From a virus, in IMG/VR virus record IMGVR_UViG_3300045988_174509: 64,000 bases of DNA; one strand, given 5' to 3'. The number at the start of each line of letters is the position of its first letter. Positions within the stretch are counted from its first letter, which is position 1. Of the stretch, positions 1 through 64,000 are shown piece after piece. The position numbers and the translations under genes are program-made. The notes under the pieces were generated by a model that was not told where the DNA came from, did no database searches, and saw nothing but the letters and a program-made list of their open reading frames with translations.

Positions 1-470
1 ATGCCAAGGTGTACGGGAATGCCAAGGTGTCCGGTGATGCCGAGGTGTACGGTGATGCCGAGGTGTACGGGAATGCCAAGGTGTCCGGGAATGCCTGGGT
101 GTACGGGAATGCCAAGGTGTACGGGAATGCCAAGGTGTCCGGTGATGCCGAGGTGTACGGTGATGCCGAGGTGTACGGGAATGCCAAGGTGTCCGGGAAT
201 GCCTGGGTGTACGGGAATGCCAAGGTGTACGGGAATGCCAAGGTGTCCGGTGATGCCGAGGTGTACGGTGATGCCGAGGTGTACGGGAATGCCAAGGTGT
301 CCGGGAATGCCTGGGTGTACGGGAATGCCAAGGTGTCCGGTGATGCCAAGGTGTCCGGGAATGCCTGGGTGTCCGGGAATGCCTGGGTGTACGGTGATGC
401 CAAGGTGTCCGGTGATGCCAAGGTGTACGGTGATGCCAAGGTGTCCGGGAATGCCAAGGTGTACGGATGC
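1..470 (+). repeat. ~26 tandem near-identical 18-nt repeats (coding)
   Basis: Units such as atgccaaggtgtacggga, atgccaaggtgtccggtg and atgccgaggtgtacggtg repeat continuously. Confidence 0.9.
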
Positions 471-713
471 ACGATTCTGAGAACCGGGGTTACAAAAACT
501 TCAACGGATTTTGTGGTTATCGGGCCTCAAGGAAGCAGGAATTCTTTTGCTACTTACCATATTGAATCCAATACCATTTGCACTGGATGCTTCATGGGAA
601 GTCTCAATGCCTTTAGCGAAAAGGTAACTTTGGTGTATGGGGATAATGAATACAATGCCCAGTATCAAAGAGCCATTCAGGTTTTTGAAATGTATCAAAA
701 GAAGGGAAAATAA
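3..713 (+). CDS. 5'-truncated hexapeptide-repeat protein (beta-solenoid-like repeat region plus unique ~80-aa C-terminal domain); candidate tail fibre/spike
   Basis: The frame entering at nt 3 stays open to the stop at 713, directly before the next gene. It encodes ~26 tandem hexapeptides (G-[ND]-A-[KEW]-V-[YS]) from near-identical 18-nt DNA units, then a non-repetitive tail. The other two frames are also open only inside the repeats. Confidence 0.55.
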   Translation, partial: AKVYGNAKVSGDAEVYGDAEVYGNAKVSGNAWVYGNAKVYGNAKVSGDAEVYGDAEVYGNAKVSGNAWVYGNAKVYGNAKVSGDAEVYGDAEVYGNAKVSGNAWVYGNAKVSGDAKVSGNAWVSGNAWVYGDAKVSGDAKVYGDAKVSGNAKVYGCTILRTGVTKTSTDFVVIGPQGSRNSFATYHIESNTICTGCFMGSLNAFSEKVTLVYGDNEYNAQYQRAIQVFEMYQKKGK

Positions 714-719
714 AATAAA

Positions 720-944
720 ATGAAATGTATTTTTTGTGGAGGAAAAATTTGCTTCCTACATGATATGATGGCTGAATCATATTCCCGAGCTGAATTTATT
801 TTTGGTGCCTGCGGTAATTGTGGCTGGCGGACGCTTGGGGAATATGAGTCAGAGGAGTCTGTCAAAGAAGTGATTCATAAATGGTTTGCAAGCTTGAAAA
901 GCACTATCGGAGAGGAGAAATATAATGGAACTTATAAAGGTTGA
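720..944 (+). CDS. Small zinc-ribbon protein, Lar-like (restriction alleviation family) paralog
   Basis: 74 aa with CIFCGG ... ACGNCGW (two CxxC pairs) and a C-terminal acidic/aromatic tail. It resembles the Lar architecture and sits adjacent to a clearer Lar homolog. Confidence 0.4.
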   Translation: MKCIFCGGKICFLHDMMAESYSRAEFIFGACGNCGWRTLGEYESEESVKEVIHKWFASLKSTIGEEKYNGTYKG

Positions 945-1185
945 TCTGGGATTAAAAAAGAGTTTTTGCCCGATTTGCAAGGACCTTCCTCAAGTCTTTA
1001 ATCTTAATGAGTTGGGAATGGAACCCAATACAAAGTGCCCAGACGGAGCCTTTCAGGTTCAATGTTCTTGTGGTCTAGCCGCAGGAGATGAACTTGACGC
1101 CTTCTTTAGTACTCAAGACCAAGCAATAATAGCTTGGAACAGACTGGTAGTTAAGCTTCAGAAAGTAATTGAGGAAGGAGAATAA
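925..1185 (+). CDS. lar: Lar-family restriction alleviation protein (zinc ribbon)
   Basis: FCPICKD ... VQCSCGLAAG ... AIIAWNRL matches the CPFCG...C.NCGa....eeAIaAWNrR signature of Lar proteins recalled from memory. It overlaps the preceding gene by 20 nt. Confidence 0.55.
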   Translation: MELIKVDLGLKKSFCPICKDLPQVFNLNELGMEPNTKCPDGAFQVQCSCGLAAGDELDAFFSTQDQAIIAWNRLVVKLQKVIEEGE

Positions 1186-1189
1186 AAAG

Positions 1190-1486
1190 ATGACAGCGAG
1201 AAAAGTAACGATTCTAATCTACATTGTCCTGGGAGTTCTAGGTGCACTCTTCTTTACGCTATTATTTTTTGGCTCTTTAGAATCTTCTATTTCGTGGTAT
1301 GAAGAACCCGGAGCCCAGTATCAAACTACTGTGATTACTAAAGCCGGAACCTGGAAATATAGGACCGTGAAGCCTGTTGCCATGCGTCGGTATCCCCAAG
1401 GATTTATTTTCACGATAGGCTCTAAAATGGATATTTACTCGAACGAAGGACTCATTAAAATCTCAAGAATAAAATTAGAAAAATAA
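1190..1486 (+). CDS. Small membrane protein (single N-terminal TM helix)
   Basis: The ATG at 1190 lies 10 nt after a GAGGAAGGAG Shine-Dalgarno sequence; the track start at 1169 is a TTG. Hydrophobic segment ILIYIVLGVLGALFFTLLFFG. Confidence 0.5.
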   Translation: MTARKVTILIYIVLGVLGALFFTLLFFGSLESSISWYEEPGAQYQTTVITKAGTWKYRTVKPVAMRRYPQGFIFTIGSKMDIYSNEGLIKISRIKLEK

Positions 1487-1487
1487 T

Positions 1488-2468
1488 ATGAATAAGTTTA
1501 AAGTAGACTTGACAAGATCAGAAGAGGCTCTCATGGCCTATTGGATTGTAGGTATCATGAAGCTTAGCTCAGGGGAAGGGATCAGGGGGTCCATAAAGGG
1601 CATATGCGAAGCTTGGAAAGAAGAATTCAAGTTTCCTATTACTCCTAATCATGTGAACTCGGTTCTTTCCAGATATGCTCATCCCAAGTTTAAAGGTTTC
1701 CTTAAAGGGACTATACCTGAAAGGAACCATTCAAGAAAAATTCCTGTAATATTTGAAGCAATTAAGCTTGAAACGGCTTTTCATTTAGCCCAGTCTGATT
1801 TGGAAAGGCACGCAAAAGAATACTTGAATTGGAAATATAAGAATAGCCTTGAAGAGGGTCATTCAGATTTTTTAATCAAGGCTTCTCAAATGCCCGCCAA
1901 TAAAAAAGCAATGGCGGTCTTGTCAAAGTATCTCTCTAATGATTCCAATTTGGAATATAGTTATACCACACCGGAAGCAATGACGCTGGCCGTAAAGGAG
2001 GGGTGCTGGTTCTGCAACCCAGTGAATCTTCTTTTGAGGTCCGACCCCAAGAACCCCTTATGCGTTGTCTTCGATGTCTCAAAACTCCTTTCATCCGTTT
2101 CTTCTGAAGAAAGAAGACTATTGAAGGAACTTGTTAATAATCCGTTAGTTAAGCAATGGAAAAAAATCGGAGCTGAAACTCCCCTATTCGATATAGAAGC
2201 CCTTGAAGCCTTGAAATTTTTAAAAGAGAATCCTATGGTACCTCTAGTATTCAGAGGAGGAATGGGTCAAGGGTTTTGCTGGTACCTTCGTTTTAATAAC
2301 TCCTTGAGTCGGTTTGAGAACATCCATGATGGACTGATGGATTGGAGGCCCCGTGAGTTCTCAGCTTATTTTCTTAATACGATTTTCCGTTCCTGTACCG
2401 AAGGGGAGCTTAGAAAATACTTTGAAGGCTACCAGGGACCAGACCCTGAAGAAGATTGTTTTTGTTAA
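1488..2468 (+). CDS. Hypothetical protein (326 aa)
   Basis: Long ORF tightly packed after the previous stop; no recognisable motif. Confidence 0.5.
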   Translation: MNKFKVDLTRSEEALMAYWIVGIMKLSSGEGIRGSIKGICEAWKEEFKFPITPNHVNSVLSRYAHPKFKGFLKGTIPERNHSRKIPVIFEAIKLETAFHLAQSDLERHAKEYLNWKYKNSLEEGHSDFLIKASQMPANKKAMAVLSKYLSNDSNLEYSYTTPEAMTLAVKEGCWFCNPVNLLLRSDPKNPLCVVFDVSKLLSSVSSEERRLLKELVNNPLVKQWKKIGAETPLFDIEALEALKFLKENPMVPLVFRGGMGQGFCWYLRFNNSLSRFENIHDGLMDWRPREFSAYFLNTIFRSCTEGELRKYFEGYQGPDPEEDCFC

Positions 2469-2506
2469 TGGATTACAAGTGATAAAAATAAAACAAGATT
2501 AAAATT

Positions 2507-2770
2507 ATGGATTTAAATAATTTATTAGAAGACATAGATAATGGAGTAGAGGCTATGAAAAGGTCCGATTATGCTATTTCCGGATATATCGGACAGCTTC
2601 GGGGAGCCCGAACACTTGTGCTAAAATATCTTCCCGGGTCCATTGTAGCCCAAATGACAGATGATGAAGTATTAGGTACTTTGTTTGAAGACCGTAATTT
2701 AGCTCCAGTAGCCATTCATAAGGTGGATGGTGCAGATTGCAATAGAAAAGAAATTTATAAAAAGGTATGA
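2507..2770 (+). CDS. Hypothetical protein (87 aa)
   Basis: ORF in a co-directional operon. Confidence 0.4.
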   Translation: MDLNNLLEDIDNGVEAMKRSDYAISGYIGQLRGARTLVLKYLPGSIVAQMTDDEVLGTLFEDRNLAPVAIHKVDGADCNRKEIYKKV

Positions 2771-2824
2771 AAACATGTATTAACTGTATCTTTAGGGACC
2801 AAGAAGACGGCTGTTGCTGGTGTA

Positions 2825-3385
2825 GTGCCGGAGCCCATTATTCAGAAGAAGTGGACGAGACTACAAAAGCTTGCGGTGAATTTGAACCAGATGAAGACTG
2901 ATCCCATGTACGCTCAGCCTTTGCAGTCTGTTTTGGTCTCCATTAAAAATCCCTATTCGGATTTTATTTTGGCGGGACTAAAAAAGTTGAAGCTAAGAAA
3001 ATCAATTCCTCAGGCCTTTAAAAATGGGGAGCCTTGCATAGGTTGGATTTATAATAGTGGTAAAGATGGGTCACATTCTATTGTGGGTAAGTTTCTTGTG
3101 GGAGATTTTTTCAGATGTGACGTGATCTATGACTTCATGTATAATGATTTACCAAGGGTCCTCAAAGAATCTTGTCTTGACTTGAAGGGGTTGGTGGATT
3201 ATCTTCCATGCTACGCCTTGCAGGTACATAGTCCTAAGAGGTTTGCACCTGTTCATCTTTCCAGGATTGGTTTAAGTCGGCCTCCACAGTCCTGGCAGTA
3301 TTTAACCAGAGAGCAGGCCGCTATTTTATACGAGTATGAAAACATCCAAGACCCCCGATACCATTGTGAAGTCTCCGGCCATTAA
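2825..3385 (+). CDS. ASCH/PUA-like domain protein
   Basis: SIKNPYSDFILAGLKKLKLRKSIP resembles the ASCH beta-barrel core (..sIkp.y...I..G.K..E.R..). GTG start in the track. Confidence 0.4.
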   Translation: MPEPIIQKKWTRLQKLAVNLNQMKTDPMYAQPLQSVLVSIKNPYSDFILAGLKKLKLRKSIPQAFKNGEPCIGWIYNSGKDGSHSIVGKFLVGDFFRCDVIYDFMYNDLPRVLKESCLDLKGLVDYLPCYALQVHSPKRFAPVHLSRIGLSRPPQSWQYLTREQAAILYEYENIQDPRYHCEVSGH

Positions 3386-4100
3386 GCACACTCCGACACT
3401 GGCTTTGAAGTTCCAGGCCGCTTATGACTTTTTCAATGCGCGGCTATTTAGTTCGGAACTCCCGGATTGTATTATTGTATTGTGCAATAACAATAAAAGA
3501 ACCCTGGGGTATTACCATAAGGGGCAATACGTAGAGACTACCAAGGGAACCAGGCTGGATAAGATTTCTCTAAATCCCCAATGGTTTATAGAGCGTGGAA
3601 TTCGTTGCACCCTTTCCACTCTGGTTCATGAAATGTGCCATCTCTGGGCCTATAACTTCCTGACGCCGCCTCCCCGGGCCGGGTATCATTGCAGGAGGTG
3701 GGGGGCCAAAATGAAGGAGGTGGGCCTTTACCCTTCAACTACAGGGGAAGAAGGAGGAAAGGAAGTGGGACAGTCCTGCTCTCATTACATTATTAAAGGA
3801 GGCCCGTTCGATTTGGCTTGTGAAGATTTTCTTAGAGAGTCTCCCGGTTTGACCTACATTCATTCGATTCAGTTTGAAACAGGCTATGCGCCGCTGAAGA
3901 TTGCAGATTATGCAAAGGAGAACTCGAACCTGGAAGAAGCTTTCAGTACGGTTTCGCCCTATGCTTCCGGTGGTGTGAAGACCAATAAGTCAAACCGGAT
4001 AAAGTACTCCTGCCCAAATTGCAAGACTAATGTCTGGGGTAAAGAGGGCCTTTCCTTGAGATGCGGAGCTTGTGAATCACCTTTTATCATTGCTGACTAA
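3336..4100 (+). CDS. SprT-like zinc metalloprotease with C-terminal zinc ribbon
   Basis: The N-terminus has an AYDFFNARLF..L SprT-N-like pattern. An HEMCHLWAYNF HExxH motif follows and the C-terminus is a CPNCKTN...CGACESPF zinc ribbon. Confidence 0.65.
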   Translation: MKTSKTPDTIVKSPAIKHTPTLALKFQAAYDFFNARLFSSELPDCIIVLCNNNKRTLGYYHKGQYVETTKGTRLDKISLNPQWFIERGIRCTLSTLVHEMCHLWAYNFLTPPPRAGYHCRRWGAKMKEVGLYPSTTGEEGGKEVGQSCSHYIIKGGPFDLACEDFLRESPGLTYIHSIQFETGYAPLKIADYAKENSNLEEAFSTVSPYASGGVKTNKSNRIKYSCPNCKTNVWGKEGLSLRCGACESPFIIAD

Positions 4101-4714
4101 TGAGAAAAGAAGTTATCGCCATCATTCCAGCCAAGGGATTCTCTGACGCCCTGAAGCAGAAAAACCTGCAAGACTGGGGGGGGGCTCCATTGTTTTGGGA
4201 ATCCGTAAGGTACGCCAGGGCTGAGGGTGTTTTCCCGGTAGTTGTAACCCGTGATCCCCTGATTCACTTCTACGCTGAATCCCATGGGTGTGACGTAGTG
4301 GTTGAAGAAGGGGAGGGCATGATCCAGTGCATCCAGGAGTCCATGAAGCACTATCCGGCAAATCGGTACGTACTGCTTCAGCCTACCTCTCCCCTCCGCC
4401 AGCCGGGACTTCTCTCCCAGATTCTGAAAATCCCTCGCTCCTGTGTATTCACTGCGGAGCGGGTCAAAGTAGTAGGGGTTCTGGACGGGGAGGGAACAGT
4501 GTTTCAGGGGCCCAGGGAATCAGCTTCCCGCTTCCTTTGGAGGTTTGACGGGAACATGCTGACCGGGACCCGCGATTTGATAGGTCAGGGAATCCTTTTA
4601 CCGGATGACGCATATCCGGTAGAGCAAAGGCTTCCCTATACTCTCCAGATTGATTATCTGGAAGATTTAAACATTGTGAGAAAAATTTATGAAAGTATGT
4701 ATTATTGGAAATAA
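4100..4714 (+). CDS. CMP-sugar (acylneuraminate/Kdo-type) cytidylyltransferase, NeuA/KdsB family
   Basis: N-terminal AIIPAKGFSDALKQKNL matches the IIPARGGSKG.PrKNi motif. The internal LLQPTSPLRQ matches the conserved LQPTSPlR box of CMP-NeuAc/CMP-Kdo synthetases. Confidence 0.7.
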   Translation: MRKEVIAIIPAKGFSDALKQKNLQDWGGAPLFWESVRYARAEGVFPVVVTRDPLIHFYAESHGCDVVVEEGEGMIQCIQESMKHYPANRYVLLQPTSPLRQPGLLSQILKIPRSCVFTAERVKVVGVLDGEGTVFQGPRESASRFLWRFDGNMLTGTRDLIGQGILLPDDAYPVEQRLPYTLQIDYLEDLNIVRKIYESMYYWK

Positions 4715-5207
4715 GGAAAATCTTGACGAGGATTATTCTTCTCAAGTAGCTTCTGCTGACATTGTGGTTCGCATCTCCAAGATGTGCAACTATGACTCCG
4801 GGCTTGTCGGGTCCCATACCGACATCCTGTACTTGGAGCCTAACTGGCAGTGGGCTTGGTATTCGGAAAAACGCAGGCATATCCACCTGTTTAAAGACAT
4901 CCCTGTAATCATGATCAGGGAATCCTGGTGGGCCCGAGTAGGGTGCTTTCTTCTTGAGAATGGTTATGTGGAAGAAAGTCAGGTAGTAGTAATCCCGCAG
5001 GAGGTCGAATCGGCTTACCCTAATTTTTCAACCCTCGCGCTAGCAGTGGCTGATATGCACCAACGCTATCCAGGTGCGCAAATCAGTCTGGTTGCCGCTG
5101 ATGTGGGCGATGCCCGGCTGGAATTCCTGAAGGAGTCCCACCCCTTTTCCAAGGAGGTGCAGTATATAGAAGACCTTGCTGAAAAGGGAATTCTTGAAGC
5201 CCTATGA
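4689..5207 (+). CDS. Putative CstII/GT42-like (sialyl)transferase-related protein (short, divergent)
   Basis: N-terminus VCIIGNKENLDEDYSSQVASADIVVRISKMCNY aligns by eye to the CstII N-terminus VIIAGNGPSLKEIDYSRLPNDFDVFRCNQFY. The start overlaps the end of the cytidylyltransferase gene. Confidence 0.3.
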   Translation: MKVCIIGNKENLDEDYSSQVASADIVVRISKMCNYDSGLVGSHTDILYLEPNWQWAWYSEKRRHIHLFKDIPVIMIRESWWARVGCFLLENGYVEESQVVVIPQEVESAYPNFSTLALAVADMHQRYPGAQISLVAADVGDARLEFLKESHPFSKEVQYIEDLAEKGILEAL

Positions 5208-5527
5208 TTGAAGAGGCGCATTTGTTCAATGAACTGAGAGAGAGCAATCTCAATGTAAATAAGGCTTTGGTGCTTATGGCCGTAGCCGCTGGAAAGACTA
5301 CGACGACAGCCATCAGGGAGGAGTTCGGTATTCTTCCCTCCAATTCCCAGTATTGGCTTAAATCCCTGGTAGGCTTGGGGCTCCTGGTCCGCCATGTGCC
5401 TCAGCTTCCTCCTGGACAATGTAATTATTTCTGGAATTATTCATTGACGAAAAAGGGTGAGAAGGTAGTAGCCCTGCTAAAGGAGCGTCTCAGAAAAATA
5501 GCACTTGACGCGATCTCCAACTCCTGA
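5204..5527 (+). CDS. Winged-helix DNA-binding protein (MarR/TrmB-like)
   Basis: KALVLMAVAAGKTTTTAIREEFGILPSNSQYWLKSLVGLGLL reads as an HTH plus wing pattern. Confidence 0.45.
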   Translation: MIEEAHLFNELRESNLNVNKALVLMAVAAGKTTTTAIREEFGILPSNSQYWLKSLVGLGLLVRHVPQLPPGQCNYFWNYSLTKKGEKVVALLKERLRKIALDAISNS

Positions 5528-5539
5528 TACCTTTGACGC

Positions 5540-5962
5540 ATGGCTGATGATGAAAAAATTCTTGAGAACGCCAAGGCCCTCTACGGGCTTTCCGGGCAGG
5601 CGACTGCCTGGGACAAGCTGACCAAGGCCAAGCAAACTCCCTATGTCAACATTGCCCGCGGGCTGGCCGACAATAAGGATGCTATTTTAGCTGATCTTGT
5701 TTCCGACTATGCCGGATGCTTCGGGGCCTCCACCAAGACCCAGAAGATCATTCATACGGTTATCGGGATTATCCTTGGAGCCGCGGGTGCCCTTGGGCTC
5801 ATGGGCACTTCTGGTTGCGGCCACACGGTTGACGTTACGCCAGACCAGACCACTATCTGCAAGGACGGTTCCTGCCTCGTCATTGAGCAGGGCCATGTGT
5901 CCTTCAGGCAGAACGCGCCGGAGAACACCGCGCCTCCCATTATCGTACAAGATAAGAAGTAA
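5540..5962 (+). CDS. Membrane-anchored hypothetical protein
   Basis: Internal hydrophobic helix IIHTVIGIILGAAGALGLMG followed by a Cys-containing segment. Confidence 0.45.
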   Translation: MADDEKILENAKALYGLSGQATAWDKLTKAKQTPYVNIARGLADNKDAILADLVSDYAGCFGASTKTQKIIHTVIGIILGAAGALGLMGTSGCGHTVDVTPDQTTICKDGSCLVIEQGHVSFRQNAPENTAPPIIVQDKK

Positions 5963-5973
5963 TAGCTACGAAC

Positions 5974-6945
5974 ATGGCTGAAGGTACAGCATCAAGTCTC
6001 CCGCCGGAAATGCCTCCGCAGATGCCCTCTGGATTTGATGCCCCCGGATTTCCTGGGGGCATCTCTTCTACGGAGAATGAGATCAACCGTCTCTCTGTAC
6101 AGTTCCCGGAACCCGAGATTCCGGTTCCCCAGTACCATTCATCCGTGAACCAGTTCGCCGCGGCGGAGATGGTACCCGGGGAGGACTACCTGCGCCGCCC
6201 CAATTTCGGGCGCATGTTCTCCGTGGTGTATGATGTGAATGCGCAACGCGGGCCCGCCGTAAAATACACGGCGGGAATATTGATTGAAGGATCTACCATC
6301 CAGAATGTTCCGCCCGGCACTACTCCGGGAGAGCTTATTTCCATGACGCCCCGCCAGTCGGCACCGCTGGACAGCGATATAACTTGGTACCTGAATGTGG
6401 AACCCGTCCGGGATCTTTCCAAGGTGTCGGCTACAAAAAGCACTACTGCGGATTTAAGCATCCCCGTAGCCAGGATGACAAAGGGACGCAATGGATTTAT
6501 CCAGCAGTTGCATAGCGGGGCAGTATTTCTGGACGGCCTCTCTTTCGGATTTGAGGTGCAGATCAAAAGGGGTCCGGACGGGAGTCAGACCGGGATCAAG
6601 GTCCGTCCCGGAATGGTCATGCTCAACGGCTCCTATGTGGGAACCTATCCTGAGCCTAATGACACTACAGGCCAATGGCATGAGGTGGCGTTCGCCCAGG
6701 ACGGAGACGTGTATATCGCATTTACTTTCAATGACCATTCCGCCATTACCCGGGCCGCTATCGAATTTGAGCCGGGCCCTGTTGAGCCTTACTTCCTGGT
6801 AAAGGCACATCCGGAACCCGGGAAAACATTTTTCTACTCTTTCAAGCTGGCAATGCTCCGGAGCGAGCGCGTCACTCAATATATTCTTGGCACCATCCAA
6901 ATCCCGGTGGCGGGCGGAACCTTCTTCCCTTATGGTCCATCATGA
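5974..6945 (+). CDS. Hypothetical protein (323 aa), Pro/Gly-rich N-terminus
   Basis: ORF with ATGA stop/start coupling to the next gene. Confidence 0.5.
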   Translation: MAEGTASSLPPEMPPQMPSGFDAPGFPGGISSTENEINRLSVQFPEPEIPVPQYHSSVNQFAAAEMVPGEDYLRRPNFGRMFSVVYDVNAQRGPAVKYTAGILIEGSTIQNVPPGTTPGELISMTPRQSAPLDSDITWYLNVEPVRDLSKVSATKSTTADLSIPVARMTKGRNGFIQQLHSGAVFLDGLSFGFEVQIKRGPDGSQTGIKVRPGMVMLNGSYVGTYPEPNDTTGQWHEVAFAQDGDVYIAFTFNDHSAITRAAIEFEPGPVEPYFLVKAHPEPGKTFFYSFKLAMLRSERVTQYILGTIQIPVAGGTFFPYGPS

Positions 6946-7685
6946 TTAGAATTTATATTTTCACTTATGCCGGGGATCATCAGGAAGGCCTGGAATGCGT
7001 GCGCTGTGCGCGCCGGGCGTTGCCCGGGTCCCTTATCACAGTGGTGGATGACAAGCACCACCCGTGCCCGGACAATCCATGTATGCAGTTCATTGACGCC
7101 GGGGCTACGGGCTATGCTCAAAGCTCTTTTCCCCGCAATGGGAACCTCAATGGCCGCGACTGTGTTTTAGGCGTAGTCTCAACGCTGGCGAGGAATGCAA
7201 GGAAAAACGACATTGTGGTGAAGCTGGATTCCGATACCTGCCTTCTGGATGGAGGGTGGATTAAACGGATGCAGAGGAACCATTTGGCCCTGCATGCCTC
7301 GGGCTTCAAGATTCCTTCGGGTCATCTTAGACGGCAGATGTACGGTCTTTGCTACGCCTTGAAAGGTGAAGCACTGACGGACATATACAACCGCCTCCTG
7401 TCTGATGCCCATTTGATCCCGGAGAATGCGCCGGAAGACATAGCTATTTCCGAATGCGCCTTGGAGAATTTCCAACCCAGCTCCATTCAGCTGGACGAAC
7501 CCTGGAGTAAGGAGTGCCCTTCTTCCAAGTGGACTGCCTGGAACTGGTGGAGCTGTAGAGTATCCCTGGAAAAATATAAGGATTTTTCCGTAGTCACCTT
7601 TGGCTCACCGATGCCCACCAACCTGAGCCGTAGTCTCCGTGCCCTGAAGATGAGGGAGTTAAGACTTTGTAAATTTTCCTCTTGA
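6942..7685 (+). CDS. Putative GT-A fold glycosyltransferase
   Basis: N-terminal beta-strand/helix pattern IYIFTYAGD..LECVRCARRAL resembles the GT2 N-terminus. DxD-like KLDSDT is present. Confidence 0.35.
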   Translation: MIRIYIFTYAGDHQEGLECVRCARRALPGSLITVVDDKHHPCPDNPCMQFIDAGATGYAQSSFPRNGNLNGRDCVLGVVSTLARNARKNDIVVKLDSDTCLLDGGWIKRMQRNHLALHASGFKIPSGHLRRQMYGLCYALKGEALTDIYNRLLSDAHLIPENAPEDIAISECALENFQPSSIQLDEPWSKECPSSKWTAWNWWSCRVSLEKYKDFSVVTFGSPMPTNLSRSLRALKMRELRLCKFSS

Positions 7686-7715
7686 CTTTTCCACGCCAGA
7701 GTTGAAACTACGGGC

Positions 7716-8216
7716 ATGTTTGAAGACGATGTATTAACATATCCGCCCGATGTGGACTCATGGAAGAATCGGGCTGAAGAGCTACTTGAACTCTTGTCTA
7801 GACTTCCATTGGAAGTAGAGAAAGCTAATAGGAGGTATGGAAGAGATTCTATCAGTTTGTTATTGCGTACTGGAATTCTTATAACTACTAGAATACAAGG
7901 TACTAAGAACCTTACTTATTTTTTGTGCAGTACTGATAAAACAGCTCAACTGCTTTCTCAGCTTACCAAGGAAGTGGCAAAGATGAAGGCGGAAGAGGAG
8001 AAGCTGAAAAAAGAAATAGTGCTTGGAGAAAAGCTTAATCAGGAGCTTAGAGAATCTGAAACCCTCCAAGAGATTTATAATTTCATGAACTATCTCAAGA
8101 CTTCCGGCTACCCTGTTGTAGGGGTCTCCCTTACCGAGAGAGAGAAAGAAAGCTGGAAAAACTCAGCTATGAATGGGGCTGGACTACTCGCATTAACTTT
8201 GGTAGAAGTGTTTTAA
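7716..8216 (+). CDS. Coiled-coil hypothetical protein
   Basis: A weak TTGACT promoter-like element lies at 7683-7688. K/E-rich heptad region. Confidence 0.45.
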   Translation: MFEDDVLTYPPDVDSWKNRAEELLELLSRLPLEVEKANRRYGRDSISLLLRTGILITTRIQGTKNLTYFLCSTDKTAQLLSQLTKEVAKMKAEEEKLKKEIVLGEKLNQELRESETLQEIYNFMNYLKTSGYPVVGVSLTEREKESWKNSAMNGAGLLALTLVEVF

Positions 8217-8298
8217 AGAACACTGGTTACGTAGGTATTTGCATTACCCTGCAAGGAGCCCTCATGCTTGAAAATTTTTTAAAGACGCCAGAAAATAA

Positions 8299-9003
8299 AT
8301 GAAAACAAATATCCCGCATTACTGCATTGTAGTGGCCACGGTCAACCAGGACGGCCTTTTCCCGGACAAGACTCCGACTCTTTTTCATTATACACTGAAC
8401 TACCTGAAGAATGTCGGTGTGAAAAAAGAGGACATCCTGGTTCTTGGAGACGATGTTTCCTGCATTGCCTACGCGTCCTCCCTGGGACTTGCCTGCTCTC
8501 AGGTGGAATCCAAAGACATTATCAAGAAGTGTATTGAATCCGCGAGTCAGAGACTCAAGGAATCAGGGAATCCCTTTTCCCTGGTCCTTCTTCAACTTGA
8601 CAATCCTGCCCGGGAGCACGATCTGCTGGAGCAGGTCATCATTACCTCCAAGGCCAAGCCGGAGCAGGATATTGAGGTAGCCCATAAAAATCTTTATTCC
8701 GACGGCGAGCATGCTGATTGGAGGGCCCGTACGAGCGTGTCCCTGTACGCTGTCTGGTACACTCAGGACCTGGATGAATACTACAAAACTCAAGACGAAA
8801 TCATTGGCTTCCCAGCTCCTGCTTATTATGTATTTCAAAATACGTTTTGCGGAAGCTCCTACGTCCAGTCCGAGTACCATTTCAACAAGGCAGTGACGGA
8901 TACGATTGTGGAAGAAGCCTACAAAATGTCCGTCGTCACCGCCCTGGGGGATGAAAAGTATCCCCGAGTTGTTTTGATTGACACGGTTGAAAAATCCAAC
9001 TAA
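8299..9003 (+). CDS. Hypothetical protein, possible nucleotide-sugar transferase fold
   Basis: N-terminal CIVVATVNQDG..L pattern is reminiscent of the GT-A N-terminus (VIIPtYNe). Confidence 0.3.
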   Translation: MKTNIPHYCIVVATVNQDGLFPDKTPTLFHYTLNYLKNVGVKKEDILVLGDDVSCIAYASSLGLACSQVESKDIIKKCIESASQRLKESGNPFSLVLLQLDNPAREHDLLEQVIITSKAKPEQDIEVAHKNLYSDGEHADWRARTSVSLYAVWYTQDLDEYYKTQDEIIGFPAPAYYVFQNTFCGSSYVQSEYHFNKAVTDTIVEEAYKMSVVTALGDEKYPRVVLIDTVEKSN

Positions 9004-9011
9004 GCTCTCTT

Positions 9012-9536
9012 ATGCTTTTTCCTGTATCGCTATCAAATTTAACCTGGGACTGCAAGCAGAACGGGTGGGTGGATTCCGGTTTGGTTTCCAGCTACGCCCA
9101 GCAGTATCCCGAAGTTCCTTTCCCCACAGCGGTTTCTTCCCTCCCCCCGGTTGTTGTTGATCCCATGTCTTCCAACCTTCTGGGGTTGACGGTATATAAT
9201 CCGGATTTTGTATTCAATGACTTGGGGAAGAGTGTCTCCATTACTGCGGGAACCTACAAGCTCAATTCATTAGGGGTTCGGGGAGAAAAGCTTGCCGTGG
9301 CTCCCGGAATCACGGCGGCAGGGACTCTGGGTCAAGGGAACACCTTGAGCACAGTCTATAAGAACGTGGACATTTCTTCCGCGTTCTTCATGCGGGACTC
9401 CTCTTCCGTCAATCCGGGTCCGGGCACTACCCGGGATTTATCCCTGTATATCAGGCTTACTGAAAACTCTTCCGGCCAGCGCGTGCTGGAACTTCCACCC
9501 CTGATCTGCCGAGTTCTTTTTTCTGCCGAATTTTAA
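9012..9536 (+). CDS. Hypothetical beta-rich protein (174 aa)
   Basis: ORF with S/T/G-rich composition. Confidence 0.4.
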   Translation: MLFPVSLSNLTWDCKQNGWVDSGLVSSYAQQYPEVPFPTAVSSLPPVVVDPMSSNLLGLTVYNPDFVFNDLGKSVSITAGTYKLNSLGVRGEKLAVAPGITAAGTLGQGNTLSTVYKNVDISSAFFMRDSSSVNPGPGTTRDLSLYIRLTENSSGQRVLELPPLICRVLFSAEF

Positions 9537-9541
9537 AAACA

Positions 9542-9916
9542 ATGAATACATTAAATCTGATTGCACTATTGAGACCTTATGAAGTCTGCAAGCAATGCCA
9601 TTATCAAACTAAACGAGGCTTCCGTCATGGGCAATATGATGTTCTTGCCAAAGTTGTTCGTAAATATGGGGATGCTTTTATTGAGACCTTTATGTATTAT
9701 GAAGGAAAAACTGGGCTGGTTCCTCGTGATGTTCCCACACCTTTTCTCTATGGACAGGATGATGCCCAGGCGTGGAAAATAGCAGATGAATCTATTTCTG
9801 TAATGTACAATACAATGGCTAAGATAGCCAAAGGAAAGATTGACCTGGAAAAGCTGGTGCAGGATTTCATTCAGGAAGCCCATCAGATTCTAGCTCTCAT
9901 CAAAGAATACGAATAA
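9542..9916 (+). CDS. Hypothetical protein (124 aa)
   Basis: ORF. Confidence 0.4.
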   Translation: MNTLNLIALLRPYEVCKQCHYQTKRGFRHGQYDVLAKVVRKYGDAFIETFMYYEGKTGLVPRDVPTPFLYGQDDAQAWKIADESISVMYNTMAKIAKGKIDLEKLVQDFIQEAHQILALIKEYE

Positions 9917-9920
9917 AGCC

Positions 9921-10379
9921 ATGCCACTCGCCTATCAAGAACCTCATTTCTTTTTGTGCCTGGATGAAGTTTCTCGTCATAAGAAAATTCTCCAGAATGT
10001 TTTCCCGTTCTTGGAAAAAACTTTAAAAGAATGTCCAGACCTTCAATGGGGACAGATTGCATTTTGCAGGACCACGAAAATTCTTCCCTTCAGCAGTGCC
10101 ATCGAAGCCATGCGCATAGGCGGGGCGGCCCGCTTCGTAGCCAAGGATGGCACTGCTACTCCCTGGCATGTGCTGGTGGTTACGCCGTATGATGAAACAG
10201 ACCCGGAGTTGGGGATGGAATTTTCTTTTCACCATTTGGTCCCCCAGCTTCACCCTACCGAAGATTCTACCCAGATTATGGGAGTCCCCTATGTTTTAGA
10301 GGAGTCCCCCGTAACTATCCCAACCGACCTGATTGCTGGCTTTGGCTGGCAAGTATGGCTACCAAAAAATGAAAAGTAA
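9921..10379 (+). CDS. Hypothetical protein (152 aa)
   Basis: ORF. Confidence 0.4.
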   Translation: MPLAYQEPHFFLCLDEVSRHKKILQNVFPFLEKTLKECPDLQWGQIAFCRTTKILPFSSAIEAMRIGGAARFVAKDGTATPWHVLVVTPYDETDPELGMEFSFHHLVPQLHPTEDSTQIMGVPYVLEESPVTIPTDLIAGFGWQVWLPKNEK

Positions 10380-11085
10380 AATTATTGAAATACAACGACT
10401 TGTAGGAGTAACGCCTGACGGTGTTATTGGAGACAAAACTCTGAACGCTATTCTGGAAAAATTGCGCCCGGCCAGCTCTCAGGGAGAAACAGCCCCTGAT
10501 CAGGTGCGTTTCGACATGATGGCAACAATGTTGAACTTTGAGGATGACCGGATTACCGGGCCAGCTTCCCTCCGAGTGATGCGCTTGCCGGAAGGTGACG
10601 GAGGCGGGACCTACGAGATTGCTGGAATCTGTGATGGCATTGAGCCCAAGGTATTTAATTCCATCAAGGTTGAATTGGAAGCCGGGAACCGGGACAAAGC
10701 CTGGGACATGTGCATTGACTACGTGGAAAAGAAAACCCGAAACGGCCAAGTCTGGTCCCCAGAAAACCTCGCTATTGAATTCTTCTTGCGGGACATCATC
10801 TTCAATATGGGTGATGGCGGGTGCGTCAACGTGATGCAGAGGACTATCAATTATTATGGAGAGACCAAAGTAGTTGTGGACGGAGCCTGGGGGCCTAAAA
10901 CCAAGAAGGCTTGGGAAGAGCTTCTTTCTATTATCGTTCCTGTTAATCTTCTTTTGGCTCTTGCGCGATGCCGAGACCAACGCTACAAGGCTATCGCTAC
11001 TGCGAATTCCAAGAAGGAGAAATTCCTAGCTGGCTGGTATTCCCGTACTTTAAAAGCAAAAACTTACGCAAAGAAGCTACTGTAG
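10369..11085 (+). CDS. Endolysin-like: PG_binding_1 domain plus GH108-like/PG_binding_3 module
   Basis: IEIQRLVGVTPDGVIGDKTLNAI fits PG_binding_1 and EGDGGGTYEIAGI is GH108-like. NMGDGGCVNVMQRTINYYG..VDGAWGPKTKKAW....GWYSRT fits PG_binding_3. ATG at 10369 preferred over the TTG at 10333. Confidence 0.6.
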   Translation: MKSKIIEIQRLVGVTPDGVIGDKTLNAILEKLRPASSQGETAPDQVRFDMMATMLNFEDDRITGPASLRVMRLPEGDGGGTYEIAGICDGIEPKVFNSIKVELEAGNRDKAWDMCIDYVEKKTRNGQVWSPENLAIEFFLRDIIFNMGDGGCVNVMQRTINYYGETKVVVDGAWGPKTKKAWEELLSIIVPVNLLLALARCRDQRYKAIATANSKKEKFLAGWYSRTLKAKTYAKKLL

Positions 11086-11087
11086 GA

Positions 11088-11116
11088 TTGACAGAACTTT
11101 TGTGTTGTGATAGTAT
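11088..11116 (+). promoter_or_regulatory. sigma70-type promoter
   Basis: -35 TTGACA at 11088-11093, a 17-nt spacer, then -10 TAGTAT at 11111-11116. Confidence 0.55.
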
Positions 11117-11183
11117 CGCCACCAGAAGGGGCTAGGGGTTTATCTCCTAGCCCTTCCTCTTTCATGCGAGATACGTTAAACCT

Positions 11184-11543
11184 ATGTTCTTTTCTTCTTT
11201 CAACATTGCCTCAATCCTGGCTAGTGTCTACGGCTGTCTCGCAGTGGTGGATTGGACACGAGCTGTGGACCGCATCATTGACGAGATGTCCCCGGCCTAT
11301 CTCTTCGTCGTGCTTTTGATTGGCACCGGAGCTCGATTGGCCTATAGATATTTTGTCAAGAAAATTGATAGCATGGCTGACAAGGATGAGGCTTTTTTGA
11401 CGATCATTCAGGACTCTCTGAGCACCATTTCCCAGTTGGAGGATATGTTCAAATCCATCAATAAAAAACTTGACAAGTTGCTCAGGGAATTGGAAACTGG
11501 AAAGGAACGGAAGAACTCAGATAAAGATGATACTAGCAATTAA
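11184..11543 (+). CDS. Holin/spanin-like membrane protein (2 TM helices plus C-terminal coiled coil)
   Basis: Own sigma70 promoter at 11088-11116. Hydrophobic helices ASILASVYGCLAVV and YLFVVLLIGTGA, then a charged coiled coil. Lies immediately after the endolysin. Confidence 0.45.
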   Translation: MFFSSFNIASILASVYGCLAVVDWTRAVDRIIDEMSPAYLFVVLLIGTGARLAYRYFVKKIDSMADKDEAFLTIIQDSLSTISQLEDMFKSINKKLDKLLRELETGKERKNSDKDDTSN

Positions 11544-11982
11544 AGGAAGAAATAACGCGCTCAGGGCCAAGGCTACGAGCCTTCTCACCATGATGAAGGA
11601 GGCTCAGGAGCGGCTTAAAAATGTGTATAACTTCTACACTGAAATTCCTTTGTGGTCTCATGAGCCCCTTGAAAAACTCCCGCTCCATGAATGGTTTTAT
11701 GTGCTGGATGGGAAGGTTGGAATTTATTTTCTGGGCAATACTGTATATAGTACAATATGTCTTCTCCGTGCCGACGGGGATTTGCCTGAGAATTCCGATG
11801 CTTCCCGTTCACGGACAGTTCAAGTTTGCCAGGGCTATGTAGTAGATAAATCCACAGGCCAGAAATATTTCTACGGCGAAAGCTTTGGAGCGCGCCCGAA
11901 TGAATCCCTGTCCCTCTCCGTTCATGGGCTGGTTAAAATCTTCTGGGTTCCTTCTCTTCCGATTCAATCTTCTCTCAAATAA
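11527..11982 (+). CDS. Hypothetical protein (151 aa from the ATG at 11527)
   Basis: The track start at 11470 is a TTG overlapping the previous gene; the ATG at 11527 is in the same frame. Confidence 0.4.
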   Translation: MILAIKGRNNALRAKATSLLTMMKEAQERLKNVYNFYTEIPLWSHEPLEKLPLHEWFYVLDGKVGIYFLGNTVYSTICLLRADGDLPENSDASRSRTVQVCQGYVVDKSTGQKYFYGESFGARPNESLSLSVHGLVKIFWVPSLPIQSSLK

Positions 11983-11988
11983 TCCTTC

Positions 11989-14505
11989 ATGGCTTTTAAC
12001 TTCAATTCTCCGGCAGTTAATTTCGGAGGTTCCAGCATGCCCATCGGGCAGAGCTTGAACTCCGACAGACCTTTTGATCCGGACGTTCTTCTGGGGGTTC
12101 ATCCGGTACTGAACTGGGCAACCCCGATTGTGCGCAATGTCATGTTCTACATTGACCGCAGGCTCAAAGGAAACCATGAGCTGGACCAGTTTCCTATTGG
12201 TTCTCCCTGCAAATTCATTACGGGAACCCTGGTAACTGATGCCATGAAAGAGGCGGTGCTTACCCACATTGAACCCCTGCCTCAGTACGCCAAGGACAAC
12301 GTGTATCGGTTTTTCTATGTCGTGCCTCCCACGCTTCAGCACCTGTACAACATCCAGGACATGAAGAAGAATACGGACGGCTACACGCTGGAAAGCACCA
12401 AGGGTACCGGGAGGATGAATGAGCCTCCCAGTCCACCCGAGGACCGATTCAAGCAGTTCTACGAGATTCAACGGGTGTTTGTGTACCTGCGGGAGCGCGG
12501 GTATGCGCCCGCGGAAATCGGAAGCTTTGACCCCAGCAACGAGGACGTAACACCCGTGTTTGCAGAGGACCATGCTTACACTGGCTATGATGCCCAGCTT
12601 GTCAATGAGGAGGTAGTCCCCTTTGAGGAGGACTACATGAACAAGGTTTTTGTGCGGGTCATCCGGATTTACAAGACTCTCCCCGGCCCAGTAATCAAGG
12701 AGCTTCTTACCTATAATTCCTACGTCAACGGCCAGACTGTCTGGATTCAGGGAGCCCCGGATTCCGGGATTCAGGGAATCGCTGAAGTAGGGCAACGCTG
12801 GAGCCGTGAAGTGTGGGGGTTCCCCACCCCGACTGGGACTTCTAATACCTCGGCCGAAATTCCTACAATGCCCAAGGAGGCTCTTGAGGCTACGAGAATA
12901 AACAAAGGCTGGGACAAGGGGAGCTTTCCCTGCTTGCAGATGTACGTCATTACATCCATGTACAAGTCCAACAGCAATATCCCTCTGGATGAAAAAACGG
13001 ACAGCCTGTCCGGGAATTGCTGTAACCCGCCCCCGGCTTTTGTCCGGTGCGTCAATACCTCAACCACCAGAAGCGAGACTATTGACTGGTCTTCTTCCAG
13101 CACCCTCCCCCCGCTCAACCCCCCAGACCCCAGTGAAAACTGTAGCCAATGGCGCGTGGATGCGAGCGTCGTCGTGCGTGAAGGATACTCTCATAAGGAA
13201 ACGCGCAAAACTTGCACGACTTATGACATGGTAGAACACTACTTTGAGACTGAGATTGACAGCAAGACCGGGAATGAGATTGTGGTTCAATACACCCGGA
13301 TTGACAATCCTGCCCAGGACCCGGAAGGACCGGAATGGGTTGAAGTGACCGATAGCATTACCGGAGTTAAAACCTGGGTGCGGGATAATACGGCGAGTAC
13401 TAAAACAGACATTATGAATTGCGAGTCCCCGGAACTTATCCCGGGACTAGATGATAGGCGTTTTTTTGTTTTTGCCTGGGGGGACGACTCCCTTCTCACC
13501 CGGATTCAAACTACAGACCCCAAGTTCTACTCCAAAGGTTCTTGCAGGATTACTTCCGTCACACTCTACCTTGAGGACCCCAATTGGATTACAAGCTCTC
13601 CCGACAACATTGTCCGTCTATCCATGTTTATTTACAGGGCGGATGGAACCTTTCTTAGAAATTTTACTAGCAGTGAGGTAACTGTAGCCGAGAATGGTTA
13701 TGTCTCTTTTAATGGGCCTGCTAGCGGCTTTGAAGTAAATCCGGGAGAGCGAGTCTGTTTCTGTCTAATAGGGAGTACCTCGCAGGGCAGTACCAAAATC
13801 AGTAAGGGGCTTTGTGGTATTAACGGGAACCCTAATTCAGGCTGGTGTGATAGTGCCAAAGGGGCTCCAGACTATCCCAATTCTACTACAGCCCCCTACA
13901 TTTTTTTTAGAGTAACAAGCACCCTGTCGGAAACTCCAATTCCAACGGGCTACTTGAAATACAGGAAGTGGATCAATCCGTGCCATGCGGTAGAGATTCT
14001 TCGCCCGGTTCCCGGGCTTGGCTGGTACAAGAAATATACTACGGTTCAAAACTATTCCTTCCCGCCCATCCTGGGTAACTTCGGCTGGCAGGGATGGGAC
14101 ACGCGGCCAGACATTTCCGGGCGAGTGGGTGGACGCTACTTCCCCCAGATTTTCATGAACAAGGACGGCTACTCCGGCCCGTGCCAAGCACTCGTTGAGG
14201 AAATATTCTCACCTGACGGGACACTGCCCTCGGGCTGGAATTTGGGTGTGGACGTGCAATATGTGACAGCCTCCGCCTCTATCTCTACTCCCTTGGTCTC
14301 TTTCAACCTTCCTGCCTGCCTGCATACGTCCATAAACATTGTTGTCACGATCGGCACCAATGATGGCGTATGGCAATCGGGAAGTACTTCTTACAACCTT
14401 CCGGCTACCAAGCATACCACTTGGAAGAACGTAACGATGGTGCATGTCTTCCCATACCAGAAAGGGGCTTACATACGCAAGACAATCATCTACCCGCCCT
14501 CGTAA
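11989..14505 (+). CDS. Large virion protein, candidate tail fibre/receptor-binding protein (838 aa)
   Basis: S/T/N/G/W/C-rich and beta-rich; heads the structural block. Confidence 0.4.
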   Translation: MAFNFNSPAVNFGGSSMPIGQSLNSDRPFDPDVLLGVHPVLNWATPIVRNVMFYIDRRLKGNHELDQFPIGSPCKFITGTLVTDAMKEAVLTHIEPLPQYAKDNVYRFFYVVPPTLQHLYNIQDMKKNTDGYTLESTKGTGRMNEPPSPPEDRFKQFYEIQRVFVYLRERGYAPAEIGSFDPSNEDVTPVFAEDHAYTGYDAQLVNEEVVPFEEDYMNKVFVRVIRIYKTLPGPVIKELLTYNSYVNGQTVWIQGAPDSGIQGIAEVGQRWSREVWGFPTPTGTSNTSAEIPTMPKEALEATRINKGWDKGSFPCLQMYVITSMYKSNSNIPLDEKTDSLSGNCCNPPPAFVRCVNTSTTRSETIDWSSSSTLPPLNPPDPSENCSQWRVDASVVVREGYSHKETRKTCTTYDMVEHYFETEIDSKTGNEIVVQYTRIDNPAQDPEGPEWVEVTDSITGVKTWVRDNTASTKTDIMNCESPELIPGLDDRRFFVFAWGDDSLLTRIQTTDPKFYSKGSCRITSVTLYLEDPNWITSSPDNIVRLSMFIYRADGTFLRNFTSSEVTVAENGYVSFNGPASGFEVNPGERVCFCLIGSTSQGSTKISKGLCGINGNPNSGWCDSAKGAPDYPNSTTAPYIFFRVTSTLSETPIPTGYLKYRKWINPCHAVEILRPVPGLGWYKKYTTVQNYSFPPILGNFGWQGWDTRPDISGRVGGRYFPQIFMNKDGYSGPCQALVEEIFSPDGTLPSGWNLGVDVQYVTASASISTPLVSFNLPACLHTSINIVVTIGTNDGVWQSGSTSYNLPATKHTTWKNVTMVHVFPYQKGAYIRKTIIYPPS

Positions 14506-14553
14506 TTTCCAAGATTTATTTCCATATAATAATTTACTAATACTAAAGCTTTT

Positions 14554-15303
14554 ATGACTTTTACCACAACACCTTACCTGATCTACGGAAATCTCCGTGA
14601 CGAGCTCTCCATGCTCATCATGGGCAGGCCGCCCAAGGACAACGAGCCGGAGTTCCGACGTATCCTGAAAGAGGCCATATCCCAGCTGTTGAATGAAGCC
14701 GCCGCGTCCCCTGATTCTTTGACCGCATTGCAGTACAATGACCTGGACATTGGTGCCGTCATTTCCCTGCCGCCCCAGTATGGAAGCATCATTGACGCGT
14801 GGGCCGGAAACACCAGCAGGAAATACACCATCATTGACGCCCGGACTTTTGAAACCCTGTACCCCCGATCCCTGGATGCCACGACATACCAATTCCAGGC
14901 CCAGCCCCTTATGATTGATCTTGGCCTGAACCAGGAATCCGGGAGCCGGGAATACAAGGTAATCAGCGGGAATGGAAACCTTCCGCCCCAGGGCTCTCTT
15001 TCTCCCAAGATCACTGTGCAATGCCGGGTCAACCTTCGTCCGATCTATCAGAATATTTACGACGATGCGTCATGGCCGGACACGCTCCGCATTTATCCGG
15101 ATTGCCAGCCCGCTATCAAGGAGATGATGCTCTCCATTGTCTATGGGGAGACCGGGAATACGAACGCCCAGATTGACAAGTACACGCTGGCCGTCAAATA
15201 TCTCAATGACTACCTGCGCCGCTACAGGCAGGGCACCTTTACGGCTCCTAACTTCATTCATCAGGGCGGACTGAACATTGCCCCCAATCCGAACATTCTT
15301 TAA
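14554..15303 (+). CDS. Hypothetical structural protein (249 aa)
   Basis: ORF in the structural block. Confidence 0.4.
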   Translation: MTFTTTPYLIYGNLRDELSMLIMGRPPKDNEPEFRRILKEAISQLLNEAAASPDSLTALQYNDLDIGAVISLPPQYGSIIDAWAGNTSRKYTIIDARTFETLYPRSLDATTYQFQAQPLMIDLGLNQESGSREYKVISGNGNLPPQGSLSPKITVQCRVNLRPIYQNIYDDASWPDTLRIYPDCQPAIKEMMLSIVYGETGNTNAQIDKYTLAVKYLNDYLRRYRQGTFTAPNFIHQGGLNIAPNPNIL

Positions 15304-15306
15304 TAC

Positions 15307-16569
15307 ATGGCACAAAAACCTATTGACAAAGCAAGGAACCAGGGAACCGAGCGGGGGACAGCCCAGCAGAAAGTCCTGGATGAATTGAACACGGGGACCC
15401 CGGCGGGGATTCCCCAGCGCGTGGCCACCAATACTGACCCGACCAAGCCCGTTACCCCCCAGCAACTGGAACCGATTGCGGCGGCCAACAGCAATGAAGC
15501 CGTGAAGCCCCTGAACCAGGGAGCCCCAGCTACCCCCGCCAGCCAGCCCCAGGGCCTGCCCAACATTGCCGCAGGGAGGGTTGCTGATGGAGTAGTAGCC
15601 GCAACCTTCGATACGGCTGTAGCTCCTAATCCGGCAGAGATGACGAGAAGCGAGCTTGACGCCTACCGCCAGCAAAGAGGATTGACTCCCGAGCAGAAGA
15701 AGGAAGCGGATGCCATCGCCTTTAAATGGATGGAAGGAAGCATGCCCCAGCAGAAGGGGCAGTTCCCCGGAGCCGTGGACCCGAACAGCGCGCAGTACGC
15801 CCAGAACCAGCAGAGCACCTATCAAGCTCTTACCCAGCGGGCCGCAACCCAGGGGCTGACCACCTCGGAAAAAGCCAGCATGCTTGGGGGAGACTTTGCC
15901 TACAGGATCAGCCAGGGTACCCCCGGAATGCCTGGAGCAGTAGCTCCTGGGGCGTCTATCGCCTCCCGGCTGGCGGCCAGCTCTGCGGGTGCGGGGACCA
16001 AGGCGGCCACGGCCCTGGATACTCAGTTTCAAGAATACCTGGGGAACAACCTGGAAAAATTCAACCAGCTACCAGCGGAGAAACAGCAGGCTCTCAAATC
16101 CGCCTGGATGAAATCCGCAACCCAAGCCGGACTCCTGAATCAGGGAGCCCCGGATTCGGCTCCAGCCGTCGGTGGTTCCGGGCTTCAGGGACTCCCGGGA
16201 TCAGGGGCTCCTGCTCCGGCCAAAACCGTAAGTGGCGCGGCGGCGCGAGATGAGCAAATGCTGAAGCTTGCCCAGGATACCACAGCCTCCCCTCAAGCCA
16301 GGGAGCAGGCGGCGGCCTACGTCAATGTGAAGAGAATGTACGCCAATCCCAAATTCGCTGACGAAAGGAAAGCCTTCCAGCAAGCTGAACGGAACTGGGT
16401 TAAATCGGAAGCCAACTTCTTTAAAAATCATTTGAACAGGAAAGACCCCCGCTACAAGGATCGCTACCGGGACTACAAGAACTTCCAGAAGGGAGATGCC
16501 CGCACCAAGCTGATGGTCTATACCGAACTGCTGAAGCATCCGCGCTTCGCTTCTCTCGGGTACAAATAA
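15307..16569 (+). CDS. Q/A/P/G-rich low-complexity protein, candidate internal virion protein
   Basis: Composition; followed by a terminator at 16592-16628. Confidence 0.4.
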   Translation: MAQKPIDKARNQGTERGTAQQKVLDELNTGTPAGIPQRVATNTDPTKPVTPQQLEPIAAANSNEAVKPLNQGAPATPASQPQGLPNIAAGRVADGVVAATFDTAVAPNPAEMTRSELDAYRQQRGLTPEQKKEADAIAFKWMEGSMPQQKGQFPGAVDPNSAQYAQNQQSTYQALTQRAATQGLTTSEKASMLGGDFAYRISQGTPGMPGAVAPGASIASRLAASSAGAGTKAATALDTQFQEYLGNNLEKFNQLPAEKQQALKSAWMKSATQAGLLNQGAPDSAPAVGGSGLQGLPGSGAPAPAKTVSGAAARDEQMLKLAQDTTASPQAREQAAAYVNVKRMYANPKFADERKAFQQAERNWVKSEANFFKNHLNRKDPRYKDRYRDYKNFQKGDARTKLMVYTELLKHPRFASLGYK

Positions 16570-16591
16570 AAAAGCTTGAGAATTTACTCTT

Positions 16592-16628
16592 GCCTACCAT
16601 GCCTCGGTGTGGTAGGCTTTCTTGTATT
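16592..16628 (+). terminator. Intrinsic terminator
   Basis: Stem gcctacca/tggtaggc plus tttcttgtatt. Confidence 0.5.
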
Positions 16629-16675
16629 CGGAGCGCAACACAGCTCCAACCTGTTTACATACCTCATATTACATT

Positions 16676-19600
16676 ATGGCTATTGATTTTTCAACCTTGG
16701 GACCCATCCAGCCTGGGCTGGATGCGCGGCAGGAAAGCCAAGCACGAGCCCGTACCAATTTCGCCCAGCGTCAGGAAGACCGCGGCAGGACAAAAGCTGT
16801 AGAGCCTTTGAAAGCGATGGCGGATTTTGATTCCCTTCTTGCCAAGGAGCTTGGCTCTCTGGAAAAAACCCAGAAGACTGAAGCCCGGCAGGAGAAAACC
16901 GAAGCCCGGGCTGAGCGAAGCGAGGCTCGTGCCGAGCGGAGTGCCGAACGTGCGGAAACCTCCTTTGAGCAGGGACAGAAGAAATGGGACTGGGCACTGA
17001 ATGACCGTGCCCGGGAAGAAGCCAACCGCGATCTTGCCAAGATTACCAAGAGTTCTACCTCAGGCATTAACGCTCAAAGCATTGAGGAGCTGGAGGATTG
17101 GGTGAAAACCCCGGAGACCGAGCTCTATGATCTGAAGACGGCAAGCTCCGATGAGAATGCACTGGGGATTATTGCCAGCCGCCTGGGGGTTGAAAAAATT
17201 GAAGGAGCTCTCCCGACCCCGACCACCAGTGAGGATGTTGAAACTCCTCCCTACTTCCTTTCCCGGCAGGGTCTGGCCCTGCGGCCCGATGGTTCCTACA
17301 TTGTCACCAACAAATTCATTGATTCGGTAGCCCGGAGCAAAGCCGATTCTTCCAAGCTTGCCTCTGCCGTTTCCAAGCAGTTGAATGCTGGCGTCAAAGC
17401 CTCCAACCGTGATGGCCTGTCCTCTACTCCCATTACCGCCACGGCTACAGAAGAAGAAATTAAGGAGATGATCGACACTATTCGTAGTGGTGACAAGAAG
17501 GTCCATGCGGCAGTAAAAGCTATCTATGATAAGCACATACCAGAAGACAAGAAGACTCAAGCGTCTGAAGCTCAAACAGAGACTGAAACCCCTGAAGCCC
17601 AGGAAGGAAAGACCCCGGTGGGGGAGCCTGGAAGTGGCGGTTCCTCAGCCGATGAAACCCCTGGTAATTTTACCTCTACGGTTTTAGATGAAGCTGAGTG
17701 GCTTGCCACGAACCCGGCCAAGTTTACCGAGCTGACCCAGCAATATCTGAACTCCCTGGTAGAGCAGGGCATGAACGCCCCGGAAGTCCAGCGGGCCGAG
17801 CTTGCAGGCCAGCGGGCGGTAGCCAGGGAGAACTATATCCGTGGCGTTGAGACTCTGCTGGAGCGCACCTTCCAGGATGTGGACCCAAAGGAAGCAGGGG
17901 AAGCTCTCCGAAATGAGGCCCGCGTGGCTGAGAAAGTGCTTGACATGTACGGCGGCGCACCCGCAGAGGCTCTGGCCCAGATTGAACGCAGGACCGAGGA
18001 GCTGGCCAAGGCACACCCCGGCAATGAAAGCCTAAGAAATCAGGACAAGGCCAAGGCTATTTACGAATACCTTGACTCCGTGATTCCCGGATTCAATGCT
18101 TCAGGGGCAGAGGCCGACGCGCTTCAGCAAATCGTGGAGGAGAATATCGTCGGGGCTACGAAAACCCCCAGCCTTAACGATGCCGCGACGGCGGCCATGC
18201 GCCACTACCGCAGTAGCCTGGGGCAGGTATCCGACATGACGGGCACCGTGATGGAAGGAGCCACGCGCTTCAACATCCCCGGGCTCCGCTATGAAAACAA
18301 ATCCGATGACGAAGCTACCCGGAATCCCCTGGAAAAAATGACCTGGGAACCCGGGAAGGGGGGCTGGAAGTTTGGCTTCAAGCGCAGTAACGGGAGCATG
18401 GAGGATTCTTTTTCCATCAGCTATGAAGGCCTGCGCTCCTACATGGCCGAGCACAAGCTCAACCAGCAGGACGCACTGAACTCCATTGCCTTCCCCACTA
18501 CCCTGGGGGATGTGGCCTACGCCAAGGACGGGCTCCTCTTTGCCAGGAACCCCTACACCGGGGAGGTGGAAGAGAATGCCACGCTGGCGATGAACCCGAC
18601 GGCTCTGTATGATAACTCCCTGTACCAGAAAAGCCTGGAGGGCCTGCGCTCTTCGGGAATGAGCGATGAAGAGATCGCGGCTGTTGACAAGAAGTATCAG
18701 GATGCCAAGGCGCGATCCGCCGCTGAGACCGTACAGGGCCTGCTCCAGACCTATTCTGAAATGCAGAGCATGGCGGAACTGACTGGCAGTGAAACGCTTG
18801 GAAAGATTCTGGAACCTGATTCCAGCGTGGACTTCCGCATTTTCCATGCCCGCATGAAGCGGGACAGGATGAGCGACACTTTTATCCTGGAGCAATGGAA
18901 CGACAAGGAAGAGCAATGGGACAGACAGGTCCAGCGTGTCATCCAGGGAACCCAGCGCAAGGCCGTTGACATGGGGGTCACTGCCGGGCTGGCGATTGCC
19001 CAGCAACTCAATGGGGTTCTGGGCCCCAGGGATTCCGCCGCGACTCTGAGCAACCAATGGAAGATTGTAAATGAATCGCGCGAAGCCGCAACCCGGGTAA
19101 CGCAAAGCAACCTGTTTACCGAATGGGGTACCGAGCTGGCATTCCTGGCTGTCCAAATGGCGGGCACCGGAGCGGCGGGTATTGCTGGCCGCACCGCAGG
19201 GGAGGCTCTTGCTACCCAGGGAATCCGCCGGGTAGCCGCGGGGATGGCCCTGCGCTCCCAGGCCGCCGCTACAGTAGCCCGCCCCGGCATTGCGCAAAGT
19301 GCGGAAGTTGCTTTCTCCCGCACGATGGAGGGGATTGTCCATGGGGCCACGCGCTCCTGGGGTGCCACTGCCGGGACCCAGGCGGCTATCTTTTCCCAGG
19401 TAGCCCCCTATGCCTATGGTGATATTTTCTCCACCCAGCTGGACCGGGCTATCAAGCACGCGGAAACCCTGCCACAAGATCAACGCGGCGCATACCTCAG
19501 TGATGCCCAGAACCTTGCCAACCTTCGCGCCACGGCGGGTGCCGTCATCGTAGGGATGGCCTCTATGGCAATCAACTCCCGCGCTGGTATGAACACATTC

Positions 19601-22600
19601 ATTACCAAGAGCGTAGGAGGTAAGACCTGGGTGCCTGAAAGCATTAAGAAATTCCGGCAGGGGAGCTCCACGATTGCCAGCAAGGTGACGGGGAACACCA
19701 CGCGGGAAAGGCTTTCCAGTTTTGGCGCGCTCTCTACCAAGGAGAAAGTGCTCTACATGGGCAACAAGCTCTACCAGGGCGGGAAGCTGGCCGTGGAAGG
19801 CGCGGCTGAAGAACTGACGGATGAATTTTCCGAATGGCTCTGGACCTCGCTGGTGAAGGATGGCTACATTGCCGAGGACCAGATCGGGACTACTGCCGAG
19901 ATTGCCGCCGCCGCCGTCAAGATTGCCGTGCTTGGTGCCATCGGTGAAGTCACGGCATCCCGGCTTCCGGGAGCCAGGGAATCCGTGCCTCCGGAAATCC
20001 TGGCACAGGCACAGCGGGCGGATGTAGGCATCAAGCCCGAAGAAACCCTGCATGCGCTCAATGCAATCTCCATAGACATGCGGACGGAACTGGAAACCAA
20101 GCAGGGTACGCTGGCCCAGACCATCGCCACTGCGGGGGACAGCGCAGTAGAAGTGCTCAATACCAACCTCTCCGAGCCAGTGAAAGCTGAATACGTGGAG
20201 GGCAACAAAGCCGTAGCCGCCAAGGCCGGGGAGATCGTGGACAACATCAGCAATGCTCCGGTTTATGTCAACGAGCTGGCCGCTGAGGTGGGAGGGGAAG
20301 CCCTGACTCCCGGAGTCCTGGAAGCATGGACTCAAAACAGCATCGTCCTCGGAGCCCAGAACGTAACCCTGCTGAGAAGCTTTGCCCAGAATCTCAAGGA
20401 AGAGATAGCCACGGCGAGCCCGGAAGGGAGGGCCCGGCTGGTAGAGAACGCCCTCTCCAACATCACGGAGCGGATGATCAACCCCACCCCGGAGAAGAAG
20501 GAAATCATGCGAAGCATGGTGGACCAGATTGCGGAGATTTACAACGAGGCTCCGGTAGAGCTTACGCAAGTGGATGACTCTCTTAACTTTATGCCCACTG
20601 GCAATGAGACGGTGGACGTAATTGGGGAAGTAGCCAGCATGGCTGGACCTGCCGCGGTGACTACTGGAGTAGCTACCGAAGCTCCGGCTCCTCCCATTCA
20701 GATTCCCCAGCTTCCCGGAGCTTCTGCCCTGGATACAAATGCCGAGGTAGAAGTATTGGGAACCCGGATGCCTGTGCGAGACATCGCCCCCGTCAAGCCG
20801 GAGCCCCTGGAATCTCCTACGGCTCCGCCTCTTGCCGAGCTGACTGATGCCTCCCTTTCCGGTCCCCTTGATTCCGCCAGCCCGGAAGCCAGGGAGTGGG
20901 CAACCCAGGTAATCACTGGCCTGGAATCCTTCGACCCGGAAACCGCGCAATGGATTACCAAGGGGCGGGAAGCCACGACCTTGACGGATGCCGAGGTTGC
21001 CCGCATGGTGACGCTGAACCAGCTTACCGGGCCTGCGGCCCCCCTTACTGTAGATGATACAGGAAGAACGCTTGTCACAGAACCTAATGCTATCCGGTAT
21101 AACAATCGCGCGCCTGCCGAAATCGCAGGTGAGCTGAACGATTACCAAAGTCAAGTTCTTTCTTTCATGCCGGAGAAATCCGGAGACGGTCTTGCCCTGG
21201 TGGATCGGTTCCTCAGCACCCAGGAAATCACGCCCCAGGAGCGCAGAGTCCTTGAGTCCGTGAGGGAGTATCTGAGAAAAAACAATCTGGGATTCGGGGT
21301 TTCACGGATTCATACCGACATGATTGAAAGCTGGAATGCTCCGGCCCTGGTTGACTTTGCCGACCCGGACTCTCCGCTCATGGTTGTCAACACTTTATTT
21401 GCCCCGGTTGCCGGGGACTTCAAAAACACCTTCATCCATGAGGCCGTGCATTTGGTGGACCAGCACCAGCGGATGACCAACCCTGACTACGGGAACCAGC
21501 TTCGCAGTATGAAGCTGGCTCTCCGGGAAAACTGGAACGAGCTGGTGGGCATCCTGGAAAAGGAAAGCCAACAGGCCCCGGATAATGAGAGCAGGCTGGC
21601 GATAGAAACAGCGATCGAAGACATGGCCTATGGCCTTGACATCAGTGAGGCCCAGGCCGTGGCGAACAACGACAATGAATTCGCCTCCGTGCTTCTGAGC
21701 AACCCGGTGTTCCGCCATCTTGCAAGTCAGATGAAAGAAGGAGGAGAATCAATTACATTTGAAGACCTTTCCTCCCCGGCTACCCTGGCGGCCCTGGCGG
21801 AGTCAGTAACCCCTCCGTCTTCTTTCCTTGGCCGGGTATTTGAAAGCCTGAAGAATGTCTTCAATAAAATCCTTGGCCGCTACAAGAACCTGGAAAAGGA
21901 TAACTTCTCCCTGCTGAAAGACATGGGCGAAGAGTGGACGGCATGGAAGGAGCGGCATTCCGAGGCCGCGCGCAAGCTGGATGAGGCGGCACCCTTGGAT
22001 GGGAGCCGCTGGCTGATACCGGATGATCCCACAGCCATGAAGAACACCGGGTATCAAGATGCCGGATTGATCCTTCGCACGCAGGGCCAGCAAATCCCCA
22101 CTCCTACCGCAGACACAGGAACCGCCTTCTCCCCTACCCGCTACGGATTCATGGGGGAAGTGGGAGGCAACCTGGGTGAGAACTGGTTTAACCTCACCAT
22201 GGCTGGGGCGCGGCAAGCCGCTACATGGTTCAACATGGGCGCGGCCAAGTTCGGCTATCAGAAAGCGATCAACAAGCTGGACTCCCAGCAGGTGCCTGTC
22301 TTTACTGAGCAGGATTCCCTGCGGGTGCGGGAGCAGATGACGGCCCAGGACATGGGCCAGCGTTATGTCATCCAGCAGGTGCACCAGATTGCCAACTGGG
22401 TCAATGCCATGAAGCTCAAGCCTGAAGAGCAGAAGTCCCTGGCTATTGCTATCCGGGACTACGTGGGCAACACGGACAACCTTGCTCGGCCCAAGGAAAT
22501 CCAGCGCATTTATGCGGACACCCAGACCCAGCTTCAGCAGGCCGCCGTGGACCGGGACCGGGCCGTGGCCGCCGCCAAGGAGGGGGTTGTCAGGACCAAG

Positions 22601-25600
22601 GCCGCCTATGAGAAAGAGCTTGCCGCCATTGTGGGGCGCATCCGTGAGAGCACCAGCGAAGGAGTGATCCTTGGCCTGCGCTCTGGGCTGGACACTGCGC
22701 GGAGATTCATCCGCGACAAGTCCATGCCGCCCAAGAACGATGCGCTGGCCCAGATGCAGGCTCTGATGATAGCACGCCAGCAGGAAGTGAACCAGATCAA
22801 CGAGCAGGTCAAGGCATTCAAGGCCGCTTCACCCGAGTTTGCCGATGGAGTGGACTTGCTCCGCCGCGAAGTAATTGCGAACCTTAACGAGGCTCTGGCC
22901 GGGGAGCTTGACCTTGCCGCTCGCCAGATTTCCCGTGACCTTGCCGAGGGGGAAACCTCTCCGGTAGAACTCCTGAAGGAAATCCGCAACAGCCTCGGGC
23001 TCAAGGATATAGGGAAGCTCGGAGACATGGGTTCCGCCATAGAAAAGGCCGTGAAGAATTACCGCAAGCTGGCCCTGGCCTCCGCTCCTGAAGCGGCGAA
23101 TGCTTTGCACAATATAGCACTGGCCCAGGAACGCGCAGGCCGGGAGATCGCCCAGGCGAACGCCGTCTATGAGGGACGCACCCGCCGTGCTGGCTATGAC
23201 AGCAAGGGGATTTACCATCCTGCCGGGACCATCTACCAGAACCGGGACTTCCGCATTGAGCAGGAACAGCGGCACATGCAGGCCGAGTACCTCAAGAGGA
23301 GGGAGCGCGCCAGCGAATTGCTGAACCAGTATCCGGCCATCAAGCAGAGGCTCACCCGCGCCCGCAAGCAGATTGCCCAGAACCAGTATGACATCTACAG
23401 CTTCCTGGGGAGCGAAGCCGGAAGGCTGAGCGCGGCGGACATGAACTGGCTCCATCGCACCTACCTTGCCGTAGGCGCGGGGAATGCTGACGCTTACCGA
23501 AAGGCCATGATGGAAGCCCTGGAAAATCCTCAAGGCAAGAAGGTTTCCGAGTACCAGCTTGCCCGGATTTACAGTGCCACCCGTGCCTACATTGAAGAAA
23601 ATAATTCCAAGGTGAACGGGTATATCAGCACCGTGGTGGACCGGATGAAGAACTATGCCGCCCTGTATGACCGACTCACTGATTCCGGGATTCAGGTTGA
23701 CGGGAAGCCCTCCACCTACTCCGACCTGTTTAAGGGAATCCCCGGCGTGGAATCCTTACAGCAGGGAATCCTGAAATTCCTGAATGAGAATTACAGTGAA
23801 ATGCAAATCTTGTCGGACCTGAAGCACGGGGACAACATGGTGGAAATCGTGGACAAAGCCCTGGCGGTATCCCGGTATCTGGGAGACCAGCATCCCGGGG
23901 AAAGAAAGAAGCTGAGGGACCAGCTCAACCAGATCAAAAGGCATCAGGCCGACTACGCCAGGGACGCCTTCCTGCTGGAGAGCATGGGGGTAGAAGAGCA
24001 TGACCTCCGGGGGTTTATCACCAGTGCCGAAGACACAGCGGAGCTTGCCGCCCGGCTGGAACAAACCGGATGGGTGGATTCCCGGACGGTCAAGACAATC
24101 ATGGATGCTCCCGAGGCTACCATGAGCCAGCGGGTGACAGCGTTGATAGACTACCTTCGCGCCAAGGCGGACCTTCAGATGCAACGCCTGGGTCTTGGCT
24201 ATACCATTGACCCTGAAAAGCTTACGTCGATGAACCGGACAAGCCTCCGAAAAGGGATGGTAGAACTGGCAAACCAAGCCTTCGCCTCCACCCTCAGCAA
24301 GAAGAGGAGCACGGAGAACCCGCTGGCCCTTCGGAAAAACCTGCCGCTCTCCGAGCGCATCATCCTGGGTGAGCTGGGTGATGCCAGCGTGTCGGAAGCT
24401 ACCGGATTGATTGAAGCATCCCTGTCCTACCAGAAGGATACGCTGGTCAACACCGTCATGAGCGATGAAGCGGCCAACACCTTCCTGAAGCTGGGACTGG
24501 TGACGGCCCGGCCCAAAGGTGATGAGGATGTCCTTCTCTCCTTCAAGAATTCCCACAGCAAGCTCAATGGGACGTATGCCAGCCATGAACTGGCGGACTC
24601 CCTTTACCGAATCTTCAGGCCTACAGATGACGTGATGGCAAACGAAAGCACATGGCCCGGCATCAAGAAATACTGGAGCACCAACTCGGTGGGCACGATC
24701 CAGAAGCTGGGAGGCATGGCGAACATCGCCGTGCTGATCAAGTCCCCGGCTTCCACGCTTCGCAACCTCTATGGTACAGCGATGCAGGGGATCAACTCCG
24801 GCATTTGGTTCCCGGCTTATGGGCTCAAAGAGGTAAGCGGGATGGCCGTTGATCTGGTCCGCATGTGGAAACTGGAAAGGGCGGCCAAGGATAATACGCT
24901 GGCCGGAAGGGAAGCCCAGGAAAAACTCCTGGAAGCTGAAGAACGGTGGTCAAAAAAAATCAAGCACTACTATGACCTTGGCTTGCTGGACAATGATACC
25001 ATGCAGGTGTTCCGCAATCTCTGGAAGAGTGAAGAATTCCAAAAGGCCATAGAAGGAAAGATTGATCTGACCCTGGATGAATCCGATGGGCTTACAGACA
25101 TTGTGGTAGGGGACCGGAAAGAAAGGACGCTGGCAAACCGGACGTTCCGGTTCCTCACTACAGGGATCATGAAGGGGGCGACCGTGGCCTACAGCATCCC
25201 GGATGCCATGGCAAAGATTGCCAACTACACCCATGAGGTACGCAACAGCAGGAACCTGATGGCCGTGCAACTTGAGCGCGCCAAGCTGACGGAAGAAAGC
25301 AAGCGCACCCCATGGCAGAAGGAGCTGGTAGAAGCCAGCGCGGACGAGAATAAATGGAACGCACTGGTGGAACACACCGCGGCGGACCGGACGAAGAACC
25401 TGTTCCCTACGGGGACGCGCACTCCGAAATGGGTGAAGACCGTGGGGCTTGTCGCCCTTCCCTTCTTCATGTTCCAGTATCACACCGCCAACTCGGTGGC
25501 CTACAACCTGGGCTACATGGTGCAGGAATTGCAGGAAGGAACCTGGGCTCTCCGAAATGGGATGACCAAGGAGGGGAGCAAGCTGATGGCCAAGGCTTTG

Positions 25601-26845
25601 AGCCGGGCGGCGGGGACTGCCGCCGCCGTGGTAGCCCAGGAAGAAATCCTCCGCTTCCTCTTCCAGTTCATGGCCCAGGGTGCCCTCAAGCTTCTGGATA
25701 AGGACGATCAGGTCCAGCTGATTACCAACGCAGAAGTCATGAAGACCGCATCCAGGCTCGGACTGATCCCGGACTACGACAAGTTCGGCACCAACCTGGG
25801 GTTCTTCAACAAGGGCACGGGGCGGTGGAGCTACATGAACCTGGAGTATGCCGCTCCGTTTAAGAACGTAGCCTCCCTGGTCAGCAGTGCCTGGAAGATG
25901 GCAACGGCGGAAGATGAAGGAAAGAAAGAAGGCTGGGATGAAATGGAGAACCTGATGGAGAGCACCATAGGGAGCCCCTCCATGCTCCTGTCTCTGATGA
26001 ACACCTACCTATTCGACCCGAACGACAAGTTCAACTACAAGGCCGCGCCGGAAAAATCAGGGAACATCAGCCTTGCGGATGCCGTGGGGAATGCCGCCCT
26101 GATTTCCTTCGGGTTCCAGCCAAGCCTGGGACATGGCTACACCTACAAGCCCCTGGAGCGGATCGCTACGGCGATCAACAAGGAGACTCCCGTCTGGTCT
26201 GCGGTTTCTTCCATCCTCCACCAGAGCTTTGAGGATGATCCCAACAACGTGTGGTATGAAACAGCCCTGAAGCATGCGGGGTTTGGCATGCGCCATGGCA
26301 AGTCCTTTGTGGATGCCGCCGCCAACGGGGTGAAGACCGCCAAGGTTTCCGACAACCACGCCAAGCGGCTCCGTGTTCTCAGTGAAAGGTATCTGGATAT
26401 TCCTATTGACACCCTGAAAGAGTTCACTACCTTTGACATAGCCCAGAGGAAGGAAGCCTATGCAGACCTGGGGAGTACGCTTAACGGGATCAAGGCCCTG
26501 ACTGAAACACTGTACGGAACCACCGCCGGGCGCACTGCCTTCCGGGATATTCTTGACCGGAGCAATGTCAGCCTGAAGACTGCGCGCTGGGCCATGCGCG
26601 GAGTCATGCCGGAGGTGATCACCAAGGACGCAGTAGTGAGTGCCTTTGAACGGCTGGACCGTGAAGCCCGGAAGCCGGGAACCAGTGAAGCCCGGAAGCC
26701 GGGAACCAGTGAAGCCCGGAAGCAGAGAATCCAGGAGCAGAAGAAACTCATCCGCCGGGTTTACCGGGAACGGGGAGTCAAGGTAACAGACCAGATGGAA
26801 TCTGCAAGTACGTATAAAACGTTATTTAAAAATCTGGAGCAATAA
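16676..26845 (+). CDS. Giant (~3,390 aa) Ala-rich coiled-coil protein with an internal HExxH motif; candidate virion-packaged/ejected or tape-measure-like protein
   Basis: Single uninterrupted ORF. N-terminal EAR(A/Q)E(R/K) repeats, a central FIHEAVHLVDQH motif and C-terminal EARKPGTS x2.6 repeats. The ATG at 16676 is preferred over the track's TTG at 16622, which lies inside the upstream terminator. Confidence 0.6.
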   Translation: MAIDFSTLGPIQPGLDARQESQARARTNFAQRQEDRGRTKAVEPLKAMADFDSLLAKELGSLEKTQKTEARQEKTEARAERSEARAERSAERAETSFEQGQKKWDWALNDRAREEANRDLAKITKSSTSGINAQSIEELEDWVKTPETELYDLKTASSDENALGIIASRLGVEKIEGALPTPTTSEDVETPPYFLSRQGLALRPDGSYIVTNKFIDSVARSKADSSKLASAVSKQLNAGVKASNRDGLSSTPITATATEEEIKEMIDTIRSGDKKVHAAVKAIYDKHIPEDKKTQASEAQTETETPEAQEGKTPVGEPGSGGSSADETPGNFTSTVLDEAEWLATNPAKFTELTQQYLNSLVEQGMNAPEVQRAELAGQRAVARENYIRGVETLLERTFQDVDPKEAGEALRNEARVAEKVLDMYGGAPAEALAQIERRTEELAKAHPGNESLRNQDKAKAIYEYLDSVIPGFNASGAEADALQQIVEENIVGATKTPSLNDAATAAMRHYRSSLGQVSDMTGTVMEGATRFNIPGLRYENKSDDEATRNPLEKMTWEPGKGGWKFGFKRSNGSMEDSFSISYEGLRSYMAEHKLNQQDALNSIAFPTTLGDVAYAKDGLLFARNPYTGEVEENATLAMNPTALYDNSLYQKSLEGLRSSGMSDEEIAAVDKKYQDAKARSAAETVQGLLQTYSEMQSMAELTGSETLGKILEPDSSVDFRIFHARMKRDRMSDTFILEQWNDKEEQWDRQVQRVIQGTQRKAVDMGVTAGLAIAQQLNGVLGPRDSAATLSNQWKIVNESREAATRVTQSNLFTEWGTELAFLAVQMAGTGAAGIAGRTAGEALATQGIRRVAAGMALRSQAAATVARPGIAQSAEVAFSRTMEGIVHGATRSWGATAGTQAAIFSQVAPYAYGDIFSTQLDRAIKHAETLPQDQRGAYLSDAQNLANLRATAGAVIVGMASMAINSRAGMNTFITKSVGGKTWVPESIKKFRQGSSTIASKVTGNTTRERLSSFGALSTKEKVLYMGNKLYQGGKLAVEGAAEELTDEFSEWLWTSLVKDGYIAEDQIGTTAEIAAAAVKIAVLGAIGEVTASRLPGARESVPPEILAQAQRADVGIKPEETLHALNAISIDMRTELETKQGTLAQTIATAGDSAVEVLNTNLSEPVKAEYVEGNKAVAAKAGEIVDNISNAPVYVNELAAEVGGEALTPGVLEAWTQNSIVLGAQNVTLLRSFAQNLKEEIATASPEGRARLVENALSNITERMINPTPEKKEIMRSMVDQIAEIYNEAPVELTQVDDSLNFMPTGNETVDVIGEVASMAGPAAVTTGVATEAPAPPIQIPQLPGASALDTNAEVEVLGTRMPVRDIAPVKPEPLESPTAPPLAELTDASLSGPLDSASPEAREWATQVITGLESFDPETAQWITKGREATTLTDAEVARMVTLNQLTGPAAPLTVDDTGRTLVTEPNAIRYNNRAPAEIAGELNDYQSQVLSFMPEKSGDGLALVDRFLSTQEITPQERRVLESVREYLRKNNLGFGVSRIHTDMIESWNAPALVDFADPDSPLMVVNTLFAPVAGDFKNTFIHEAVHLVDQHQRMTNPDYGNQLRSMKLALRENWNELVGILEKESQQAPDNESRLAIETAIEDMAYGLDISEAQAVANNDNEFASVLLSNPVFRHLASQMKEGGESITFEDLSSPATLAALAESVTPPSSFLGRVFESLKNVFNKILGRYKNLEKDNFSLLKDMGEEWTAWKERHSEAARKLDEAAPLDGSRWLIPDDPTAMKNTGYQDAGLILRTQGQQIPTPTADTGTAFSPTRYGFMGEVGGNLGENWFNLTMAGARQAATWFNMGAAKFGYQKAINKLDSQQVPVFTEQDSLRVREQMTAQDMGQRYVIQQVHQIANWVNAMKLKPEEQKSLAIAIRDYVGNTDNLARPKEIQRIYADTQTQLQQAAVDRDRAVAAAKEGVVRTKAAYEKELAAIVGRIRESTSEGVILGLRSGLDTARRFIRDKSMPPKNDALAQMQALMIARQQEVNQINEQVKAFKAASPEFADGVDLLRREVIANLNEALAGELDLAARQISRDLAEGETSPVELLKEIRNSLGLKDIGKLGDMGSAIEKAVKNYRKLALASAPEAANALHNIALAQERAGREIAQANAVYEGRTRRAGYDSKGIYHPAGTIYQNRDFRIEQEQRHMQAEYLKRRERASELLNQYPAIKQRLTRARKQIAQNQYDIYSFLGSEAGRLSAADMNWLHRTYLAVGAGNADAYRKAMMEALENPQGKKVSEYQLARIYSATRAYIEENNSKVNGYISTVVDRMKNYAALYDRLTDSGIQVDGKPSTYSDLFKGIPGVESLQQGILKFLNENYSEMQILSDLKHGDNMVEIVDKALAVSRYLGDQHPGERKKLRDQLNQIKRHQADYARDAFLLESMGVEEHDLRGFITSAEDTAELAARLEQTGWVDSRTVKTIMDAPEATMSQRVTALIDYLRAKADLQMQRLGLGYTIDPEKLTSMNRTSLRKGMVELANQAFASTLSKKRSTENPLALRKNLPLSERIILGELGDASVSEATGLIEASLSYQKDTLVNTVMSDEAANTFLKLGLVTARPKGDEDVLLSFKNSHSKLNGTYASHELADSLYRIFRPTDDVMANESTWPGIKKYWSTNSVGTIQKLGGMANIAVLIKSPASTLRNLYGTAMQGINSGIWFPAYGLKEVSGMAVDLVRMWKLERAAKDNTLAGREAQEKLLEAEERWSKKIKHYYDLGLLDNDTMQVFRNLWKSEEFQKAIEGKIDLTLDESDGLTDIVVGDRKERTLANRTFRFLTTGIMKGATVAYSIPDAMAKIANYTHEVRNSRNLMAVQLERAKLTEESKRTPWQKELVEASADENKWNALVEHTAADRTKNLFPTGTRTPKWVKTVGLVALPFFMFQYHTANSVAYNLGYMVQELQEGTWALRNGMTKEGSKLMAKALSRAAGTAAAVVAQEEILRFLFQFMAQGALKLLDKDDQVQLITNAEVMKTASRLGLIPDYDKFGTNLGFFNKGTGRWSYMNLEYAAPFKNVASLVSSAWKMATAEDEGKKEGWDEMENLMESTIGSPSMLLSLMNTYLFDPNDKFNYKAAPEKSGNISLADAVGNAALISFGFQPSLGHGYTYKPLERIATAINKETPVWSAVSSILHQSFEDDPNNVWYETALKHAGFGMRHGKSFVDAAANGVKTAKVSDNHAKRLRVLSERYLDIPIDTLKEFTTFDIAQRKEAYADLGSTLNGIKALTETLYGTTAGRTAFRDILDRSNVSLKTARWAMRGVMPEVITKDAVVSAFERLDREARKPGTSEARKPGTSEARKQRIQEQKKLIRRVYRERGVKVTDQMESASTYKTLFKNLEQ

Positions 26846-26863
26846 ATCCTTTACAAGGACAGG

Positions 26864-26902
26864 CGGCTTGGTATCCTTCGGGGTATCAAGCCGTTTTTAT
26901 TA
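26864..26902 (+). terminator. Intrinsic terminator after the giant gene
   Basis: 13-bp stem cggcttggtatcc/gggtatcaagccg with a UUCG tetraloop, then TTTTTATTA. Confidence 0.7.
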
Positions 26903-27417
26903 TGCACGAACGAGAAGTAATCCAGGAAATTGTTGAGGCACAGAACCGACCAGGGTTCAGGGACGTGGAAAGCATCCTGAGTCAGGAAGAAAAAAAAACC
27001 GAGGATGTAGTCAACCATCCTTCCCACTACACCAGCCATCCCTCTGGCATTGAATGCCTGGAGATTACCCGGCACCTTCCCTTCTCTCTGGGAAATGCCG
27101 TCAAGTATTTATGGCGCGCGGGATTAAAAGGGGGAGAGGAAAAAAGAATAGAGGACTGGAAGAAAGCCGGATTCTATTTGCAGGATCATCAGAATAATAT
27201 CGGCAAGGTCTTTGAAACATTCAACCTGCACCTGATCATAGCCCGCTTTCATTCCTGGGTGAAGACCGCAAGGGAGGGAGTAACCTGGGAGGATCGCGTT
27301 ATCGACTTGGTTCTCTCCCTCTATGATGGAAGTGATCTGGTAACCATTCGCAGAGACCTGATCCTCATCAAGGCAATTGGAATTGTCAACGAAAAAATTG
27401 TTGACGCTGAGAAATAA
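26902..27417 (+). CDS. DUF3310-like phage protein
   Basis: HPSHYTSHPSGIECLEI...LGNAVKYLWRAGLKG...EDWKKAGFYL matches the HPsHY...iE...gNaiKY..Rag.K...dl.KA.wYl signature recalled for DUF3310. Confidence 0.55.
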   Translation: MHEREVIQEIVEAQNRPGFRDVESILSQEEKKTEDVVNHPSHYTSHPSGIECLEITRHLPFSLGNAVKYLWRAGLKGGEEKRIEDWKKAGFYLQDHQNNIGKVFETFNLHLIIARFHSWVKTAREGVTWEDRVIDLVLSLYDGSDLVTIRRDLILIKAIGIVNEKIVDAEK

Positions 27418-27434
27418 ATAAGGTATATACAATG

Positions 27435-27514
27435 CAGGGAGACCTAAAGCCTCCCTGATGAAAGAAAAGGTATGAGGGCCGGGAAGAATTTCTTCCTGGC
27501 TCTCCCTTTTTACA
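27435..27514. terminator. Convergent-gene terminator region (two hairpins)
   Basis: First hairpin cagggag...ctccctg. Second hairpin ccgggaag/cttcctgg followed by ctctcccttttt. Confidence 0.45.
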
Positions 27515-27995
27515 GGAATGATCCCTCAGCAAAAAGCTGGTAGGCCCGGGCATACTTCCCGCCCCACCCAATTTCGATATGGGATTTCCCATATCGGTAG
27601 AGCTCTTCCTTCTCCATGCCAGTGAAAAGGATTTTATATTTCAGCAGGTCATCCCGAAGATAAAGCTTGACAGGCTTCCCATTGGCCGGGGAAATTCCCG
27701 GGAGGTGGAAGGAACCAATGGGGCTCCGGGCAATGAGCCTGCGCCAGAGCTGGCGGTCAATGCCGGATTGAAGAAAATCTTCCTCATGCTCCATGAAAAA
27801 AGTGTAAAGGGAAACATGGGTTCCCTCATAGTCCCCGCAATACCTGGGCTTATAGGAAAAAATTCTTGCATGAATTGATCCGCGTTTGCAGGGAATGCAC
27901 TGAGCGCGGGCTATGCGATAGACCTGGGAGCGGGAAAGCTTCAGCCGGGAGGCCGCTTCAGATACCAACACAAATTCTTCCTTCATTTCCAGCAC
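27510..27995 (-). CDS. HTH (excisionase/MerR-like N-terminus) protein
   Basis: FVLVSEAASRLKLSRSQVYRIARAQ reads as an HTH. Last gene of the leftward block. Confidence 0.45.
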   Translation of the reverse strand: MLEMKEEFVLVSEAASRLKLSRSQVYRIARAQCIPCKRGSIHARIFSYKPRYCGDYEGTHVSLYTFFMEHEEDFLQSGIDRQLWRRLIARSPIGSFHLPGISPANGKPVKLYLRDDLLKYKILFTGMEKEELYRYGKSHIEIGWGGKYARAYQLFAEGSFL

Positions 27996-28582
27996 GCGGA
28001 TTTAATATCAAAGTGGCACTTGACGGAGAGATCACATCCGCATAATGTGCAATACAAAACAGGGCGACCTTCAGCCAGACTTCCCCGTTCCTTCACCAGC
28101 TCATGCAAAAACTTGCGGGCCGAGCCCCCGGCTCCGCATGATTCGCATCCCTCCTTCTCCATGTCCGGCGGAGGTACAGGCGTGGACTTGGGGCACCGGG
28201 AGCAAATCTCATAGCGGCGGCGGGCTTCGGATATATCTACGAACCTGTGCCCTCTGCGGTACCAAAGGATCATGGTGAGAAAAAAGCCCAGCACTTTCCT
28301 GGCTGTCATCGGCTGGTGCTCCGGCCAGGAGATTCCTTCATCCCCGCAGGATTCACAGTATCCTTCCGGGAGCTGGAGACACAGGGCCTGATGGAAAGCA
28401 TCTTCGTCATAGGTCTCATCGTTGTTGCGGAGAATGGAAGCCATTTGATTCCGCAGTTCCACCAGCGTGGGTGCCGTAATCAAGGTTCCCTGGAGTCTGG
28501 GGCTCAGGGCTTCAGGGATTCGGAACTTCCACCCGCCCGGGGGCGTGACATGCAGATTGGGATGAGCTAAAATTTTAGGCAT
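27983..28582 (-). CDS. Cys-rich putative metal-binding protein (199 aa, five CxxC pairs)
   Basis: YCESCGDE, ICSRCPK, GCESCGAG, YCTLCGCD. Confidence 0.45.
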   Translation of the reverse strand: MPKILAHPNLHVTPPGGWKFRIPEALSPRLQGTLITAPTLVELRNQMASILRNNDETYDEDAFHQALCLQLPEGYCESCGDEGISWPEHQPMTARKVLGFFLTMILWYRRGHRFVDISEARRRYEICSRCPKSTPVPPPDMEKEGCESCGAGGSARKFLHELVKERGSLAEGRPVLYCTLCGCDLSVKCHFDIKSACWK

Positions 28583-28607
28583 GCCCTGATGATAGAGGCA
28601 TGCCTAA
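28575..28607 (-). terminator. Intergenic hairpin
   Basis: Stem ttaggcatgcc / ggcatgcctaa (11 bp) with a 12-nt loop; flanked by an A/T run on the - strand. Confidence 0.35.
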
Positions 28608-28637
28608 AGAAAAGCAAGACGGAAAATGGGAAGCCTT

Positions 28638-28916
28638 CTACTTCAGATAAAGATCAGCATCCTTTTCCGAGATGGGGTAAGCACAGGCATCATTCAGACC
28701 AGCACTTATATCATAGAGACAGGAAGTCAGCTCCTGGTTTTCAGCGGCAACAATGCCCAGCCTGTATTGTATAAATTCCTTTTTTTTCTGAAGAGTCTTG
28801 AACCAGTTGCGCCATGCCTCCAACTCCTTTGCTACTGCATAAGAATCAGAAAGCAAGGTATCCAAAGAAGGAGGGGTGTCCTCTAAATTTTTTATGTACT
28901 TTTCTAATGTTGACAT
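28638..28916 (-). CDS. Hypothetical protein (92 aa)
   Basis: ORF. Confidence 0.4.
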   Translation of the reverse strand: MSTLEKYIKNLEDTPPSLDTLLSDSYAVAKELEAWRNWFKTLQKKKEFIQYRLGIVAAENQELTSCLYDISAGLNDACAYPISEKDADLYLK

Positions 28917-29455
28917 GTTTTTGAACGGTAAACTTGAGCCCAGTAGAACCGGGCTATTTTGTTTTTAATATCCACCACAACAAATTCAGAAAGGGTGAAG
29001 GGAGAATTCCATCGGAAGAAAAACCGAAGACATCTTATCGTGTATTGGGCCACCTTCAAGGCAACCTGATAGGCTTCCTCCGGGGAACGGAAGTCTTGAA
29101 TGTATATGGTTCTGTAAAACGTCTGGGACTTTAAGGGAGTCCTAACAAGCACATTGAAATTATTATCACTGAATGCTACCAGACTTGACGGGTCTTTAAA
29201 CTTTTCCCGGTAGGATTCTTCCCGAACCCTCTTGGCATCATCCCCGAATACATATCTTGTCCTGCTTACAATAAGAGAAGCCTCCTCATAATTAAACTGG
29301 CTCTCCAGTTCAGGGTTATGCTTCTTTGGATTCTGAAGCCGGGGGATAACTTCCCCCGGCTCTCCTCCATCCAGAGTGCTGACATCATACCGGATGCCCC
29401 TCCGTGGCATGCGGAGGCTCCGGTATGAGGGACTAAATCTTTTCTTCTTGATCAT
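28904..29455 (-). CDS. Hypothetical protein (183 aa)
   Basis: ORF. Confidence 0.4.
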   Translation of the reverse strand: MIKKKRFSPSYRSLRMPRRGIRYDVSTLDGGEPGEVIPRLQNPKKHNPELESQFNYEEASLIVSRTRYVFGDDAKRVREESYREKFKDPSSLVAFSDNNFNVLVRTPLKSQTFYRTIYIQDFRSPEEAYQVALKVAQYTIRCLRFFFRWNSPFTLSEFVVVDIKNKIARFYWAQVYRSKTCQH

Positions 29456-30014
29456 CTATTTTAACAGCCTCAAAAAATTCATAGTCAAGCAGTTCAGATA
29501 GAGGAAGGCTCCCACATTCTAAAGGTTCGTCAAATCCATTGATATTCTTCCAGTAATAGTGGCCTGAAACTTTTAGAAGTTTAAGAAGCGAAGTAGTTCC
29601 AGTCTGGGGGTTTTTTAGTTTGACAAACTTGCCAGACATCATCAAGTCAATAGCTTTTCCTATTGTGATGGACCTCTCATATTGAATCTCTGCTTTTAAA
29701 TGGAATCCATTTTTAATAGTTTCAGGAGCCCAGTTAAGAAAGGTTTGTAATTCTGAAAAATATACTGGGTTTTCCTCTGAATCTTTCATGACGCTGACTA
29801 TGACCTGTACAAACTGGTTCTTACAGTTGCGTTTTATTTTTCTTAGCTTCCCATTAAAGAACTGATACAGAAATTGATCCCCAGGCTTATGAGTAAACAG
29901 GATTTCCAGACCCTCCTTAAATGAAACAGGGTTGGACAAGTAAACTCCAAAATTTTTACATTGAAAATATTCTTTAAGAGAATTCATAAAAATTATAGTT
30001 GTTAAATTTCTCAC
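29433..30014 (-). CDS. Hypothetical protein (193 aa)
   Basis: ORF. Confidence 0.4.
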   Translation of the reverse strand: MRNLTTIIFMNSLKEYFQCKNFGVYLSNPVSFKEGLEILFTHKPGDQFLYQFFNGKLRKIKRNCKNQFVQVIVSVMKDSEENPVYFSELQTFLNWAPETIKNGFHLKAEIQYERSITIGKAIDLMMSGKFVKLKNPQTGTTSLLKLLKVSGHYYWKNINGFDEPLECGSLPLSELLDYEFFEAVKIDDQEEKI

Positions 30015-30426
30015 GAGTTGCCATTATATCATAGGAGTCAGTTTCTATAATGAGTCCTTTCAAGGCATCACAAATTCTAATATCTTTGAACCTATGAGAA
30101 TAGATTGCCAGCCTCTTCCCTGTCACTAGCTTTTCAACAGCCGCGTCAAAGGCAAGAGCCTTGGCCAATGGAAGGACAGTATCCAAAACAAATCCTTCTT
30201 CCTTTAGTTGAGGATCAAACTTGGCCGGGGCTACCTGAGAATAGAGAACCGAACCATTAGGGAGTCTTGCACACTTTCTTTCCATGAGGGCCCCTTCATC
30301 GTAATCAAAAATGTAGCGGACCGCATAGGAATCTTTTTCCGCGACATGTCGATAAAGGCAATGCACGCCGTTCGGGTTAGTCAGGGCGCAAAGACCCTCT
30401 TTAAATGTATAATGTTTAGTGTCCAT
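29974..30426 (-). CDS. Hypothetical protein (150 aa)
   Basis: ORF. Confidence 0.4.
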   Translation of the reverse strand: MDTKHYTFKEGLCALTNPNGVHCLYRHVAEKDSYAVRYIFDYDEGALMERKCARLPNGSVLYSQVAPAKFDPQLKEEGFVLDTVLPLAKALAFDAAVEKLVTGKRLAIYSHRFKDIRICDALKGLIIETDSYDIMATREKFNNYNFYEFS

Positions 30427-30766
30427 CAGGGTTACGGGTTAGGTTGTCAAAGTATTTTATTCCATCATCAGAAATTATGTAGGCTTTAGGAAAGGTATCA
30501 GGAACTAAAAGGACAAGACCAATGCGCCTCAATGAGCTCAGATACTTTCCAATGCTTGCCCGGTCAACCAGATTGGCCGCGGCAATTTCTTTTACAGTCA
30601 CAGCGGCAGGCTGGAGAAGGATAAAGCAAAGCAGTTTCACTTCCTTGTGCCGGAGTATGCAGTTACGGTCGTAATGGGCAAAGTAATTAAACAGCAGGCG
30701 AGCCTTCGGTTTCACCCGCTCCATTAGGTCCTTCTTTTTTCTCTTCCAGTTTAGCATATGTTTCAA
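30416..30766 (-). CDS. Winged-helix DNA-binding protein
   Basis: AVTVKEIAAANLVDRASIGKYLSSLRRIGLV reads as HTH plus wing. The true start may be the internal Met at 30724. Confidence 0.4.
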   Translation of the reverse strand: MKHMLNWKRKKKDLMERVKPKARLLFNYFAHYDRNCILRHKEVKLLCFILLQPAAVTVKEIAAANLVDRASIGKYLSSLRRIGLVLLVPDTFPKAYIISDDGIKYFDNLTRNPDGH

Positions 30767-31244
30767 TAATTTTTTGTTTAGATATGACCCCCTTCATCAG
30801 CAGGAGAGGAATGGCGTAATTTGTGCATTCAGTAATGTGCTTCTTCTTCTCTTCCGGATTCCCGGTCAGCTTGTATAGCTGACATCCGAGGAGCAGAACG
30901 ATTGCGTTGACGAGGATATTAGGGGGACAGATTAAATCAGTTTTCCCCCAGTCCTCTTCCAGCACCTTGACAGATTGCTCTACCAAATCACACCCGGCAT
31001 TCAGGCAGGCATTCAGGAGTCCGTTCACTTCCTCCTCATGGAAGACTTCCCCCTCCCCAAAACTGTAGAGAGCCATGGCATTTTTCTTAATGCCCTCTAT
31101 GTCCTCGGGCCCCTGGATAGGAGGAAGGGAGTTGACCAGGGTGCTGAGGAGCAGAGCCTGATCATTCACTTTCTTTTTTCTGTCCGCTTCCATTTTTTCA
31201 CAGGTGTGATCCAACTTCTTCTGGAGTTTTGTTTTCTTTTTCAT
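30687..31244 (-). CDS. Hypothetical protein (185 aa)
   Basis: ORF. Confidence 0.4.
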   Translation of the reverse strand: MKKKTKLQKKLDHTCEKMEADRKKKVNDQALLLSTLVNSLPPIQGPEDIEGIKKNAMALYSFGEGEVFHEEEVNGLLNACLNAGCDLVEQSVKVLEEDWGKTDLICPPNILVNAIVLLLGCQLYKLTGNPEEKKKHITECTNYAIPLLLMKGVISKQKIIETYAKLEEKKEGPNGAGETEGSPAV

Positions 31245-31885
31245 TTAATAGGTCTTTGAAAATGAGCGCATAGACGTTCCGCCAGGAACATGGGGATTCT
31301 AAAAAGAACCTCCACCAAACCTTTGGTAAATTCCTTAACCCTTTCTTCCTTTCCTTCCTGGTCATTGCCCTCCGTATCAAACAAATTTTCGACATGGCAG
31401 GTATTAACAAAACCAACATGGATCAAATAAATTGAAAGAAGAAGAGTCATCTTTATCACTTTGGGAGGTATTGAACCCTCCCCTCTACTCATGGTCTGAT
31501 GAAGTTCAATAAGAGACATAAGCTGGGAAATTTTAGGAAGCCTGAGAATAAACTCAAGCAAATCTATGCTCGCCATGAAAACTTTTTCCCTCATGTAATC
31601 AGGTCCGAGAACCTTGACTTCAAGATCGTATTCCTCAAGGATCGAATTCAAAGTAGAACACCAGACTTCCTCTATCTTGATCTGGTTTTCTTTGACCCTT
31701 AGATCAAAGTCCTTCTCAGTGCAATTCTCTTTTGACTCCCTTAAAGATTTTATATCTTTGAAAAACTTTCCGAATCCGGAATTAAAATCTTCCATGCTGA
31801 AAGCCAGACCTTTACGGAAGACCAGATTAAGCAGATCATCATTGATCTCGCCCCATGTAATAGCAGTTTTTTCTGTTGTATTCAT
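31241..31885 (-). CDS. Hypothetical protein (214 aa)
   Basis: ORF. A 31-aa mini-ORF (31886-31981, -) sits between it and the upstream conserved element. Confidence 0.4.
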   Translation of the reverse strand: MNTTEKTAITWGEINDDLLNLVFRKGLAFSMEDFNSGFGKFFKDIKSLRESKENCTEKDFDLRVKENQIKIEEVWCSTLNSILEEYDLEVKVLGPDYMREKVFMASIDLLEFILRLPKISQLMSLIELHQTMSRGEGSIPPKVIKMTLLLSIYLIHVGFVNTCHVENLFDTEGNDQEGKEERVKEFTKGLVEVLFRIPMFLAERLCAHFQRPIK

Positions 31886-31997
31886 ATTGTACTAATGGTT
31901 AATAACGTCAAGGAATCCGGGAATCTGGAATTCACGGAACCAGGAGGTCAAAAACTCCTTGGCTTGCATTAAGGTAAGTAACTTCATGATGATTTAT

Positions 31998-32010
31998 GTT
32001 GAGGTTCTAA
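31998..32010 (-). promoter_or_regulatory. Conserved element, variant TTAGAACCTCAAC (- strand)
   Basis: Lies 10 nt upstream of a 31-aa mini-ORF ATG. Confidence 0.4.
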
Positions 32011-32024
32011 CAAGTTCTAGTGGT

Positions 32025-32597
32025 TTATCGCAAGAAGTAGATAGTACATGGGGAACCCGGAATCAGGGAATCAGGGCGCGTCCAGACCTTCAAAGGCTTT
32101 AATACCGAATAGGCGGACCGGACATCGTAAAGCATTTGAGAAAGATACAGGAGCACCTTTTCAAAACTGCTCACTTGAGCGGCCCCGATTACAACATTGC
32201 GGTTCTGGCTTGAGACTTCAATGAAATAACATCCCCGCTCTTCCATCTTGTACACGTCCGCTTTGATCACTTCCTTGAGAGGGAGAGCCAGCTCATTCTT
32301 CTGGGGCTTCCCCGCCCATCTAAGGCCAAGGATATGGGAGGCATGCGGACCAAGAACCTTATCAACCTCCTTCTTTATAAGCTTTGACACTGCATCCATC
32401 ACGATCGTAAGGTCTTCATCCGTGTCAGATGGGGCCGGAGTAATGAATTGATCTATGGCAAGATAATTGGTAGGGGCCTGAAAGGTGCCGGAGAAATGAA
32501 TCCTCGCTTCATATCCCGGCAGGTCTTTGGTGATCTTCTTCCATGCCCCCAAAGCTGCCCGAAGGAATTTCCAATCGGCATCATTAAATTTAATCAT
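32025..32597 (-). CDS. Hypothetical protein (190 aa)
   Basis: ORF preceded (- strand) by the TTAGAATCTCAAC element. Confidence 0.45.
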   Translation of the reverse strand: MIKFNDADWKFLRAALGAWKKITKDLPGYEARIHFSGTFQAPTNYLAIDQFITPAPSDTDEDLTIVMDAVSKLIKKEVDKVLGPHASHILGLRWAGKPQKNELALPLKEVIKADVYKMEERGCYFIEVSSQNRNVVIGAAQVSSFEKVLLYLSQMLYDVRSAYSVLKPLKVWTRPDSLIPGSPCTIYFLR

Positions 32598-32988
32598 GAT
32601 TTTTAATGGCTGTTTTACGTTGAGATTCTAAAGACAGCATTTCTTTTACAAGTTGCCAGCAAGAAAACAGGTATTGAACTACCCTGTCCATCATCTTGAC
32701 TGCTGATAAAAGAAGATGGCTTACAGATACATAAACGAAGAACACGGCAAGCACATTTAAAAGCAGGGCCATTAGCTTGTCTTCGTTGATCAGGTGATGA
32801 ATGCTAAACCCAAAAACACTTCCTTCAATGGCGGCTAGAATCCAGCACCATGATATCCATAATTCAAGAGTCTTGTGAAGGAAATCTCTGAGTTTCCCTG
32901 CCTTCAGGTACAGGCCAAGACAAGCGTTCGCCCGTTCGGGCAATGGAAATCTCAGAAGATACTTGCTCAGAAGTTTATGCGGTTTCAT
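32590..32988 (-). CDS. Membrane protein (132 aa, 3 predicted TM helices)
   Basis: Hydrophobic helices. ATG directly abuts the TTAGAATCTCAAC element. Confidence 0.45.
   Translation of the reverse strand: MKPHKLLSKYLLRFPLPERANACLGLYLKAGKLRDFLHKTLELWISWCWILAAIEGSVFGFSIHHLINEDKLMALLLNVLAVFFVYVSVSHLLLSAVKMMDRVVQYLFSCWQLVKEMLSLESQRKTAIKNHD
32619..32631 (-). promoter_or_regulatory. Conserved element TTAGAATCTCAAC (- strand)
   Basis: Lies 22 nt upstream of the ATG of gene 32025-32597. Confidence 0.45.
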
Positions 32989-33250
32989 GTTGAGATTCTA
33001 AAGGGGTTAAGCACACGTGGATATGCCGGGCGGTTCCCGGGGCTTTGAGCTCCAGCTCAAAGCCCCCTGCCAGTAGCTTGCGGTTTGCTTTCCGCAAGTC
33101 GGCAAGAAGGAACCTGCTGTTTTCTACCAGGATTTTTCTTCTCCCATCAGAAAAAATTTCAATGGCCCCCATGGTGTGATGCGCCTGAAAGAATTCGTTT
33201 AGGATTTCTTTCACTTCCTGTTCTGTCAGTTTATTTGAATGGTAAAGCAT
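32975..33250 (-). CDS. Hypothetical protein (91 aa)
   Basis: ORF. Confidence 0.4.
   Translation of the reverse strand: MLYHSNKLTEQEVKEILNEFFQAHHTMGAIEIFSDGRRKILVENSRFLLADLRKANRKLLAGGFELELKAPGTARHIHVCLTPLESQHETA
32989..33001 (-). promoter_or_regulatory. Conserved element TTAGAATCTCAAC (- strand)
   Basis: Directly abuts the ATG of gene 32590-32988. Confidence 0.45.
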
Positions 33251-33584
33251 GACTCTTTGATCATCTGTAGGGTTGGAATAATTTACAGGGGCTCATAGTG
33301 GTCCCTAAAATAGAACCGCCTGCCCTGAAAGAATCATTCAAAAGATTATCCATGATCTGCTGGCTCTTGATAAAATTGATATGACTCCTTATCAACTTTT
33401 GGGACTCCATTGAAAGGATTCTTGAGCGTAGAATGTGGAAGTTCCCGGCTTAAATGGGTTTTTGGTATTCATGATTATGATTTCTTTCTATTTAGTATTG
33501 GTTAGCGCGGCGATCTTGCCGCATGTCTTCACTGTAGTAAACTGATCTGTTTTTACAAGATATTTTTCAAAAAAATTTTCTTAC

Positions 33585-33599
33585 GTTGAGCTTCTATAA
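33585..33599 (-). promoter_or_regulatory. Conserved element, variant TTATAGAAGCTCAAC (- strand)
   Basis: Lies downstream of gene 33611-34597. Confidence 0.35.
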
Positions 33600-33610
33600 G
33601 TTATGCAATT

Positions 33611-34597
33611 CTATTTCATGTAGAATTTGAATTTTGTCTCACCCTTTTCAGAATCTTCCGTCACTCGGATGCGCTTCAGAAGGAACGGGAAAACTTCGTT
33701 GCACTTGGCTTCCACCTTGTCGAGAATTTCCGTTGGAACTTCAGGCATTTCAGGACTGGGAGATTTCCAGACAAGATAGCCGTAATATTGTGTGAAGGGA
33801 ACAAAGGAAGCACTTGCTCCAACTTCCTTTCCGAGCTCCTCGAATATTGCATTCACGTCCTGACTAAGCACAGAATAAAATTCCTGCATTTTTTCAAGGG
33901 CGTCATCCAAGCAAAGATTCTCTACTTTATGGAACACGTACTGGGAAAGGTTCCCCTTCTCATTTACCACAAGATTTTTATTCAGGGATCGCCACACACA
34001 CACCTTATATTTTCCCGGTGCACTGTCTTCCATGTGCTGAACCGTAAGGAAGAAGGGAGCGGAAGGAATCCTGATTGCCAAGTCACTTTCCAGAATCCGG
34101 GAAGCATGAAGCCTTTCAATGGGAATCCGGGGAACAGAAGTCAGGGGACCAAGGGAGAGAACAATAGAAAGGTTCCGTTTATAATTGTTAAACTTCTCTC
34201 TTGGAGAATTTTCTTGGTAGAACTCTTCTATTTTTTCAATCTCTCCTTCCCGGGAGAAGAACGCAAGCACTCTTTCATGGTCATTTGTTATTTGAGCATG
34301 CGCCTTGCGTGTCTCGAGAGTTGGATTGAAACAATGCGATTCAACCCATACCGAATATTCTCTTGGCTTTTTTAGCCGGAGAATGAGACGGATAGCTCTT
34401 TCATTAGGTTCAAACAAGCCATAGTAGCGAAGTGACAAGGTTTTCATTTCTCCTTCCCGCGGATTTTTCCGCTTAAAGGTGACGCGGAACAACTTTCTAG
34501 GATTGGCTTCAGGGATTCCATAAGGCTTTACGCCGTTCTTCTCCCATTTAACGCTGAAAGAAATATCCATGCCTTCGAGTAATGATTCAGTTTCCAT
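33611..34597 (-). CDS. Hypothetical protein (328 aa)
   Basis: ORF. Confidence 0.45.
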   Translation of the reverse strand: METESLLEGMDISFSVKWEKNGVKPYGIPEANPRKLFRVTFKRKNPREGEMKTLSLRYYGLFEPNERAIRLILRLKKPREYSVWVESHCFNPTLETRKAHAQITNDHERVLAFFSREGEIEKIEEFYQENSPREKFNNYKRNLSIVLSLGPLTSVPRIPIERLHASRILESDLAIRIPSAPFFLTVQHMEDSAPGKYKVCVWRSLNKNLVVNEKGNLSQYVFHKVENLCLDDALEKMQEFYSVLSQDVNAIFEELGKEVGASASFVPFTQYYGYLVWKSPSPEMPEVPTEILDKVEAKCNEVFPFLLKRIRVTEDSEKGETKFKFYMK

Positions 34598-34637
34598 ATT
34601 ATTTTTAGGTTCTATATATTAGAGGTTCTTTTATTTA

Positions 34638-35087
34638 TTAGCGTTCTTCTCTTTCAGTTTTGATCTTTATGCTACCTTCGGAAGGAATTTTAGCGATTCT
34701 AAACGCAAAATAATAGCCTTTATCCGCATCATGGTAAGAAAAGTAATCCTCCAAGCTACTGGTGAAGACCTTTTCCATATTCTCCGTATGTAGCAGGGGG
34801 AGAATGCCCTCTCCTATATAAAACTGAAGAGATTGAACGCCTGCCATTAAATCCGTTTCAGCTATCACCTGATCTTCAATCACTTTCCCGGTTCGTTCTT
34901 CAACAATTTTCCTTAAATTGCATTCAAGAAGATAGCCAAACCATTCCAAAGGATCAGTAAAATATTCATCCGTAGCCGTTTCATTGGCAAGCTTCAAGCA
35001 ATAATCTCTTACATGCTCCGATTTGCTTTGCCTTGCCATGTCAATCAGCTTCCTAATGGCGGCAAGCCTGTATTCATTTATGTTCAT
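34638..35087 (-). CDS. Hypothetical protein (149 aa)
   Basis: ORF. The 5' region carries the conserved element plus a perfect 24-bp palindrome. Confidence 0.45.
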   Translation of the reverse strand: MNINEYRLAAIRKLIDMARQSKSEHVRDYCLKLANETATDEYFTDPLEWFGYLLECNLRKIVEERTGKVIEDQVIAETDLMAGVQSLQFYIGEGILPLLHTENMEKVFTSSLEDYFSYHDADKGYYFAFRIAKIPSEGSIKIKTEREER

Positions 35088-35123
35088 TATATTTAGTCCC
35101 TTTCTACTTGTTTTTTGATTCCG

Positions 35124-35147
35124 GCGGGCAGGAAATTTCCTGCCCGC
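35124..35147. promoter_or_regulatory. Perfect 24-bp palindrome GCGGGCAGGAAATTTCCTGCCCGC
   Basis: Self-complementary sequence in the 5' region of gene 34638-35087. Confidence 0.6.
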
Positions 35148-35162
35148 ATAGAGATTCTAAAA
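35148..35162 (-). promoter_or_regulatory. Conserved element, variant TTTTAGAATCTCTAT (- strand)
   Basis: Lies upstream of the palindrome and gene 34638-35087. Confidence 0.4.
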
Positions 35163-35201
35163 GGAAATGCGTGAGAAAATGCACTGAACTTAAAAACTCC
35201 T

Positions 35202-35426
35202 TCACAAAAGGCGGGCGTTATGCTCTACATACCATTCGGCAGGATAAAGGTCCACACCTCCCCTGACTCCCGGATTCTGTGACTCCCGGAATCCCTGAAG
35301 CAGGGATACAAACATTTCTGGATCACTCATTTCGTGAGTCAATACGGCGGGCGCGGCTTTTTCTTCTATACTAGTGTTCATTTTATGTCTTCTTTCTACT
35401 TGTTTTTTGTTTTTTGATCCGCCCAT
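35202..35426 (-). CDS. Hypothetical small protein (74 aa)
   Basis: ORF. Confidence 0.3.
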   Translation of the reverse strand: MGGSKNKKQVERRHKMNTSIEEKAAPAVLTHEMSDPEMFVSLLQGFRESQNPGVRGGVDLYPAEWYVEHNARLL

Positions 35427-35505
35427 GGGGGCGGGGGCATGAATTTAGATTAGCTTAGTGATTGTATTGTACAATAAAAATAGTAAAGATTTTTGTCATA
35501 CACGT

Positions 35506-35967
35506 TTACAAGTCATCGAACATGGCGGAAAGGCAGGCGTAATTCCTTGAGGGATAAAGGCATTCAAACCCTTGCAAGGGGTAGGTGATTTTGATTCCTT
35601 TGCAATATATGTTTGCACTGCACGACGGAATGTTCAGCATGCGCAACTCCGAAAGAACGGAATTTTTAGCTTGCCTTGCGGCCATTTGCAAGGATGAATC
35701 TGAAAAACTGAAAGGGAACTCCCTGATAAATGACGTTTTGTATCCGGAGTTCTCCAATTCAATGATGATCACCAGCCGGAATTGCGCGCCTTTGGCGTCA
35801 TGATACTCTAGCGGAAGAAACTCCCGGCAATTTTGTGTCATGTTCCACACGTCCAATGCTCCTCTATTCATAAGACTTTGAATCACGGAGGAAGGGGAAC
35901 AGGAAGCAGGGAAAGACTTGGAACGGTGCTTTTCCTTTGTAATGTATGCGTATTCAATAAGTTCCAT
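35506..35967 (-). CDS. Hypothetical protein (153 aa from the ATG at 35967)
   Basis: The track start at 35988 is a TTG lying inside the conserved element. The ATG at 35967 directly follows the element. Confidence 0.45.
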   Translation of the reverse strand: MELIEYAYITKEKHRSKSFPASCSPSSVIQSLMNRGALDVWNMTQNCREFLPLEYHDAKGAQFRLVIIIELENSGYKTSFIREFPFSFSDSSLQMAARQAKNSVLSELRMLNIPSCSANIYCKGIKITYPLQGFECLYPSRNYACLSAMFDDL

Positions 35968-35969
35968 AT

Positions 35970-35984
35970 ATTGAGATTCTATAA
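35970..35984 (-). promoter_or_regulatory. Conserved element, variant TTATAGAATCTCAAT (- strand)
   Basis: Directly abuts the ATG at 35967. Confidence 0.45.
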
Positions 35985-37280
35985 TCAAGATTGTTTCTTT
36001 GTAGACCGCCCCCTTGTATCAAACGCCGGGATATTTAATTTTCTCCTTGCTTTTCCGATAACTTGTATTGATTTGCCTGTTTTATTAGCGACTTCTTTAT
36101 CAGTCATTGTGCCCAGCAGGGATTTAATGTATTCGTCCCCTTCTATTGTTTCTTGCAAGCTTTTTTCCTCACGTAATGCCGGAACATTCAATTTCTGTCT
36201 AATTCTTCTTACTGCCTCGTCATCAATATTAAATTTTTCGGCTATTACTCTATCATAAACTTTCCCAAGCATAGATAAGAGTTTTTTACGTTGGTCCGGT
36301 GAAAATCTTTCTAAAATGCTTTTACTGAAAGGCTTAATTTTGTTCTGTTCTCTAAATTTTTTAATTACATATACGCTGTACCCTGTTTTTTTTGCAATTT
36401 TTAAATCTGATACTCTTCCCAATAAATTAAGAATTATATCCTTGTCCGCATCCTTAATGGGAGCTGGAGCAATTTTTAATTTTCTACGGTTCCGCGCTAC
36501 AACATTAAGCGATATTCCAAGCCTTTCAGCAATTTCGCTATCAGGAATTTTCCCAAGCATGGATAGCATTTCTTCGCGTTTCTCTTCGGGGATTTTAGTA
36601 TCAGATAATGATAGAATGCCCATCTTTTTTCTAATAAGCGCAATTCCTGCCTTGGAATAACCGAATTTTTTAGCAATTTCATCATCCGGGGTCTTTCCAA
36701 GCATGTTAATTAACTCTTCGGGATACTCTTTTTTCTTGTGTGGTTTATTTGGGTCTCGTGGCTGACGGGGTTTACGCGGCCCCCTATATGACTTAATCCC
36801 TAATTTCTTTCTAAGGTAGGCTACTCTGGAATTTGAGTATCCAAACTTCTTGGCACACTCCGAGTCAGGAATTTTTCCGAGCACTGCAATAAGCTCTTCA
36901 TCGTGTTGGATGCGGATTGCTTCAGGGCTGCAATACTTTTTGATACCTAATTTATAGCGTTCAGTCTGGACCGTGACGCGCGCTATTCCGAGTAGCTCGG
37001 CGATTTCCAGGTCAGGTTTTTTGCCCAACATGGACCGCATTTCTTCACGCTGTTCGTGAGAAAGAATGCGGTGAAACCTCTTTTCTCGGTATTTTTCATG
37101 CAATAACTCCATGAGCAATTGCATGTATTCAGGCGTGGGATGTGGTTTTTTAGTATTTAGCCACTTCCAAACAGCATCTTCCGTCACCCGCATCATCTGC
37201 GCGGCCCTTTTTACAGCTTGGGTAGGACTTGGGAGATTGTTGGCCGTTTGAAGCCAGTCGATAAATTCTTGTGCGGTCAT
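35985..37280 (-). CDS. Protein with ~85-aa N-terminal domain plus seven tandem ~46-aa sigma-region-4-like HTH repeats
   Basis: Seven copies of the pattern LG(K/R)xPDxEIAxKxGxSxxxVxxxRxKLxI: ELLGIARVTVQTERYKLGI, KKFGYSNSRVAYLRKKLGI, KKFGYSKAGIALIRKKMGI, ERLGISLNVVARNRRKLKI, KKTGYSVYVIKKFREQNKI, EKFNIDDEAVRRIRQKLNV, NKTGKSIQVIGKARRKLNI. Confidence 0.6.
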   Translation of the reverse strand: MTAQEFIDWLQTANNLPSPTQAVKRAAQMMRVTEDAVWKWLNTKKPHPTPEYMQLLMELLHEKYREKRFHRILSHEQREEMRSMLGKKPDLEIAELLGIARVTVQTERYKLGIKKYCSPEAIRIQHDEELIAVLGKIPDSECAKKFGYSNSRVAYLRKKLGIKSYRGPRKPRQPRDPNKPHKKKEYPEELINMLGKTPDDEIAKKFGYSKAGIALIRKKMGILSLSDTKIPEEKREEMLSMLGKIPDSEIAERLGISLNVVARNRRKLKIAPAPIKDADKDIILNLLGRVSDLKIAKKTGYSVYVIKKFREQNKIKPFSKSILERFSPDQRKKLLSMLGKVYDRVIAEKFNIDDEAVRRIRQKLNVPALREEKSLQETIEGDEYIKSLLGTMTDKEVANKTGKSIQVIGKARRKLNIPAFDTRGRSTKKQS

Positions 37281-37321
37281 GGTGAGAAAGGAGGGGCGGC
37301 AATGCCGCCCCTGGGGGTTAT

Positions 37322-37648
37322 TTAGTGAGCTTCAACGCGGGAAGCGTCCTGCGTCCAGTTGAGGTTTTCTCCTTCAATTTCTTCGCCCGTCATTTGTTCA
37401 AAGACCATGTAGATTTCAACCTTGTTCCCTTCTGCATCATAGCCGGGAGCAGACCATTCTTCCATATAACTGCCGTCTTCGTATTTGTCCGCATAGGAGC
37501 CAGGGAAAACCCTGTTGGTGTATTCCATCTGGCGCGCTGCATAGTAGGTCTTGCCTTCGAACTTGTAGCTGCCAAATTCACGTTCAAGAGCGGTCAGGTT
37601 GATTTCTTCTCCGTCTTCCGTGGTGATGATTTTGTTATCGTTCATCAT
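37322..37648 (-). CDS. Small highly acidic, Tyr-rich protein (108 aa, net charge about -15); candidate DNA-mimic/anti-restriction early protein
   Basis: 24 D/E against 9 K/R. It is the first gene downstream of the strong leftward promoter and has an AAAGGAA Shine-Dalgarno sequence. Confidence 0.45.
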   Translation of the reverse strand: MMNDNKIITTEDGEEINLTALEREFGSYKFEGKTYYAARQMEYTNRVFPGSYADKYEDGSYMEEWSAPGYDAEGNKVEIYMVFEQMTGEEIEGENLNWTQDASRVEAH

Positions 37649-37782
37649 TTTTGTAATTCCTTTCTTTCAGGTTTTATTCTTGGCAGGGCGTTGCGCCCTT
37701 GCATGATTTTTTGATAGCATTACGGAGGGTTCCGTTCAACCGATTTTTTGCAGGGAGCCGGCAAGTGATTTAAAATGAAAGG

Positions 37783-37810
37783 ATTATAATTGTGTCATAC
37801 AAGGTGTAAA
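37783..37810 (-). promoter_or_regulatory. Strong sigma70-type leftward promoter
   Basis: On the - strand: -35 TTTACA, a 16-nt spacer, then a perfect -10 TATAAT. It lies ~125 nt upstream of the acidic-protein gene. Confidence 0.55.
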
Positions 37811-38570
37811 AAAGTGTGAAAAGGTGCTTGCAATGTAAAAATCCGGCATTTGCGGCACAAAAATCCAGCGTCAAAATCAGGCATGGGGGAGTATCGTAAA
37901 AAGTACAATAAGCCATGAAGCCGGGAAACCCGGGTTCCGGGTTCCGGGTTTGGAGGATTAGGCAATAATTGAGGCAGGTGCAAAAGCAGGAATGATTCAT
38001 AAAATTTTATGGCTGGTGTCCCATATTTGAGCCGGATTCCATAAAATTTTATGGAACTTTGGACAGTTTCAGGGTGTCAGGTATAAAATTTTGTAAAAGC
38101 AGGGAGAGGCGGGTGCAGGGCGTCAGGGTAACTTAGAATCAGGGAGTCAGGGGATCAGTTTGGAGGATTAGGCAAGAATTTGAGAAGAAAGGAAGGCCCT
38201 TCTTTTCTTCTCATATCATCAACGTATCATGATATGTTGATATGTTATGATTCACAAGCAAGCCCGCAATTTATACAGGCGTATAAATATGCACCCCTGA
38301 ACCCCTGATTCCGCCCTTCCCTGCACCCCGCTTCACACGTCAAAAAATACAATAACCCCCCTATTTCCGGCTATGGAAAAATTCAAACGTAACATAATGG
38401 ATTGAATCTTAACGTCTAGCACGTTCATACTTCGCATAATATGTGTAATGCAAAATCGGAAGCACGATTCAGGCATAACAAGAAAATACATAAGAAGTTA
38501 TGAAGGAAATTACCCTGAAATTGGAAGCCGATTTCCGCCATACGGGAGGTTTACAGGGCCAGGGGTTCAA

Positions 38571-38613
38571 GGTTAGAGTGGCTCAAAGGTTCAGGGTTCG
38601 AGCAACTCTAACC
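38571..38613. other. Imperfect hairpin
   Basis: Stems ggttagagtggctc / gagcaactctaacc with one mismatch and a 15-nt loop. Confidence 0.4.
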
Positions 38614-38625
38614 CGGAATCAGGAA

Positions 38626-39100
38626 ACATACCACCACGGTTGAGGGGGCTCACGGGTTCAGCGAGTGGAGGTATAAATCTTTGGGTCGGGAATGCCCTGG
38701 AGGAACCATTTTTGGAGAAAGGGGGATGTATGGACCTAGAAGGCGGGTTTACCCCCAGTTGGGTACTCTGTACCGGACCTACCCCAAAACACAGTTTTAG
38801 GCGACCACCCTACATGAAAAAACCGTATTCTGGCATGAGCATGGTTCCCAGGCATGCGTAAAGGGCGGATACCACCACGGGGGAAGGGGTGGAACTTGGG
38901 AACCGGAAAGGGCGGGATCAGGGGTTCAGGGGGTCGGAAAAAATCGGTGAAAACGGAAAAATGGGAGGTATGGACCTAGAAGGCGGGTTTACCCTCTTTC
39001 CGCTACAGAGTACTGGACCGACCCCAAAACGCAGTTTTAGGCGACCACCCTACATGAAAAAACCGTATTCTGGCATGAGCATGGTTCCCAGGCATCCTCG
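38626..39100. repeat. Two tandem ~240-bp degenerate direct repeats
   Basis: Both copies start ATACCACCACGG. They share ggtatggacctagaaggcgggtttaccc and a 75-bp core (ccccaaaac[a/g]cagttttaggcgaccaccctacatgaaaaaaccgtattctggcatgagcatggttcccaggcat) identical except one base. Confidence 0.8.
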
Positions 39101-39298
39101 CGTGCGCATGCGCGTAGGCATGGGCATGGGCTGGCAGGGGTCGGCATACATGTCGGAAGAAAGGTCGGAAAAAGGGTCGGCATGAGCGGGGCTCGCCTAC
39201 GCATACGCGTACGTACGCGCACATGGCCCGCGTCACCCGCGCATGTGTGGGCATGTGCAGGCGTATGCGCTCGCCCGCCTCAGCGCGCCCAGGAAACT
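39100..39298. repeat. GC-rich GCATG-laden imperfect inverted-repeat block containing 4x GTCGG at exact 12-bp phasing
   Basis: cgcgtgcgcatgcgcgtaggcatgggcatgg at 39100-39130 is inverted relative to cgcctacgcatacgcgtacgtacgcgcacatgg at 39193-39225. GTCGG occurs at 39140, 39152, 39164 and 39176. Confidence 0.6.
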
Positions 39299-39400
39299 TT
39301 TATAATTCAATATTATAATAAAACCCATATATATATATATAGTATTTTTTAACTTTTTTATTTTTAGGGTTCTTGTATTGATTTTTAACGAGTTATGAAG
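39299..39400. other. AT-rich block with a (TA)7-8 run; candidate DNA-unwinding element
   Basis: Contains ttttataattcaatattataataaaacccatatatatatatatagtattttttaactttttta. Confidence 0.45.
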
Positions 39401-39495
39401 ACGGATTTTGTGAAGTGAAAAGTCAGAGCCCCTTTTCACATGCCTTGACAAAAATGGAAATATGTATGAATTTGGTCTTTTTTATACTTTAGAAA

Positions 39496-39510
39496 TTAGA
39501 ATGATTCTAA
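39496..39510. promoter_or_regulatory. 15-bp palindrome TTAGAATgATTCTAA (inverted pair of the TTAGAAT half-site)
   Basis: Arms ttagaat/attctaa are perfectly complementary. Confidence 0.5.
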
Positions 39511-39532
39511 AAACTTTTACATACTTTTTTTA

Positions 39533-39735
39533 TCGACATTTTTACGACATTTTTACGACGTTTTTTTGACCCCATTTTTGACCCCATTTTTGACCCCATT
39601 TTTGACCCCATTTTTGACCCCATTTTTGACCCCATTTTTGACCCCATTTTTGACCCCATTTTTGACCCCCTGAATCCGTGATTCCGCCCTCCCGTTCCAC
39701 CTCCATTTTTGACCCCCTGAATCCGTGATTCCGGA
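39533..39735. repeat. Iteron array: 3 x cgacattttta (11 bp), 9 x gaccccattttt (12 bp) and 2 x ccctgaatccgtgattccg (25-bp-class direct repeat)
   Basis: Direct reading. gacccc occurs at 39568, 39580, 39592, 39604, 39616, 39628, 39640, 39652 and 39664, with a tenth copy at 39711. Confidence 0.85.
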
Positions 39736-39779
39736 TACCTCCGGACCCCCGTCACCGGAAACCCCTTTTTATTTTTCTC

Positions 39780-39807
39780 TTGACAGGATTTCCGTCCGGA
39801 TTATCCT
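39780..39807 (+). promoter_or_regulatory. sigma70-type promoter for the primase gene
   Basis: -35 TTGACA at 39780-39785, a 16-nt spacer, then -10 TATCCT. The ~15-nt leader has no Shine-Dalgarno sequence. Confidence 0.45.
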
Positions 39808-39828
39808 GGCTCCACATTAATACATCCC

Positions 39829-42800
39829 ATGACACCCCTATATATCGACGACATTCATATCTCTATTGCCGCCCCATCCGCCCCGCAGTGGCTCACTGCC
39901 ATGGACGTAAACAAAAGGTTCTACCATGTCGGTCATTGCAATAATGCCTTTAATGCGGGGCTGAAGGCTATTGCCCTTGGCTGGATGAAATTTGAGGACG
40001 CAGAAGGCTTTCCGCTCACTCCCGATTTGCGCAGATGCGGCTATATGTGCGACGCCTATGCAATGGACAAGGGCGTGAAACTTCCCGCCCTCCTGCCTGA
40101 TGCCTATATAGATAGTATTTCCAAATGGCGGGAAATCTCCCCCGAGGCGGGCATCCCCAAATCCGTGCTCCCAGCCTTCGTGCCGTCAGTCTCCTTCAAT
40201 TACAAGTTCATTCGCAAATGGCAGAAGGACAACCAGGATGACCGGAAGAAGTACCTGAGCGCGAAAGCCTTGGCCGGACGCGATCCCCGGGCGTGGAGCC
40301 ATACGGGCCTGTTCTGCATTGACATTGACGCCGGGCACGACGGAAACCCTGAAGCCCCTGACGCCCTGTACGCCCAGGCCCATGCCAATGGCGCCTTCTC
40401 CCTGATGCCCGGATTCCTTTTTTCCTTTGCATCCCCGAATCAGGGAATCAAGCTGATGTTTAAAGTGGACCCGGTTCTGCTCGCGCTTCTCAATACCCCG
40501 GAAGGATGCGGAGATGCGGACCTGGAATCCCCGGAAGTATCGGGGGAAGCCCTCGCCCGGGTGCAGTCTTTGCGCGAGAAGAACCACGCCATATGCTTTT
40601 ACGCTATCGCCGCGATGGTTTCCCGCCATACCGGGCTTGCCGTGGATTTATCCTGCTCCGATCCCTGCCGCCTCCAGTTCATGTTCCGGGCCCATGCCTC
40701 CCGGTATGAGCTCAATCCCTGTCTCCTTGATTCCGAAGTCCCGGATTCCCTGCTTCCTGGGTTCAGCATCGACGGAGCCGATGCATGGAGGGAGTATGAG
40801 GAGACAGCCGCCCGCCGCGGAGCCGGAGGCTCCGCTGTGCAACCCCGGAATTTTGAGCCCGGAAAAGACAATAAGCCCGACAGTATTTTGAGGTTTGCCG
40901 ACTGGCTCAAATCCAGGGGGTGGCTGAAGGAAGCCCAGCACGTTTTGGACATGACTCCCGGACCCCGGGGCTATTATTCGTTCTGCCTCCAGTGCCGGGA
41001 TGTAAGCAGTACGCCTTCCGGACCTCGTGACTTGCTCCTGTGGCTTGACAGGGATTCCCCCGGGAGGTTCGGCTTCAAGTGCCTGCATGAATCCTGCCAG
41101 AGCCGGGCCAAGGTCAAGTACCCGTTCTGGTATCTGGCAAAGCTCTACCATGAGGAGCAGGAGGCGTTGAAGATTGCCCATGAGGCATCCAATTCCTATC
41201 AGGTGCCTGAGCCCATCCGCAAGTTCATCCGCACCAGAAGCGAGCTCTCCGAGCACAAGATCATCATTGGGAACATCGGGATGGTCCAGTCCTCCTTCAA
41301 GACTCCCGATGCCCTGCCGAACCTGTTCGAGTGGGATGAGAAGACCGGAGCCCTGCTTACTACGGCCCTGAATGTGTCGGGCTATGTGCGCCACTGCATG
41401 GGATTGTATCCCGTATATAACAAGGACCTGTGCTGTAACGAGTTCATTTCTCCGGATACGGGCATGTGCTTCCCGTTTGACGCGGTGCGCAAGGCCGTCC
41501 TCGGCTACTTCATGACCCGGTGCAACAAGGACGTGTCCAAGCAGTTTCTTTTTACCTCCCTGCATGAGGCCCAGGGCCTTTCCTATTCGCCGCTGTTTGC
41601 GCTGGGGTACTGGGAGGAGTGGGACGGAGTTCCCCGGGTGGACCAGTATATCGACCTGCTGGAGTGGGACCCGGCCCACCAGCCGCCTAAAATCTTAAAG
41701 GAGGATGGCACGCCCATGTCGGGGCAGGAGTGGAAGCGGCATGCCCTGCGCTCCTGGCTGGTGAATTGCTGGGAGCGCACCGTCTGCTCGGTGATCGGCT
41801 CGGACAAGGTGCCGACCTTCGGTGGCCGCCCCTCGCACCTGATGCCGGAAAACAAGATGATCATCCTCTGCTCGGAGACCCAGGGGGTGGGCAAGACCCA
41901 GTGGGTGAAGGGGCTGGTGGGGAGCAAGGCCCAGGAGTCGCTGGTCATTGCCGATAAGCTGGAGCAGAGCAAGGACCATGACAAGATTTCGGCCATCAAG
42001 CCGATCTTTTTCCTTGACGAGATGGAGAAGACTACGAAGAACGAGGAGATGAACTCGCATCTCAAGATGGTGCTGACCCGGAGCCACATTGACATTCGTG
42101 ATCCCTATGAGAAGGACATCATGCACAGGAAGGTGGTGACTTCCTTCATCGGGGCGACCAACGAGCCAAAGCCTTTGAGTGATGCCGATGGAAGCCGCAG
42201 GCTTGTGTTGCTTTATGTGAGGAGGCCCGCCGATAAGATGGGCAGTGTAGGCAATTGCCCCGAGCATGTGAAGGAGATGCAGTCGCTCAATGTCGCCCAG
42301 TTCTGGGCCGAGATCAAGTACCTGTCCGAAACGGCCAAGCCCGGGGAGTATGCGCTGACGCCCCAGGAGACCAATCTTGTGCATTACAACCAGACCACGG
42401 CTTTGGAGAACGGGGAGTTCAACCACCTCGTATCCTACCTCCGCTTCATTCCCTCAAACTACCCGGCGGCGGACGGGAAACAGCTCCGCAAGATGATCAA
42501 CGGGGCGTACAACGATCCGGCCAATATCATCAATTCGGTCCGCAGGTATCTCGGGGAGCGGGAGATCAAGGTCTCCTGGCGCGGGAGCAAGCAGTTCCGC
42601 CAGCATCTTCTGGCCCAGGTGCCCGAGGGGTGCTCTCCCACCTACTATACAGGCAAGCGCGGGTCTCCCCGTGTCGCCCTGTACCCGGTTATGCTTGAAT
42701 CCGAGTTCGAGCTTCTGGCCTCCGATACAGCCAGGAAATCCTGGGCTCGGGACAACCCGGAGGAGGCGGCGAAGTATTACAAGCGGATCAAGTTCGGCCT

Positions 42801-42915
42801 GGGAGATGGTTCCCTGGTTGACGTGGACCCGGCGCAGGCCGAGAAGCTGGACATCTACAAGCCCTACTATGACCAGTATATGGAGGACAGTCTGGAAAAT
42901 GAGGACGAGGAGTAA
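39829..42915 (+). CDS. Primase-polymerase (AEP/PrimPol-like) fused to a D5-like P-loop helicase (1,028 aa)
   Basis: LFCIDIDAGHDG matches the AEP hhhDhD motif. Walker A is SETQGVGKTQW and Walker B is IFFLDEMEK. Confidence 0.6.
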   Translation: MTPLYIDDIHISIAAPSAPQWLTAMDVNKRFYHVGHCNNAFNAGLKAIALGWMKFEDAEGFPLTPDLRRCGYMCDAYAMDKGVKLPALLPDAYIDSISKWREISPEAGIPKSVLPAFVPSVSFNYKFIRKWQKDNQDDRKKYLSAKALAGRDPRAWSHTGLFCIDIDAGHDGNPEAPDALYAQAHANGAFSLMPGFLFSFASPNQGIKLMFKVDPVLLALLNTPEGCGDADLESPEVSGEALARVQSLREKNHAICFYAIAAMVSRHTGLAVDLSCSDPCRLQFMFRAHASRYELNPCLLDSEVPDSLLPGFSIDGADAWREYEETAARRGAGGSAVQPRNFEPGKDNKPDSILRFADWLKSRGWLKEAQHVLDMTPGPRGYYSFCLQCRDVSSTPSGPRDLLLWLDRDSPGRFGFKCLHESCQSRAKVKYPFWYLAKLYHEEQEALKIAHEASNSYQVPEPIRKFIRTRSELSEHKIIIGNIGMVQSSFKTPDALPNLFEWDEKTGALLTTALNVSGYVRHCMGLYPVYNKDLCCNEFISPDTGMCFPFDAVRKAVLGYFMTRCNKDVSKQFLFTSLHEAQGLSYSPLFALGYWEEWDGVPRVDQYIDLLEWDPAHQPPKILKEDGTPMSGQEWKRHALRSWLVNCWERTVCSVIGSDKVPTFGGRPSHLMPENKMIILCSETQGVGKTQWVKGLVGSKAQESLVIADKLEQSKDHDKISAIKPIFFLDEMEKTTKNEEMNSHLKMVLTRSHIDIRDPYEKDIMHRKVVTSFIGATNEPKPLSDADGSRRLVLLYVRRPADKMGSVGNCPEHVKEMQSLNVAQFWAEIKYLSETAKPGEYALTPQETNLVHYNQTTALENGEFNHLVSYLRFIPSNYPAADGKQLRKMINGAYNDPANIINSVRRYLGEREIKVSWRGSKQFRQHLLAQVPEGCSPTYYTGKRGSPRVALYPVMLESEFELLASDTARKSWARDNPEEAAKYYKRIKFGLGDGSLVDVDPAQAEKLDIYKPYYDQYMEDSLENEDEE

Positions 42916-42923
42916 AAAATCTC

Positions 42924-43052
42924 TTGACATTTTCCCCTGATATTGTAGGATTCTCCTGATTTGAGGCTTTTCGGTGTCGGCTTCATGTCTTCATTCTATG
43001 TATTGGGAAAGCCCCGGAGCAGAAAGATTTGCTCCGGGGCTTTTTTTTTTTG
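42924..43052 (+). ncRNA. Short promoter-terminator unit A (weak promoter); sRNA candidate
   Basis: -35 TTGACA at 42924-42929. Terminator hairpin aaagccccggagc...gctccggggcttt followed by a T11 run at 43008-43052. Confidence 0.3.
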
Positions 43053-43234
43053 TTGACAATCTCCCTCCCCTGATGCTATGTTTCACGTTGTCGGGGCTCC
43101 GGGATGCAGGGAATCATGGACGATGAAAGACTCGTAGGAACTTGGATTCCCTTTCCCACCCGCCCCCAGCCCAAATCGCTCCCATGGTAGAGAACCCGCA
43201 TGGTTAAACGCGCCATGCGGGTTCTTTTTATTTT
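43053..43234 (+). ncRNA. Short promoter-terminator unit B; sRNA candidate
   Basis: -35 TTGACA at 43053-43058 with a -10 TATGTT-like hexamer. Terminator cccgcatgg...ccatgcggg followed by TTCTTTTTATTTT at 43195-43234. Confidence 0.35.
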
Positions 43235-43240
43235 CTTCTC

Positions 43241-43497
43241 TTGACATTCCGCCCCAAATGTGATAGATATGGCGCATGCAGTTGGGGGAAGTCCTTCCCG
43301 GGCTTCCGTCCGAGCACGCCTTCAGGTGTGCCGCCCAAAGGCTAGGAACCTGATACAGTAATGGCACTGTGGATGTTTATTCATTTCAGGTTTCGTCTCC
43401 TTTCTACTCCCGACATTTGCTGTACTGCTCAATCAGTTTTTGTTGTATTAGCATAAGAATCTCCCCTGGTTCATTCCGGGGGAGATTTTTTTCTTTA
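43241..43497 (+). ncRNA. Short promoter-terminator unit C (~215 nt); sRNA candidate
   Basis: -35 TTGACA at 43241-43246 and -10 TAGATA. Terminator atctcccctgg / ccgggggagat followed by a T7 run at 43458-43497. Confidence 0.35.
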
Positions 43498-43528
43498 CTT
43501 ATTAGCTCCATTTGGCATATTCCAGCAC

Positions 43529-43924
43529 ATGAAGTATTTAAAAACTGGATCTACTCGCAGGGTTTTTCTCATAGGGAGGCATGCTTTTAAGGTTCCCTTT
43601 GCATGGCCTGGAACCGGGAATGCTTTTTGTGGAATCTTCAGGCGGCTTCGTGATGGCCTCTTTGCAAATTGTTGTGAGATGGTTTACTCCGGAACTAGTT
43701 TCTCAGGAAATGGCGCAGGTTTTGTTTGCAATCCCGTTGTGTTTGCTCTCCCCTGGGGCCTTCTTGTAGTTCAGCGCAGGGCATTGCCTATTGATAATGA
43801 TACCTTTGATACTCTTGAGGAAGCTTGTGCGTGGAGCCCTGTGGAGTATAAGCCGGATAGTTTTGGCTTTGTGGATGGAGAGCTTGTGGCTGTAGATTAT
43901 GGGGCTGGAAGTTTTTATGATTGA
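43529..43924 (+). CDS. Hypothetical protein (131 aa)
   Basis: ORF. Confidence 0.35.
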   Translation: MKYLKTGSTRRVFLIGRHAFKVPFAWPGTGNAFCGIFRRLRDGLFANCCEMVYSGTSFSGNGAGFVCNPVVFALPWGLLVVQRRALPIDNDTFDTLEEACAWSPVEYKPDSFGFVDGELVAVDYGAGSFYD

Positions 43925-43957
43925 CATCCCGCTTCCGGATGGTAGGTTTCCTTTGCT

Positions 43958-44263
43958 ATGAAGACACGCGACATACGCTGGGAAAGGACTATGGAGCGGA
44001 TTATCGCCCGATGGCTTAAAAGAGCCATGCAGTCATTAACAAGCCAGAGGGGGCAAATGTATGAAACTGTTTATATTATACATGATAAAATTCCTCTTTT
44101 CATCAATGTCAACAAGTATGATTACCAAAATTCTCTTCGGTATTTCGACTTGCTTGATTCAGCATTTTTAGTGGACGGCAAGCTTGTAGCCTGCACCCAC
44201 GTATCCCAGACCATACCTCAAACCATTTACATGTCATGCACCTCGAACACGATAACTCAATAG
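43958..44263 (+). CDS. Hypothetical protein (101 aa)
   Basis: ORF. Confidence 0.35.
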   Translation: MKTRDIRWERTMERIIARWLKRAMQSLTSQRGQMYETVYIIHDKIPLFINVNKYDYQNSLRYFDLLDSAFLVDGKLVACTHVSQTIPQTIYMSCTSNTITQ

Positions 44264-44829
44264 CCCGGGACCCGGAAAGAGTCCAGCAGGCCAGCCTTCT
44301 GCTGAGGGAGATTCTTAAAAGGAAGCATGTCAAGATTGAAGAAGTACCAATTTATTACGGAGAGGAGTCAAGATTTGAAATAAGGTTCGGCTGGTTTTAT
44401 TCCAGGAGAATTCTCTTGAGGATAGAGAAGCGTCGGGGAACCGAAGATGGTCCCGATCTGGATCGTATCTATGCGGGAGAACCAAATGACCTTGATGTTT
44501 TTATGTACGTTGGCTGGCGGGAGGCTTTTTATTGCCGGGTTCCTAATTTTTTGCTCCAGCGTTTCCTGAATAGGATGGCCTATGAGGCAGATAAAGGATT
44601 GAAAAAAGAGGACGAAAAAGAGATAAAGGTCGCTAAAAGGGTTTTTGGAATTTATTCCAGGAAGCTTCGCTTGCCTGATTTGTATTTTGCAGAGAACACA
44701 GAGGCCGCATGGGATTTTATTTTTAAAAATAATTACGATACCAGCAAGCTTTCCAAATGGGATATAAAAAAGATGCACCAGGAATATCTTGAATTGAAAA
44801 AATTCAAAAAAGAACATACTAATGACTAA
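44236..44829 (+). CDS. Hypothetical protein (197 aa)
   Basis: ORF. Confidence 0.4.
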   Translation: MHLEHDNSIARDPERVQQASLLLREILKRKHVKIEEVPIYYGEESRFEIRFGWFYSRRILLRIEKRRGTEDGPDLDRIYAGEPNDLDVFMYVGWREAFYCRVPNFLLQRFLNRMAYEADKGLKKEDEKEIKVAKRVFGIYSRKLRLPDLYFAENTEAAWDFIFKNNYDTSKLSKWDIKKMHQEYLELKKFKKEHTND

Positions 44830-46684
44830 TACAAGAGAGACGATTGAGACAATTCCGGGTCTCTGCATGGAGATTGTGGAAGATTGTCACGAGATTGATG
44901 GAGACGTTATTTTCTGGGACACGGAAACTTTCTACAGCAAGGAATATTCCGTCGAGAATACCGATGCCCGGACTTACTGTGCGGACCCCCGCGGCTATTG
45001 CTACATTATTTCCGTGACGGATGGCAAGCGGGTCTGGTCCGGAACTCCGAAGGATTTTGACTGGGAGATTGTCCGGGGCAAGAAGCTCTGCGCCTTCAAC
45101 CAGAACTTCGACGCCGCTGTTTATTACTTCATGCTGGGAGCCCCCGGGGATTCTCCCATGAGTGGCTGGCTCTGCGCCAAGGCCGCCTGCAATTACCTGG
45201 GACTTTACGGTTCCCTGGCCGAGCTCATTGAGAAATGCTTTGGAGTTCAGGTCAGCAAGGATGTCCGTGATGCCGCCGAGGGCGTGGACTTCAGCAAGCT
45301 GGACAGCATTCCGGTTGACATGATCCGCTATGTGTGCATGGACTCCTATTATGGCTGGGCTCTGTGGGACCGTTTCGGCAAGTATTGGCCGGAGGACGAG
45401 AGGGAGCTCTGGTGGGCTACGGTAGAGATGTCCTGGAAGGGCTCTCCTACCTCCCTGGAGTTCCTGGACAAGGGGCTTGCGGTGATGGAGAAGGCGCGTG
45501 ATGCCTACAAGGAATCCATCCCGCTGGAGGAGACTCTTTCCCTTCCCCAGCTTAAAGCCAAGTGCGTGGAAGCTGGAGTCCCTGCTCCTGAGTCCACGGC
45601 CAAGACCAGCAAGGTCTGGCAGGATTGGCTGGATGAATATGGAGAGCAGGTTCCCTGGGTCCGCAATATTGCCCGGTACCGGAGTGCCAACCGTCTCCTT
45701 TCCCAGTTCCATCAGATTCGCCCCCGGGTGTACATGAGCGACGAAGGGTTTGAGCGGCTTCCGGCTACACTCACCTATTGTGGGGCCACTACGGGACGTT
45801 GGACGAGCGGTGGGGATCATTTCAATGTCCAGCAGTTGAACCGCAATGAGGTTGAAGGGTTTGACATTCGCGGCATCATCCGGGCCCCGGAAGGTTATTC
45901 CCTGGTGTTCTGTGACTGGGCCCAGATTGAGGCGCGCATCATTGCGTGGTATGTGGGCCAGGACGAGATTCTGGTCCCACTTCGTGAGGGGGCTTCCGAC
46001 CTCTACGCCCTGTATGCGAAAGCCTGGAACCTTCTCCCCCAGGAGGTGGAGCACTTTGAAGAGTGGTGCAAGCTTCCCGGCAATGATCCCATGCTCCGGC
46101 AAGTGGTGAAGGCTGGTGCCCTGGCTTGCGGATTCGGCCAGCGGGCTGCGGGGCTCCATGCTAAAAATCCCCATATGACCATGGAGCAGTGTGAGTTTAT
46201 TGTGGATACATACCATCAGAAGAATCCCAAGGTGCTGGCTTGGTGGGAAACCCTGAAGGAAAAAATCCGCAGGGGGGCCCTCTCTTCCAGCAAGTCCTTC
46301 TCCATTCAGCTTCCCTCGGGGCGCACCCTGTATTACCGGGGCCTGTTCAAAAAGCTCTGCCAGTCCTCCAAGGGCAAGCCCTACTGGGCCTGGGCCTACA
46401 AGCCAAACAAGTTTTCTACCCGGGTTGTCAATGTCTCCCTGCTGTCAAACAATGTCGTCCAGGGCATTGCCCGCGACCTGATGAAGAATACGGTGCTTGA
46501 AATGCGCAGGCAGGGATGCCCTGCATTCGTGATCATCCATGACGAAGGCGGCTTCCTGGTGAAGGACGAAGACCTGGATCACATGGTCCCCCTGATTAAG
46601 GGAGTCATGGAATCCGTGCCTCCGTGGGCCGAAGGTCTCCCTCTTCTGGCTGAACCTAAAGTGCTCAAAGTGTACAAGAAATGA
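44822..46684 (+). CDS. DNA polymerase, family A, with 3'-5' proofreading exonuclease
   Basis: Exo motifs: I FWDTETF, II FNQNFDAAV, III YVCMDSYYGWALWD. Pol motifs: A DWAQIEARIIAW, B RQVVKAGALACGFG, C VIIHDEGGF. Confidence 0.85.
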   Translation: MTNTRETIETIPGLCMEIVEDCHEIDGDVIFWDTETFYSKEYSVENTDARTYCADPRGYCYIISVTDGKRVWSGTPKDFDWEIVRGKKLCAFNQNFDAAVYYFMLGAPGDSPMSGWLCAKAACNYLGLYGSLAELIEKCFGVQVSKDVRDAAEGVDFSKLDSIPVDMIRYVCMDSYYGWALWDRFGKYWPEDERELWWATVEMSWKGSPTSLEFLDKGLAVMEKARDAYKESIPLEETLSLPQLKAKCVEAGVPAPESTAKTSKVWQDWLDEYGEQVPWVRNIARYRSANRLLSQFHQIRPRVYMSDEGFERLPATLTYCGATTGRWTSGGDHFNVQQLNRNEVEGFDIRGIIRAPEGYSLVFCDWAQIEARIIAWYVGQDEILVPLREGASDLYALYAKAWNLLPQEVEHFEEWCKLPGNDPMLRQVVKAGALACGFGQRAAGLHAKNPHMTMEQCEFIVDTYHQKNPKVLAWWETLKEKIRRGALSSSKSFSIQLPSGRTLYYRGLFKKLCQSSKGKPYWAWAYKPNKFSTRVVNVSLLSNNVVQGIARDLMKNTVLEMRRQGCPAFVIIHDEGGFLVKDEDLDHMVPLIKGVMESVPPWAEGLPLLAEPKVLKVYKK

Positions 46685-48027
46685 GACTGGTTCCTTTCAA
46701 ATCCCAGCAGGATTGCATCTCCCGGATGGTATCCGCCATCCGGGAGAACGGGGCCGTGCTGAACAATTCGGGGACCGGAGCCGGGAAAACGCTTCAGGCG
46801 ATTGAGGCGTGTCGGGAGCTTGGACTACATCCCATAGTGGTCACGACGGCTACGACCACAGTCTCTTGGACACGCGCCATGCTTCAGCAGGAGCTGGACT
46901 GGTATGATGTTTTAAGCTGGGAAAAGATCAAGAACGGCTCTACGGAGTGGTATCAGGTCCGCAAGTCCGGCAGGTATGCCTACAGGAATTGGAAGGCACC
47001 CAAGGATGCCATTCTGATTTTTGACGAGTCCCAGAAGTGCATGAAGCTGGATACTCAGAATGCCAAGATGGTCCTCCAGGCCCTCTCTCAGAAGATTCCG
47101 CTCATGTTCCTTTCCGCCACCCCCTTCATTGACCCCCTGACGATGGGAGTCTATGCCGTGGCTTTCCGGCTTATTCCCTCCTCGCTCCAGTTTATCCGCT
47201 GGGCCAAGTCCATGGGAGCCCAGAAAAACTTCTGGGGGAGCTATGAGTACAAGGATACGCCGGAGAACATGGCCCGGATTGCGGCTTTGAACGCGGCTCT
47301 GACGGAAAAGAATCTTCTGGTCAAGGCCGACCCGGTAGAGATTGCCTCCCACTTCCCGGAGAATGCCGTGCATACCAAGCTGATTGAGGTGGACAAGAAG
47401 ACAGCCGCCCAGGTCAATGCCGTGGCCGCCCTGTTCGTCAAGCAGGAGGGACTGCGCGAAGACGACATCAAGCGCGCCCAGCTGAAGAAGCGCGACATCC
47501 AGGCCATCACCGACATGCTTCGGGCCCGTCAGATGGTGGAGGCCATGAAGATTCCCTATATTGTTGAAACTGCCAGGAATATGCTTGACAGCGGCAATAG
47601 CGTGGTGGTATTCGTTTCGTTTACTGACACGATTGATGCCATCCGGGAGCTCTTTTCCGGCACTCCTTGCTGTGAAATCAGTGGGAGAGTGACTGGGAAG
47701 AAGCGGCAGGAAGCCATTGACAGGTTCCAGAATGACGAGGCCCATCTCTGTATTGTGCAAATTGCAAGCGGAGGAGCCGGGATTTCTCTTCACGACACCC
47801 GGGGGGTCCGCCCCCGCGTAGCCTTGCTCAATGTCACCTACAGCTTTGTAGAAATGGAGCAGGCCCTGGGCCGGATTCACCGCCTGGGAGGGAAGACGCC
47901 CGCCATCCAGTACCTGCTGGTGGCCGCCAATACGATTGAGGAAACCGTGGCGGACCAGCTCCGCAAGAAATATAAAACAGCAACCACATTATTGAACGGT
48001 GAAGAAGATACCACAAGAATACAGTAG
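46681..48027 (+). CDS. SF2 (DEAD/SNF2-like) helicase
   Basis: Motif I NSGTGAGKT, motif II LIFDESQ, motif VI QALGRIHRLGG. Confidence 0.7.
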   Translation: MRLVPFKSQQDCISRMVSAIRENGAVLNNSGTGAGKTLQAIEACRELGLHPIVVTTATTTVSWTRAMLQQELDWYDVLSWEKIKNGSTEWYQVRKSGRYAYRNWKAPKDAILIFDESQKCMKLDTQNAKMVLQALSQKIPLMFLSATPFIDPLTMGVYAVAFRLIPSSLQFIRWAKSMGAQKNFWGSYEYKDTPENMARIAALNAALTEKNLLVKADPVEIASHFPENAVHTKLIEVDKKTAAQVNAVAALFVKQEGLREDDIKRAQLKKRDIQAITDMLRARQMVEAMKIPYIVETARNMLDSGNSVVVFVSFTDTIDAIRELFSGTPCCEISGRVTGKKRQEAIDRFQNDEAHLCIVQIASGGAGISLHDTRGVRPRVALLNVTYSFVEMEQALGRIHRLGGKTPAIQYLLVAANTIEETVADQLRKKYKTATTLLNGEEDTTRIQ

Positions 48028-48292
48028 GACCGGATTTGAATATAAGCTGGTGGAACGGGATGGCGATTTTGCCATTTATTCTGTCATGAAAGACTCTTTT
48101 AAGAATTATGAGCTTGTCTTGGTCCGGAGATATAAGGAGGATAATGATTTTGTCAAGGTGAAAGCCGGGGATGAATACCTCCCGGGGTCTTCGGAATGGG
48201 GGTCCTACGGCTGGACCCTTCCCACATTGGCCGCCTGCCATTCTAAAATTAAGACCCTTAAAGAAAAATATGAAGCCCAAAACCAAAACTGA
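47999..48292 (+). CDS. Hypothetical small protein (97 aa)
   Basis: ORF. Confidence 0.35.
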   Translation: MKKIPQEYSRTGFEYKLVERDGDFAIYSVMKDSFKNYELVLVRRYKEDNDFVKVKAGDEYLPGSSEWGSYGWTLPTLAACHSKIKTLKEKYEAQNQN

Positions 48293-49502
48293 CAACAGCA
48301 CGGGAACTCATTCCAAGTACAGCCCTTCGGGGCTGGCAATGTTTGCAACCTGCCCCGGCTATGTAGCCGCCCAGGATCAGCAGGATGAAGAGGAAGTGGA
48401 GGATGAGTTCTCCCCCTCGTCCATTGGCACCCGGATTCACGCCGCCCTGGAAGCGGGAGACCCCCGGTCCCTGCTCTCTGCCCACGAGCTATCTATCTAC
48501 GACAGTGCCCAGAAGATGCTGGATGATGCGTGGACGGAGTTTACCATGAAGACAGAGATAGAACGAGCGTACCAGGAGTTCCTTCCAGAACACAAGTTCC
48601 GTGGGATTGTGTTTGACCCTGCTGAAGAGGCCCAGACGGGGACTGCCGACGTGCTCATCCGGGCAAATTGCTTTTCTTTGATTGCCGACTATAAGACGGG
48701 GATCAACGCTGTGACTCATCCGAAAGACAATGCCCAGTTTATTTCCTATGGGCTTCTGGAGATGGAAGAGAATCCTGATTGTGAAGCGGTTGTTTTGGTT
48801 CTTATCCAGCCAACAGTGGCCGATGGGTTCAAGATGGCGGTGATGTATCGGAACGAAAAGGCCCCTCGTTTGGACTATGCTGAGAAAGTTGAAGGTGATT
48901 TCAAGTACAATTTGAACCGGGTAGCTTCTATCATTCTTTCCCATAAAGCCAACAGGGACAATCCGTATGCCTACCATGCAAGTCCGTTTACCTGTGCTTA
49001 TTGTACCAAGTCCAATAAGTGCTCACGTATTTTTGAGCTGGCCCGGACTCTTGGAAAGCGGACATTGGATGCAGACGTGTTGACAGTCAATCCGGTGAAT
49101 GAAGTGATGGATGGATTTGATTCCCCGGAGACGGTTTCCCAGGTCCTTGACTTCTGTTTCATCATGGAAAAGGTCCAGGCTCGTGTGAAGGAGATTGCCA
49201 AGACAATGTTCTCAGCCGGAGTGGAAGTTCCCGGGTACAAGTTTGCTTCCCGCGGCACTACGGTCCATGTCAATGCAAGCCAGTTCCGCGAGTATATTCT
49301 CTCCCGAATGAGCCTTGAAGAGATTGTCGGTTCCCTCACGACCTTCCCTGCTTCCAAGCTTTTGAAGTTTGTCATGGCCCGAGAGACCGAGGGGATGAGC
49401 CAAGAAGAAGAAGAAGAATTCCGTTTGGGATTTTTAGAAGACCTTGAGGATATGGGGGTTATTAAAGAGGTGAAAGCCAGAGTCGCACTTTTGAAAAAAT
49501 AA
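48270..49502 (+). CDS. PD-(D/E)XK nuclease, Cas4/RecB-like with a 4-Cys Fe-S cluster motif
   Basis: N-terminal SPSGLAMFATCPGY and C-terminal CAYCTKSNKC give the C...CxxCx5C pattern. ATG at 48270 preferred. Confidence 0.55.
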   Translation: MKPKTKTDNSTGTHSKYSPSGLAMFATCPGYVAAQDQQDEEEVEDEFSPSSIGTRIHAALEAGDPRSLLSAHELSIYDSAQKMLDDAWTEFTMKTEIERAYQEFLPEHKFRGIVFDPAEEAQTGTADVLIRANCFSLIADYKTGINAVTHPKDNAQFISYGLLEMEENPDCEAVVLVLIQPTVADGFKMAVMYRNEKAPRLDYAEKVEGDFKYNLNRVASIILSHKANRDNPYAYHASPFTCAYCTKSNKCSRIFELARTLGKRTLDADVLTVNPVNEVMDGFDSPETVSQVLDFCFIMEKVQARVKEIAKTMFSAGVEVPGYKFASRGTTVHVNASQFREYILSRMSLEEIVGSLTTFPASKLLKFVMARETEGMSQEEEEEFRLGFLEDLEDMGVIKEVKARVALLKK

Positions 49503-49581
49503 TGGTTGACGATGGCGTCTGTTTTTCTATAGTGAGGTCCACTTCGGGGGAGTAAATCCCCTTACAAACTGAATTAAGATT

Positions 49582-50322
49582 ATGGCTGAAATTGAAAAAA
49601 GTGAAGACAAGAATGTGCAAGATGATTTGCTGAATGTCGGTACTGACCCCAATGCGCTTGCGAAACCGGACCAGTATTGCGCTGTTGACGGTGATGTTGA
49701 TTCCTCTGACTTGAGGATGCCTGTCATGAACGCCTGGAGTGCTTCCAGTCAGGCATTCATCAATGACGGAGTAGGAGCCCAGGGGGATATTCTCTTCCGC
49801 GGTTTTGTTGTAGGGAACGTAAGCAATCCGGTTGAAATCATCGTGCTGAAGGTGAAGAAATACTTCAAGGAGAATCTTCCTTACGGCAGTGATGAACGTC
49901 CCCAGATTTTCAACTCTGTTCAGGAGTATGTCAATGCCGGATTTGTCAAGAAGGATATTGTCCGTGTGGCCGACATCCTGTTTTTGGCGAAGCGTCCTGA
50001 GAAACCTTGCTCTGCTTCTACGACGGATGAAGACCTGGATATGCTTTTCGGAATTGACTTCATGGGCGGCAAGTGGGCCGCTGGCAAGATTATTGCCCAG
50101 AAGTCCAATTACAATTCCTGTGCAATTCCTCTCTTTACTTTTTATGGGATTGCCAATCCTCCTAACGGATTCCTGGAACACAGGATCAGGATTGGTTCTG
50201 ATGTCCTGACGAACCAGAAGAACAAGTACACAGTCCTTAAATCCATGGTTCAGTCCAAGAAGGTTGAAGGTCAGCTTGAAGAATTGAAGAGTTCCGGTCT
50301 TCTGAGCCTGATCCAAGGCTAA
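49582..50322 (+). CDS. Hypothetical protein (246 aa)
   Basis: ORF in the replication/recombination block. Confidence 0.45.
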   Translation: MAEIEKSEDKNVQDDLLNVGTDPNALAKPDQYCAVDGDVDSSDLRMPVMNAWSASSQAFINDGVGAQGDILFRGFVVGNVSNPVEIIVLKVKKYFKENLPYGSDERPQIFNSVQEYVNAGFVKKDIVRVADILFLAKRPEKPCSASTTDEDLDMLFGIDFMGGKWAAGKIIAQKSNYNSCAIPLFTFYGIANPPNGFLEHRIRIGSDVLTNQKNKYTVLKSMVQSKKVEGQLEELKSSGLLSLIQG

Positions 50323-50327
50323 TTTTC

Positions 50328-50356
50328 TTGACGGTATAAAACATAAACGATATAGT
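50328..50356 (+). promoter_or_regulatory. sigma70-type promoter
   Basis: -35 TTGACG at 50328-50333, a 17-nt spacer, then -10 TATAGT at 50351-50356. Confidence 0.5.
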
Positions 50357-50358
50357 GT

Positions 50359-50393
50359 GGGAGTCCTCTTTGGGTGAGAGGACTCCCTTTTTT
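50359..50393 (+). promoter_or_regulatory. Leader hairpin plus U6 immediately before the RuvC ATG
   Basis: Stem gggagtcctc ... gaggactccc (10 bp), then tttttt, then the ATG. Confidence 0.5.
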
Positions 50394-50951
50394 ATGAAAA
50401 AACTGCCTGCGACTGTGATACTTGGTGTGGACCCTGGTGTGAGTGGAGGACTCGCTCTGGCGGACACAAAAAAAAAGGTGGTGTATTATACCAATATGCC
50501 TAAGAAGATGGAGAACTTCGGGTACTTTTGCAATGCGTTGTGCACCATAAAGAACCGGAAGATGTTCATTGAGCACATGAGCTATGCTCAGGGGGGACGG
50601 AAAGATGAGTCCGGGAAGTTCATCCGCATCAGCAATCCCAGGTCCATGGGTATTCTTGGTCAGAATGCCGGGTATTTGATGGGAAGTGCGGAAGCGATGG
50701 GGTACAAGATTGAAGAAGTCTGGCCCCAGCAATGGATGGGAAGGATGGGAGTCCATGACACCGGGTTGTCTTGTAACGATAAAGGCTGGAAGAACAACCT
50801 CAAGCGGCTGGCTTCCGAAGCTTTCCCGAAAGCCAAAGTCACATTGAAGACGGCGGATGCCCTCCTCATTCTTCTGGATGCCTACCGCCGTCTTACGGAG
50901 GACCCGGAAGCCTCGCTGGCTGACTGGGATATGTACCAGATCAAGTTCTAA
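50394..50951 (+). CDS. RuvC-like Holliday junction resolvase
   Basis: VILGVDPGVSGGLALAD fits the RuvC motif I (ilGiDPG). The ATG at 50394 follows a promoter and leader hairpin; the track's GTG start lies inside the promoter. Confidence 0.65.
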   Translation: MKKLPATVILGVDPGVSGGLALADTKKKVVYYTNMPKKMENFGYFCNALCTIKNRKMFIEHMSYAQGGRKDESGKFIRISNPRSMGILGQNAGYLMGSAEAMGYKIEEVWPQQWMGRMGVHDTGLSCNDKGWKNNLKRLASEAFPKAKVTLKTADALLILLDAYRRLTEDPEASLADWDMYQIKF

Positions 50952-52789
50952 TGGCTGTTTCTCGACAGTTTATACGCTATGGCCGGAAGTGGCCGATGGA
51001 TGCCTCAGAGATCGACATCGAACTCTGGTGCTTCAAGTATGCGTGGCCTAAGGAAAAGGGGGGCCTTGGCCGCTATGGTCATGCAGTCAAATGTATTGAT
51101 CTCCTTTGGAATTATAAGGGCAGTCCCTCCCCGGTAATTTGGACTCCCTGGGTGGAGTATGGCCTGAGGCATGCCTGTGAGAACAATGTCTGCATCATGG
51201 GCGGCGGTTCTTCCTGCGGGAAGTCCATGATCATGGCCTTGATGGCCCTTCTTTTCTATTTGTCTGACCCCAGGCATACCATGTGCCTTATCACTTCGAC
51301 CACGATTGAAGGTGCCAAGAAGCGTATCTTCAAGGATGTCAAGAGATTTTGGCGTTCATATTTTCCTGGGAAGCTGGTGGATGGCCAGGGTAAGATCAAG
51401 GGTATCAATGAGGAGGATGAGATTGATGATTCCCAGGGCATTGTCATTATTCCCTGCGCCAATGTAGGAGACCCTACAAGCCGATTCATCGGGATCAAGG
51501 CCCCCAACATGCACGTTTTCTATGATGAGCTTTCCGAGCTTCCCATTGAGCTTGTTGATGTTTGGAGGACCAACCTGAACACGAACGCTATTGATACTCC
51601 TCCGACACTCATGGCGGCTTCCAACCCCAAGAGCCGGACTGATGCGTTCGGTATTATGGCGATGCCCAAGGACGGTTGGAATAGCGTGGACATTTTCACC
51701 GAGGAGACCTGGAGGACCCAGGATGGGATTTATATCCGGTTTGACAATACCAAGAATCCTCGTATTGCTTTAAACCGGGAAGACTGGTCCTTCTACGTCA
51801 GCCGACCCATTATTGAAGAAGCCATTCGTCAGTATGGGGCAGACTCCGCTTTCATCCAGCGATTCCATAAAGCCACGTTTTCTGACGACATCGAAGAGGG
51901 AGCCCTGCTTTCTGAAGCCGAAATTTATGCGGCAGGGGCGGACGGCATGCCCGTATTTGGCCCCAAGCCCATCATTAAGATTGCGAGTCTTGACCCGGCC
52001 TATACCAATGGCGGGGACCAGTCTGTCGTCCGTTGCGCCAAGGTGGGCTATGATCTGAATGACAATCTGTGCATGTTCGTTTATGCACGCTTTGCTCTCA
52101 AGTCCACCAAGAACAAGGAGGATTTAAAATCACGCAACTTCGATATTGCCAAGCAGGTTTATGATATTCTTCAGCAGGAAGAGATTTCTCCGGACAACTT
52201 TGTTGTGGATATTACTGGCGGCGCGGCGTTTGCCGACATTCTGGCCTCGTATCTAGGCCCAAAATTTGAGGCGATCAGTTTTTCCGGGAACGCCAGTAGC
52301 ACGCCCATTTCAGCCTCTACTCCTGAACTGGCTTGCAAGATGTATGCCAACAAGGTCTCCGAGCTCTGGGGCGTGATGAAGCTGGCGATTGCTTCCCAGC
52401 AGTTGTATGGCCTGGATTCCAAGGACATCCTGGAAATGAAGTCCAGGCTTTACACCTCGGAAAACGGAAAGATCAAGGTAGAGCCAAAGAGATTGATGAA
52501 GAAGAGAATTCGTCATTCTCCCGACGATGCTGACGCTATCGCTCTTCTGGTGCATATGGTGAGAAAGAAGTTCGGCATGGCTTTTGCCAGGATGCCGGAC
52601 AAGGCCCCTACGGCCCAGAATAGGCCCAGATATAAATTTGAGCTTGACAGCAAAGGGAACCCCATTCTACACTCCCGGGATATTAAGGCTTACCTGCATG
52701 ATCCCGATCAGGCGGCCAAACAGCCGCCGCCTGAGGTTCGTACTTTTCAACGTCAGGTACAGAAGCTGGGGTCGTTGCTCTGGAAGTAA
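50951..52789 (+). CDS. terL: Terminase large subunit
   Basis: Walker A GGGSSCGKS and Walker B VFYDELSE. C-terminal nuclease motif IASLDPAYTNGGDQSVV. Confidence 0.8.
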   Translation: MAVSRQFIRYGRKWPMDASEIDIELWCFKYAWPKEKGGLGRYGHAVKCIDLLWNYKGSPSPVIWTPWVEYGLRHACENNVCIMGGGSSCGKSMIMALMALLFYLSDPRHTMCLITSTTIEGAKKRIFKDVKRFWRSYFPGKLVDGQGKIKGINEEDEIDDSQGIVIIPCANVGDPTSRFIGIKAPNMHVFYDELSELPIELVDVWRTNLNTNAIDTPPTLMAASNPKSRTDAFGIMAMPKDGWNSVDIFTEETWRTQDGIYIRFDNTKNPRIALNREDWSFYVSRPIIEEAIRQYGADSAFIQRFHKATFSDDIEEGALLSEAEIYAAGADGMPVFGPKPIIKIASLDPAYTNGGDQSVVRCAKVGYDLNDNLCMFVYARFALKSTKNKEDLKSRNFDIAKQVYDILQQEEISPDNFVVDITGGAAFADILASYLGPKFEAISFSGNASSTPISASTPELACKMYANKVSELWGVMKLAIASQQLYGLDSKDILEMKSRLYTSENGKIKVEPKRLMKKRIRHSPDDADAIALLVHMVRKKFGMAFARMPDKAPTAQNRPRYKFELDSKGNPILHSRDIKAYLHDPDQAAKQPPPEVRTFQRQVQKLGSLLWK

Positions 52790-52821
52790 GAATAAAATCA
52801 GTAGCGTAACTTATTGATACT

Positions 52822-53409
52822 ATGGCATATGTGGATAAAGAGCTTGTAAAGAAAGCTATCAAGTTTTATCGGGATGGACTCCCGATTGAAGTGATTGAAA
52901 ACCTCACCCGGATTCCCAAACCCCGTTTGGAATCTATTCTTGGTGAAGTAGAGCTGACGAAAGACGAACTGCTGGCCCGCAAGGAGTCTCTTGAAATTTT
53001 TTCCCAGTCCATCCAGGAGAAAGTCATTGAGAGAAGGACCAGGAGAACCGAAGTGGAATCCGAGATTCTTGGAAGCATTGAATCCAATTTTTCTACTTTC
53101 ATGAAGCAATCTTTTGAGAGGCTTTGCAGGGCTTCCGGCACGTTGCCTTTGGATAGCTTCAAGGATGTCGCATCCCTTGTAGGAGCTATGGGGAAAGCCA
53201 GTGAAATCTGGGAGCGGTTCAACGATGCCGTAGCCAAGCGAGACCTCAAAGCCATGCAGGACATCATGGCAACGATGGAGCTTGAGGTGACGAATATTAC
53301 AGTGCAGACAGCGGTTGATTCCGAGGGGCGTATTAAGCTTGATGCTGATGGGAAACGAGTTGTGACGGAAGAGGCCCAGGCCAGGAAAATTACTTTGAAG
53401 CCTCTTTAA
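52822..53409 (+). CDS. Hypothetical HTH/coiled-coil protein (low-confidence terminase small subunit candidate)
   Basis: N-terminal LPIEVIENLTRIPKPRLESIL HTH-like segment. Confidence 0.3.
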   Translation: MAYVDKELVKKAIKFYRDGLPIEVIENLTRIPKPRLESILGEVELTKDELLARKESLEIFSQSIQEKVIERRTRRTEVESEILGSIESNFSTFMKQSFERLCRASGTLPLDSFKDVASLVGAMGKASEIWERFNDAVAKRDLKAMQDIMATMELEVTNITVQTAVDSEGRIKLDADGKRVVTEEAQARKITLKPL

Positions 53410-53417
53410 TTTTTTCC

Positions 53418-53445
53418 TTGACGTGAACGTGCCAAATGTTATGTT
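53418..53445 (+). promoter_or_regulatory. sigma70-type promoter giving a near-leaderless mRNA
   Basis: -35 TTGACG, a 16-nt spacer, then -10 TATGTT at 53440-53445. The ATG is at 53455. Confidence 0.45.
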
Positions 53446-53454
53446 CATGTCGCT

Positions 53455-53745
53455 ATGAGCAACAAAGATATTATTAACTGGATTTCCCTAGAAAAGCTAT
53501 CGTTGATAGTCTCTCTGGGATCAATAGGGTTCCTTTATTTAACAGCCTGTAGTCAGTTGGCCGAATTTCTTAATCAGGATCATAGGGTTCCTTTACTCAT
53601 GAGCTGGGGAATTGCCCTTTTCACAGGTCTTCTTGTTTTAACAATTCCTTTGGGAGTACTTTTTTGTTTGCTTAGAGGAACTTTCATGTACGTTTTTTAT
53701 CCTTTTTATTGGATTGCGGGCCATTTTAATACCAAAAATAAATGA
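53455..53745 (+). CDS. Small membrane protein (3 TM helices)
   Basis: Hydrophobic helices. The promoter at 53418-53445 would give a leaderless mRNA. Confidence 0.45.
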   Translation: MSNKDIINWISLEKLSLIVSLGSIGFLYLTACSQLAEFLNQDHRVPLLMSWGIALFTGLLVLTIPLGVLFCLLRGTFMYVFYPFYWIAGHFNTKNK

Positions 53746-54035
53746 AAGTCCTTGATGTTATAAGCAGATTTACGAGAAACCTTAGAGGATGCTTTCTTCA
53801 TTTAAGTAGTGCTCAGGTTCTTATTTCGGTTGCAAAGGGGAAAGTATTCCATAAGGACATTGTTGAGGACACCAATCTTCACTGCAATACTGTCACCAAT
53901 ATCTTGAGAGATTTGGTTGAGCAGGGATTGGTTTCCTGCACGGAGTTCAAACGTCCCAGGAAATATTCCCTCACAAAAGATGGAGAAATAGTGGTAAAGC
54001 GACTTTTAACTATGAAGGATAACGATGAGGACTGA
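53742..54035 (+). CDS. Winged-helix transcription regulator (MarR/ArsR-like)
   Basis: DIVEDTNLHCNTVTNILRDLVEQGLVS...YSLTKDG reads as HTH plus wing. Confidence 0.45.
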   Translation: MKVLDVISRFTRNLRGCFLHLSSAQVLISVAKGKVFHKDIVEDTNLHCNTVTNILRDLVEQGLVSCTEFKRPRKYSLTKDGEIVVKRLLTMKDNDED

Positions 54036-54807
54036 AGAATGCGAAAAGTTTTTTGACCTCTTGAAGAGGTGGATGCCTGCTACCTTCACTAATTCGGAGC
54101 TTCATGAGGAATATGAATTCTCTGAGGTTTTTGTTGGACGTGAAAAGAATCCGCTTCCTGTTGGGTTCACTCATGGCGGCCTGACTATCGAAGGCTACTC
54201 AAAAGCTGTCGATGCTCCTTACATTGTCTCCTGTCTCTGCGGGCATACGCTTCAATCCGAACGATCCCGGATTGAGAATAACATGACTTGCGGATGCTGG
54301 GACCGTGCTGTCCGGACTGCCTATCTGATTCGCATGCGAATTGAAGCTCTTCGCGTCTGGATGGGGCATATGAAGGAGTGGCTGAAGGACCTGGAAAGCA
54401 TTAAGCAGTTTTCCATGGACTACCTTTCCAAGGTCGGTGCTCCGAGCACCTATGAAAAGAGCCTTGTCCAGATAGAGACCGGACCTTTCCATCCAGCATT
54501 GAAGCGGAATGGTACTCCTCCTGAGCAGTTGGAATTCCTGGACTTCTTTTATGTGGTTCTCCCCCCTCCTTTCTATATGGATTGGCTCCGGGACCTTGCA
54601 ACCCATGCCCTGGAAGACCATCCCTTATGGGAGGCCATGCCGATGAATTCGCTTGCTGGCTATGAGGATGCAAAAACGGAACTGCCCGAGTTCGATGCGA
54701 ATTGTTTCATTTCTCTGGTAAACTTCTTGACAGAGAATGAAAAAAGGTTTTATGATGGGAAGAACAGGCTTAAAAAGCCTCTGGATGGTGAGCCCGTTAA
54801 TAGATAG
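54025..54807 (+). CDS. Hypothetical protein (260 aa)
   Basis: ORF. Confidence 0.45.
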   Translation: MRTEECEKFFDLLKRWMPATFTNSELHEEYEFSEVFVGREKNPLPVGFTHGGLTIEGYSKAVDAPYIVSCLCGHTLQSERSRIENNMTCGCWDRAVRTAYLIRMRIEALRVWMGHMKEWLKDLESIKQFSMDYLSKVGAPSTYEKSLVQIETGPFHPALKRNGTPPEQLEFLDFFYVVLPPPFYMDWLRDLATHALEDHPLWEAMPMNSLAGYEDAKTELPEFDANCFISLVNFLTENEKRFYDGKNRLKKPLDGEPVNR

Positions 54808-54809
54808 CC

Positions 54810-55274
54810 ATGTCCGTTATTCCTAAACCTCCTCGCCGTTCCAAAGCCCTTTGGGGATCGGCATTTGATTTCGGGGATGCTTTTGATTTTATTCGAGGGC
54901 ATCAAAGGCCGAAGTCTTATGTTTCCCCCCTTCCGGGAGAGATACTACGTTCAAATCCCGAGGTGAGGAACATCCGGTATTTCTTTTCACTGAAGACCCA
55001 GCACTTTCACCCCTTTGTGTATTCTTATGCTTTGCATCATACACAACCTCATCGTCGAACAAAATCTCCTAATTTCAATTCACTGGGGGGAGTTGTTCCT
55101 ATTATAACTCTTTACCATACAACGGTTTCTTCTCAATTTTTCTGGCGGTATTATATGTTTTTCTACCTAATGACCGATCGGGCTTTTTGCTTCTCCCCTT
55201 TCCAGGCGGTGTATGCAGATCAAAGATTGTACTTCAGGAATGTAGATAAACGATATACCGGAAGACTCATATAA
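54810..55274 (+). CDS. Questionable ORF (154 aa; odd composition)
   Basis: F/Y/H/P-rich and low-complexity; may be noncoding spacer. Confidence 0.2.
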   Translation: MSVIPKPPRRSKALWGSAFDFGDAFDFIRGHQRPKSYVSPLPGEILRSNPEVRNIRYFFSLKTQHFHPFVYSYALHHTQPHRRTKSPNFNSLGGVVPIITLYHTTVSSQFFWRYYMFFYLMTDRAFCFSPFQAVYADQRLYFRNVDKRYTGRLI

Positions 55275-55289
55275 CAACCAAAAAATACT

Positions 55290-56441
55290 ATGCTGTTAGT
55301 TATTCCATGTGAACCCCGAGTTCAAAAAAATGCCAGGGCTATTGCCACCTCCCTTGTAGAGAACACTGCTCCTGAAGACCTTCTGACGGTTGATCTTCTC
55401 TGCATCACTCCTTATCAAAATCTTACCGCGGCCAATGATTTCATTGAAGTCCTCAAGGGCCGTTGCAATTCGTTCAATGTCAAGTGCATTGATACTCCCT
55501 CCGCGTCTTTGTACGACATGGTGAACAAGATGTGGGCCAAGTGCCTTCAAATCCTTGCGATTGAAGCGGCTCCGAACGGTCTGGATATTCCTGTTCTCTG
55601 GTATTCAGAACGCGGGAACCAGTTCTTCAAGCAGGATGCCATTGCTACTTTGGACGGGTACTACACCAAGCGGAAGGCCAAGGTCATCTTTGGACCGCGG
55701 TTCCACATTCCGGCCCGTACTATTACGGCAGACCATGTGGACCCGGCCCGCGATACCGTCGAAGGTTCCTTCGTGTTCTCTTCTCAGATTTCTGCGGCCT
55801 ATCCTCAAACGGTTCCTCTGTCTGTTTCCCTTCAGCCTGCCGACCATTTCCGGGTATTCCTTTCTGGAGTATTCATTGGAGACCAGAGTGAAGAGTATGC
55901 CAAGTGGGACAACCTGTTTTCTACGGAGGTTGAACCCAAAGTAGAAGCGACAGTCGTCGCTACTCAGGTTTTCTCCCAGGCTGTCAATACCCCCCAGTCT
56001 CTTCCTGTGGCCGCCTTCGGGGCCTCCGGGGCCTCCCCCGATGGGCAGACCCTTGATGTGGACGGAGGAATGACGCTGGCACAGAAACGCGCAATGCTTG
56101 CCATGTGCAGTACGCGATCCCCCTTGAAGCCTGAGGAAGTCACTTACTCTGCCCCCAGCGTTGCTGGCGTGACCAGTGAGGTCGATGTTCAGGCTCAAGT
56201 CTCGGGCTTCCATATCCAGGCCAGTGAAGGTACGGTTATGGGAAATCCTGAGGCCATAGAGGAGCACAATAAAAGAGTGGTCGGGAAAAAGAAGAAAAAG
56301 TCCGCTCCGGAGTCCGAGGATTCAGAATTAGAAACTGCTTCGGAAACTTTAGAGGTTGACAAAGAGCCGAAGGAAGGCGATATTGAACCAGCCTCTGGGG
56401 TTGAATTTCCGGAGGACGGCAAAGACCCTGATTTCGTATGA
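55290..56441 (+). CDS. Hypothetical protein with acidic C-terminus (383 aa)
   Basis: ORF with ATGA coupling to the portal gene. Confidence 0.45.
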   Translation: MLLVIPCEPRVQKNARAIATSLVENTAPEDLLTVDLLCITPYQNLTAANDFIEVLKGRCNSFNVKCIDTPSASLYDMVNKMWAKCLQILAIEAAPNGLDIPVLWYSERGNQFFKQDAIATLDGYYTKRKAKVIFGPRFHIPARTITADHVDPARDTVEGSFVFSSQISAAYPQTVPLSVSLQPADHFRVFLSGVFIGDQSEEYAKWDNLFSTEVEPKVEATVVATQVFSQAVNTPQSLPVAAFGASGASPDGQTLDVDGGMTLAQKRAMLAMCSTRSPLKPEEVTYSAPSVAGVTSEVDVQAQVSGFHIQASEGTVMGNPEAIEEHNKRVVGKKKKKSAPESEDSELETASETLEVDKEPKEGDIEPASGVEFPEDGKDPDFV

Positions 56442-58732
56442 TTAAGACTCCTCCCAAGTCCTTTACCTCTTCTCCCAACACTACGGCAGGTTCGCTTGCC
56501 GTAGTGGACGGGGACGGAGAGTTCCTGAAAGACCGCGTGCCTGATGTGTTCACGGCGCGCAGTCTCCTTTTTCTTGCCCTTCAAGCGGACATGGGCTCCG
56601 CTATTGCCCGTGTAGAAGCCCAGCGTGAGCTGGACGGGATTGAACCCTTCAACCCTGATTCCCTGTCTCAGGCAGGCCAAGCTTACCGGACGAACAGCAA
56701 CTTCCGTTTCATGACGGTGGCCCATCTTAAAACGATGGCGAGCCTTCGTGACGCCATTTCTTCCAATCCGTTCCTGGTCTCGGTGGAAACCAAGTATGGG
56801 TCTTCGCAACAGCAGGCTCTTTCCTCGGTTCTTCTCTCCCAGCTCATGACGGACATGGTGAAGAGCATGCCCGGGTATCAGTCCACGATGGACGATCTCC
56901 TGCATAACTTTGCTTTCCACGGCTTTGGCCTGACCTATTTTGACGACACGGAATCCTGGTTCTTTAATTCCGGGGGCCTGGATGACTTTGCCTTTGAACG
57001 CTATACCAAGGCGGACCCCAGGAACCTGGAGCTTGTGTTCGCTACCCGCATGCTCCGGGCGCATGAACTCATGGCCTATATCAAGGATGAAGAGATTGCC
57101 CGGATCGCCGGATGGGATGTTGAAGCGGTAAAAGCTGTAGTGAAGTATGCGTCCTACAACATGCCTAATCCCTATAAGGCTCCGGAGAATATCACTCGGA
57201 TGGAGAAGAACCATGACTTCACGATTGGTGATGTGGTTGGTACGGCCATTCCGATTTCTCACGTCTGGATCAAGCAGTTGGATGGAACGGTCTCTCATAA
57301 GATTTTCTTTGTAGATAATCAGAGCAAGACTGCCGAGGGCGGAGATTTCCGGCTGGATAATCCGGAGTTCAACGAGTTCCTGTTTGTCAAGGAAAAAGCC
57401 TATGACTCCATGGAGCAGGCTTTCACGATGTTCCCCTTCGGGGTTTCCTCTTCCGGGGACATTCATGCCCTGCGTGGCTTTGGCAACACGTTGCTGGCCC
57501 ACGTTCAGCAACTTAACCGCTTTACTAACTCGGCTCTTGACATTGCCAAAATTGGGATGTCGGTTACAGTCCAGCCTAAAAATGAAATGGACAGGCTGGA
57601 ATCTTCCGTCAACCCCCTGGGCCCCTACACCATTATTGCCCCCGGGATTGATGTTACTCCGGTCAAGGTTCCTGATTTGAATGCTGTGTCCGCTCCTATC
57701 GGTGCTCTTCAGGGCATCATGAACTCGGTTCTCGGTGAGCTGGATGTGACTACGGATGGGTCCATGGGCCGAACCCAGTTTGAAGCTGAAGTGCGCCTGA
57801 GCAATGCTTCTCGTCTTTCCACCCATGTGATTGACCGCTTGATGGAATGCCTTTCCCGTCTCTTCAAGGAGATTGTAAGGCGTGTTTCTGTCCGGAATTA
57901 CGATGAGAATCTTGCAGGGTACAAGGAACGCCAGCGACTCCTGGAGAAGATGCAGGAGTACGGGATTCCGGAAGAAGCCTTGTATGAACTTGACGTGGAT
58001 GCTACGGTGGCTACCCCGCCTATTGGCAATGGTTCCCCTGTGAAGAGGACGCTTGCTCTCCGGGCGTGCATGAACTACATTCAGTTCTACAGTGAAAAAG
58101 GCCAGAAGGCTCTCATACGTGCCCTCACTATCAATGAGGTAGGAAAGAAGTGGGCTGACATGTTCATCCCGGAAACCAATCAGGAGTACGCAAACGCCAA
58201 TGCTCAGAGCGTTGCGGCCCTTCAGAACCTGTGGCTGATGCAGGGGATGGACGTTCCTGTTCTTCCGGATGAGGATCACCGCGCCCATGCCGAGATTCAT
58301 GCCAATTACATTATCCAGCTCATTCCTTCTGAAAAGCTTGAGAAGGAGCAGATGGCCCGGCTCGCCCCTGGCTTGCAGAAGCTGGTGGCCCAGCTCGCCG
58401 GGCACCTTCAGTATCTCCAGGCCCGCAAGGAATTTATTCCTGCTTTCTCTCAATGGGAGAAGCTTATCGCCAGATGCAATGAAATTATTGTCAACGGCAT
58501 GCGCGCCCTTGAAAAGATGCAACAGGAAACCCAGGCCCAGCAGGAGGCTCAAGGAGCCGCCCAAGGCGGCGAGCAGGTGGACCCTGAAGTTCTCAAGGTC
58601 CAGCAAGAGATGGCCTTGAAGGAGCAGGAAACGCAGGCCCGGATTGCTATTGAACAGCAGAAGGCGGAAGCAGAGATTGCCAGAAAGGCTCTTGAAGCTA
58701 ATACAAAGGCAGTAGAAGCCGCAAACTCTTAA
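56438..58732 (+). CDS. Portal protein (764 aa) with Q/A/E-rich C-terminal coiled coil
   Basis: Size and position between terminase large subunit and scaffold/capsid genes; no diagnostic motif. Confidence 0.5.
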   Translation: MIKTPPKSFTSSPNTTAGSLAVVDGDGEFLKDRVPDVFTARSLLFLALQADMGSAIARVEAQRELDGIEPFNPDSLSQAGQAYRTNSNFRFMTVAHLKTMASLRDAISSNPFLVSVETKYGSSQQQALSSVLLSQLMTDMVKSMPGYQSTMDDLLHNFAFHGFGLTYFDDTESWFFNSGGLDDFAFERYTKADPRNLELVFATRMLRAHELMAYIKDEEIARIAGWDVEAVKAVVKYASYNMPNPYKAPENITRMEKNHDFTIGDVVGTAIPISHVWIKQLDGTVSHKIFFVDNQSKTAEGGDFRLDNPEFNEFLFVKEKAYDSMEQAFTMFPFGVSSSGDIHALRGFGNTLLAHVQQLNRFTNSALDIAKIGMSVTVQPKNEMDRLESSVNPLGPYTIIAPGIDVTPVKVPDLNAVSAPIGALQGIMNSVLGELDVTTDGSMGRTQFEAEVRLSNASRLSTHVIDRLMECLSRLFKEIVRRVSVRNYDENLAGYKERQRLLEKMQEYGIPEEALYELDVDATVATPPIGNGSPVKRTLALRACMNYIQFYSEKGQKALIRALTINEVGKKWADMFIPETNQEYANANAQSVAALQNLWLMQGMDVPVLPDEDHRAHAEIHANYIIQLIPSEKLEKEQMARLAPGLQKLVAQLAGHLQYLQARKEFIPAFSQWEKLIARCNEIIVNGMRALEKMQQETQAQQEAQGAAQGGEQVDPEVLKVQQEMALKEQETQARIAIEQQKAEAEIARKALEANTKAVEAANS

Positions 58733-58738
58733 TACATT

Positions 58739-59056
58739 ATGAATAAACTTACTGTTGATGAATTCATTGCTCAAGAGAGAAATCGTGTTCGTCTCTATGA
58801 AATCCTCAATGACCCCGTGTTTCAGGAAGCCGCTGAAATCGTACTCACGCCTTTGAACGCCGTGCCTCCTACGACCACTGAAGCGGCGGCGATCTCCGGA
58901 GCCTTTGCTTCCGGAGCCCGCCATTTGGTGGCTGGGCTTCACCTGCTTACCAAGGCACCCAAGAAACAGGAAATCAAAGACACCCCCAAGCCCCTTCCTT
59001 CGGCTCATGATATTTTCCTGAGCCGTCTGGACAACCCGAATAATACAGCTATTTAA
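58739..59056 (+). CDS. Hypothetical head-associated protein (105 aa)
   Basis: ORF between portal and scaffold. Confidence 0.4.
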   Translation: MNKLTVDEFIAQERNRVRLYEILNDPVFQEAAEIVLTPLNAVPPTTTEAAAISGAFASGARHLVAGLHLLTKAPKKQEIKDTPKPLPSAHDIFLSRLDNPNNTAI

Positions 59057-59059
59057 TTT

Positions 59060-60259
59060 ATGCTTAACGATATTGCGTTAACACCTACTCCTTCTGATCC
59101 GGCTATTTCTAATCTGGTCCAGGGCATCTTTACCTCTACGGAGCAAATTGTCCAGGACCAGATGCCTCAGTCTAGCGAGGTACCCCAGGGAGTGATTCCT
59201 GAAAATCAGAACTATGTCCCGAATGATTCTACTCCTAGTCCAACGCCAGTTGAAGATGAAAACTCGGAGCCCGAGAATGAAAACCCGAATCCTGATGAGG
59301 ATGGAAAAAAGGATGACGAGGAGGAAACGAAGGGGGATGTAGAGAAGGAAAAAGAAAAGGAGAAGAACGACTCCGAGCAGAAGCAGACTCTGGCCATGGC
59401 CAAGAAGTTTGCCCAGATGCGGAAAGACCTCTCCTCCTACAAGACGACTGTCAAGGAGCTCCAGGAAAAGATTGCCCAGCTGGAAGCTGATGGAGCTGGA
59501 GCCGAAGGTCTTGACGAACTGAAGGCCCAGAACGAAAAGCTCTCTGCGGTGGTCAATTCCTTTGCCTTTACCCAGACGGAAGAATACCAGAAGGAAGTAA
59601 CTAACCCGTACAACAAGGCTCAGGACAAGCTGATGAAGCTGGCTGAAGCCAACGGGATGGAGCTCACCTATGACTCCCTGAACCAGATAGCCACGAATCC
59701 GGATTTCGATGAAATGGATCGCCAGGAAGCCTACGAAGACCTTGCCCGGGATGCCGGGATGGGTGATCTGGATGTCTCCCGGTTTTCCAACTACGCGATG
59801 CTTCGGGACCGCGCTGTCCAGAAGCACCTTGCCATGTCGGTCAAAGCCGAGGAGTACAAGAAGGAATTCCTGGAGAAGCTCGGTGATGGAAAAGTCAAGC
59901 CGTATGAGGTCAATCTGGATAACTACACCCAGAAGCACATCCAGGATCGGGCAAAGGAGCTGGGACTCTCCGGCGAGGTGACGGAAGAGACGGTGAAAGC
60001 CGCCCGCCATTTGGCTCATAAGATAGACAATAGTGCGTTTATGGACGCAGTTCTGCTGTCTAAGGCCCTGGAAGAGATGGCCGAGCTGAAGGAGCAGAAC
60101 AAGAGTCTTCATGCCAAGATCACCAAGCTTCGCGGTGCCAATCCTTCTCCGGGAACGGGCAATCCGAAGGGGGCTCCTCCCCCCAGCAAGCCCAAGCTTG
60201 AAGAGACGTTGAAGACAGCTGGCGATGTCGTTGACGCTTTTCTTAGCGGGCAAATTTAA
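59060..60259 (+). CDS. Scaffolding protein (acidic N-terminus plus long coiled coil)
   Basis: DENSEPENENPNPDEDGKKDDEEE stretch followed by heptad-rich helices. Lies immediately upstream of the capsid gene and has a terminator after it. Confidence 0.5.
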   Translation: MLNDIALTPTPSDPAISNLVQGIFTSTEQIVQDQMPQSSEVPQGVIPENQNYVPNDSTPSPTPVEDENSEPENENPNPDEDGKKDDEEETKGDVEKEKEKEKNDSEQKQTLAMAKKFAQMRKDLSSYKTTVKELQEKIAQLEADGAGAEGLDELKAQNEKLSAVVNSFAFTQTEEYQKEVTNPYNKAQDKLMKLAEANGMELTYDSLNQIATNPDFDEMDRQEAYEDLARDAGMGDLDVSRFSNYAMLRDRAVQKHLAMSVKAEEYKKEFLEKLGDGKVKPYEVNLDNYTQKHIQDRAKELGLSGEVTEETVKAARHLAHKIDNSAFMDAVLLSKALEEMAELKEQNKSLHAKITKLRGANPSPGTGNPKGAPPPSKPKLEETLKTAGDVVDAFLSGQI

Positions 60260-60285
60260 AAAGTGTTGACAGCACTCTAAAAAAA

Positions 60286-60330
60286 GGGTACAACCGTTTT
60301 ATCAAATAGCGGTTGTACCCTTTTGCTTTT
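60286..60330 (+). terminator. Intrinsic terminator after the scaffold gene
   Basis: Stem gggtacaaccg / cggttgtaccc followed by ttttgctttt. A TTGACA hexamer at 60266-60271 precedes it. Confidence 0.6.
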
Positions 60331-60457
60331 CCTCCGCGAGCCCCCTTTTTTATTTGGATGTGTATAGAGGTCTTCCATCCTGGCCGAAAAACCTTTTCTT
60401 TTTCTTTCCGTCGGGACCTTTTCTTTCCTCTTTAACTTTCATTTTACATTCAAATCT

Positions 60458-61723
60458 ATGGCTCAAAATCCCAGTGAATTGGACGCAATCAATCTGCGTC
60501 TGACTACGATGACCAACCTCATCCAGGAAAAGATGTATGCGAATTTTATTCGCCGCTCTCCCTGGAACGTGGCAATGCTGAACTCCGCTGAATGGGTTGA
60601 TGGTATCGGTGATACGGGGCGTACCAACGTCTTCCAGCCGACCTACATGAACCCGGACTGGCAGAACGTCCAGCTTAGTTCTCTGTCCACCGATCCTGCC
60701 CTGAACGTCAATGCTACTGGCGGCCAGGAATATTCCTTCTCCCGCCAGATTGTCCGTCTGAGCTCCGAGCTCATTGACGTGACTCGTCTGCGTCAGGCTT
60801 GGCAGTATGGCGATCAGCTCAAGAACATTGTTGAACAGCTTATCCGCAACGTCGGCAATGTCTGGTCCGAACGGTATCGTAAGCAGTACCTTGACTGTGC
60901 TTCCTACAAGATCATCCCCACGGCTAACGGTCTCTTCGGTATGGACCTGACCAATGGGGATATTACGACCATGCCGGAAATCCGTCCGGCGGCGGCTCTG
61001 AACTCTGCCATTATGGACCAGATGTACGAACTGCTTGAGTTTGAATCCGCGCAGGAATCCTCCGCAGGCTCTGCCAACGGTGCTCCGGTTTACCTCTGCA
61101 TTACGTCCCGCAACACGATTGACTTCATCCTTCAGGGTGATGGCAATATCCGTCAGGACTACCGCTTCGCGGAAGCTACCTGGGGCCAGAAGGAATCCAC
61201 CCTGATGAACCAGTATGGTCTTCAGAAGGTTTATCGTGGGTTCTCCTACCTGATGGACCCGATGAACCCGCGCTACGACTTTGTGGAATCCAATCCGGCA
61301 GGCCAGAAGTGGGTGCGCATCGAACCCTATATCAAACAGCCTGCGACCACGGGCTTCCGCTATGTGCAGAATCCGGCTTACACGAACGCACCCTATGAAG
61401 ATACCTATATCTTCGTCAAGGACGTGTACCGCAACTTGGTTCCCCGTCCGGTGTCTTCCGTCGGTCAGGCCAAGTTCAACCCGGAAACCTTCGGTGGTGA
61501 AGTGCGCTGGATCAACAACGCGGACATGAACGCGAACTTCCTGGGAACCCAGGGCTTCTTTGTGGCTTCCCTGTCCAACGGTGCCCAGCCCATTCAGCCC
61601 CGTCACGGTATTGTGATCCGTCACATTCGTACCCGGTTCAACGTGGCCCTGGTGGGTGCTGACGGCAAGCCTGTCGGCTCTCTGCTGACGACTCCGGCCA
61701 ACGTGGCTGTTGCTGGTCTGTAA
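60458..61723 (+). CDS. Major capsid protein (421 aa)
   Basis: Position after the scaffold gene. A strong hairpin-plus-U terminator follows directly at 61744-61778. Size is typical of an HK97-fold capsid protein. Confidence 0.55.
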   Translation: MAQNPSELDAINLRLTTMTNLIQEKMYANFIRRSPWNVAMLNSAEWVDGIGDTGRTNVFQPTYMNPDWQNVQLSSLSTDPALNVNATGGQEYSFSRQIVRLSSELIDVTRLRQAWQYGDQLKNIVEQLIRNVGNVWSERYRKQYLDCASYKIIPTANGLFGMDLTNGDITTMPEIRPAAALNSAIMDQMYELLEFESAQESSAGSANGAPVYLCITSRNTIDFILQGDGNIRQDYRFAEATWGQKESTLMNQYGLQKVYRGFSYLMDPMNPRYDFVESNPAGQKWVRIEPYIKQPATTGFRYVQNPAYTNAPYEDTYIFVKDVYRNLVPRPVSSVGQAKFNPETFGGEVRWINNADMNANFLGTQGFFVASLSNGAQPIQPRHGIVIRHIRTRFNVALVGADGKPVGSLLTTPANVAVAGL

Positions 61724-61743
61724 CCCTCACAAACAATCAACCC

Positions 61744-61778
61744 AGGGGCAGGTAGGGCAAATCCTGCCTGCCCCATTT
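61744..61778 (+). terminator. Strong intrinsic terminator after the major capsid gene
   Basis: Stem ggggcagg / cctgcccc followed by atttttatt. Confidence 0.7.
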
Positions 61779-61783
61779 TTATT

Positions 61784-62098
61784 ATGAAATTTTCTATTCC
61801 ATTTGATACTGAAACCTTTGGCAATGTAGCCCCTGGTGAAACCGTAACCGTGACGGGTGAAGCCGTGCTTTCTGATGACGGAAATGTTCTTGAGCTTGTC
61901 TCTGTTGAGGGAGTCCCCTTTGAGGAGGACGACCACGATGATGACGAGGATGAGGATGATGACGAAAAGAAGAAAGAGAAAAAGAAGGAGAAGAAGGAAG
62001 AAAAGGAAGAGCGGAAAGAAGAACGCACCCTGGAAAAGGACGTAGCCAGAGCTGAAGAAGCGACGGACGCGATGGGGGTGCTTAACGCCATGCTTTAA
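61784..62098 (+). CDS. Small protein with a poly-acidic/KE low-complexity centre (104 aa)
   Basis: EEDDHDDDEDEDDDEKKKEKKKEKKEEKEERKEER stretch. Confidence 0.4.
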   Translation: MKFSIPFDTETFGNVAPGETVTVTGEAVLSDDGNVLELVSVEGVPFEEDDHDDDEDEDDDEKKKEKKKEKKEEKEERKEERTLEKDVARAEEATDAMGVLNAML

Positions 62099-62104
62099 AC
62101 GACC

Positions 62105-62662
62105 ATGCCTCAGACCATTACTTTTCCCACTACTTCCCCTGTCTCCGTGATTCCCGGAGATGTTGTAACCGTATCCACGGCTACCGGGTCTTTCCTTGTG
62201 CATATCTCTTGCGACAAGCCTTCCAGTATTCTGTTCCAGGATGCTGATGCTGGTGTGCTGGCCCATGGCGATATTGCCAATGGCGACTTCATTGTCACTC
62301 TTCCCAAGGCCAACTCCAACGTGGTTGTCGATAGCTATACCTCTGCTACCATCACCCTTGCGGCAGTGGCTGTTCCGGATTCCGGGATTAAGGATGTCCC
62401 TATTTTAGGGCCTACTGGAGAATTGGGAGCCTTTTCTCCGGGTTCACTGTATCAAGTGAACATTCAGTCCAAGTCTCCCTACACCTGCATCCTCTACAGC
62501 ATGCCGAACACCGGGGATGAGCCTCTGGGTACCTTCCCCGTAGTGCATGGAGATGTTATTTCCTTGCCTGCTCCGAAAGTTACGGGCAGACTTGTTTCCG
62601 CTGATGCGGACGCTACTGTCTGTCTCCAGCTCGTTATTACCAACCCTAAAGCTGTTTCCTAA
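62105..62662 (+). CDS. Beta-rich structural protein (185 aa)
   Basis: T/S/V-rich and Ig-like in composition. Confidence 0.4.
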   Translation: MPQTITFPTTSPVSVIPGDVVTVSTATGSFLVHISCDKPSSILFQDADAGVLAHGDIANGDFIVTLPKANSNVVVDSYTSATITLAAVAVPDSGIKDVPILGPTGELGAFSPGSLYQVNIQSKSPYTCILYSMPNTGDEPLGTFPVVHGDVISLPAPKVTGRLVSADADATVCLQLVITNPKAVS

Positions 62663-62665
62663 TTT

Positions 62666-63643
62666 ATGGCTATTCAAATTCCTATTGCAACTCTTGCTAA
62701 TCCGGTCCTCCTTCAAACGGACACGATCTATCAGGTCACTGACCTCACGGCTAGTACCTCCTATGACTTCGTGCTGACCGAAGACTCCGGCAAGTTCCTT
62801 CATGTCACCATCGCCAAGGAAGAAGCGATGACTACTATCCTGTTTGACCATGATCCGGCCAACGGGACTGTGCTTGACTTCCTCAATCCTGCGGGTTCCA
62901 CCTCGGTCTTCCTCAAGGTCACCGCAGTAACGGGTGCCAGCCCGTATCTAGTGATGAAGGCTACCGCCGCTGTCACGGATACTCCCCTTGTTGTCCCCGC
63001 CTTTCCGGGCAAATGGTACAAGAAGGATGGCCTGACGGCTGGCAAGGTGTACGAAGTCAAGGTTTCCTCTGAGGTTCCCGTCACGATCTTCTCCGGTTTC
63101 AGTGCGGCATTTAACCTGAATGCCCTCCAATACAATCCGGTGCAGACCTTGCAGACTGGCTCCTTCCTGGTAACCGCTACTGCGGCCAACATGTGGCTGT
63201 ACGTCGATGGTGCTGATCCTGCCAACATTTCTGTGACGGAAGCTGTCCCGGTTGTGGGTATGCAACCTGTCCAGGTTACTCTGTTCACTCAGACAGGTGC
63301 CACCGTCAACATTCCGGCAGGTTCCCCTGCGGGTATCTACCGATTGGACTTTGTGGCAAACGATCCTGCCGATGCTACTACGTTTGATGCCAAGGTAGAA
63401 CTGCAAATGGTTCCTCTGATGTCAGAAGGGACTGGAAAGCTGGCCGCAGGTTTTGGGCCGGTTCAGCCTGCGAATGGTCGAATCTTTACGGGCAACAGCC
63501 TGCGAGGCATGGCCATCTTCCGAGTCCCGGATAAACAAACCTCTCCTCTTGCGGTAGCTTCCTACACCAAGGGCACTACGGGTACTGGCACTCAGATTAA
63601 CGGGGCCTTTGCGGTTTCCTACATTGGTAACCTCTCCGCCTAA
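62666..63643 (+). CDS. Beta-rich structural protein (325 aa), candidate major tail/tube or capsid-associated protein
   Basis: Followed by a terminator at 63649-63690. Confidence 0.4.
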   Translation: MAIQIPIATLANPVLLQTDTIYQVTDLTASTSYDFVLTEDSGKFLHVTIAKEEAMTTILFDHDPANGTVLDFLNPAGSTSVFLKVTAVTGASPYLVMKATAAVTDTPLVVPAFPGKWYKKDGLTAGKVYEVKVSSEVPVTIFSGFSAAFNLNALQYNPVQTLQTGSFLVTATAANMWLYVDGADPANISVTEAVPVVGMQPVQVTLFTQTGATVNIPAGSPAGIYRLDFVANDPADATTFDAKVELQMVPLMSEGTGKLAAGFGPVQPANGRIFTGNSLRGMAIFRVPDKQTSPLAVASYTKGTTGTGTQINGAFAVSYIGNLSA

Positions 63644-63648
63644 CTTAC

Positions 63649-63690
63649 CGGGGCCAGGGTAACTCCTGGCCCCCTATCCCTTTCCTTTAC
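63649..63690 (+). terminator. Terminator-like hairpin after gene 62666-63643
   Basis: Stem cggggccagg / cctggcccc followed by a pyrimidine/T-rich tail. Confidence 0.45.
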
Positions 63691-63695
63691 TGAAT

Positions 63696-64000
63696 ATGGC
63701 TCTTTCTTTTACAGACTATACGTTGGGGACTCCCATCACGCCTAATGTTAATTACAAGGTGGCCCTGTCCAAAGCTGGCGACCATGCTTACCTTCTTACC
63801 AGTGCCATTGCGGAGGCTACTCTTCAACTGACGCTGACGGCTCCTACTGATGAGGAGTGGAGCAATGTTGAAACCTATGTGGCTAATGGTCCCATTGCTG
63901 GCCGCATCTTCCCGCTCAGTGCCAATACCTATTATTTCCGTGTGGTTGGGCCACCTTCCCTGGCCTATGATTCTACGCTGGCTATTAAGGATTTGGATTT
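63696..64000 (+). CDS. 3'-truncated structural gene
   Basis: ATG at 63696; the ORF runs off the window end. Confidence 0.35.
   Translation, partial: MALSFTDYTLGTPITPNVNYKVALSKAGDHAYLLTSAIAEATLQLTLTAPTDEEWSNVETYVANGPIAGRIFPLSANTYYFRVVGPPSLAYDSTLAIKDLD

Follow-up and report, generated by a model that had tools for sequence, protein, structure and literature searches.

A NeuA-type synthetase and a minimal sialyltransferase-like protein in a candidate two-layer glycosylation system of a probable Akkermansia phage

The window analyzed here, a 64,000-nt stretch of viral DNA (IMG/VR record IMGVR_UViG_3300045988_174509), encodes a NeuA-type cytidylyltransferase whose gene overlaps that of a very short sialyltransferase-like protein. 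The identities of these enzymes and their coupling can be stated with good confidence. The pair is an optional extra on a different, older unit, missed in a preliminary description of this DNA, which consists of a tail-fibre-like gene and a GT-A glycosyltransferase. Together they may form a two-layer, late-expressed glycosylation system of an Akkermansia phage, directed at its own fibre or virion; the probability of this whole proposal, virion target included, is put at about 40%. The features concerned are as follows.

4100–4714, + strand: NeuA-type CMP-nonulosonate (sialic-acid family) cytidylyltransferase, short form, 204 aa (PF02348, family profile, motifs)
4689–5207, + strand: minimal sialyltransferase-like transferase, GT29/GT42-like fold, no Pfam family, 172 aa (AF2, profiles, fusions)
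5204–5962, + strand: two intervening genes, a MarR-like wHTH (5204–5527) and a 140-aa protein with one internal membrane helix (5540–5962)
5974–6945, + strand: chimeric tail-fibre-like protein, candidate acceptor or receptor-binding partner of GT-A, 323 aa (BLAST, tblastn)
6942–7685, + strand: GT-A fold glycosyltransferase, GT8-like (retaining type), no Pfam family, 247 aa (AF2, Foldseek, DxD)
8299–9003, + strand: distant cytidylyltransferase-like paralogue, doubtful member of the system, 234 aa (hhalign)

The phage and its gene set

The phage origin of the DNA is confirmed by ORFs for a VapE primase, PolA, a helicase, a lysin and a 3407-aa protein, and by relatives that are Akkermansia phages. 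The phage is probably lytic, with the gut mucus bacterium Akkermansia as its host. The window yielded neither an integrase nor a recombinase, so the lysogenic-conversion role once suggested fits this phage poorly. The reported absence of sugar synthases stands: among window ORFs of 246 aa or more on the evident coding strand, none matches the NeuB, NeuC or KdsA families. For the ~5 kb upstream of the window start, seen in a 99% identical relative, the check comprised inspecting the ORFs and searching the largest unexplained one against the PDB. Three of the four original gene calls hold, the exception being 8299–9003 as a glycosyltransferase. The enzymes do not form one contiguous cassette, as four other genes intervene (the wHTH, the membrane protein, the 323-aa tail-fibre-like gene and a 166-aa ORF).

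The synthetase

ORF 4100–4714 was first read as a NeuA/KdsB-family cytidylyltransferase, and rightly so. It has the motifs IIPAKG...KN and LLQPTSPLR, and the proposed check by profile search against Pfam PF02348 (CTP_transf_3) gave 24.3 bits, above the cutoff of 22.6; all 13 close homologues, except one that is truncated, carry the same domain. A family profile built without any NeuA-named sequence was run against the PDB and matched CMP-Neu5Ac synthetases full-length (N. meningitidis 1eyr, E 3.9e-17; mouse CMAS, 8.5e-14), with KdsB matches weaker (2e-11) and in the N-terminal half only. The nucleotide- and sugar-binding motifs of NeuA are kept: P10, K12, S15, K21, N22, Q94-P-T-S97-P98-x-R100 (Q94 nearly so) and D150-G151 are invariant in the family, and D185 is near-invariant. 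Compared with the two NeuA enzymes, the protein is ~25 residues shorter, and its IPA(R/K)G motif has Lys instead of the customary Arg; in RxQD, its relatives have Q and the window copy E.

The activated sugar could alternatively be Kdo, with a KdsB-like CMP-Kdo synthetase serving a Kdo transferase. PF02348 spans KdsB as well as NeuA, KdsB matches nearly equal NeuA matches in single-sequence searches, and no nonulosonate synthase was found among those same window ORFs (246 aa or longer, evident coding strand). Every Gram-negative host makes Kdo, Akkermansia necessarily for its LPS, so the missing synthase would be explained without scavenging. Kdo is nevertheless unlikely. Only CMP-Neu5Ac synthetases match the profile from end to end, through the C-terminal half that binds the sugar, KdsB being ~1e6-fold weaker, and of the named relatives the closest are synthetases for Neu5Ac and legionaminic acid. 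The partner protein resembles users of CMP-nonulosonates only, unlike the known Kdo transferases (GT30, GT73, GT99, GT107), which have other folds or belong to other families (PMC5811610).

The minimal transferase and its coupling to the synthetase

The CstII-like assignment of the short protein that follows (4689–5207) is likewise upheld. Its AF2 model (pLDDT 87.5) shares the GT-A variant-2 fold of GT29 (animal, viral) and GT42 (Campylobacter CstII/Cst-I) enzymes over 140 of 172 residues, and its viral fold matches are GT29 enzymes. The best nine matches of a broad family profile to PDB sequences are all sialyltransferases; the tenth, MbnC, is weak (E 0.84) and is not one. An hhalign comparison with the L-motifs of ST3Gal-I and CstII gave a probability of 81–82%, and 13 of 46 family members weakly match Pfam GT29. 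N8, R28, G41 and E/D156 are conserved in 46/46 members and H151 in 39/46. Besides the N-terminal CMP-binding L-motif, detectable by profile, the likeness to GT29/GT42 includes a conserved His-x4-Glu ~20 residues before the C-terminus and the teaming with a CMP-sugar synthetase. His151 is likely the catalytic base, its equivalence to the GT29 catalytic His being taken from motif spacing rather than superposition.

There are also clear contrasts. GT29/GT42 enzymes are 260–400 aa long, whereas this protein is ~170 aa, with 10–18% identity to them and no motif III region, membrane anchor or stem; it scores under the Pfam GT29 cutoff, a GT42 profile search gave no match, and its family is often fused to its own synthetase. 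Maf flagellin glycosyltransferases (DUF115/MptE-like; 5mu5) are ~600 aa with extra domains, and no sequence-level match to them was found in this analysis. The family is small and previously undescribed, and occurs almost only in Akkermansia and its phages; within the reach of one genome scan, it was found only in Akkermansiaceae/Verrucomicrobiales and their phages.

That the 172-aa protein is no glycosyltransferase at all, and instead a nucleotide-binding pyrophosphokinase/SteA-like protein or an SGNH esterase as in bifunctional NeuA, is very improbable. In E. coli K1 and group B streptococci, NeuA unites synthetase and esterase in one fusion protein, and NCBI names one truncated member of the family an SGNH/GDSL hydrolase. 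Against this stand the sialyltransferase-only top profile matches, the weak matches to Pfam GT29 and the GT29 fold matches, compared with TM 0.28 and probability 0.11 for an SGNH esterase. The GDS nucleophile position reads G-N-K, with the Asn invariant, and the domain occurs fused with glycosyltransferases.

The synthetase and transferase genes overlap by 23–26 nt, an arrangement kept in all relatives, across four genomic contexts, and in 41 of 149 representative relatives the two are fused in one protein, in both domain orders. Some fusions additionally bear GT10, GT31 or GT32 domains (fucosyl- or galactosyltransferase), and one lies within an Akkermansia chromosomal locus rich in GT6, GT10, GT11 and GT31 genes. 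The pairing is therefore functional, and the proposed combination of a CMP-nonulosonate-type synthetase with a CstII/GT29-like transferase is strengthened by both fusions and overlap; the added domains and the chromosomal locus point to a role in glycan building.

The fibre-like gene and GT-A

Of the two GT-A-like glycosyltransferases claimed in the preliminary description, that at 6942–7685 is supported by its fold and an invariant DxD, and that at 8299–9003 is not. The AF2 model of the former (pLDDT 90, pTM 0.90) has Foldseek PDB matches to Skp1 alpha-GalT, glycogenin, LgtC, UGGT and GlyE (E 1e-7 to 4e-6), the closest folds being GT8-type retaining transferases (E about 1e-7, TM 0.56–0.60). 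K94, D96, D98 and T99 are invariant in the family, D96-x-D98 being the DxD. None of 35 homologues has a Pfam domain; the one from phage Chambord aligns with an hhalign E of 3e-113. GT-A lies directly 3' of the fibre-like gene in 7/7 contexts examined, with a 4-nt overlap wherever coordinates were read (the window, prophage L001 and Chambord), and this unit is also found in Akkermansia phages without the synthetase-transferase pair.

The fibre-like protein has a lineage-specific N-terminal part and a C-terminal 135 aa (nt 6538–6945) common to 594–738-aa Akkermansia prophage proteins; by BLAST, aa 189–323 match the C-termini of proteins of 738 aa in L001, 594 aa in L005 and 714 aa in L031. Searches by tblastn found matches in phages DTMo-2021a, Chambord and Chantilly. 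L034 has the N-terminal part alone, so that the partner of GT-A there lacks the shared C-terminal domain. The product matched nothing in Pfam, PHROG or the PDB, and has no obvious Ser/Thr-rich acceptor region.

Genomic settings

L001-type prophages carry the synthetase and transferase genes between GT-A and tape measure, leaving hardly any intergenic DNA; in Chambord, otherwise similar, the tape measure follows GT-A directly. Among three diverged 68–72 kb lineages, GT-A is kept in all and the pair in two. Such retention, with no integrase found in the window, argues for selection during lytic growth. Terminator-like sites show no excess around the genes, and promoter-like sites (23 vs. 14.2 ± 3.7 expected) do not delimit a separate unit. 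In L031-type prophages (L031–L033), the fibre and GT-A genes adjoin the integrase, a classical site for conversion genes. Of 14 genes compared in the L005 island (L005/L006; 20 kb of the L005 prophage), only the four of this system are kept, a hint that the cell itself may profit.

Hypermodification of phage DNA with a sugar acid, for which nothing speaks beyond the general fact of phage DNA glycosylation and the preliminary description's own suggestion, is the least probable reading. No base-modifying or nucleotide-metabolism genes were found nearby or elsewhere in the window, the genes recur in chromosomal glycan loci and in prophages whose replication modules are unrelated, and we know of no sialyltransferase-fold enzyme that acts on DNA.

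Proposed mechanism and target

In the scheme proposed, donor sugar and acceptor are putative, as are the sequence of the two reactions and the advantage gained by the phage. A first layer, common to many Akkermansia phages, would consist of a hexose-type sugar attached by GT-A from a host UDP-sugar. In an optional second layer, the synthetase would make a CMP-sugar from CTP and a nonulosonic acid that the phage itself does not produce, Neu5Ac or a relative of the sialic-acid family being the likeliest. The transferase, translationally coupled to the synthetase, would then move this acid to the first-layer sugar, or directly to Ser/Thr as with Maf enzymes. The target would be a fibre or virion protein of the phage itself, which would be modified in the cytoplasm ahead of assembly to give a virion with an acidic, mucin-like cap. 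A virion target and late expression are suggested by the tie of GT-A to the fibre-like gene and by the place of the L001-type pair before the tape-measure gene. The chromosomal relatives are presumably builders of cell-surface glycans, which counts against a virion target, as does the lack of an evident Ser/Thr-rich stretch in the fibre-like protein.

The capsid of mycobacteriophage Che8 is glycosylated by the phage's own transferases (Freeman 2023, as cited in PMC13445384). Che8 and other mycobacteriophages likewise have glycosyltransferases among their structural genes and modify virion proteins in the cytoplasm, a step only inferred here; they add neutral sugars with GT2/GT-A enzymes, and neither a CMP-sugar synthetase nor a sialyltransferase-like enzyme takes part. 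In favor of sugar supply, A. muciniphila releases Neu5Ac from mucin without consuming it (PMC10017367). A tested strain fed azido-sialic acid did not display it (PMC7757161, data not shown there), so uptake of free sialic acid is only putative.

The same enzymes might instead act on the host envelope (lipid-linked intermediates of LOS, LPS, capsule or protein glycans, at the cytoplasmic face), capping the glycan recognized by the fibre's C-terminal domain and so masking the receptor. This would mean superinfection exclusion in lysogens and fewer progeny lost on debris or vesicles in lytic infection, possibly with host-like (mucin-like) surface mimicry as a side effect. The gene set is the one with which mucosal bacteria decorate LOS: an LgtC-like GT8 (LgtC is among the top fold matches of GT-A), a CstII/GT29-like transferase and a NeuA-like synthetase that has no accompanying synthase. 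Haemophilus influenzae and Neisseria gonorrhoeae sialylate LOS by scavenging, using SiaB or host CMP-Neu5Ac, Lic3A/Lst and LgtC, with a synthetase but no sialic-acid synthase, and they too live on sialylated mucosa; their genes are chromosomal and act on LOS, whereas those here are phage-borne, in late structural operons, with only a candidate acceptor. Glycan-building GT6, GT10, GT11 and GT31 enzymes are fusion partners or neighbors of the chromosomal relatives, and fibre tip and GT-A travel together across unrelated phages, as expected if GT-A alters the tip's receptor. Integrase adjacency in L031–L033, the four genes of the L005/L006 island, and L034, where GT-A persists though the shared tip domain is absent, favor the envelope and speak against a virion target.

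Several observations weigh the other way. The window phage has no integrase or recombinase that could be found, yet the genes are kept there and in diverged sisters, embedded and translationally coupled in late structural operons with no terminator-like excess and a mild, non-delimiting promoter-like one. Remodeling an existing envelope in the course of a single lytic cycle is slow, genes for a flippase, polyprenol transferase or membrane transferase are lacking, and the tested A. muciniphila strain had no surface azido-sialic acid (PMC7757161). Serotype-converting phages (P22/SfV gtrABC, epsilon15) also link surface-glycan-altering genes to a receptor-binding protein or integrase, but GtrA/GtrB are missing here, along with a flippase and membrane transferase, as is any detected integrase in the window phage. 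An envelope target is somewhat less probable than the phage's own fibre or virion, which is preferred.

ORF 8299–9003 and the intervening genes

No evidence for a glycosyltransferase was found in ORF 8299–9003. Its sole detectable relationship, a weak one, is to the synthetase family (hhalign E 8.9e-5, probability 60%); its LLQLDNPAR aligns with LLQPTSPLR, and K12 and K21-N22 (the N-terminal Lys and the Lys-Asn signature) are not kept. Judged from its sequence, it is probably a degenerate synthetase-like paralogue, inactive or of other function. It is found in the 68–72 kb phage lineages, including L034, where the synthetase and transferase were not seen, and has no homologue in the prophages. 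Nothing found ties the wHTH and membrane-helix genes to glycosylation. The former has weak matches to Pfam MarR_2 and HxlR, and the latter a hydrophobic stretch, IIHTVIGIILGAAGALGLMGTSGC. Homologues of both occur in L008 and L034, with the wHTH gene placed differently in L008.

Phage, host, and gene arrangement

The window covers most of a tailed phage genome, and near-identical contigs are 64–70 kb long. Among 50,697 GenBank phages searched, DNA and protein matches were to Akkermansia phages only; those at the DNA level were stretches of about 90 nt within the fibre-like gene, and a megablast search of the window DNA against GenBank phages found none. Because all of these matches are to Akkermansia phages, and because prophages in Akkermansia massiliensis and Akkermansia sp. 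chromosomes contain homologues of window genes, the host is taken to be Akkermansia. No ORF of 246 aa or longer on the evident coding strand matched an integrase, recombinase, or transposase family, and the phage is probably virulent. The features referred to below are:

9–713 (+): beta-solenoid repeat protein, running past the window start
3336–4100 (+): SprT-like zinc metalloprotease whose C-terminal tail is Cys-rich and zinc-ribbon-like
4100–4714 (+): predicted CMP-nonulosonate synthetase
4689–5207 (+): 172-aa sialyltransferase-like protein
5540–5962 (+): 140-aa protein, one internal hydrophobic helix
5974–6945 (+): 323-aa putative tail-fibre-like protein
6942–7685 (+): predicted GT-A-fold glycosyltransferase
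8299–9003 (+): ORF weakly related to cytidylyltransferases
10333–11085: peptidoglycan-binding lysin
16622–26845 (+): 3407-aa ORF
39.8–50 kb: VapE-type primase, family A DNA polymerase, helicase, and PD-(D/E)XK nuclease

A short NeuA-type synthetase

The product of 4100–4714 carries the IIPAKG and QPTSPLR motifs just as quoted in the preliminary description, and it passes the PF02348 profile narrowly (24.3 bits, curated cutoff 22.6); the fused relatives scanned score 35.9–52.8 bits. Both the IPA(R/K)GxS...KN nucleotide-binding motif and the QPTSPLR motif are found, with P10, K12, S15, K21, N22, S97, P98, and R100 invariant across the family and Q94, P95, and T96 nearly so. Single-sequence searches cannot tell NeuA from KdsB. 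A family profile built without any NeuA-named sequence matched CMP-Neu5Ac synthetases in the PDB from end to end (N. meningitidis, E = 3.9e-17; mouse, 8.5e-14), whereas KdsB was matched at 2e-11 or weaker and over positions 2–121 only, the N-terminal nucleotide-binding half. The full-length match, the weaker half-length one, and the invariant motifs together classify the protein, at the level of sequence, as a predicted short synthetase of the NeuA type, and make it improbable that the sugar is Kdo instead of a nonulosonate, despite the partial likeness to KdsB. The NCBIfam equivalog cutoffs for PseF and KdsB were not reached, so no particular nonulosonate can be assigned.

There are 13 clusters of close homologues, and the domain is also found in many fusion proteins. 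A more distant cytidylyltransferase (39% identity) in another locus (L007, 3016–6912) adjoins a dUTPase and a 602-aa protein with a GT31-galactosyltransferase domain, a different pairing of a synthetase with a transferase. In the window, the gene directly upstream is the SprT-like one, which has one base (4100) in common with the synthetase gene and belongs to a PHROG family without an assigned function.

A minimal sialyltransferase-like family

The 172-aa protein encoded at 4689–5207 has no match in Pfam, NCBIfam, or PHROG. A word-indexed search found only four close relatives, and an exhaustive profile search 152 representative ones. Its predicted fold is that of the GT-A variant-2 sialyltransferases, although the fold search also returns SteA, MptE-type HPPK, thiamine pyrophosphokinase, Maf (8.5), and Cst-I (7.3). 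When a broad profile of 46 relative domains was searched against PDB sequences, only sialyltransferases headed the list. Positions 3–51 of this profile align to residues 100–150 of ST3Gal-I, the region of sialylmotif L (E = 0.0048 against the whole PDB; hhalign probability 82%), and CstII chains match over their N-terminal 81–85 residues only (E = 0.04–0.09; hhalign probability 81%). The N-terminal parts of the ST3Gal-I and CstII sequences used in hhalign match the PDB-search alignments. A narrower family profile gave only spurious matches to designed leucine-rich repeats, so the broad one was needed.

The preliminary description had called this a short CstII-like protein, and sialyltransferases, CstII included, top the profile list; the Pfam CST-I profile matches neither the window protein nor any of the 46 family members. 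Weak matches to Pfam GT29 (PF00777) were obtained for 13 of the 46, with a best E of 0.001 and a top score of 18.3 bits where the cutoff is 23; the window's own protein has none.

Asn8, Arg28, and Gly41 are invariant in the family, and His151 is present in 39 of 46 members. A conserved T-T...A...G-D pattern resembles sialylmotif S, although no program aligned the two, and motif III has no counterpart in the family, there being just some 12 residues between the G-D strand and His151. An acidic residue (Glu/Asp156), five positions after the histidine, is found in all 46, and the distance to the C-terminus, some 20 residues, is like that in ST3Gal-I. In GT29 enzymes, sialylmotif VS holds the catalytic His, followed four residues on by Glu; judging from motif spacing, His151 and its acidic partner may be a form of this motif. 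Fold, profile matches, and motifs thus suggest that the protein works like a sialyltransferase, assigned to neither GT29 nor GT42.

A role other than transfer is highly improbable. The pyrophosphokinases among the fold matches would be one source for such a reading, and an NCBI name another: a truncated 140-aa family member (in the cluster of L001 10581–11093, from one type of Akkermansia prophage) is called an "SGNH/GDSL hydrolase family protein". The 172-aa protein has neither the GDS nucleophile block nor the SGNH fold, and both the esterase and the pyrophosphokinase readings were set aside. Since fold and motifs contradict it, the name is probably a mis-annotation, and one that could spread.

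Coupling and fusion of the pair

The synthetase and transferase genes overlap by 26 nt in the window and by 23–26 nt in every relative. In 41 of 149 representatives the two domains occur in one polypeptide, in either order, and some fusions also include a GT10 fucosyltransferase or GT32 and GT31 domains. Gene overlap and natural fusion (a "Rosetta stone" pattern) are strong indications of a pair that builds glycans, one partner producing the CMP-sugar and the other using it. In a genome scan the fused type was found almost only in Akkermansia, Akkermansiaceae, and Verrucomicrobiales assemblies, a taxonomic picture biased toward close relatives by the narrow alignment used as query.

One chromosomal example, on a contig from an A. 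muciniphila metagenome-assembled genome (CANQLV010000013.1; L010, 261–12941), is a row of giant multi-domain glycosyltransferases, in order:

GT4-like
GT31 + methyltransferase + GT11
unknown + GT6
GT10 fucosyltransferase + cytidylyltransferase + mini-sialyltransferase (1075 aa)
CgtA-like
GT10 + unknown (969 aa)

The row calls to mind the mammalian synthesis of blood-group, Lewis, and ganglioside glycans, and has the look of a locus with which Akkermansia would build host-like glycans (ABH, Lewis, sialylated).

The GT-A protein and its fibre-like partner

Two GT-A-like glycosyltransferases had been proposed downstream of the pair. For 6942–7685 this appears sound, though at the level of structure: searches against Pfam (including Glyco_transf_8), NCBIfam, and PHROG gave no match, nor did a family profile against the PDB at E up to 10, and matches came from the fold search alone. 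The model (pLDDT 90) is nearest in Foldseek to Skp1 alpha-galactosyltransferase, glycogenin, LgtC, UGGT, and GlyE, with GT8 members (E = 1e-7 to 4e-6, TM 0.5–0.6) interspersed with retaining GT77 and GT24 enzymes and identities to the fold matches of 9–16%. There are 35 homologues, and both aspartates of the DxD motif (D96 and D98) are invariant in 26 sequences. The protein is thus modelled as a GT-A fold nearest to GT8-type retaining enzymes, without sequence-level membership of GT8. The second candidate, 8299–9003, did not hold up: it has just a weak relation to the cytidylyltransferase family and lacks the catalytic Lys residues. It is not a demonstrated glycosyltransferase, and may lie outside the glycosylation system; it is also present in L034, one of two diverged 68–72 kb sister phage lineages.

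In every context the GT-A gene directly follows a gene akin to that for the 323-aa protein, often with a 4-nt overlap. The C-terminal 135 aa of the latter are common to proteins of 594–738 aa in three prophage-type loci (L001, L005, and L031) and in the GenBank phages Chambord, Chantilly, and DTMo-2021a, while the GT-A partner in L034 has its N-terminal part. Tail fibres and receptor-binding proteins are usually built in this way, with an N-terminus particular to the lineage and a C-terminus that is shared horizontally. The 323-aa protein has no relationship in Pfam, PHROG, or the PDB, and its putative tail-fibre-like role is proposed from gene position and domain sharing. Candidate glycosylation sites in it are Tyr288 and a conserved G-[TS]-[FY] tail at the C-terminus. 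The adjoining 140-aa protein, whose hydrophobic helix ends in a lipobox-like TSGC, is kept beside the fibre-like gene in both sister lineages (L008 and L034) and could be spanin-like or an exclusion protein.

An add-on to a mobile unit

The synthetase and transferase genes always occur together, and in phages always with the GT-A gene, but not conversely. Chambord, Chantilly, and the DTMo-2021a/L031 type have the fibre-like gene and GT-A only, and tblastn with synthetase and transferase against GenBank phages found no match for either; no pair was seen in L034. All four genes are present in the window phage, in its 50%-identical sister L008, and, in a different order, in the L001-type prophages. 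In the last, the pair lies between GT-A and a tape-measure gene with almost no intergenic space; the gene upstream of the synthetase there, tried as a counterpart of the SprT-like gene, did not match it and proved to be GT-A. Because GT-A is also found without the pair, and the pair in phages never without GT-A, the pair is best described as an add-on to GT-A.

A coiled-coil tape-measure-like protein (656–838 aa) and a small GYF_2-domain protein are encoded at L001 11119–14129 and L031 1342–3796. Their genes differ in position relative to fibre and GT-A, and the unit therefore moves as a block. An island of about 12 kb lies between radC and dnaX in L005 (1500–14100) and L006. Of its 14 genes in L005, only those for a fibre-like protein (594 aa), GT-A, synthetase, and mini-transferase matched the compared phage DNA; the island may be what is left of a prophage, retained for these four.

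In the window, terminator-like sites are at chance level (13 vs. 13.6) and promoter-like ones mildly over it (23 vs. 14.2 ± 3.7), and neither pattern marks the glycosylation genes as a separate unit. The GC profile is a mosaic with no clear island boundary.

Sugar source and acceptor

In line with the preliminary description, no sugar-synthesis gene was found in the window: among its evident coding-strand ORFs of 246 aa or more, none matched the NeuB, NeuC, or KdsA families. The roughly 5 kb upstream of the window start, known from a 99% identical relative (L026), hold a 697-aa ORF the size of the L008 tail gene, small ORFs, and a 375-aa repeat protein. Both mucin and milk glycans are sources from which A. 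muciniphila frees Neu5Ac that it does not then consume (PMC10017367), so the host would be surrounded by free sialic acid. Azido-sialic acid was not seen on the A. muciniphila strain tested (PMC7757161), and the literature gave no evidence for Akkermansia making or importing nonulosonates.

The enzyme steps are well supported, and the enzymes would tentatively modify the phage's own fibre or another virion protein (probability about 0.4). This target is favoured because translational coupling links GT-A to the fibre-like gene even where the phage backbones are unrelated, because the pair is embedded in late structural operons and has no signals that are its own, because diverged, apparently virulent lineages keep it, and because there are precedents in mycobacteriophage virion glycosylation (cited in PMC13445384) and in the fold-related Maf enzymes, which transfer nonulosonate to flagellin.

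The main alternative, only a little less probable, is that the enzymes cap a host surface glycan recognised by the fibre, for which the LOS-like toolkit, the chromosomal relatives, the position adjoining an integrase in L031, and the four-gene island would speak; the coupling to fibre genes and the retention by apparently virulent phages are the points that favour the virion. Within 3336–9536 there are no Pfam families of a Gtr cassette (GtrA flippase, GtrB polyprenol-phosphate transferase, membrane GtrC), and the sole membrane-helix protein is the 140-aa one. Modification of phage DNA by these genes is scarcely credible and was set aside.

In the fullest version of the virion reading, which is unlikely as a whole, a minimal new sialyltransferase family lets Akkermansia phages put sialic acid, or a nonulosonate close to it, on their receptor-binding fibre as a cap, the sugar being one that the mucin-degrading host frees and leaves unconsumed. 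If true, it would be the first sialylated bacteriophage virion. With a mucin-like coat the phage could be retained in mucus, escape host immunity or glycosidases, or bait Akkermansia's own mucin-binding surface, and the same enzyme family would also build host-like glycans on Akkermansia through synthetase-transferase fusions.

Akkermansia, a keystone bacterium of mucus, is also a candidate probiotic, and to our knowledge almost nothing is known of the way in which glycans are presented to the host by the bacterium or its phages. If active, the pair would let phages and some Akkermansia strains cap proteins or surface glycans with a sialic-acid-type sugar taken from host mucus, which bears on mucus retention of phage, immune recognition through sialic-acid receptors, and phage resistance; a soluble sialyltransferase of 170 aa with a matched synthetase would also suit glyco-engineering. 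Phage virion glycosylation and phage seroconversion are both already known, databases already hold viral neuA-type genes and GT29-labelled genes of uncultured phages, and bacterial GT29 relatives have been described (PMC5811610). New here are the minimal 170-aa sialyltransferase-like family, absent from the catalogues; the way it is naturally coupled with, and fused to, a matching synthetase; its limitation to Akkermansiaceae and their phages, as far as a single genome scan reached; and, in phages whose host specialises in mucin, the addition of the pair to a GT-A linked to a fibre-like gene.

Other features

The 3407-aa ORF has no Pfam match, high GC (0.55–0.59), and a strongly positive AT skew; the virion RNA polymerase of N4-like phages is about the same size, a likeness of size alone. 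The repeat protein at 9–713 has YdcK repeats and is bactofilin-like, with PHROG matches to tail fibre and baseplate families; an ORF at 1–480 in another frame is a shadow of its DNA repeats. Upstream of the window start, the 375-aa protein (L026, 3981–5108) is built from a 20-aa leucine-rich-like repeat (GGSLDLRNAKAIPRGFNPTV) in roughly nine copies.

Follow-up and report, generated by a model that had tools for sequence, protein, structure and literature searches.

The window analysed here, a 64-kb stretch of DNA, forms part of a ~68-kb uncultured phage, probably of Akkermansia. A ~4-kb segment of its leftward gene block (31998–35981) contains seven genes headed by a short recurring motif, 12–14 bases long, with the pattern T-n-TAGAA-N-CT-CAA-Y. 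Motif copies in the window are confined to this segment, and none of the genes that they head matches a Pfam or PHROG family. The motif copies are interspersed with hairpins and canonical promoters (Table 1).

Table 1 Motif copies, hairpins, promoters and palindrome in the window
Feature	Position	Strand	Sequence	Distance to ATG (nt)	Context
Motif 12-mer	31998–32009	−	TAGAACCTCAAC	10	Preceded by TGT, resembling an extended −10; predicted start A 31997; leader to ATG 31987, the start of a 31-aa stub (204-aa gene, intact in relatives)
Motif 12-mer	32619–32630	−	TAGAATCTCAAC	21	Inside the upstream 132-aa gene, at its 3′ end; predicted start G 32618; leader without Shine-Dalgarno to ATG 32597 (190-aa gene)
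Motif 12-mer	32989–33000	−	TAGAATCTCAAC	0	Abuts ATG 32988 (132-aa membrane-like protein); predicted start A 32988
Motif 12-mer	33585–33596	−	TAGAAGCTCAAC		Predicted start G 33584; then T/A tract, canonical promoter 33531–33558 and hairpin 33507–33522; downstream gene a decayed remnant (intact, 230 aa, in relatives)
Degenerate 12-mer	34603–34614	−	TAGAACCTAAAA	5	ATG 34597 (328-aa gene)
Motif 12-mer	35148–35159	−	TAGAATCTCTAT	60	Hairpin 35124–35147 directly after; ATG 35087 (149-aa gene)
GC-rich stem-loop	35124–35147	−	GCGGGCAGGAAATTTCCTGCCCGC		Pairing begins at the base that follows the 12-mer; ΔG −21.4 kcal/mol, z −4.3; 3′ of it an A-rich leader, Shine-Dalgarno-like TAGAAAG (35100–35106) and ATG 35087
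Motif 12-mer	35970–35981	−	TAGAATCTCAAT	2	ATG 35967 (153-aa gene); exactly on the 3′ junction of a horizontally acquired HTH cassette (35984–37645)
Canonical promoter	33531–33558	−	TTGTAA-N16-TACAGT		Hairpin GCGGCAAGATCGCCGC (33507–33522) 8 nt later
Canonical promoter	35447–35474	−	TTGTAC-N16-TAATCT		Hairpin (core 35419–35434) 8–12 nt later, A-rich leader, TAGAAAG, ATG 35381
Strong promoter	37783–37810	−	TTTACA-N16-TATAAT		11/12 matches; head of the leftward block
Palindrome	39496–39510	.	TTAGAAT-C-ATTCTAA (TTAGAATCATTCTAA)		Two TTAGAAT half-sites without the CT-CAA part

A search of the window with TAGAANCTC returned seven matches on the − strand, six of them within 31998–35981, and none on the + strand. 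With up to two mismatches allowed, the 13-mer TTAGAATCTCAAC matched seven times versus 1.5 expected, a count that none of 100 shuffles reached; six of these seven matches are the − strand sites at 31998–32010, 32619–32631, 32989–33001, 33585–33597, 35148–35160, and 35970–35982. The shorter string TAGAAYCTC occurs six times in the window (0.97 expected), and the degenerate TAGAACCTAAAA provides a seventh copy. Over 139 kb from nine related blocks, the core TAGAA-N-CT favours the gene strand by 70 to 3. The initial annotation had described a recurring element upstream of leftward starts and had held that equal frequency on both strands would speak against it; the 7:0 count and the shuffles indicate that the element is real, and no such balance was seen in either the window or the nine blocks. 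Some copies lie inside coding sequence, as at L143 2921. Another Akkermansia phage family lacks the motif, which is therefore not a general host promoter type.

Conservation within the motif is uneven. Across 15 site families, the sixth base of the annotated TAGAAT is T in 49%, C in 28%, G in 22%, and A in 1%. Orthologous sites differ in it: those before the 328-aa gene have C, T, G, or A. The CT that follows is constant in every 13-mer copy found with at most two mismatches, a constancy that the position matrix is unable to test because its sites were chosen with the pattern TAGAA.CT. Outside that search pattern, −2 is A in 99% of the 15 site families, and T occupies −14 in 77%, without any G, at sites other than the head of the 204-aa gene. 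The proposed consensus TAGAAT-CTCAAC needs correction at its sixth base.

The base directly after the 12-mer, which we number +1, is a purine in all 15 site families (A in eight, G in seven), −1 is a pyrimidine in ~70%, and +2 is T in 73%; all three positions also fall outside the search pattern. At the 132-aa gene, the 12-mer also runs straight into the ATG in five diverged orthologs, in all of which +1 coincides with the A of the start codon. Six GC hairpins of unrelated sequence would pair from nucleotide 1 if the RNA begins at +1 (ΔG −19 to −27 kcal/mol, z −4 to −7.3). These motif-plus-hairpin heads are distinct from one another and distributed across relatives; of the seven heads in the window, one is directly followed by a hairpin. 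After the canonical TTGnnn-N16/17-TAnnnT promoters of the same blocks, hairpins begin 8–10 nt past the −10 hexamer, and the promoter at 35447–35474 offers a comparison of geometry for the motif heads. The sites display the sequence signature of a start ~7 nt after a −10 element, with a pyrimidine at −1 and a purine at +1.

The putative −10 element itself looks unusual. T−12 and A−11 are constant at the motif sites, which were chosen with TAGAA.CT, and T−7 is found at ~49% of them, versus all of the ten canonical promoters examined from this phage group. In sigma-70-type promoters, the −7 base is a nearly invariant T. Because the last base is free while C−6 and T−5 are fixed, TAGAAT, initially described as TATAAT-like, appears not to be a canonical −10 hexamer; its position relative to the predicted start fits the −10 slot. 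A conserved −35 was sought in a position matrix of 20 site families and none was found; a weak TCTACA-N18 is present at 35976–36005, and TTGACA-like −35 elements are otherwise lacking at the motif sites. The head of the 204-aa gene alone has TG at −15/−14; there, all relatives carry TAGAAC with TGT or TGC directly upstream, the extended −10 pattern.

Canonical promoters of the same phage provide a reference. In agreement with the initial annotation of a TTGACA-N17 class, the + strand carries TTGAC(A/G)-N16/17-TAnnnT promoters without the element. The + strand promoters at 5505, 8978, 43921, and ~53418 have 5–9 nt between −10 hexamer and ATG, as in the motif class, and leaderless or near-leaderless starts are predicted at canonical promoters of this genome as well. 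In A. muciniphila, ~10% of start sites are leaderless, and −35/−10 logos are available (PMC4782308). A predicted start at the A of its ATG means that the mRNA of the 132-aa gene would be leaderless. The element was initially said to abut the ATG at both 32988 and 35967; it does so at the former, but at the latter it is 2 nt away and not strictly abutting. Leaderless transcripts as a general property fit two to three of the seven heads (0, 2, and 5 nt), whereas the others have leaders of 10–60 nt. One longer-leader head in the window, at 35087, combines a 5′ hairpin with the Shine-Dalgarno-like TAGAAAGG; the leader element TAGAAAG(G/A) keeps a tight spacing of 9–13 nt from ATGs.

Comparison among relatives revealed that the motif interchanges with canonical promoters and coincides with breakpoints. 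At the head of the ‘MKDNKNIV...’ orthologs stand motif and hairpin in L138 and L140, a canonical −35/−10 promoter and hairpin in L122, and the leader of the leftward promoter in L121. The 149-aa gene has four different heads among relatives, all of which keep TAGAAnC(T/C). A motif-to-motif deletion of the 132-aa gene arose twice independently, in L122 and L142, and breakpoints map to 35984/35985 (the HTH cassette junction), 35159–35170, and 32979/32633, with end points in the cassettes. Gene content between motif copies varies among relatives, and a mosaic relative with a 62% identical primase carries new genes of unrecognised family under the same motif. In L143, one copy lies inside a hairpin loop rather than before the hairpin, an arrangement that would fit an attenuator-plus-promoter like that of the promoter-early stem-loop (PeSL) cassettes considered below, not a flush 5′ hairpin.

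These observations suggest that the motif is probably a promoter lacking a −35, in which TAGAAn fills the −10 slot and RNA starts at the base after the 12-mer. The distinct, −35-independent promoter class proposed at the outset gives the best fit by position, considering the +1 purine, the register with ATGs and hairpins, and the interchange with canonical promoters. Under this model, the RNA polymerase of the host (probably Akkermansia) would use the motif, possibly with a phage-encoded helper, reading TAGAAn at −12 to −7, CT at −6/−5, and a preferred CAA-Y at −4 to −1, and would start at the next purine. What was joined downstream of the motif would set the form of the transcript. It may begin at the AUG or 2–5 nt before it, leaderless or nearly so; it may have a leader of 10–21 nt without a Shine-Dalgarno; or it may carry a stem-loop flush with its 5′ end, followed by an A-rich leader and Shine-Dalgarno-like TAGAAAGG. 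Each copy would head one small gene of unrecognised family in a fast-changing early region, and because copies have 14–17 identical bases in common, they may also provide sites of crossover through which cassettes are gained, lost, and exchanged.

Both polymerase initiation at the motif and the factor that recognises it are inferred here. With no −35, and TG at a single site, host sigma-A alone might not use these sites. One possibility, which we consider unlikely, is that the motif serves as cognate promoter for a phage specificity factor that escaped recognition: a very divergent sigma-like protein, a re-targeter of host sigma, or a hidden RNA polymerase. This factor would recognise TAGAA-N-CT from −12 to −5 with neither T−7 nor a −35 and start exactly at the AUG or 5′ hairpin; if true, this would be a new mode of promoter recognition in a phage of a Verrucomicrobial gut symbiont. 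Neither Pfam nor PHROGs detected an RNA polymerase, be it T7-, N4-, crAss-, or phiKZ-like, among the submitted ORFs, which included every ORF of at least ~380 aa, and the DxDGD motif is absent from all ORFs of at least 150 aa. Profile searches of the window's proteins recognised no phage sigma factor or activator, with the NCBIfam scan covering ten small proteins only. A hidden, very divergent polymerase could lie among the large proteins of unrecognised family, such as the 3407-aa virion protein, which has no PDB, Pfam, or PHROG match.

Equally unlikely is that the motif serves only as an operator, an asymmetric site at which a phage DNA-binding protein blocks or modulates transcription arriving from upstream, in the manner of the L5 stoperators, without the site having promoter activity of its own. 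A 12–14-bp asymmetric site at gene boundaries, in a single orientation relative to transcription and with a free central base between constant blocks, would suit such a protein, and the phage encodes small winged-helix and HTH proteins. The inverted pair of half-sites at 39496–39510, noted initially, was confirmed as a perfect palindrome, which adjoins an array of origin-like short tandem repeats (~17 nt away) and is conserved in two relatives, L121 and L139. An operator, however, need not line up to the base with +1 purines, ATGs, and hairpins and would not be expected to interchange with canonical promoters, and the sites here are restricted to ~4 kb rather than spread genome-wide. The HTH-repeat protein, the binder first proposed, was rejected as a likely partner since its horizontally moved cassette occurs without the motif, 98.6% identical in unrelated contigs, and the motif without the cassette, which is missing from the syntenic position in one relative; this distribution excludes it from the operator reading. 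A lysogeny-type silencer is also unlikely, because core phage proteins occur only on contigs of up to ~70.5 kb, with no integrated form seen, and neither an integrase nor a repressor was recognised among the window's proteins. Operator and promoter functions can coexist, with a regulator half-site inside the promoter.

RNA processing is about as improbable, or slightly more so. A long RNA from the 37783–37810 promoter would be cut by an endoribonuclease just 3′ of UAGAAnCUnnnn, releasing single-gene mRNAs with either the AUG or a protective hairpin at their 5′ end. Because the same 5′ ends are predicted, this accounts for flush hairpins and an ATG at +1 as well as the promoter does; the common orientation of all copies in one transcription unit downstream of a strong promoter also speaks for it, and the constant positions around a free base would suit sequence-specific recognition. 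The motif is nevertheless −10-like (TA at −12/−11, A/T-rich, Y−1/R+1) and is placed as −10 hexamers are in sister cassettes, it swaps with complete −35/−10 promoters at orthologous heads, and the TGn extension at one site would be meaningless in RNA. The sole nuclease candidate found is a PD-(D/E)XK protein of the replication module.

It is quite improbable that the copies are recombination boundaries alone, repeats that persist through cassette exchange as micro-homology ‘boundary sequences’ with no role in expression. Breakpoints do coincide with the motif, including the two motif-to-motif deletions, but recombination accounts for its spread and not for its strict orientation, −10-like composition, +1 purine, or flush hairpins; no recombinase was found in the window, and the T4-type phage repeats that behave in this way are functional promoters (PMC2839356). 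The least credible reading, a translation signal in which UAGAA pairs with the 16S rRNA 3′ end to recruit ribosomes, as TAGAAAGG in hairpin leaders appears to, draws on the TAGAA common to both elements and the Shine-Dalgarno-like spacing of the leader element, but the motif's spacing to ATGs runs from 7 to >60 nt with no fixed optimum and its constant CT has no counterpart in the leader.

The favoured promoter reading can be set beside several known systems. Phage promoters that are independent of a −35 include the extended −10 class (TGnTATAAT), T4 late promoters (TATAAATA, with gp55/gp33/gp45), and the middle and late promoters of Thermus phage P23-45. There, as predicted here, a conserved 8–12-bp block near −10 suffices without a −35 and is specific to one phage gene set; TAGAA-N-CT, however, is unrelated in sequence, with a TG extension at one site only. 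Unlike in T4, no gp55-like or other factor was found in our phage, and the genes look early and accessory rather than late and structural. Promoters of the T7/T3/SP6-type single-subunit RNA polymerases span 17–23 bp and need the phage enzyme. They resemble the motif, as read here, in having a contiguous conserved block up to −1 and purine initiation, but no polymerase of known type is detectable in this ~68-kb genome. The stoperators of cluster A mycobacteriophages (L5 gp71) are 13-bp asymmetric sites spread over a whole temperate genome and bound by the immunity repressor. Like the motif, they are many-copy asymmetric sites at gene boundaries in one orientation relative to transcription; unlike it, they have no fixed register to start codons or transcript 5′ ends. 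Our phage shows no sign of lysogeny, and its copies keep to the 4 kb at 31998–35981 instead of extending across both arms.

The closest parallel is with the PeSL cassettes of T4-type phages (Arbiol et al. 2010, PMC2839356; Comeau et al. 2014, PMC4122927). In PeSLs, full sigma-70 consensus −35 and −10 boxes are preceded by A/T-rich sequence, the stem-loops serve as terminators, and both promoter activity and mini-circles have been demonstrated (PMC2839356, PMC4122927), whereas the present cassette is known from its sequence. The motif departs from the sigma-70 consensus in lacking a −35, in its free −7, and in the fixed CT at −6/−5. Most of its hairpins lie downstream of the predicted start and no U-tract was found after them, and in this they resemble 5′ stabilisers more than terminators. 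In both systems, a short repeated promoter (a predicted one in our phage) and a stable stem-loop stand directly upstream of genes of unrecognised family in hyperplastic early regions, and recombination between copies, with end points in the cassettes, yields insertions, deletions, and replacements between close relatives. Most likely, the motif belongs to a type of phage regulatory cassette that is already known, in a form specific to this lineage.

The element heading the small leftward genes (T-n-TAGAA-N-CT-CAA-Y, hereafter the motif or 12-mer) is a genuine repeat, as the initial annotation proposed. With up to two mismatches, the 13-mer TTAGAATCTCAAC occurs six times on the minus strand within 31998–35982 and seven times over the whole window, versus 1.5 expected, a count reached in none of the shuffles; the core TAGAAYCTC occurs six times versus 0.97 expected. 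All seven occurrences of TAGAANCTC lie on the minus strand and none on the plus strand, and across nine related leftward blocks (139 kb) TAGAA.CT favors the gene strand over the opposite strand by 70 occurrences to three. A degenerate seventh copy, TAGAACCTAAAA (34603–34614), precedes the 328-aa gene. Among viral contigs, an exact-motif scan returned >120 matches, mostly single and consistent with chance; the only scanned contig with several copies was a true relative, L074 (identical to L121). A generic sigma-70 scan of 27–40.5 kb gave 27 sites versus 21.6 expected. A conserved C-terminal peptide, LESQ, was rejected as the source of the repeat, as just two of the seven copies are translated.

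The nine blocks comprise the window, L121 and L122 from IMG/VR, and six contigs (L137–L142) found via homologs of the 190-aa protein at 75–87% identity; L143, a mosaic relative with a primase only 62% identical, was analyzed apart. Sites were collapsed to 15 families and numbered upstream from +1, the base right after the 12-mer and the predicted transcript start. Positions −12 to −8 (TAGAA) and −6/−5 (C, T) were preset by the search pattern. Around them, the profile reads T at −14 (77%), C at −4 (82%), A at −3 (80%), A at −2 (99%), pyrimidine at −1 (~70%), purine at +1 (100%; A 8, G 7), and T at +2 (73%), with no −35 element in the aligned sites. Position −7 is mixed (T 49%, C 28%, G 22%, A 1%) and switches among orthologous sites, being C, T, G or A at the 328-aa gene. 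The consensus is therefore TAGAA-N-CT, not the TAGAAT hexamer described earlier.

Several features support the register of the predicted 5′ end. The ATG of the 132-aa gene falls exactly at +1 in five of five diverged orthologs, and the ATG lies 2 nt downstream of the 12-mer at the 153-aa gene and 5 nt downstream at the 328-aa gene. In six cases (window 35147, two each in L138 and L140, one in L121), a GC-rich hairpin of unrelated stem sequence directly follows the 12-mer. When the RNA is folded from +1, nucleotide 1 belongs to the first pair in all six, with ΔG of −19 to −27 kcal/mol and z of −4.0 to −7.3. Canonical promoters in the same blocks (−35 TTGTAC, TTGCAC, TTGTAA, TTGAAC or TTGCGT; spacer 16–17 nt; −10 TAATCT, TACTCT, TACAGT or TATCAT) place equivalent hairpin leaders 8–10 nt downstream, so TAGAAn occupies the −10 slot. 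Taking GAAnCT as the hexamer restores A−11 and T−7 but brings the start 4 nt too close, within the ATG and within the hairpin stems, and was rejected.

Abutment of motif and ATG holds at 32988 and fails at 35967, where a gap intervenes; leaderless or nearly leaderless starts would fit the three closest heads and not the three more distant ones. On the plus strand, canonical TTGAC(A/G)-N16/17-TAnnnT promoters lie only 5–9 nt from the next ATG, and for this reason leaderless mRNAs or leaders of 1–3 nt are predicted for several rightward genes. Since canonical promoters also adjoin ATGs, such starts would be a general habit of the phage. In A. muciniphila, ~10% of start sites are leaderless (PMC4782308).

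Coordinates of the motif heads and of other features in the window
Feature	Coordinates	Strand	Remark
Virion genes	1–27417	rightward	includes 3407-aa ORF
3407-aa ORF	16622–26845	+	virion module
Leftward block	27510 to ~37650	leftward	
Control region			non-coding, 2 kb long; follows leftward block; holds tandem-repeat array
Replication/packaging block		rightward	after control region; VapE-type primase-helicase, family A DNA polymerase, helicase, PD-(D/E)XK nuclease, large terminase
Start codon	ATG 32988	−	0 nt from 12-mer end
Start codon	ATG 35967	−	2 nt from 12-mer end
Start codon	ATG 34597	−	5 nt from 12-mer end
Start codon	ATG 31987	−	10 nt from 12-mer end
Start codon	ATG 32597	−	21 nt from 12-mer end
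Start codon	ATG 35087	−	60 nt from 12-mer end
Canonical promoter near ATG	5505–5542	+	
Canonical promoter near ATG	8978–9014	+	
Canonical promoter near ATG	43921–43960	+	
Canonical promoter near ATG	~53418–53457	+	
(A/G)TAGAAAG(G/A)	35100–35106, 35392–35398, 33484–33490	−	many more in L121–L143
Facing hairpins	27435–27504		
Hairpin, 14 pairs, then T-run	27474–27504	+	
Hairpin, weak T-rich tail	27457–27435	−	
Winged-helix proteins	30416–30766, 53742–54035		
HTH cassette	35984–37645	−	108-aa ORF and 431-aa HTH-repeat protein
HTH-repeat protein	35985–37280	−	
138-nt direct repeat, 89% identity	38718–38855, 38958–39095		
(AT)7.5 run	39327–39341		
Palindrome TTAGAATCATTCTAA	39496–39510		two half-sites
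TTTTTACGACA and TTTTTGACCCCA arrays	39527–39669		
TTTTTGACCCCA array	39563–39669		12-nt unit, 8.9 copies, perfect

Beyond the stem, the six hairpin leaders are open and A-rich and carry a second repeated element, (A/G)TAGAAAG(G/A), 9–13 nt upstream of the ATG. It would pair with a 16S rRNA 3′ tail of the typical ...CCUUUCUA type and is probably the ribosome-binding site of genes with hairpin leaders. No classical Shine-Dalgarno (GGAGG-type) site is present at any gene in the window.

We moderately favor reading the motif as a lineage-specific promoter cassette that lacks a −35 element. An operator without promoter activity is unlikely. A regulatory overlay on the motif stays plausible, given two small winged-helix proteins and a two-half-site palindrome in the control region, the latter matching the inverted pair noted previously. 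An RNA-processing site would yield the same 5′ ends as a promoter, and we consider it quite improbable. That the motif marks a recombination boundary and nothing else is very improbable, even with alignment breakpoints falling on it; a Chi-like or integron attC-like role was rejected because copies are confined to gene heads in 4 kb, no recombinase accompanies them and the hairpins are perfect. A translation signal is scarcely credible, the variable spacing to the ATG excluding a Shine-Dalgarno-like role.

As to what recognizes the putative promoter, Pfam, PHROGs or both (~65 ORFs), NCBIfam (ten small conserved proteins) and PDB sequence searches (five conserved small proteins as well as the giant protein) yielded neither a phage RNA polymerase nor a sigma factor, and scanning for DxDGD revealed no polymerase. 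The enzyme is therefore likely the host RNA polymerase. The free −7 position, the fixed C−6/T−5, the lack of a −35 or TG element, and the fact that a second Akkermansia phage family (L123–L133) does not have the motif suggest that the discriminator region compensates or that a phage-encoded helper exists; if such a factor accounts for the −7/−6/−5 pattern, this would point to a new mechanism by which host RNA polymerase is redirected. The HTH-repeat protein, an earlier candidate partner, does not fit this role: its cassette occurs in 11 motif-free contigs, and L121 has the motif without a syntenic cassette.

The window represents most of a ~66–70-kb phage genome. GenBank phage relatives were found neither by megablast (30–40 kb) nor by tblastn (terminase), and a terminase scan of bacterial genomes gave no matches. 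The host is very probably Akkermansia, judging from sequence relationships: the sole bacterial-genome match is an Akkermansia metagenome-assembled genome, and HTH-cassette clusters at ≥90% identity include WP_418379105.1 [Akkermansia sp.], on a 626-kb contig, and WP_455564357.1 [Akkermansia massiliensis]. The phage was never seen integrated, as its core proteins are confined to contigs of ≤~70.5 kb. The HTH cassette, whose 431-aa protein is built of repeated HTH modules, shares 96–98.7% nucleotide identity with 11 otherwise unrelated contigs (L123–L133), the homology running exactly from the first ATG to the stop codon. Akkermansia chromosomes also contain members at ≥90% identity. This gene pair looks like a very recent horizontal transfer between different Akkermansia phages. 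In L123–L133, TATACGAGATTCCAGGGGG follows the cassette directly in two or three tandem copies. The 3407-aa ORF (orthologs 3376–3381 aa) has a G+C content of 57–59% versus ~43% in the early block and a HEAVH (zincin-like) motif near residue 1605, with no match in Pfam, PHROG or PDB.

The 37700–39800 region spans 2 kb without a convincing ORF or an Rfam family match, and could encode non-coding RNAs or serve as origin or regulatory DNA. It contains a direct repeat, an (AT)7.5 run, several CCCTGA/GGGATCAG-type short repeats and long inverted repeats. A short distance upstream of the primase gene, in the interval from which the leftward and rightward promoters diverge, 3.5 copies of TTTTTACGACA precede the origin-like TTTTTGACCCCA array, and these arrays are probably the replication origin. 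Two facing hairpins occupy the convergence of the rightward virion and leftward blocks, where the plus-strand hairpin looks like an intrinsic terminator. Across the whole window, there were no RNA-family matches at Rfam gathering thresholds and no tRNAs.

Akkermansia is a health-associated gut bacterium, and to our knowledge almost nothing is known about gene expression in its phages. Our literature search found no Akkermansia phage isolate or transcriptome and, on start sites or phage transcription, only a 2016 Cappable-seq paper. The main interest of the motif is thus a first testable picture of Akkermansia phage transcription, with seven start sites predicted at single-base resolution; the compact predicted promoter (~14 bp) could also serve genetic tools in Akkermansia.

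The genes between motif copies vary in every relative, and alignment breakpoints coincide with the motif. A motif copy (35970–35981) lies 2 bp beyond 35984, the end of the HTH cassette; L121 has junctions at 35985 and at 35159–35170. The 132-aa gene was lost in L122 and L142, in different backgrounds, by crossover between copies at 33000 and 32630. Downstream of the copy at 33585–33596 lies a decayed 230-aa gene, intact in L138–L142 and reduced in the window to short ORFs (33260–33585). All that is left of a 204-aa gene is a 31-aa ORF (31892–31987), and the window has lost the 122-aa gene that follows, headed in relatives by a motif copy of its own. In L143, the motif heads new genes without a known family and in one instance lies inside a hairpin loop; an IS605-family OrfB/TnpB (Cas12f-like) gene, absent from the window, also sits there between the helicase and PD-(D/E)XK nuclease genes (16594–17790). 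The heads themselves exchange: in L138 and L140, the 181–184-aa 'MKDNKNIV' ortholog carries motif and hairpin; in L139 its motif is mutated (TAGCAT), in L122 it is headed by a canonical −35/−10 promoter with hairpin, and in L121 by the leftward-promoter leader. By this comparison of sequences, motif and canonical promoter heads are interchangeable at this orthologous gene. The same breakpoint and cassette behavior characterizes the promoter-early stem-loop (PeSL) cassettes of T4-type phages (PMC2839356, PMC4122927). The motif would fall among phage-specific promoter/regulatory cassettes of the PeSL type and offer a clean non-T4 example of predicted promoter cassettes doubling as crossover points for accessory-gene shuffling.

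Follow-up and report, generated by a model that had tools for sequence, protein, structure and literature searches.

A 431-aa protein encoded in a 64-kb stretch of viral DNA (hereafter the window) carries seven three-helix helix-turn-helix (HTH) modules of the GcrA/Myb type behind an N-terminal HTH-like domain. The explanation that we favour, at a probability of roughly 55%, is that this protein is accessory, laterally exchanged and nuclease-free, and binds multiple subsites in the DNA of the host or of competitors. The evidence comes from the architecture of the repeats, from the movement of the gene between phages, and from the poor fit of the protein to the repeat DNA that surrounds it.

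The gene and its surroundings

The multi-HTH gene lies exactly where an initial annotation of this DNA had placed it (Table 1), and its product is strongly basic (pI 9.92, net charge +35). The same annotation had described it as the second gene of a leftward operon, which fits both the order of the reading frames and a promoter-like site located ~130 bp upstream of the neighbouring gene for an acidic 108-aa protein. No solved relative of the fold of this acidic protein was found. We read the position of the multi-HTH gene at the head of the leftward operon as a sign of early expression. The promoter-like region is conserved in a sibling phage (L026) that itself lacks both genes, and the site belongs to the phage backbone, not to the exchanged segment described below. 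Rfam and tRNA scans returned nothing from the 2.1-kb non-coding region of the window. Close homologues of the 431-aa protein number 26, with identities of 47-98%, and the dN/dS of the gene against divergent orthologues is 0.23-0.28, a ratio that points to purifying selection.

Table 1. Positions of the features discussed, in window coordinates
Feature	Position	Strand	Basis or remark
Multi-HTH protein gene	35985..37280	minus	ORF list; ATG start, 431 aa
N-terminal domain, four-helix HTH-like, aa 1-73	37062..37280	minus	AF2 secondary structure
HTH repeat 1, aa 74-118	36927..37061	minus	motif, repeat HMM, AF2
HTH repeat 2, aa 123-167	36780..36914	minus	motif, repeat HMM, AF2
Pro/Arg/Lys-rich linker PRKPRQPRDPNKPHK, aa 168-182	36735..36779	minus	disordered in model
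HTH repeat 3, aa 183-227	36600..36734	minus	motif, repeat HMM, AF2
HTH repeat 4, aa 231-275	36456..36590	minus	motif, repeat HMM, AF2
HTH repeat 5, aa 276-320	36321..36455	minus	motif, repeat HMM, AF2; zero linker after repeat 4
HTH repeat 6, aa 327-371	36168..36302	minus	motif, repeat HMM, AF2
HTH repeat 7, aa 378-422	36015..36149	minus	motif, repeat HMM, AF2
Acidic 108-aa protein gene, upstream in cassette	37322..37648	minus	pI 4.2
Laterally exchanged two-gene cassette	35984..37647	minus	blastn of window vs loci
Promoter-like site TTTACA-16-TATAAT	37783..37810	minus	11/12 consensus matches
Four GTCGG at 12-bp phase	near 39140-39181		
Palindrome TTAGAATGATTCTAA	39496-39510		
12-bp tandem array, unit TTTTTGACCCCA	39563-39669		8.9 perfect copies

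Seven tandem HTH repeats

The motif LGxxxDxxIAxxxGxSxxxVxxxRxKLxI occurs in seven copies, with the leucine of LG at residues 85, 134, 194, 242, 287, 338 and 389. Pairwise identity among the seven 45-aa units averages 35% (range 20-53%). Each unit is recognised by an HMM of the other six (E 1.4e-13 to 1.6e-22), and the repeat HMM gives the whole protein 503 bits but none of 200 shuffled copies more than 7; the seven repeats are far beyond chance. Linkers between repeats measure 0-6 residues, apart from one of 15 residues rich in Pro, Arg and Lys that is longer in several orthologues, and only 9 residues follow repeat 7. AlphaFold2 (mean pLDDT 74.8) models helix-turn-helix-turn-helix in all seven repeats; confidence is low for several linkers and, at a pTM of 0.30, for the geometry between repeats. 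The initial annotation had claimed seven tandem HTH repeats and had proposed structure prediction as a check, and its claim is upheld by motif, repeat HMM, Pfam and AlphaFold2. The third helices carry charges of +1 to +5. The description supported for this protein is that of true DNA-binding HTH modules of three helices, arrayed in tandem and with basic recognition helices.

The N-terminal domain is of a different make. Its helices are modelled at residues 2-12, 18-29, 33-41 and 50-65, and within the last of these lies the helix LLMELLHEKY (aa 52-63, M52-Y63), where the family alignment has its longest invariant stretch. The domain weakly matches YdaS_toxin, HTH_29 and PHROGs of phage regulators, and it occurs four times in the protein P0005.

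Repeats r1 to r7 are collinear across orthologues. Across 440 units, the scaffold hardly varies, and the variable positions (28-30, 32, 33, 36 and 37 of the unit) lie on the third helix. In the mechanism that we propose, the basic third helix of each module would be placed in the major groove. Because the recognition helices vary among the seven repeats while each stays conserved across orthologues, the array would most likely read one or more long, asymmetric composite sites of several tens of bp, not a series of identical iterons.

Likeness to known DNA-binding proteins

Among Pfam families, the protein passes HTH_23 (40.8 bits, cut-off 24.6), whose best stretch is aa 244-266 inside repeat 4, and HTH_28 (30.8 bits, cut-off 25). 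Sigma70_r4_2 is borderline, with a score summed over repeats (26.1 bits, cut-off 25.7), and Sigma70_r4 (17.2 bits, cut-off 24.1) and GerE (14.5 bits, cut-off 23.5) fall short. The initial annotation had likened the repeats to sigma region 4 or LuxR C-termini. Of this, relatedness in fold to sigma region 4 is supported, the general three-helix HTH fold being common to the repeats and to both sigma70 region 4 and LuxR-GerE. No Pfam or NCBIfam match to sigma region 2 or 3 was found in the 431-aa protein, and TIGR02937 (22.1 against a cut-off of 42.9) is a local match to a single HTH. Repeat 7 locally matches the FapR HTH (E 3.9e-8, aa 392-425), and in sequence the repeat profile weakly matches both the sigma54 RpoN-box domain and the FapR HTH.

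The strongest PHROG is phrog_323 (E 1.1e-23), which matches three stretches, the best at aa 175-270. Its label, 'transcriptional regulator, D5-like', is putative and would fit a phage-directed regulator too.

The repeat region also matches homing-endonuclease and HNH-endonuclease PHROGs and the PADLOC HEase model. Pfam gave no match to a GIY-YIG or HNH catalytic domain, and the N terminus bears no nuclease trace. Membership of a defence system was considered and rejected, as PADLOC returned just weak HEase (E 0.0011) and Csa3 (E 0.014) matches in the HTH region. A GIY-YIG protein of Vibrio phage 1.170.O (AUR92327.1) has the same tandem repeat unit, LGTxxDxxLAxxxGYSxxTIxxRRxxLGIPxY, at 30% identity over three repeats (tblastn, E 3e-9). 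Like free-standing phage homing endonucleases, the window protein is phage-borne and mobile, and apparently it reads long asymmetric sites in a modular way. It differs in having seven repeats, against three seen in the incomplete record of AUR92327.1, and in being nuclease-free, an N-terminal Cro-like HTH replacing the catalytic domain.

The best structural match of the window protein is the DNA-binding domain (DBD) of GcrA, and the repeats share the fold of this family's N-terminal DBD. GcrA DBD binds as a monomer to a 7-bp site in the major groove and has sigma region 4 as its closest structural relative, and GcrA acts by binding both DNA and sigma70 domain 2 (PMC5887438). Caulobacter crescentus GcrA (PDB 5YIU/5YIW) has one DBD and a C-terminal sigma70-interacting domain, whereas in the window protein seven DBD-like units occur without a sigma70-interacting domain. 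Pfam GcrA (PF07750) is absent among its matches at E up to 10. The pocket through which GcrA reads m6A consists of R33, N34, I37 and G38 (PMC5887438). The I-G pair of this pocket (VIGK) is found only in repeat 7. The recognition helix of that repeat, SIQVIGKARRKLNI, resembles the GcrA sequence AVIGKVHRLGL, and in a hand alignment to GcrA, whose residue numbering agrees with PMC5887438, the R33-N34 positions presumably correspond to S-I, so that R33 and N34 appear not to be conserved. GANTC (GcrA-type) sites are not enriched in the window (314 against 289 +/- 19).

The three-helix fold is also that of Myb/SANT proteins (c-Myb R1R2R3, Reb1, SNAPc4, Cdc5/CEF1), whose regularly spaced Trp residues are lost from the window repeats. 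Myb proteins typically have two to five repeats; the window-type array has seven or more units and is of bacterial or phage origin. SANT-type relatives of the fold are protein binders rather than DNA binders, and the basic third helices of the window repeats are unlike theirs. A further parallel is offered by the TnsD-like target selectors of Tn7, mobile-element proteins with C-terminal multi-HTH regions, which recognise a long specific site through several HTH domains (PMC10293859). The window protein lacks a TniQ core, its gene has no transposition genes in the vicinity, and the parallel drawn here concerns the use of several HTH domains.

A mobile and dispensable cassette

The multi-HTH gene and its acidic neighbour form a two-gene cassette whose edges coincide with gene boundaries. 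In blastn comparisons of the window with other loci, 35984-37645 is 98.6% identical to L004-L010, the cassette is 96% identical to that of L012 and 83% to that of L001, and the remainder of the 64-kb window has nothing in common with the other-backbone loci. Backbone clustering places the cassette in at least four phage backbones, with no flanking DNA common to different backbones. Unrelated Akkermansia phages exchange the cassette without any DNA from its flanks. Two siblings of the window's own lineage (L026 and L027) have flanks that are 90-100% identical and lack the cassette, so the protein is not essential; relatives of a second backbone (L024 and L025) also lack the HTH gene, which is therefore dispensable there too. 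The acidic partner stands alone, without the HTH gene, in L021, L022, L024 and L025, and an obligate toxin-antitoxin or DNA-mimic pairing of the two proteins was rejected on this ground. In L001 and L015, the multi-HTH gene runs with an S24 repressor operon, and in L003 it lies on the sieB strand, opposite every other called gene. We read these orientations in temperate backbones as prophage-type transcription units. One lysogen with the cassette is the A. massiliensis strain that encodes WP_455564356.1.

This mobility bears on what the protein might bind. Because the cassette moves without its flanks and siblings do without it, the target is probably not a cis site of phage replication or packaging. 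More probably, it would be DNA common to all carriers, either the Akkermansia chromosome or competing mobile elements. By exclusion, then, we infer binding to host or competitor DNA, where the protein would act as a blocker or regulator.

Alternative readings

So many modules might instead serve to coat DNA. A low-specificity, nucleoid-associated protein of this kind could achieve host shut-off, silencing or DNA protection by avidity at many sites, and the net charge of +35, the eight DNA-binding modules, the flexible linkers, the early position of the gene in the window and the 'transcriptional regulator, D5-like' label of the best PHROG would all suit it. We nonetheless consider this unlikely. 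Each repeat position is conserved between orthologues but differs from the neighbouring repeats, and most of the variation falls on the recognition helix, as would be expected of proteins that read specific sequences. Further, the same module serves site-specific targeting in homing endonucleases.

Less probable again is a GcrA-like factor directed at RNAP, in which the helix at aa 52-63 would dock onto host sigma or RNAP while the HTH array tethered the enzyme to chosen DNA, by sigma appropriation or pre-recruitment. Such a factor would be in keeping with the structural match to GcrA, which binds sigma70 domain 2 as well as DNA, with the location of the longest invariant stretch on a non-repeat helix, a possible protein interface, and with two relatives, P0118, where the array is joined to an RNAP alpha-CTD-like domain, and the distant P0190, which passes the Pfam GcrA threshold (PF07750). 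However, the protein has no counterpart of the GcrA sigma-interacting domain and no match to sigma region 2 or 3, Sigma70_r4 and GerE remain below threshold, and the N-terminal domain resembles an ordinary Cro/YdaS-type HTH. The initial annotation's suggestion of a sigma-mimic finds no direct support, as these sigma-related domains are lacking; such a role is conceivable for the conserved N-terminal helix.

The initial annotation had also tied the repeat protein to repeat DNA, proposing a multivalent binder of the 12-bp array or of TTAGAAT elements that would act as an origin initiator, partition or packaging protein. The DNA features themselves are all present: the perfect nine-copy array (8.9 copies), the four GTCGG, and TTAGAAT, which occurs 14 times against 8.2 +/- 2.9 expected, a weak enrichment reached by 2 of 100 shuffles. 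The array shares a genome with the seven HTH modules, lies ~2.3 kb from their gene and adjoins a primase-helicase gene. Yet siblings L026 and L027/L028 keep the array, all without the multi-HTH gene, and at the other cassette loci, on other backbones, it is absent within 10 kb in either direction. On these grounds, the array is very unlikely to be a dedicated target of the protein. Neither co-inheritance of the gene with the array nor indispensability in the lineage was found: the cassette is transferred without flanking DNA, and the gene is dispensable in two lineages. Seven mutually different recognition helices are also a poor fit to identical DNA units. When 10 kb each side of the other loci was compared for k-mers of at least 14 nt common to backbones outside the cassette, five 14-mers were found, none clustered or repeated; we read these as chance level, in a comparison that short degenerate sites would escape. 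As an optional, swapped gene of a large uncharacterised family, this one is very unlikely to encode an origin, packaging or iteron-binding protein.

Equally improbable is a decaying homing-endonuclease remnant, a functionless hitch-hiker suggested by the presence of the module in GIY-YIG and HNH homing endonucleases and by the sharp edges of an insertion-like cassette, given the dN/dS of 0.23-0.28, a reading frame intact in many phages and prophages (one 90% cluster alone has 120 members), the active gain of repeats and the N terminus free of any nuclease-domain trace, and the same holds for a protein- or RNA-binding SANT-like scaffold, whose third helices would not be basic.

The wider repeat family

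Multi-HTH arrays, which the initial annotation had called rare, turn out to be common. The repeat is matched by 11,302 protein clusters (50% identity), of which 1,260 reach E 1e-30 or better, and arrays range from 4 to 19 units. Repeat number is gained by 144-bp duplications. Unit position 4 is Trp in 91% of wider-family units and Q, H, Y, K, D, Q and G in the seven window repeats. Sampled members are labelled only 'hypothetical protein' or, automatically, 'CsgD family', and our search of the literature on tandem-HTH phage proteins found no paper on this family. No characterised member of this large family was found.

In cultured phages, the repeat is confined to GIY-YIG homing endonucleases, where it lies in the C-terminal regions of enzymes from Vibrio and Pseudoalteromonas phages. 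Searching cultured phages with the window gave no match at the DNA level and one at the protein level, a Vibrio phage GIY-YIG nuclease. A pattern-based scan of one genome per species found no relatives, which does not prove their absence.

Implications

The analysis removes an appealing but very probably wrong link, in which a repeat protein was paired with repeat DNA from its own genome. Annotated relatives were found only in the targeting regions of phage homing endonucleases. We tentatively suggest, as a possibility well short of probable, that these proteins form a natural system of modular DNA recognition with a logic comparable to that of TALE or zinc-finger arrays. In such a system, a rigid 45-aa GcrA/Myb-like scaffold with a handful of hypervariable recognition-helix positions would read a few bp per unit, and arrays would grow and shrink by 144-bp duplication. 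Both phages and bacteria would use them to address long unique sites of hosts or rivals, with or without a nuclease. If this were true, the family could explain the choice of sites by homing endonucleases, and it might provide a new programmable scaffold.

Akkermansia is a gut bacterium of medical interest, and the two-gene cassette is passed around among its phages and prophages. A role in phage-host or phage-phage conflict is therefore probable.

An array of helix-turn-helix modules

The reading frame at 35985..37280 (minus strand; 431 aa) lies where the initial annotation placed it, and the motif LGxxxDxxIAxxxGxSxxxVxxxRxKLxI does recur seven times in its product, the multi-HTH protein. The repeats have diverged (mean pairwise identity 35%, range 20-53%), and no DNA-level tandem repeats are left inside the gene. 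Each is recovered by an HMM built from the other six (E 1.4e-13 to 1.6e-22), and with the repeat HMM the whole protein reaches 503 bits, whereas none of 200 shuffled copies exceeds 7 bits. With 26 close homologues and a dN/dS of 0.23-0.28 against divergent orthologues, the gene is real and under constraint.

Pfam assigns the protein to the HTH clan, with HTH_23 at 40.8 bits and HTH_28 at 30.8 bits; Sigma70_r4_2 scores 26.1 bits, barely above its cut-off of 25.7, and both Sigma70_r4 and GerE fall under the Pfam threshold. An AlphaFold2 model (16 homologues, mean pLDDT 74.8, pTM 0.30) predicts every unit as helix(~10)-turn-helix(~8)-turn-helix(~10), and the N-terminal 65 residues as a four-helix HTH-like domain. 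Low-confidence stretches follow repeats 1, 2 and 6; repeats 3 to 6 run on without such a segment, and confidence drops at the repeat 3-4 junction. The DNA-binding domain of GcrA is a three-helix bundle; as a monomer it contacts the major groove to recognise a site of 7 bp, and sigma region 4 is the structure closest to it (PMC5887438). The earlier label "sigma-region-4-like" is therefore acceptable as a description of fold, although GcrA/Myb-type fits more accurately. A canonical recognition helix is also supported at sequence level, by a local match to the FapR HTH (E 3.9e-8) and a weaker one to the sigma54 RpoN-box domain (E 0.0046).

In all, the protein lines up eight HTH-type modules and is maintained by selection. 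It is basic (pI 9.92, net charge +35), with +1 to +5 on the third helix of each repeat and neutral or acidic first helices. A protein of this charge might simply coat DNA with low specificity, which we consider unlikely. Among 440 aligned units, the near-invariant positions form a scaffold (W4, L12, G13, D17, A21, G25, V31, R35, L38, G39, I40), and the most variable positions fall in helix 3 (28-30, 32, 33, 36, 37) and helix 2 (18, 19, 22, 23). Such a pattern would be expected were every unit to read a DNA subsite of its own.

Repeat number ranges from 4 to 9 among homologues, and the order is collinear; repeats 1 and 5-7 are kept in most orthologues, and the central repeats 2-4 differ in number and type. 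Tandem DNA duplications of 144 bp (48 codons) within two orthologues show how units are gained (96% match in L015, 78% in L003). The L015 protein, P0005, has its N-terminal domain in four copies. Outside the repeats, the helix LLMELLHEKY (aa 52-63) holds more consecutive invariant columns than any other part of the family alignment. Through this N-terminal helix the protein could recruit RNA polymerase as GcrA does, a role that we find improbable.

Coordinates of repeats and associated features (window positions unless another contig is named)
Feature	Location	Remarks
Motif LG (position of L)	aa 85, 134, 194, 242, 287, 338, 389	multi-HTH protein
45-aa units	aa 74-118, 123-167, 183-227, 231-275, 276-320, 327-371, 378-422	multi-HTH protein
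144-bp tandem duplications	L015 11311-11631; L003 10394-10717	gains of whole 48-aa repeats
Basic Cys-rich protein	L001 8378-8947; L003 8813-9331; L015 8637-9206	two temperate backbones
Slot contents in siblings	L026 1982-2596; L027 240-345	204-aa gene; short ORF
Array region	39527-39735	just upstream of 1028-aa primase-helicase gene
Perfect palindrome TTAGAATGATTCTAA	39496-39510	intergenic
138-bp direct repeat	38718-38855; 38958-39095	89%
23-bp repeat GTTTGGAGGATTAGGCAA	37948; 38158	
CATAAAATTTTATGG	37650-39828	2 copies
GC-rich imperfect palindromes	39100-39270	
8-bp-period arrays, GAATCAGG-like units	8536-8572, 12743-12777, 32059-32076, 38136-38158, 38914-38932	short, scattered genome-wide
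18-bp tandem repeat	1-466	25.9 copies; higher-order periods 54 and 108 bp; inside open frame
3407-aa ORF	16622-26845 (+)	high-GC (0.55-0.59), strongly AT-skewed stretch

A mobile two-gene cassette

When the whole window was compared by blastn with all fetched loci, 35984-37647 alone was shared. This cassette comprises a gene for an acidic 108-aa protein and the multi-HTH gene, and its edges are start and stop codons. Its blastn identity to the window is 98.6% in L004-L010, 96% in L012, 83% in L001, and lower in the remaining loci. Loci L003-L017, except L015, belong to a different phage backbone, whose portal is Mu-like and whose small terminase is of the Sf6 type.

The multi-HTH gene occurs in at least four backbones. 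The first, that of the window, combines a leftward operon of unknown genes with a module of primase-helicase, PolA, SNF2-type helicase and PD-(D/E)XK nuclease on the right. In the second (L001/L015), the gene closes an operon headed by an S24 CI/LexA-like repressor and converges with genes for lysis and terminase. In the third (L003/L016/L017), it is part of a small islet on the plus strand, bordered by the terminase and a DnaB/DnaC-type module and opposite in orientation to the flanking genes; sieB of L003 is on its strand. In the fourth, the podovirus-like element of L018/L019, the gene stands close to the beginning of a long operon. Across the first three backbones the acidic partner (pI 4.2) shows 80-92% identity; it is replaced in L018 by a non-homologous acidic protein. 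Its family also occurs without the multi-HTH gene, in L021, L022, L024 and L025; the late region of L024, from terminase to portal, is 82-85% identical to L003, L016 and L008. The multi-HTH gene is optional, and is exchanged among phages with only their host genus, Akkermansia, in common.

In three loci the cassette is preceded, at 300-420 bp, by the gene for a basic Cys-rich, zinc-ribbon-like protein (172-189 aa, pI ~9.7, two CxxC...C pairs); no counterpart adjoins the cassette in the window.

The 12-bp array belongs to the phage backbone

Two sibling phages in IMG/VR are 90-97% (L026) and 97-100% (L027) identical to the window over 26-36 kb. At the position of the cassette, L026 has an unrelated 204-aa gene and L027 a short ORF, such that the slot immediately downstream of the leftward promoter varies among siblings. 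The two replacements have a motif in common, M-K-D-x-K-N-I-V-V-P-F-L, which in L026 lies ~20 residues past the annotated start.

The 12-bp array described in the initial annotation exists: three degenerate TTTTTACGACA-type units precede 8.9 perfect copies of TTTTTGACCCCA and two 31-bp repeats, CCATTTTTGACCCCCTGAATCCGTGATTCCG. Its proposed tie to the multi-HTH protein is not supported. Both siblings keep the array without the cassette, L026 with at least nine copies of a variant unit, TTTTTTGACCCC, reaching the contig end, and L027 with the exact window unit at the contig start; both contigs break within it. The array is absent from the stretches examined around every other cassette-carrying locus, and beyond the cassette the backbones share merely a handful of isolated ≥14-mers. 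The array is therefore part of the backbone, plausibly its replication origin or a regulatory element. These observations speak strongly against the proposal that the protein binds the array in origin, partition or packaging functions, and the heterogeneity of its seven recognition helices argues against a target of identical units. A binder of the iterons or of TTAGAAT in such a role is highly improbable, and the protein is probably not the origin, packaging or iteron protein.

TTAGAAT occurs 14 times in the window (8.2 expected), in 10 cases followed by C (TTAGAATC). The leftward operon 29516-35160 contains seven copies on the minus strand, including two with the longer motif TTAGAATCTCAAC in common; one copy lies 6 nt before the ATG at 32988. 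The sequence [AT]TCAGG is found 165 times on both strands, against ~62 expected with equal base frequencies. Window 37650-39828, 2.1 kb, is dense in repeats and without convincing genes, and has no Rfam or tRNA matches. At the left end, one frame of the 18-bp repeat encodes hexapeptides of the type GNAKVY/GDAEVY, and the rightward gene block with the 3407-aa ORF occupies the left part of the window.

A large family with homing-endonuclease relatives

When 1.84 billion representative proteins were searched by HMMER with a profile of the repeat (45 positions), 11,302 matched at E<=0.001, of which 1,260 reached E<=1e-30; the matches listed have 5 to 19 repeats each. The view that multi-HTH arrays are rare is therefore wrong. 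Look-up of the ten best matches gave source labels for five. Two bear the automatic name 'DNA-binding CsgD family transcriptional regulator'; the rest are listed as 'hypothetical protein' and come from Pseudomonas guariconensis (19 repeats) and Thermoanaerobaculia MAGs. Genomic context was examined for two distant members: one belongs to a phage-like-looking contig of 86 kb made up of small unknown genes, and the other is surrounded by Planctomycete-type chromosomal genes.

Homing endonucleases are the only annotated relatives found for the family. Among cultured phages (50,697 records), the module occurs only in Vibrio phage GIY-YIG/'homing endonuclease' genes and in an unannotated stretch of Pseudoalteromonas phage J2-1. 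In Vibrio phage 1.170.O (AUR92327.1), a nuclease domain precedes three copies of LLGTxxDxxLAxxxGYSxxTIxxRRxxLGIPxY. In keeping with this kinship, the multi-HTH protein matches the PADLOC HEase model as well as PHROGs of homing and HNH endonucleases. The targeting repeats of these enzymes are homologous to those of the multi-HTH protein, which lacks the nuclease domain. We regard it as very unlikely that the protein is an endonuclease remnant without function or a SANT-like scaffold for binding proteins.

A proposed role

We favour, at a probability of roughly 0.55, an accessory array that binds a long composite site in host or rival DNA and blocks or regulates there. Helix 3 of every unit would enter the major groove, and the array would follow several tens of bp of an asymmetric composite site. 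As this site would appear neither to travel with the cassette nor to be a backbone-specific cis element, it would probably be located on the chromosome of Akkermansia or on competing mobile elements. Binding may serve repression, exclusion or protection; such a role fits a gene that heads the leftward operon in the window and that is oriented with the repressor operon or sieB in temperate backbones. Within this reading, DNA binding is very probable, and a host- or competitor-directed target is tentative.

The fold, tandem HTH readers as an idea, and the homing-endonuclease module are already known. A stand-alone, nuclease-free, high-copy array, its mobile-cassette behaviour in Akkermansia phages and the size of the family appear to be uncharacterised. 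We speculate that the family may be a modular DNA-recognition system, for which it is a reasonable if doubtful candidate.
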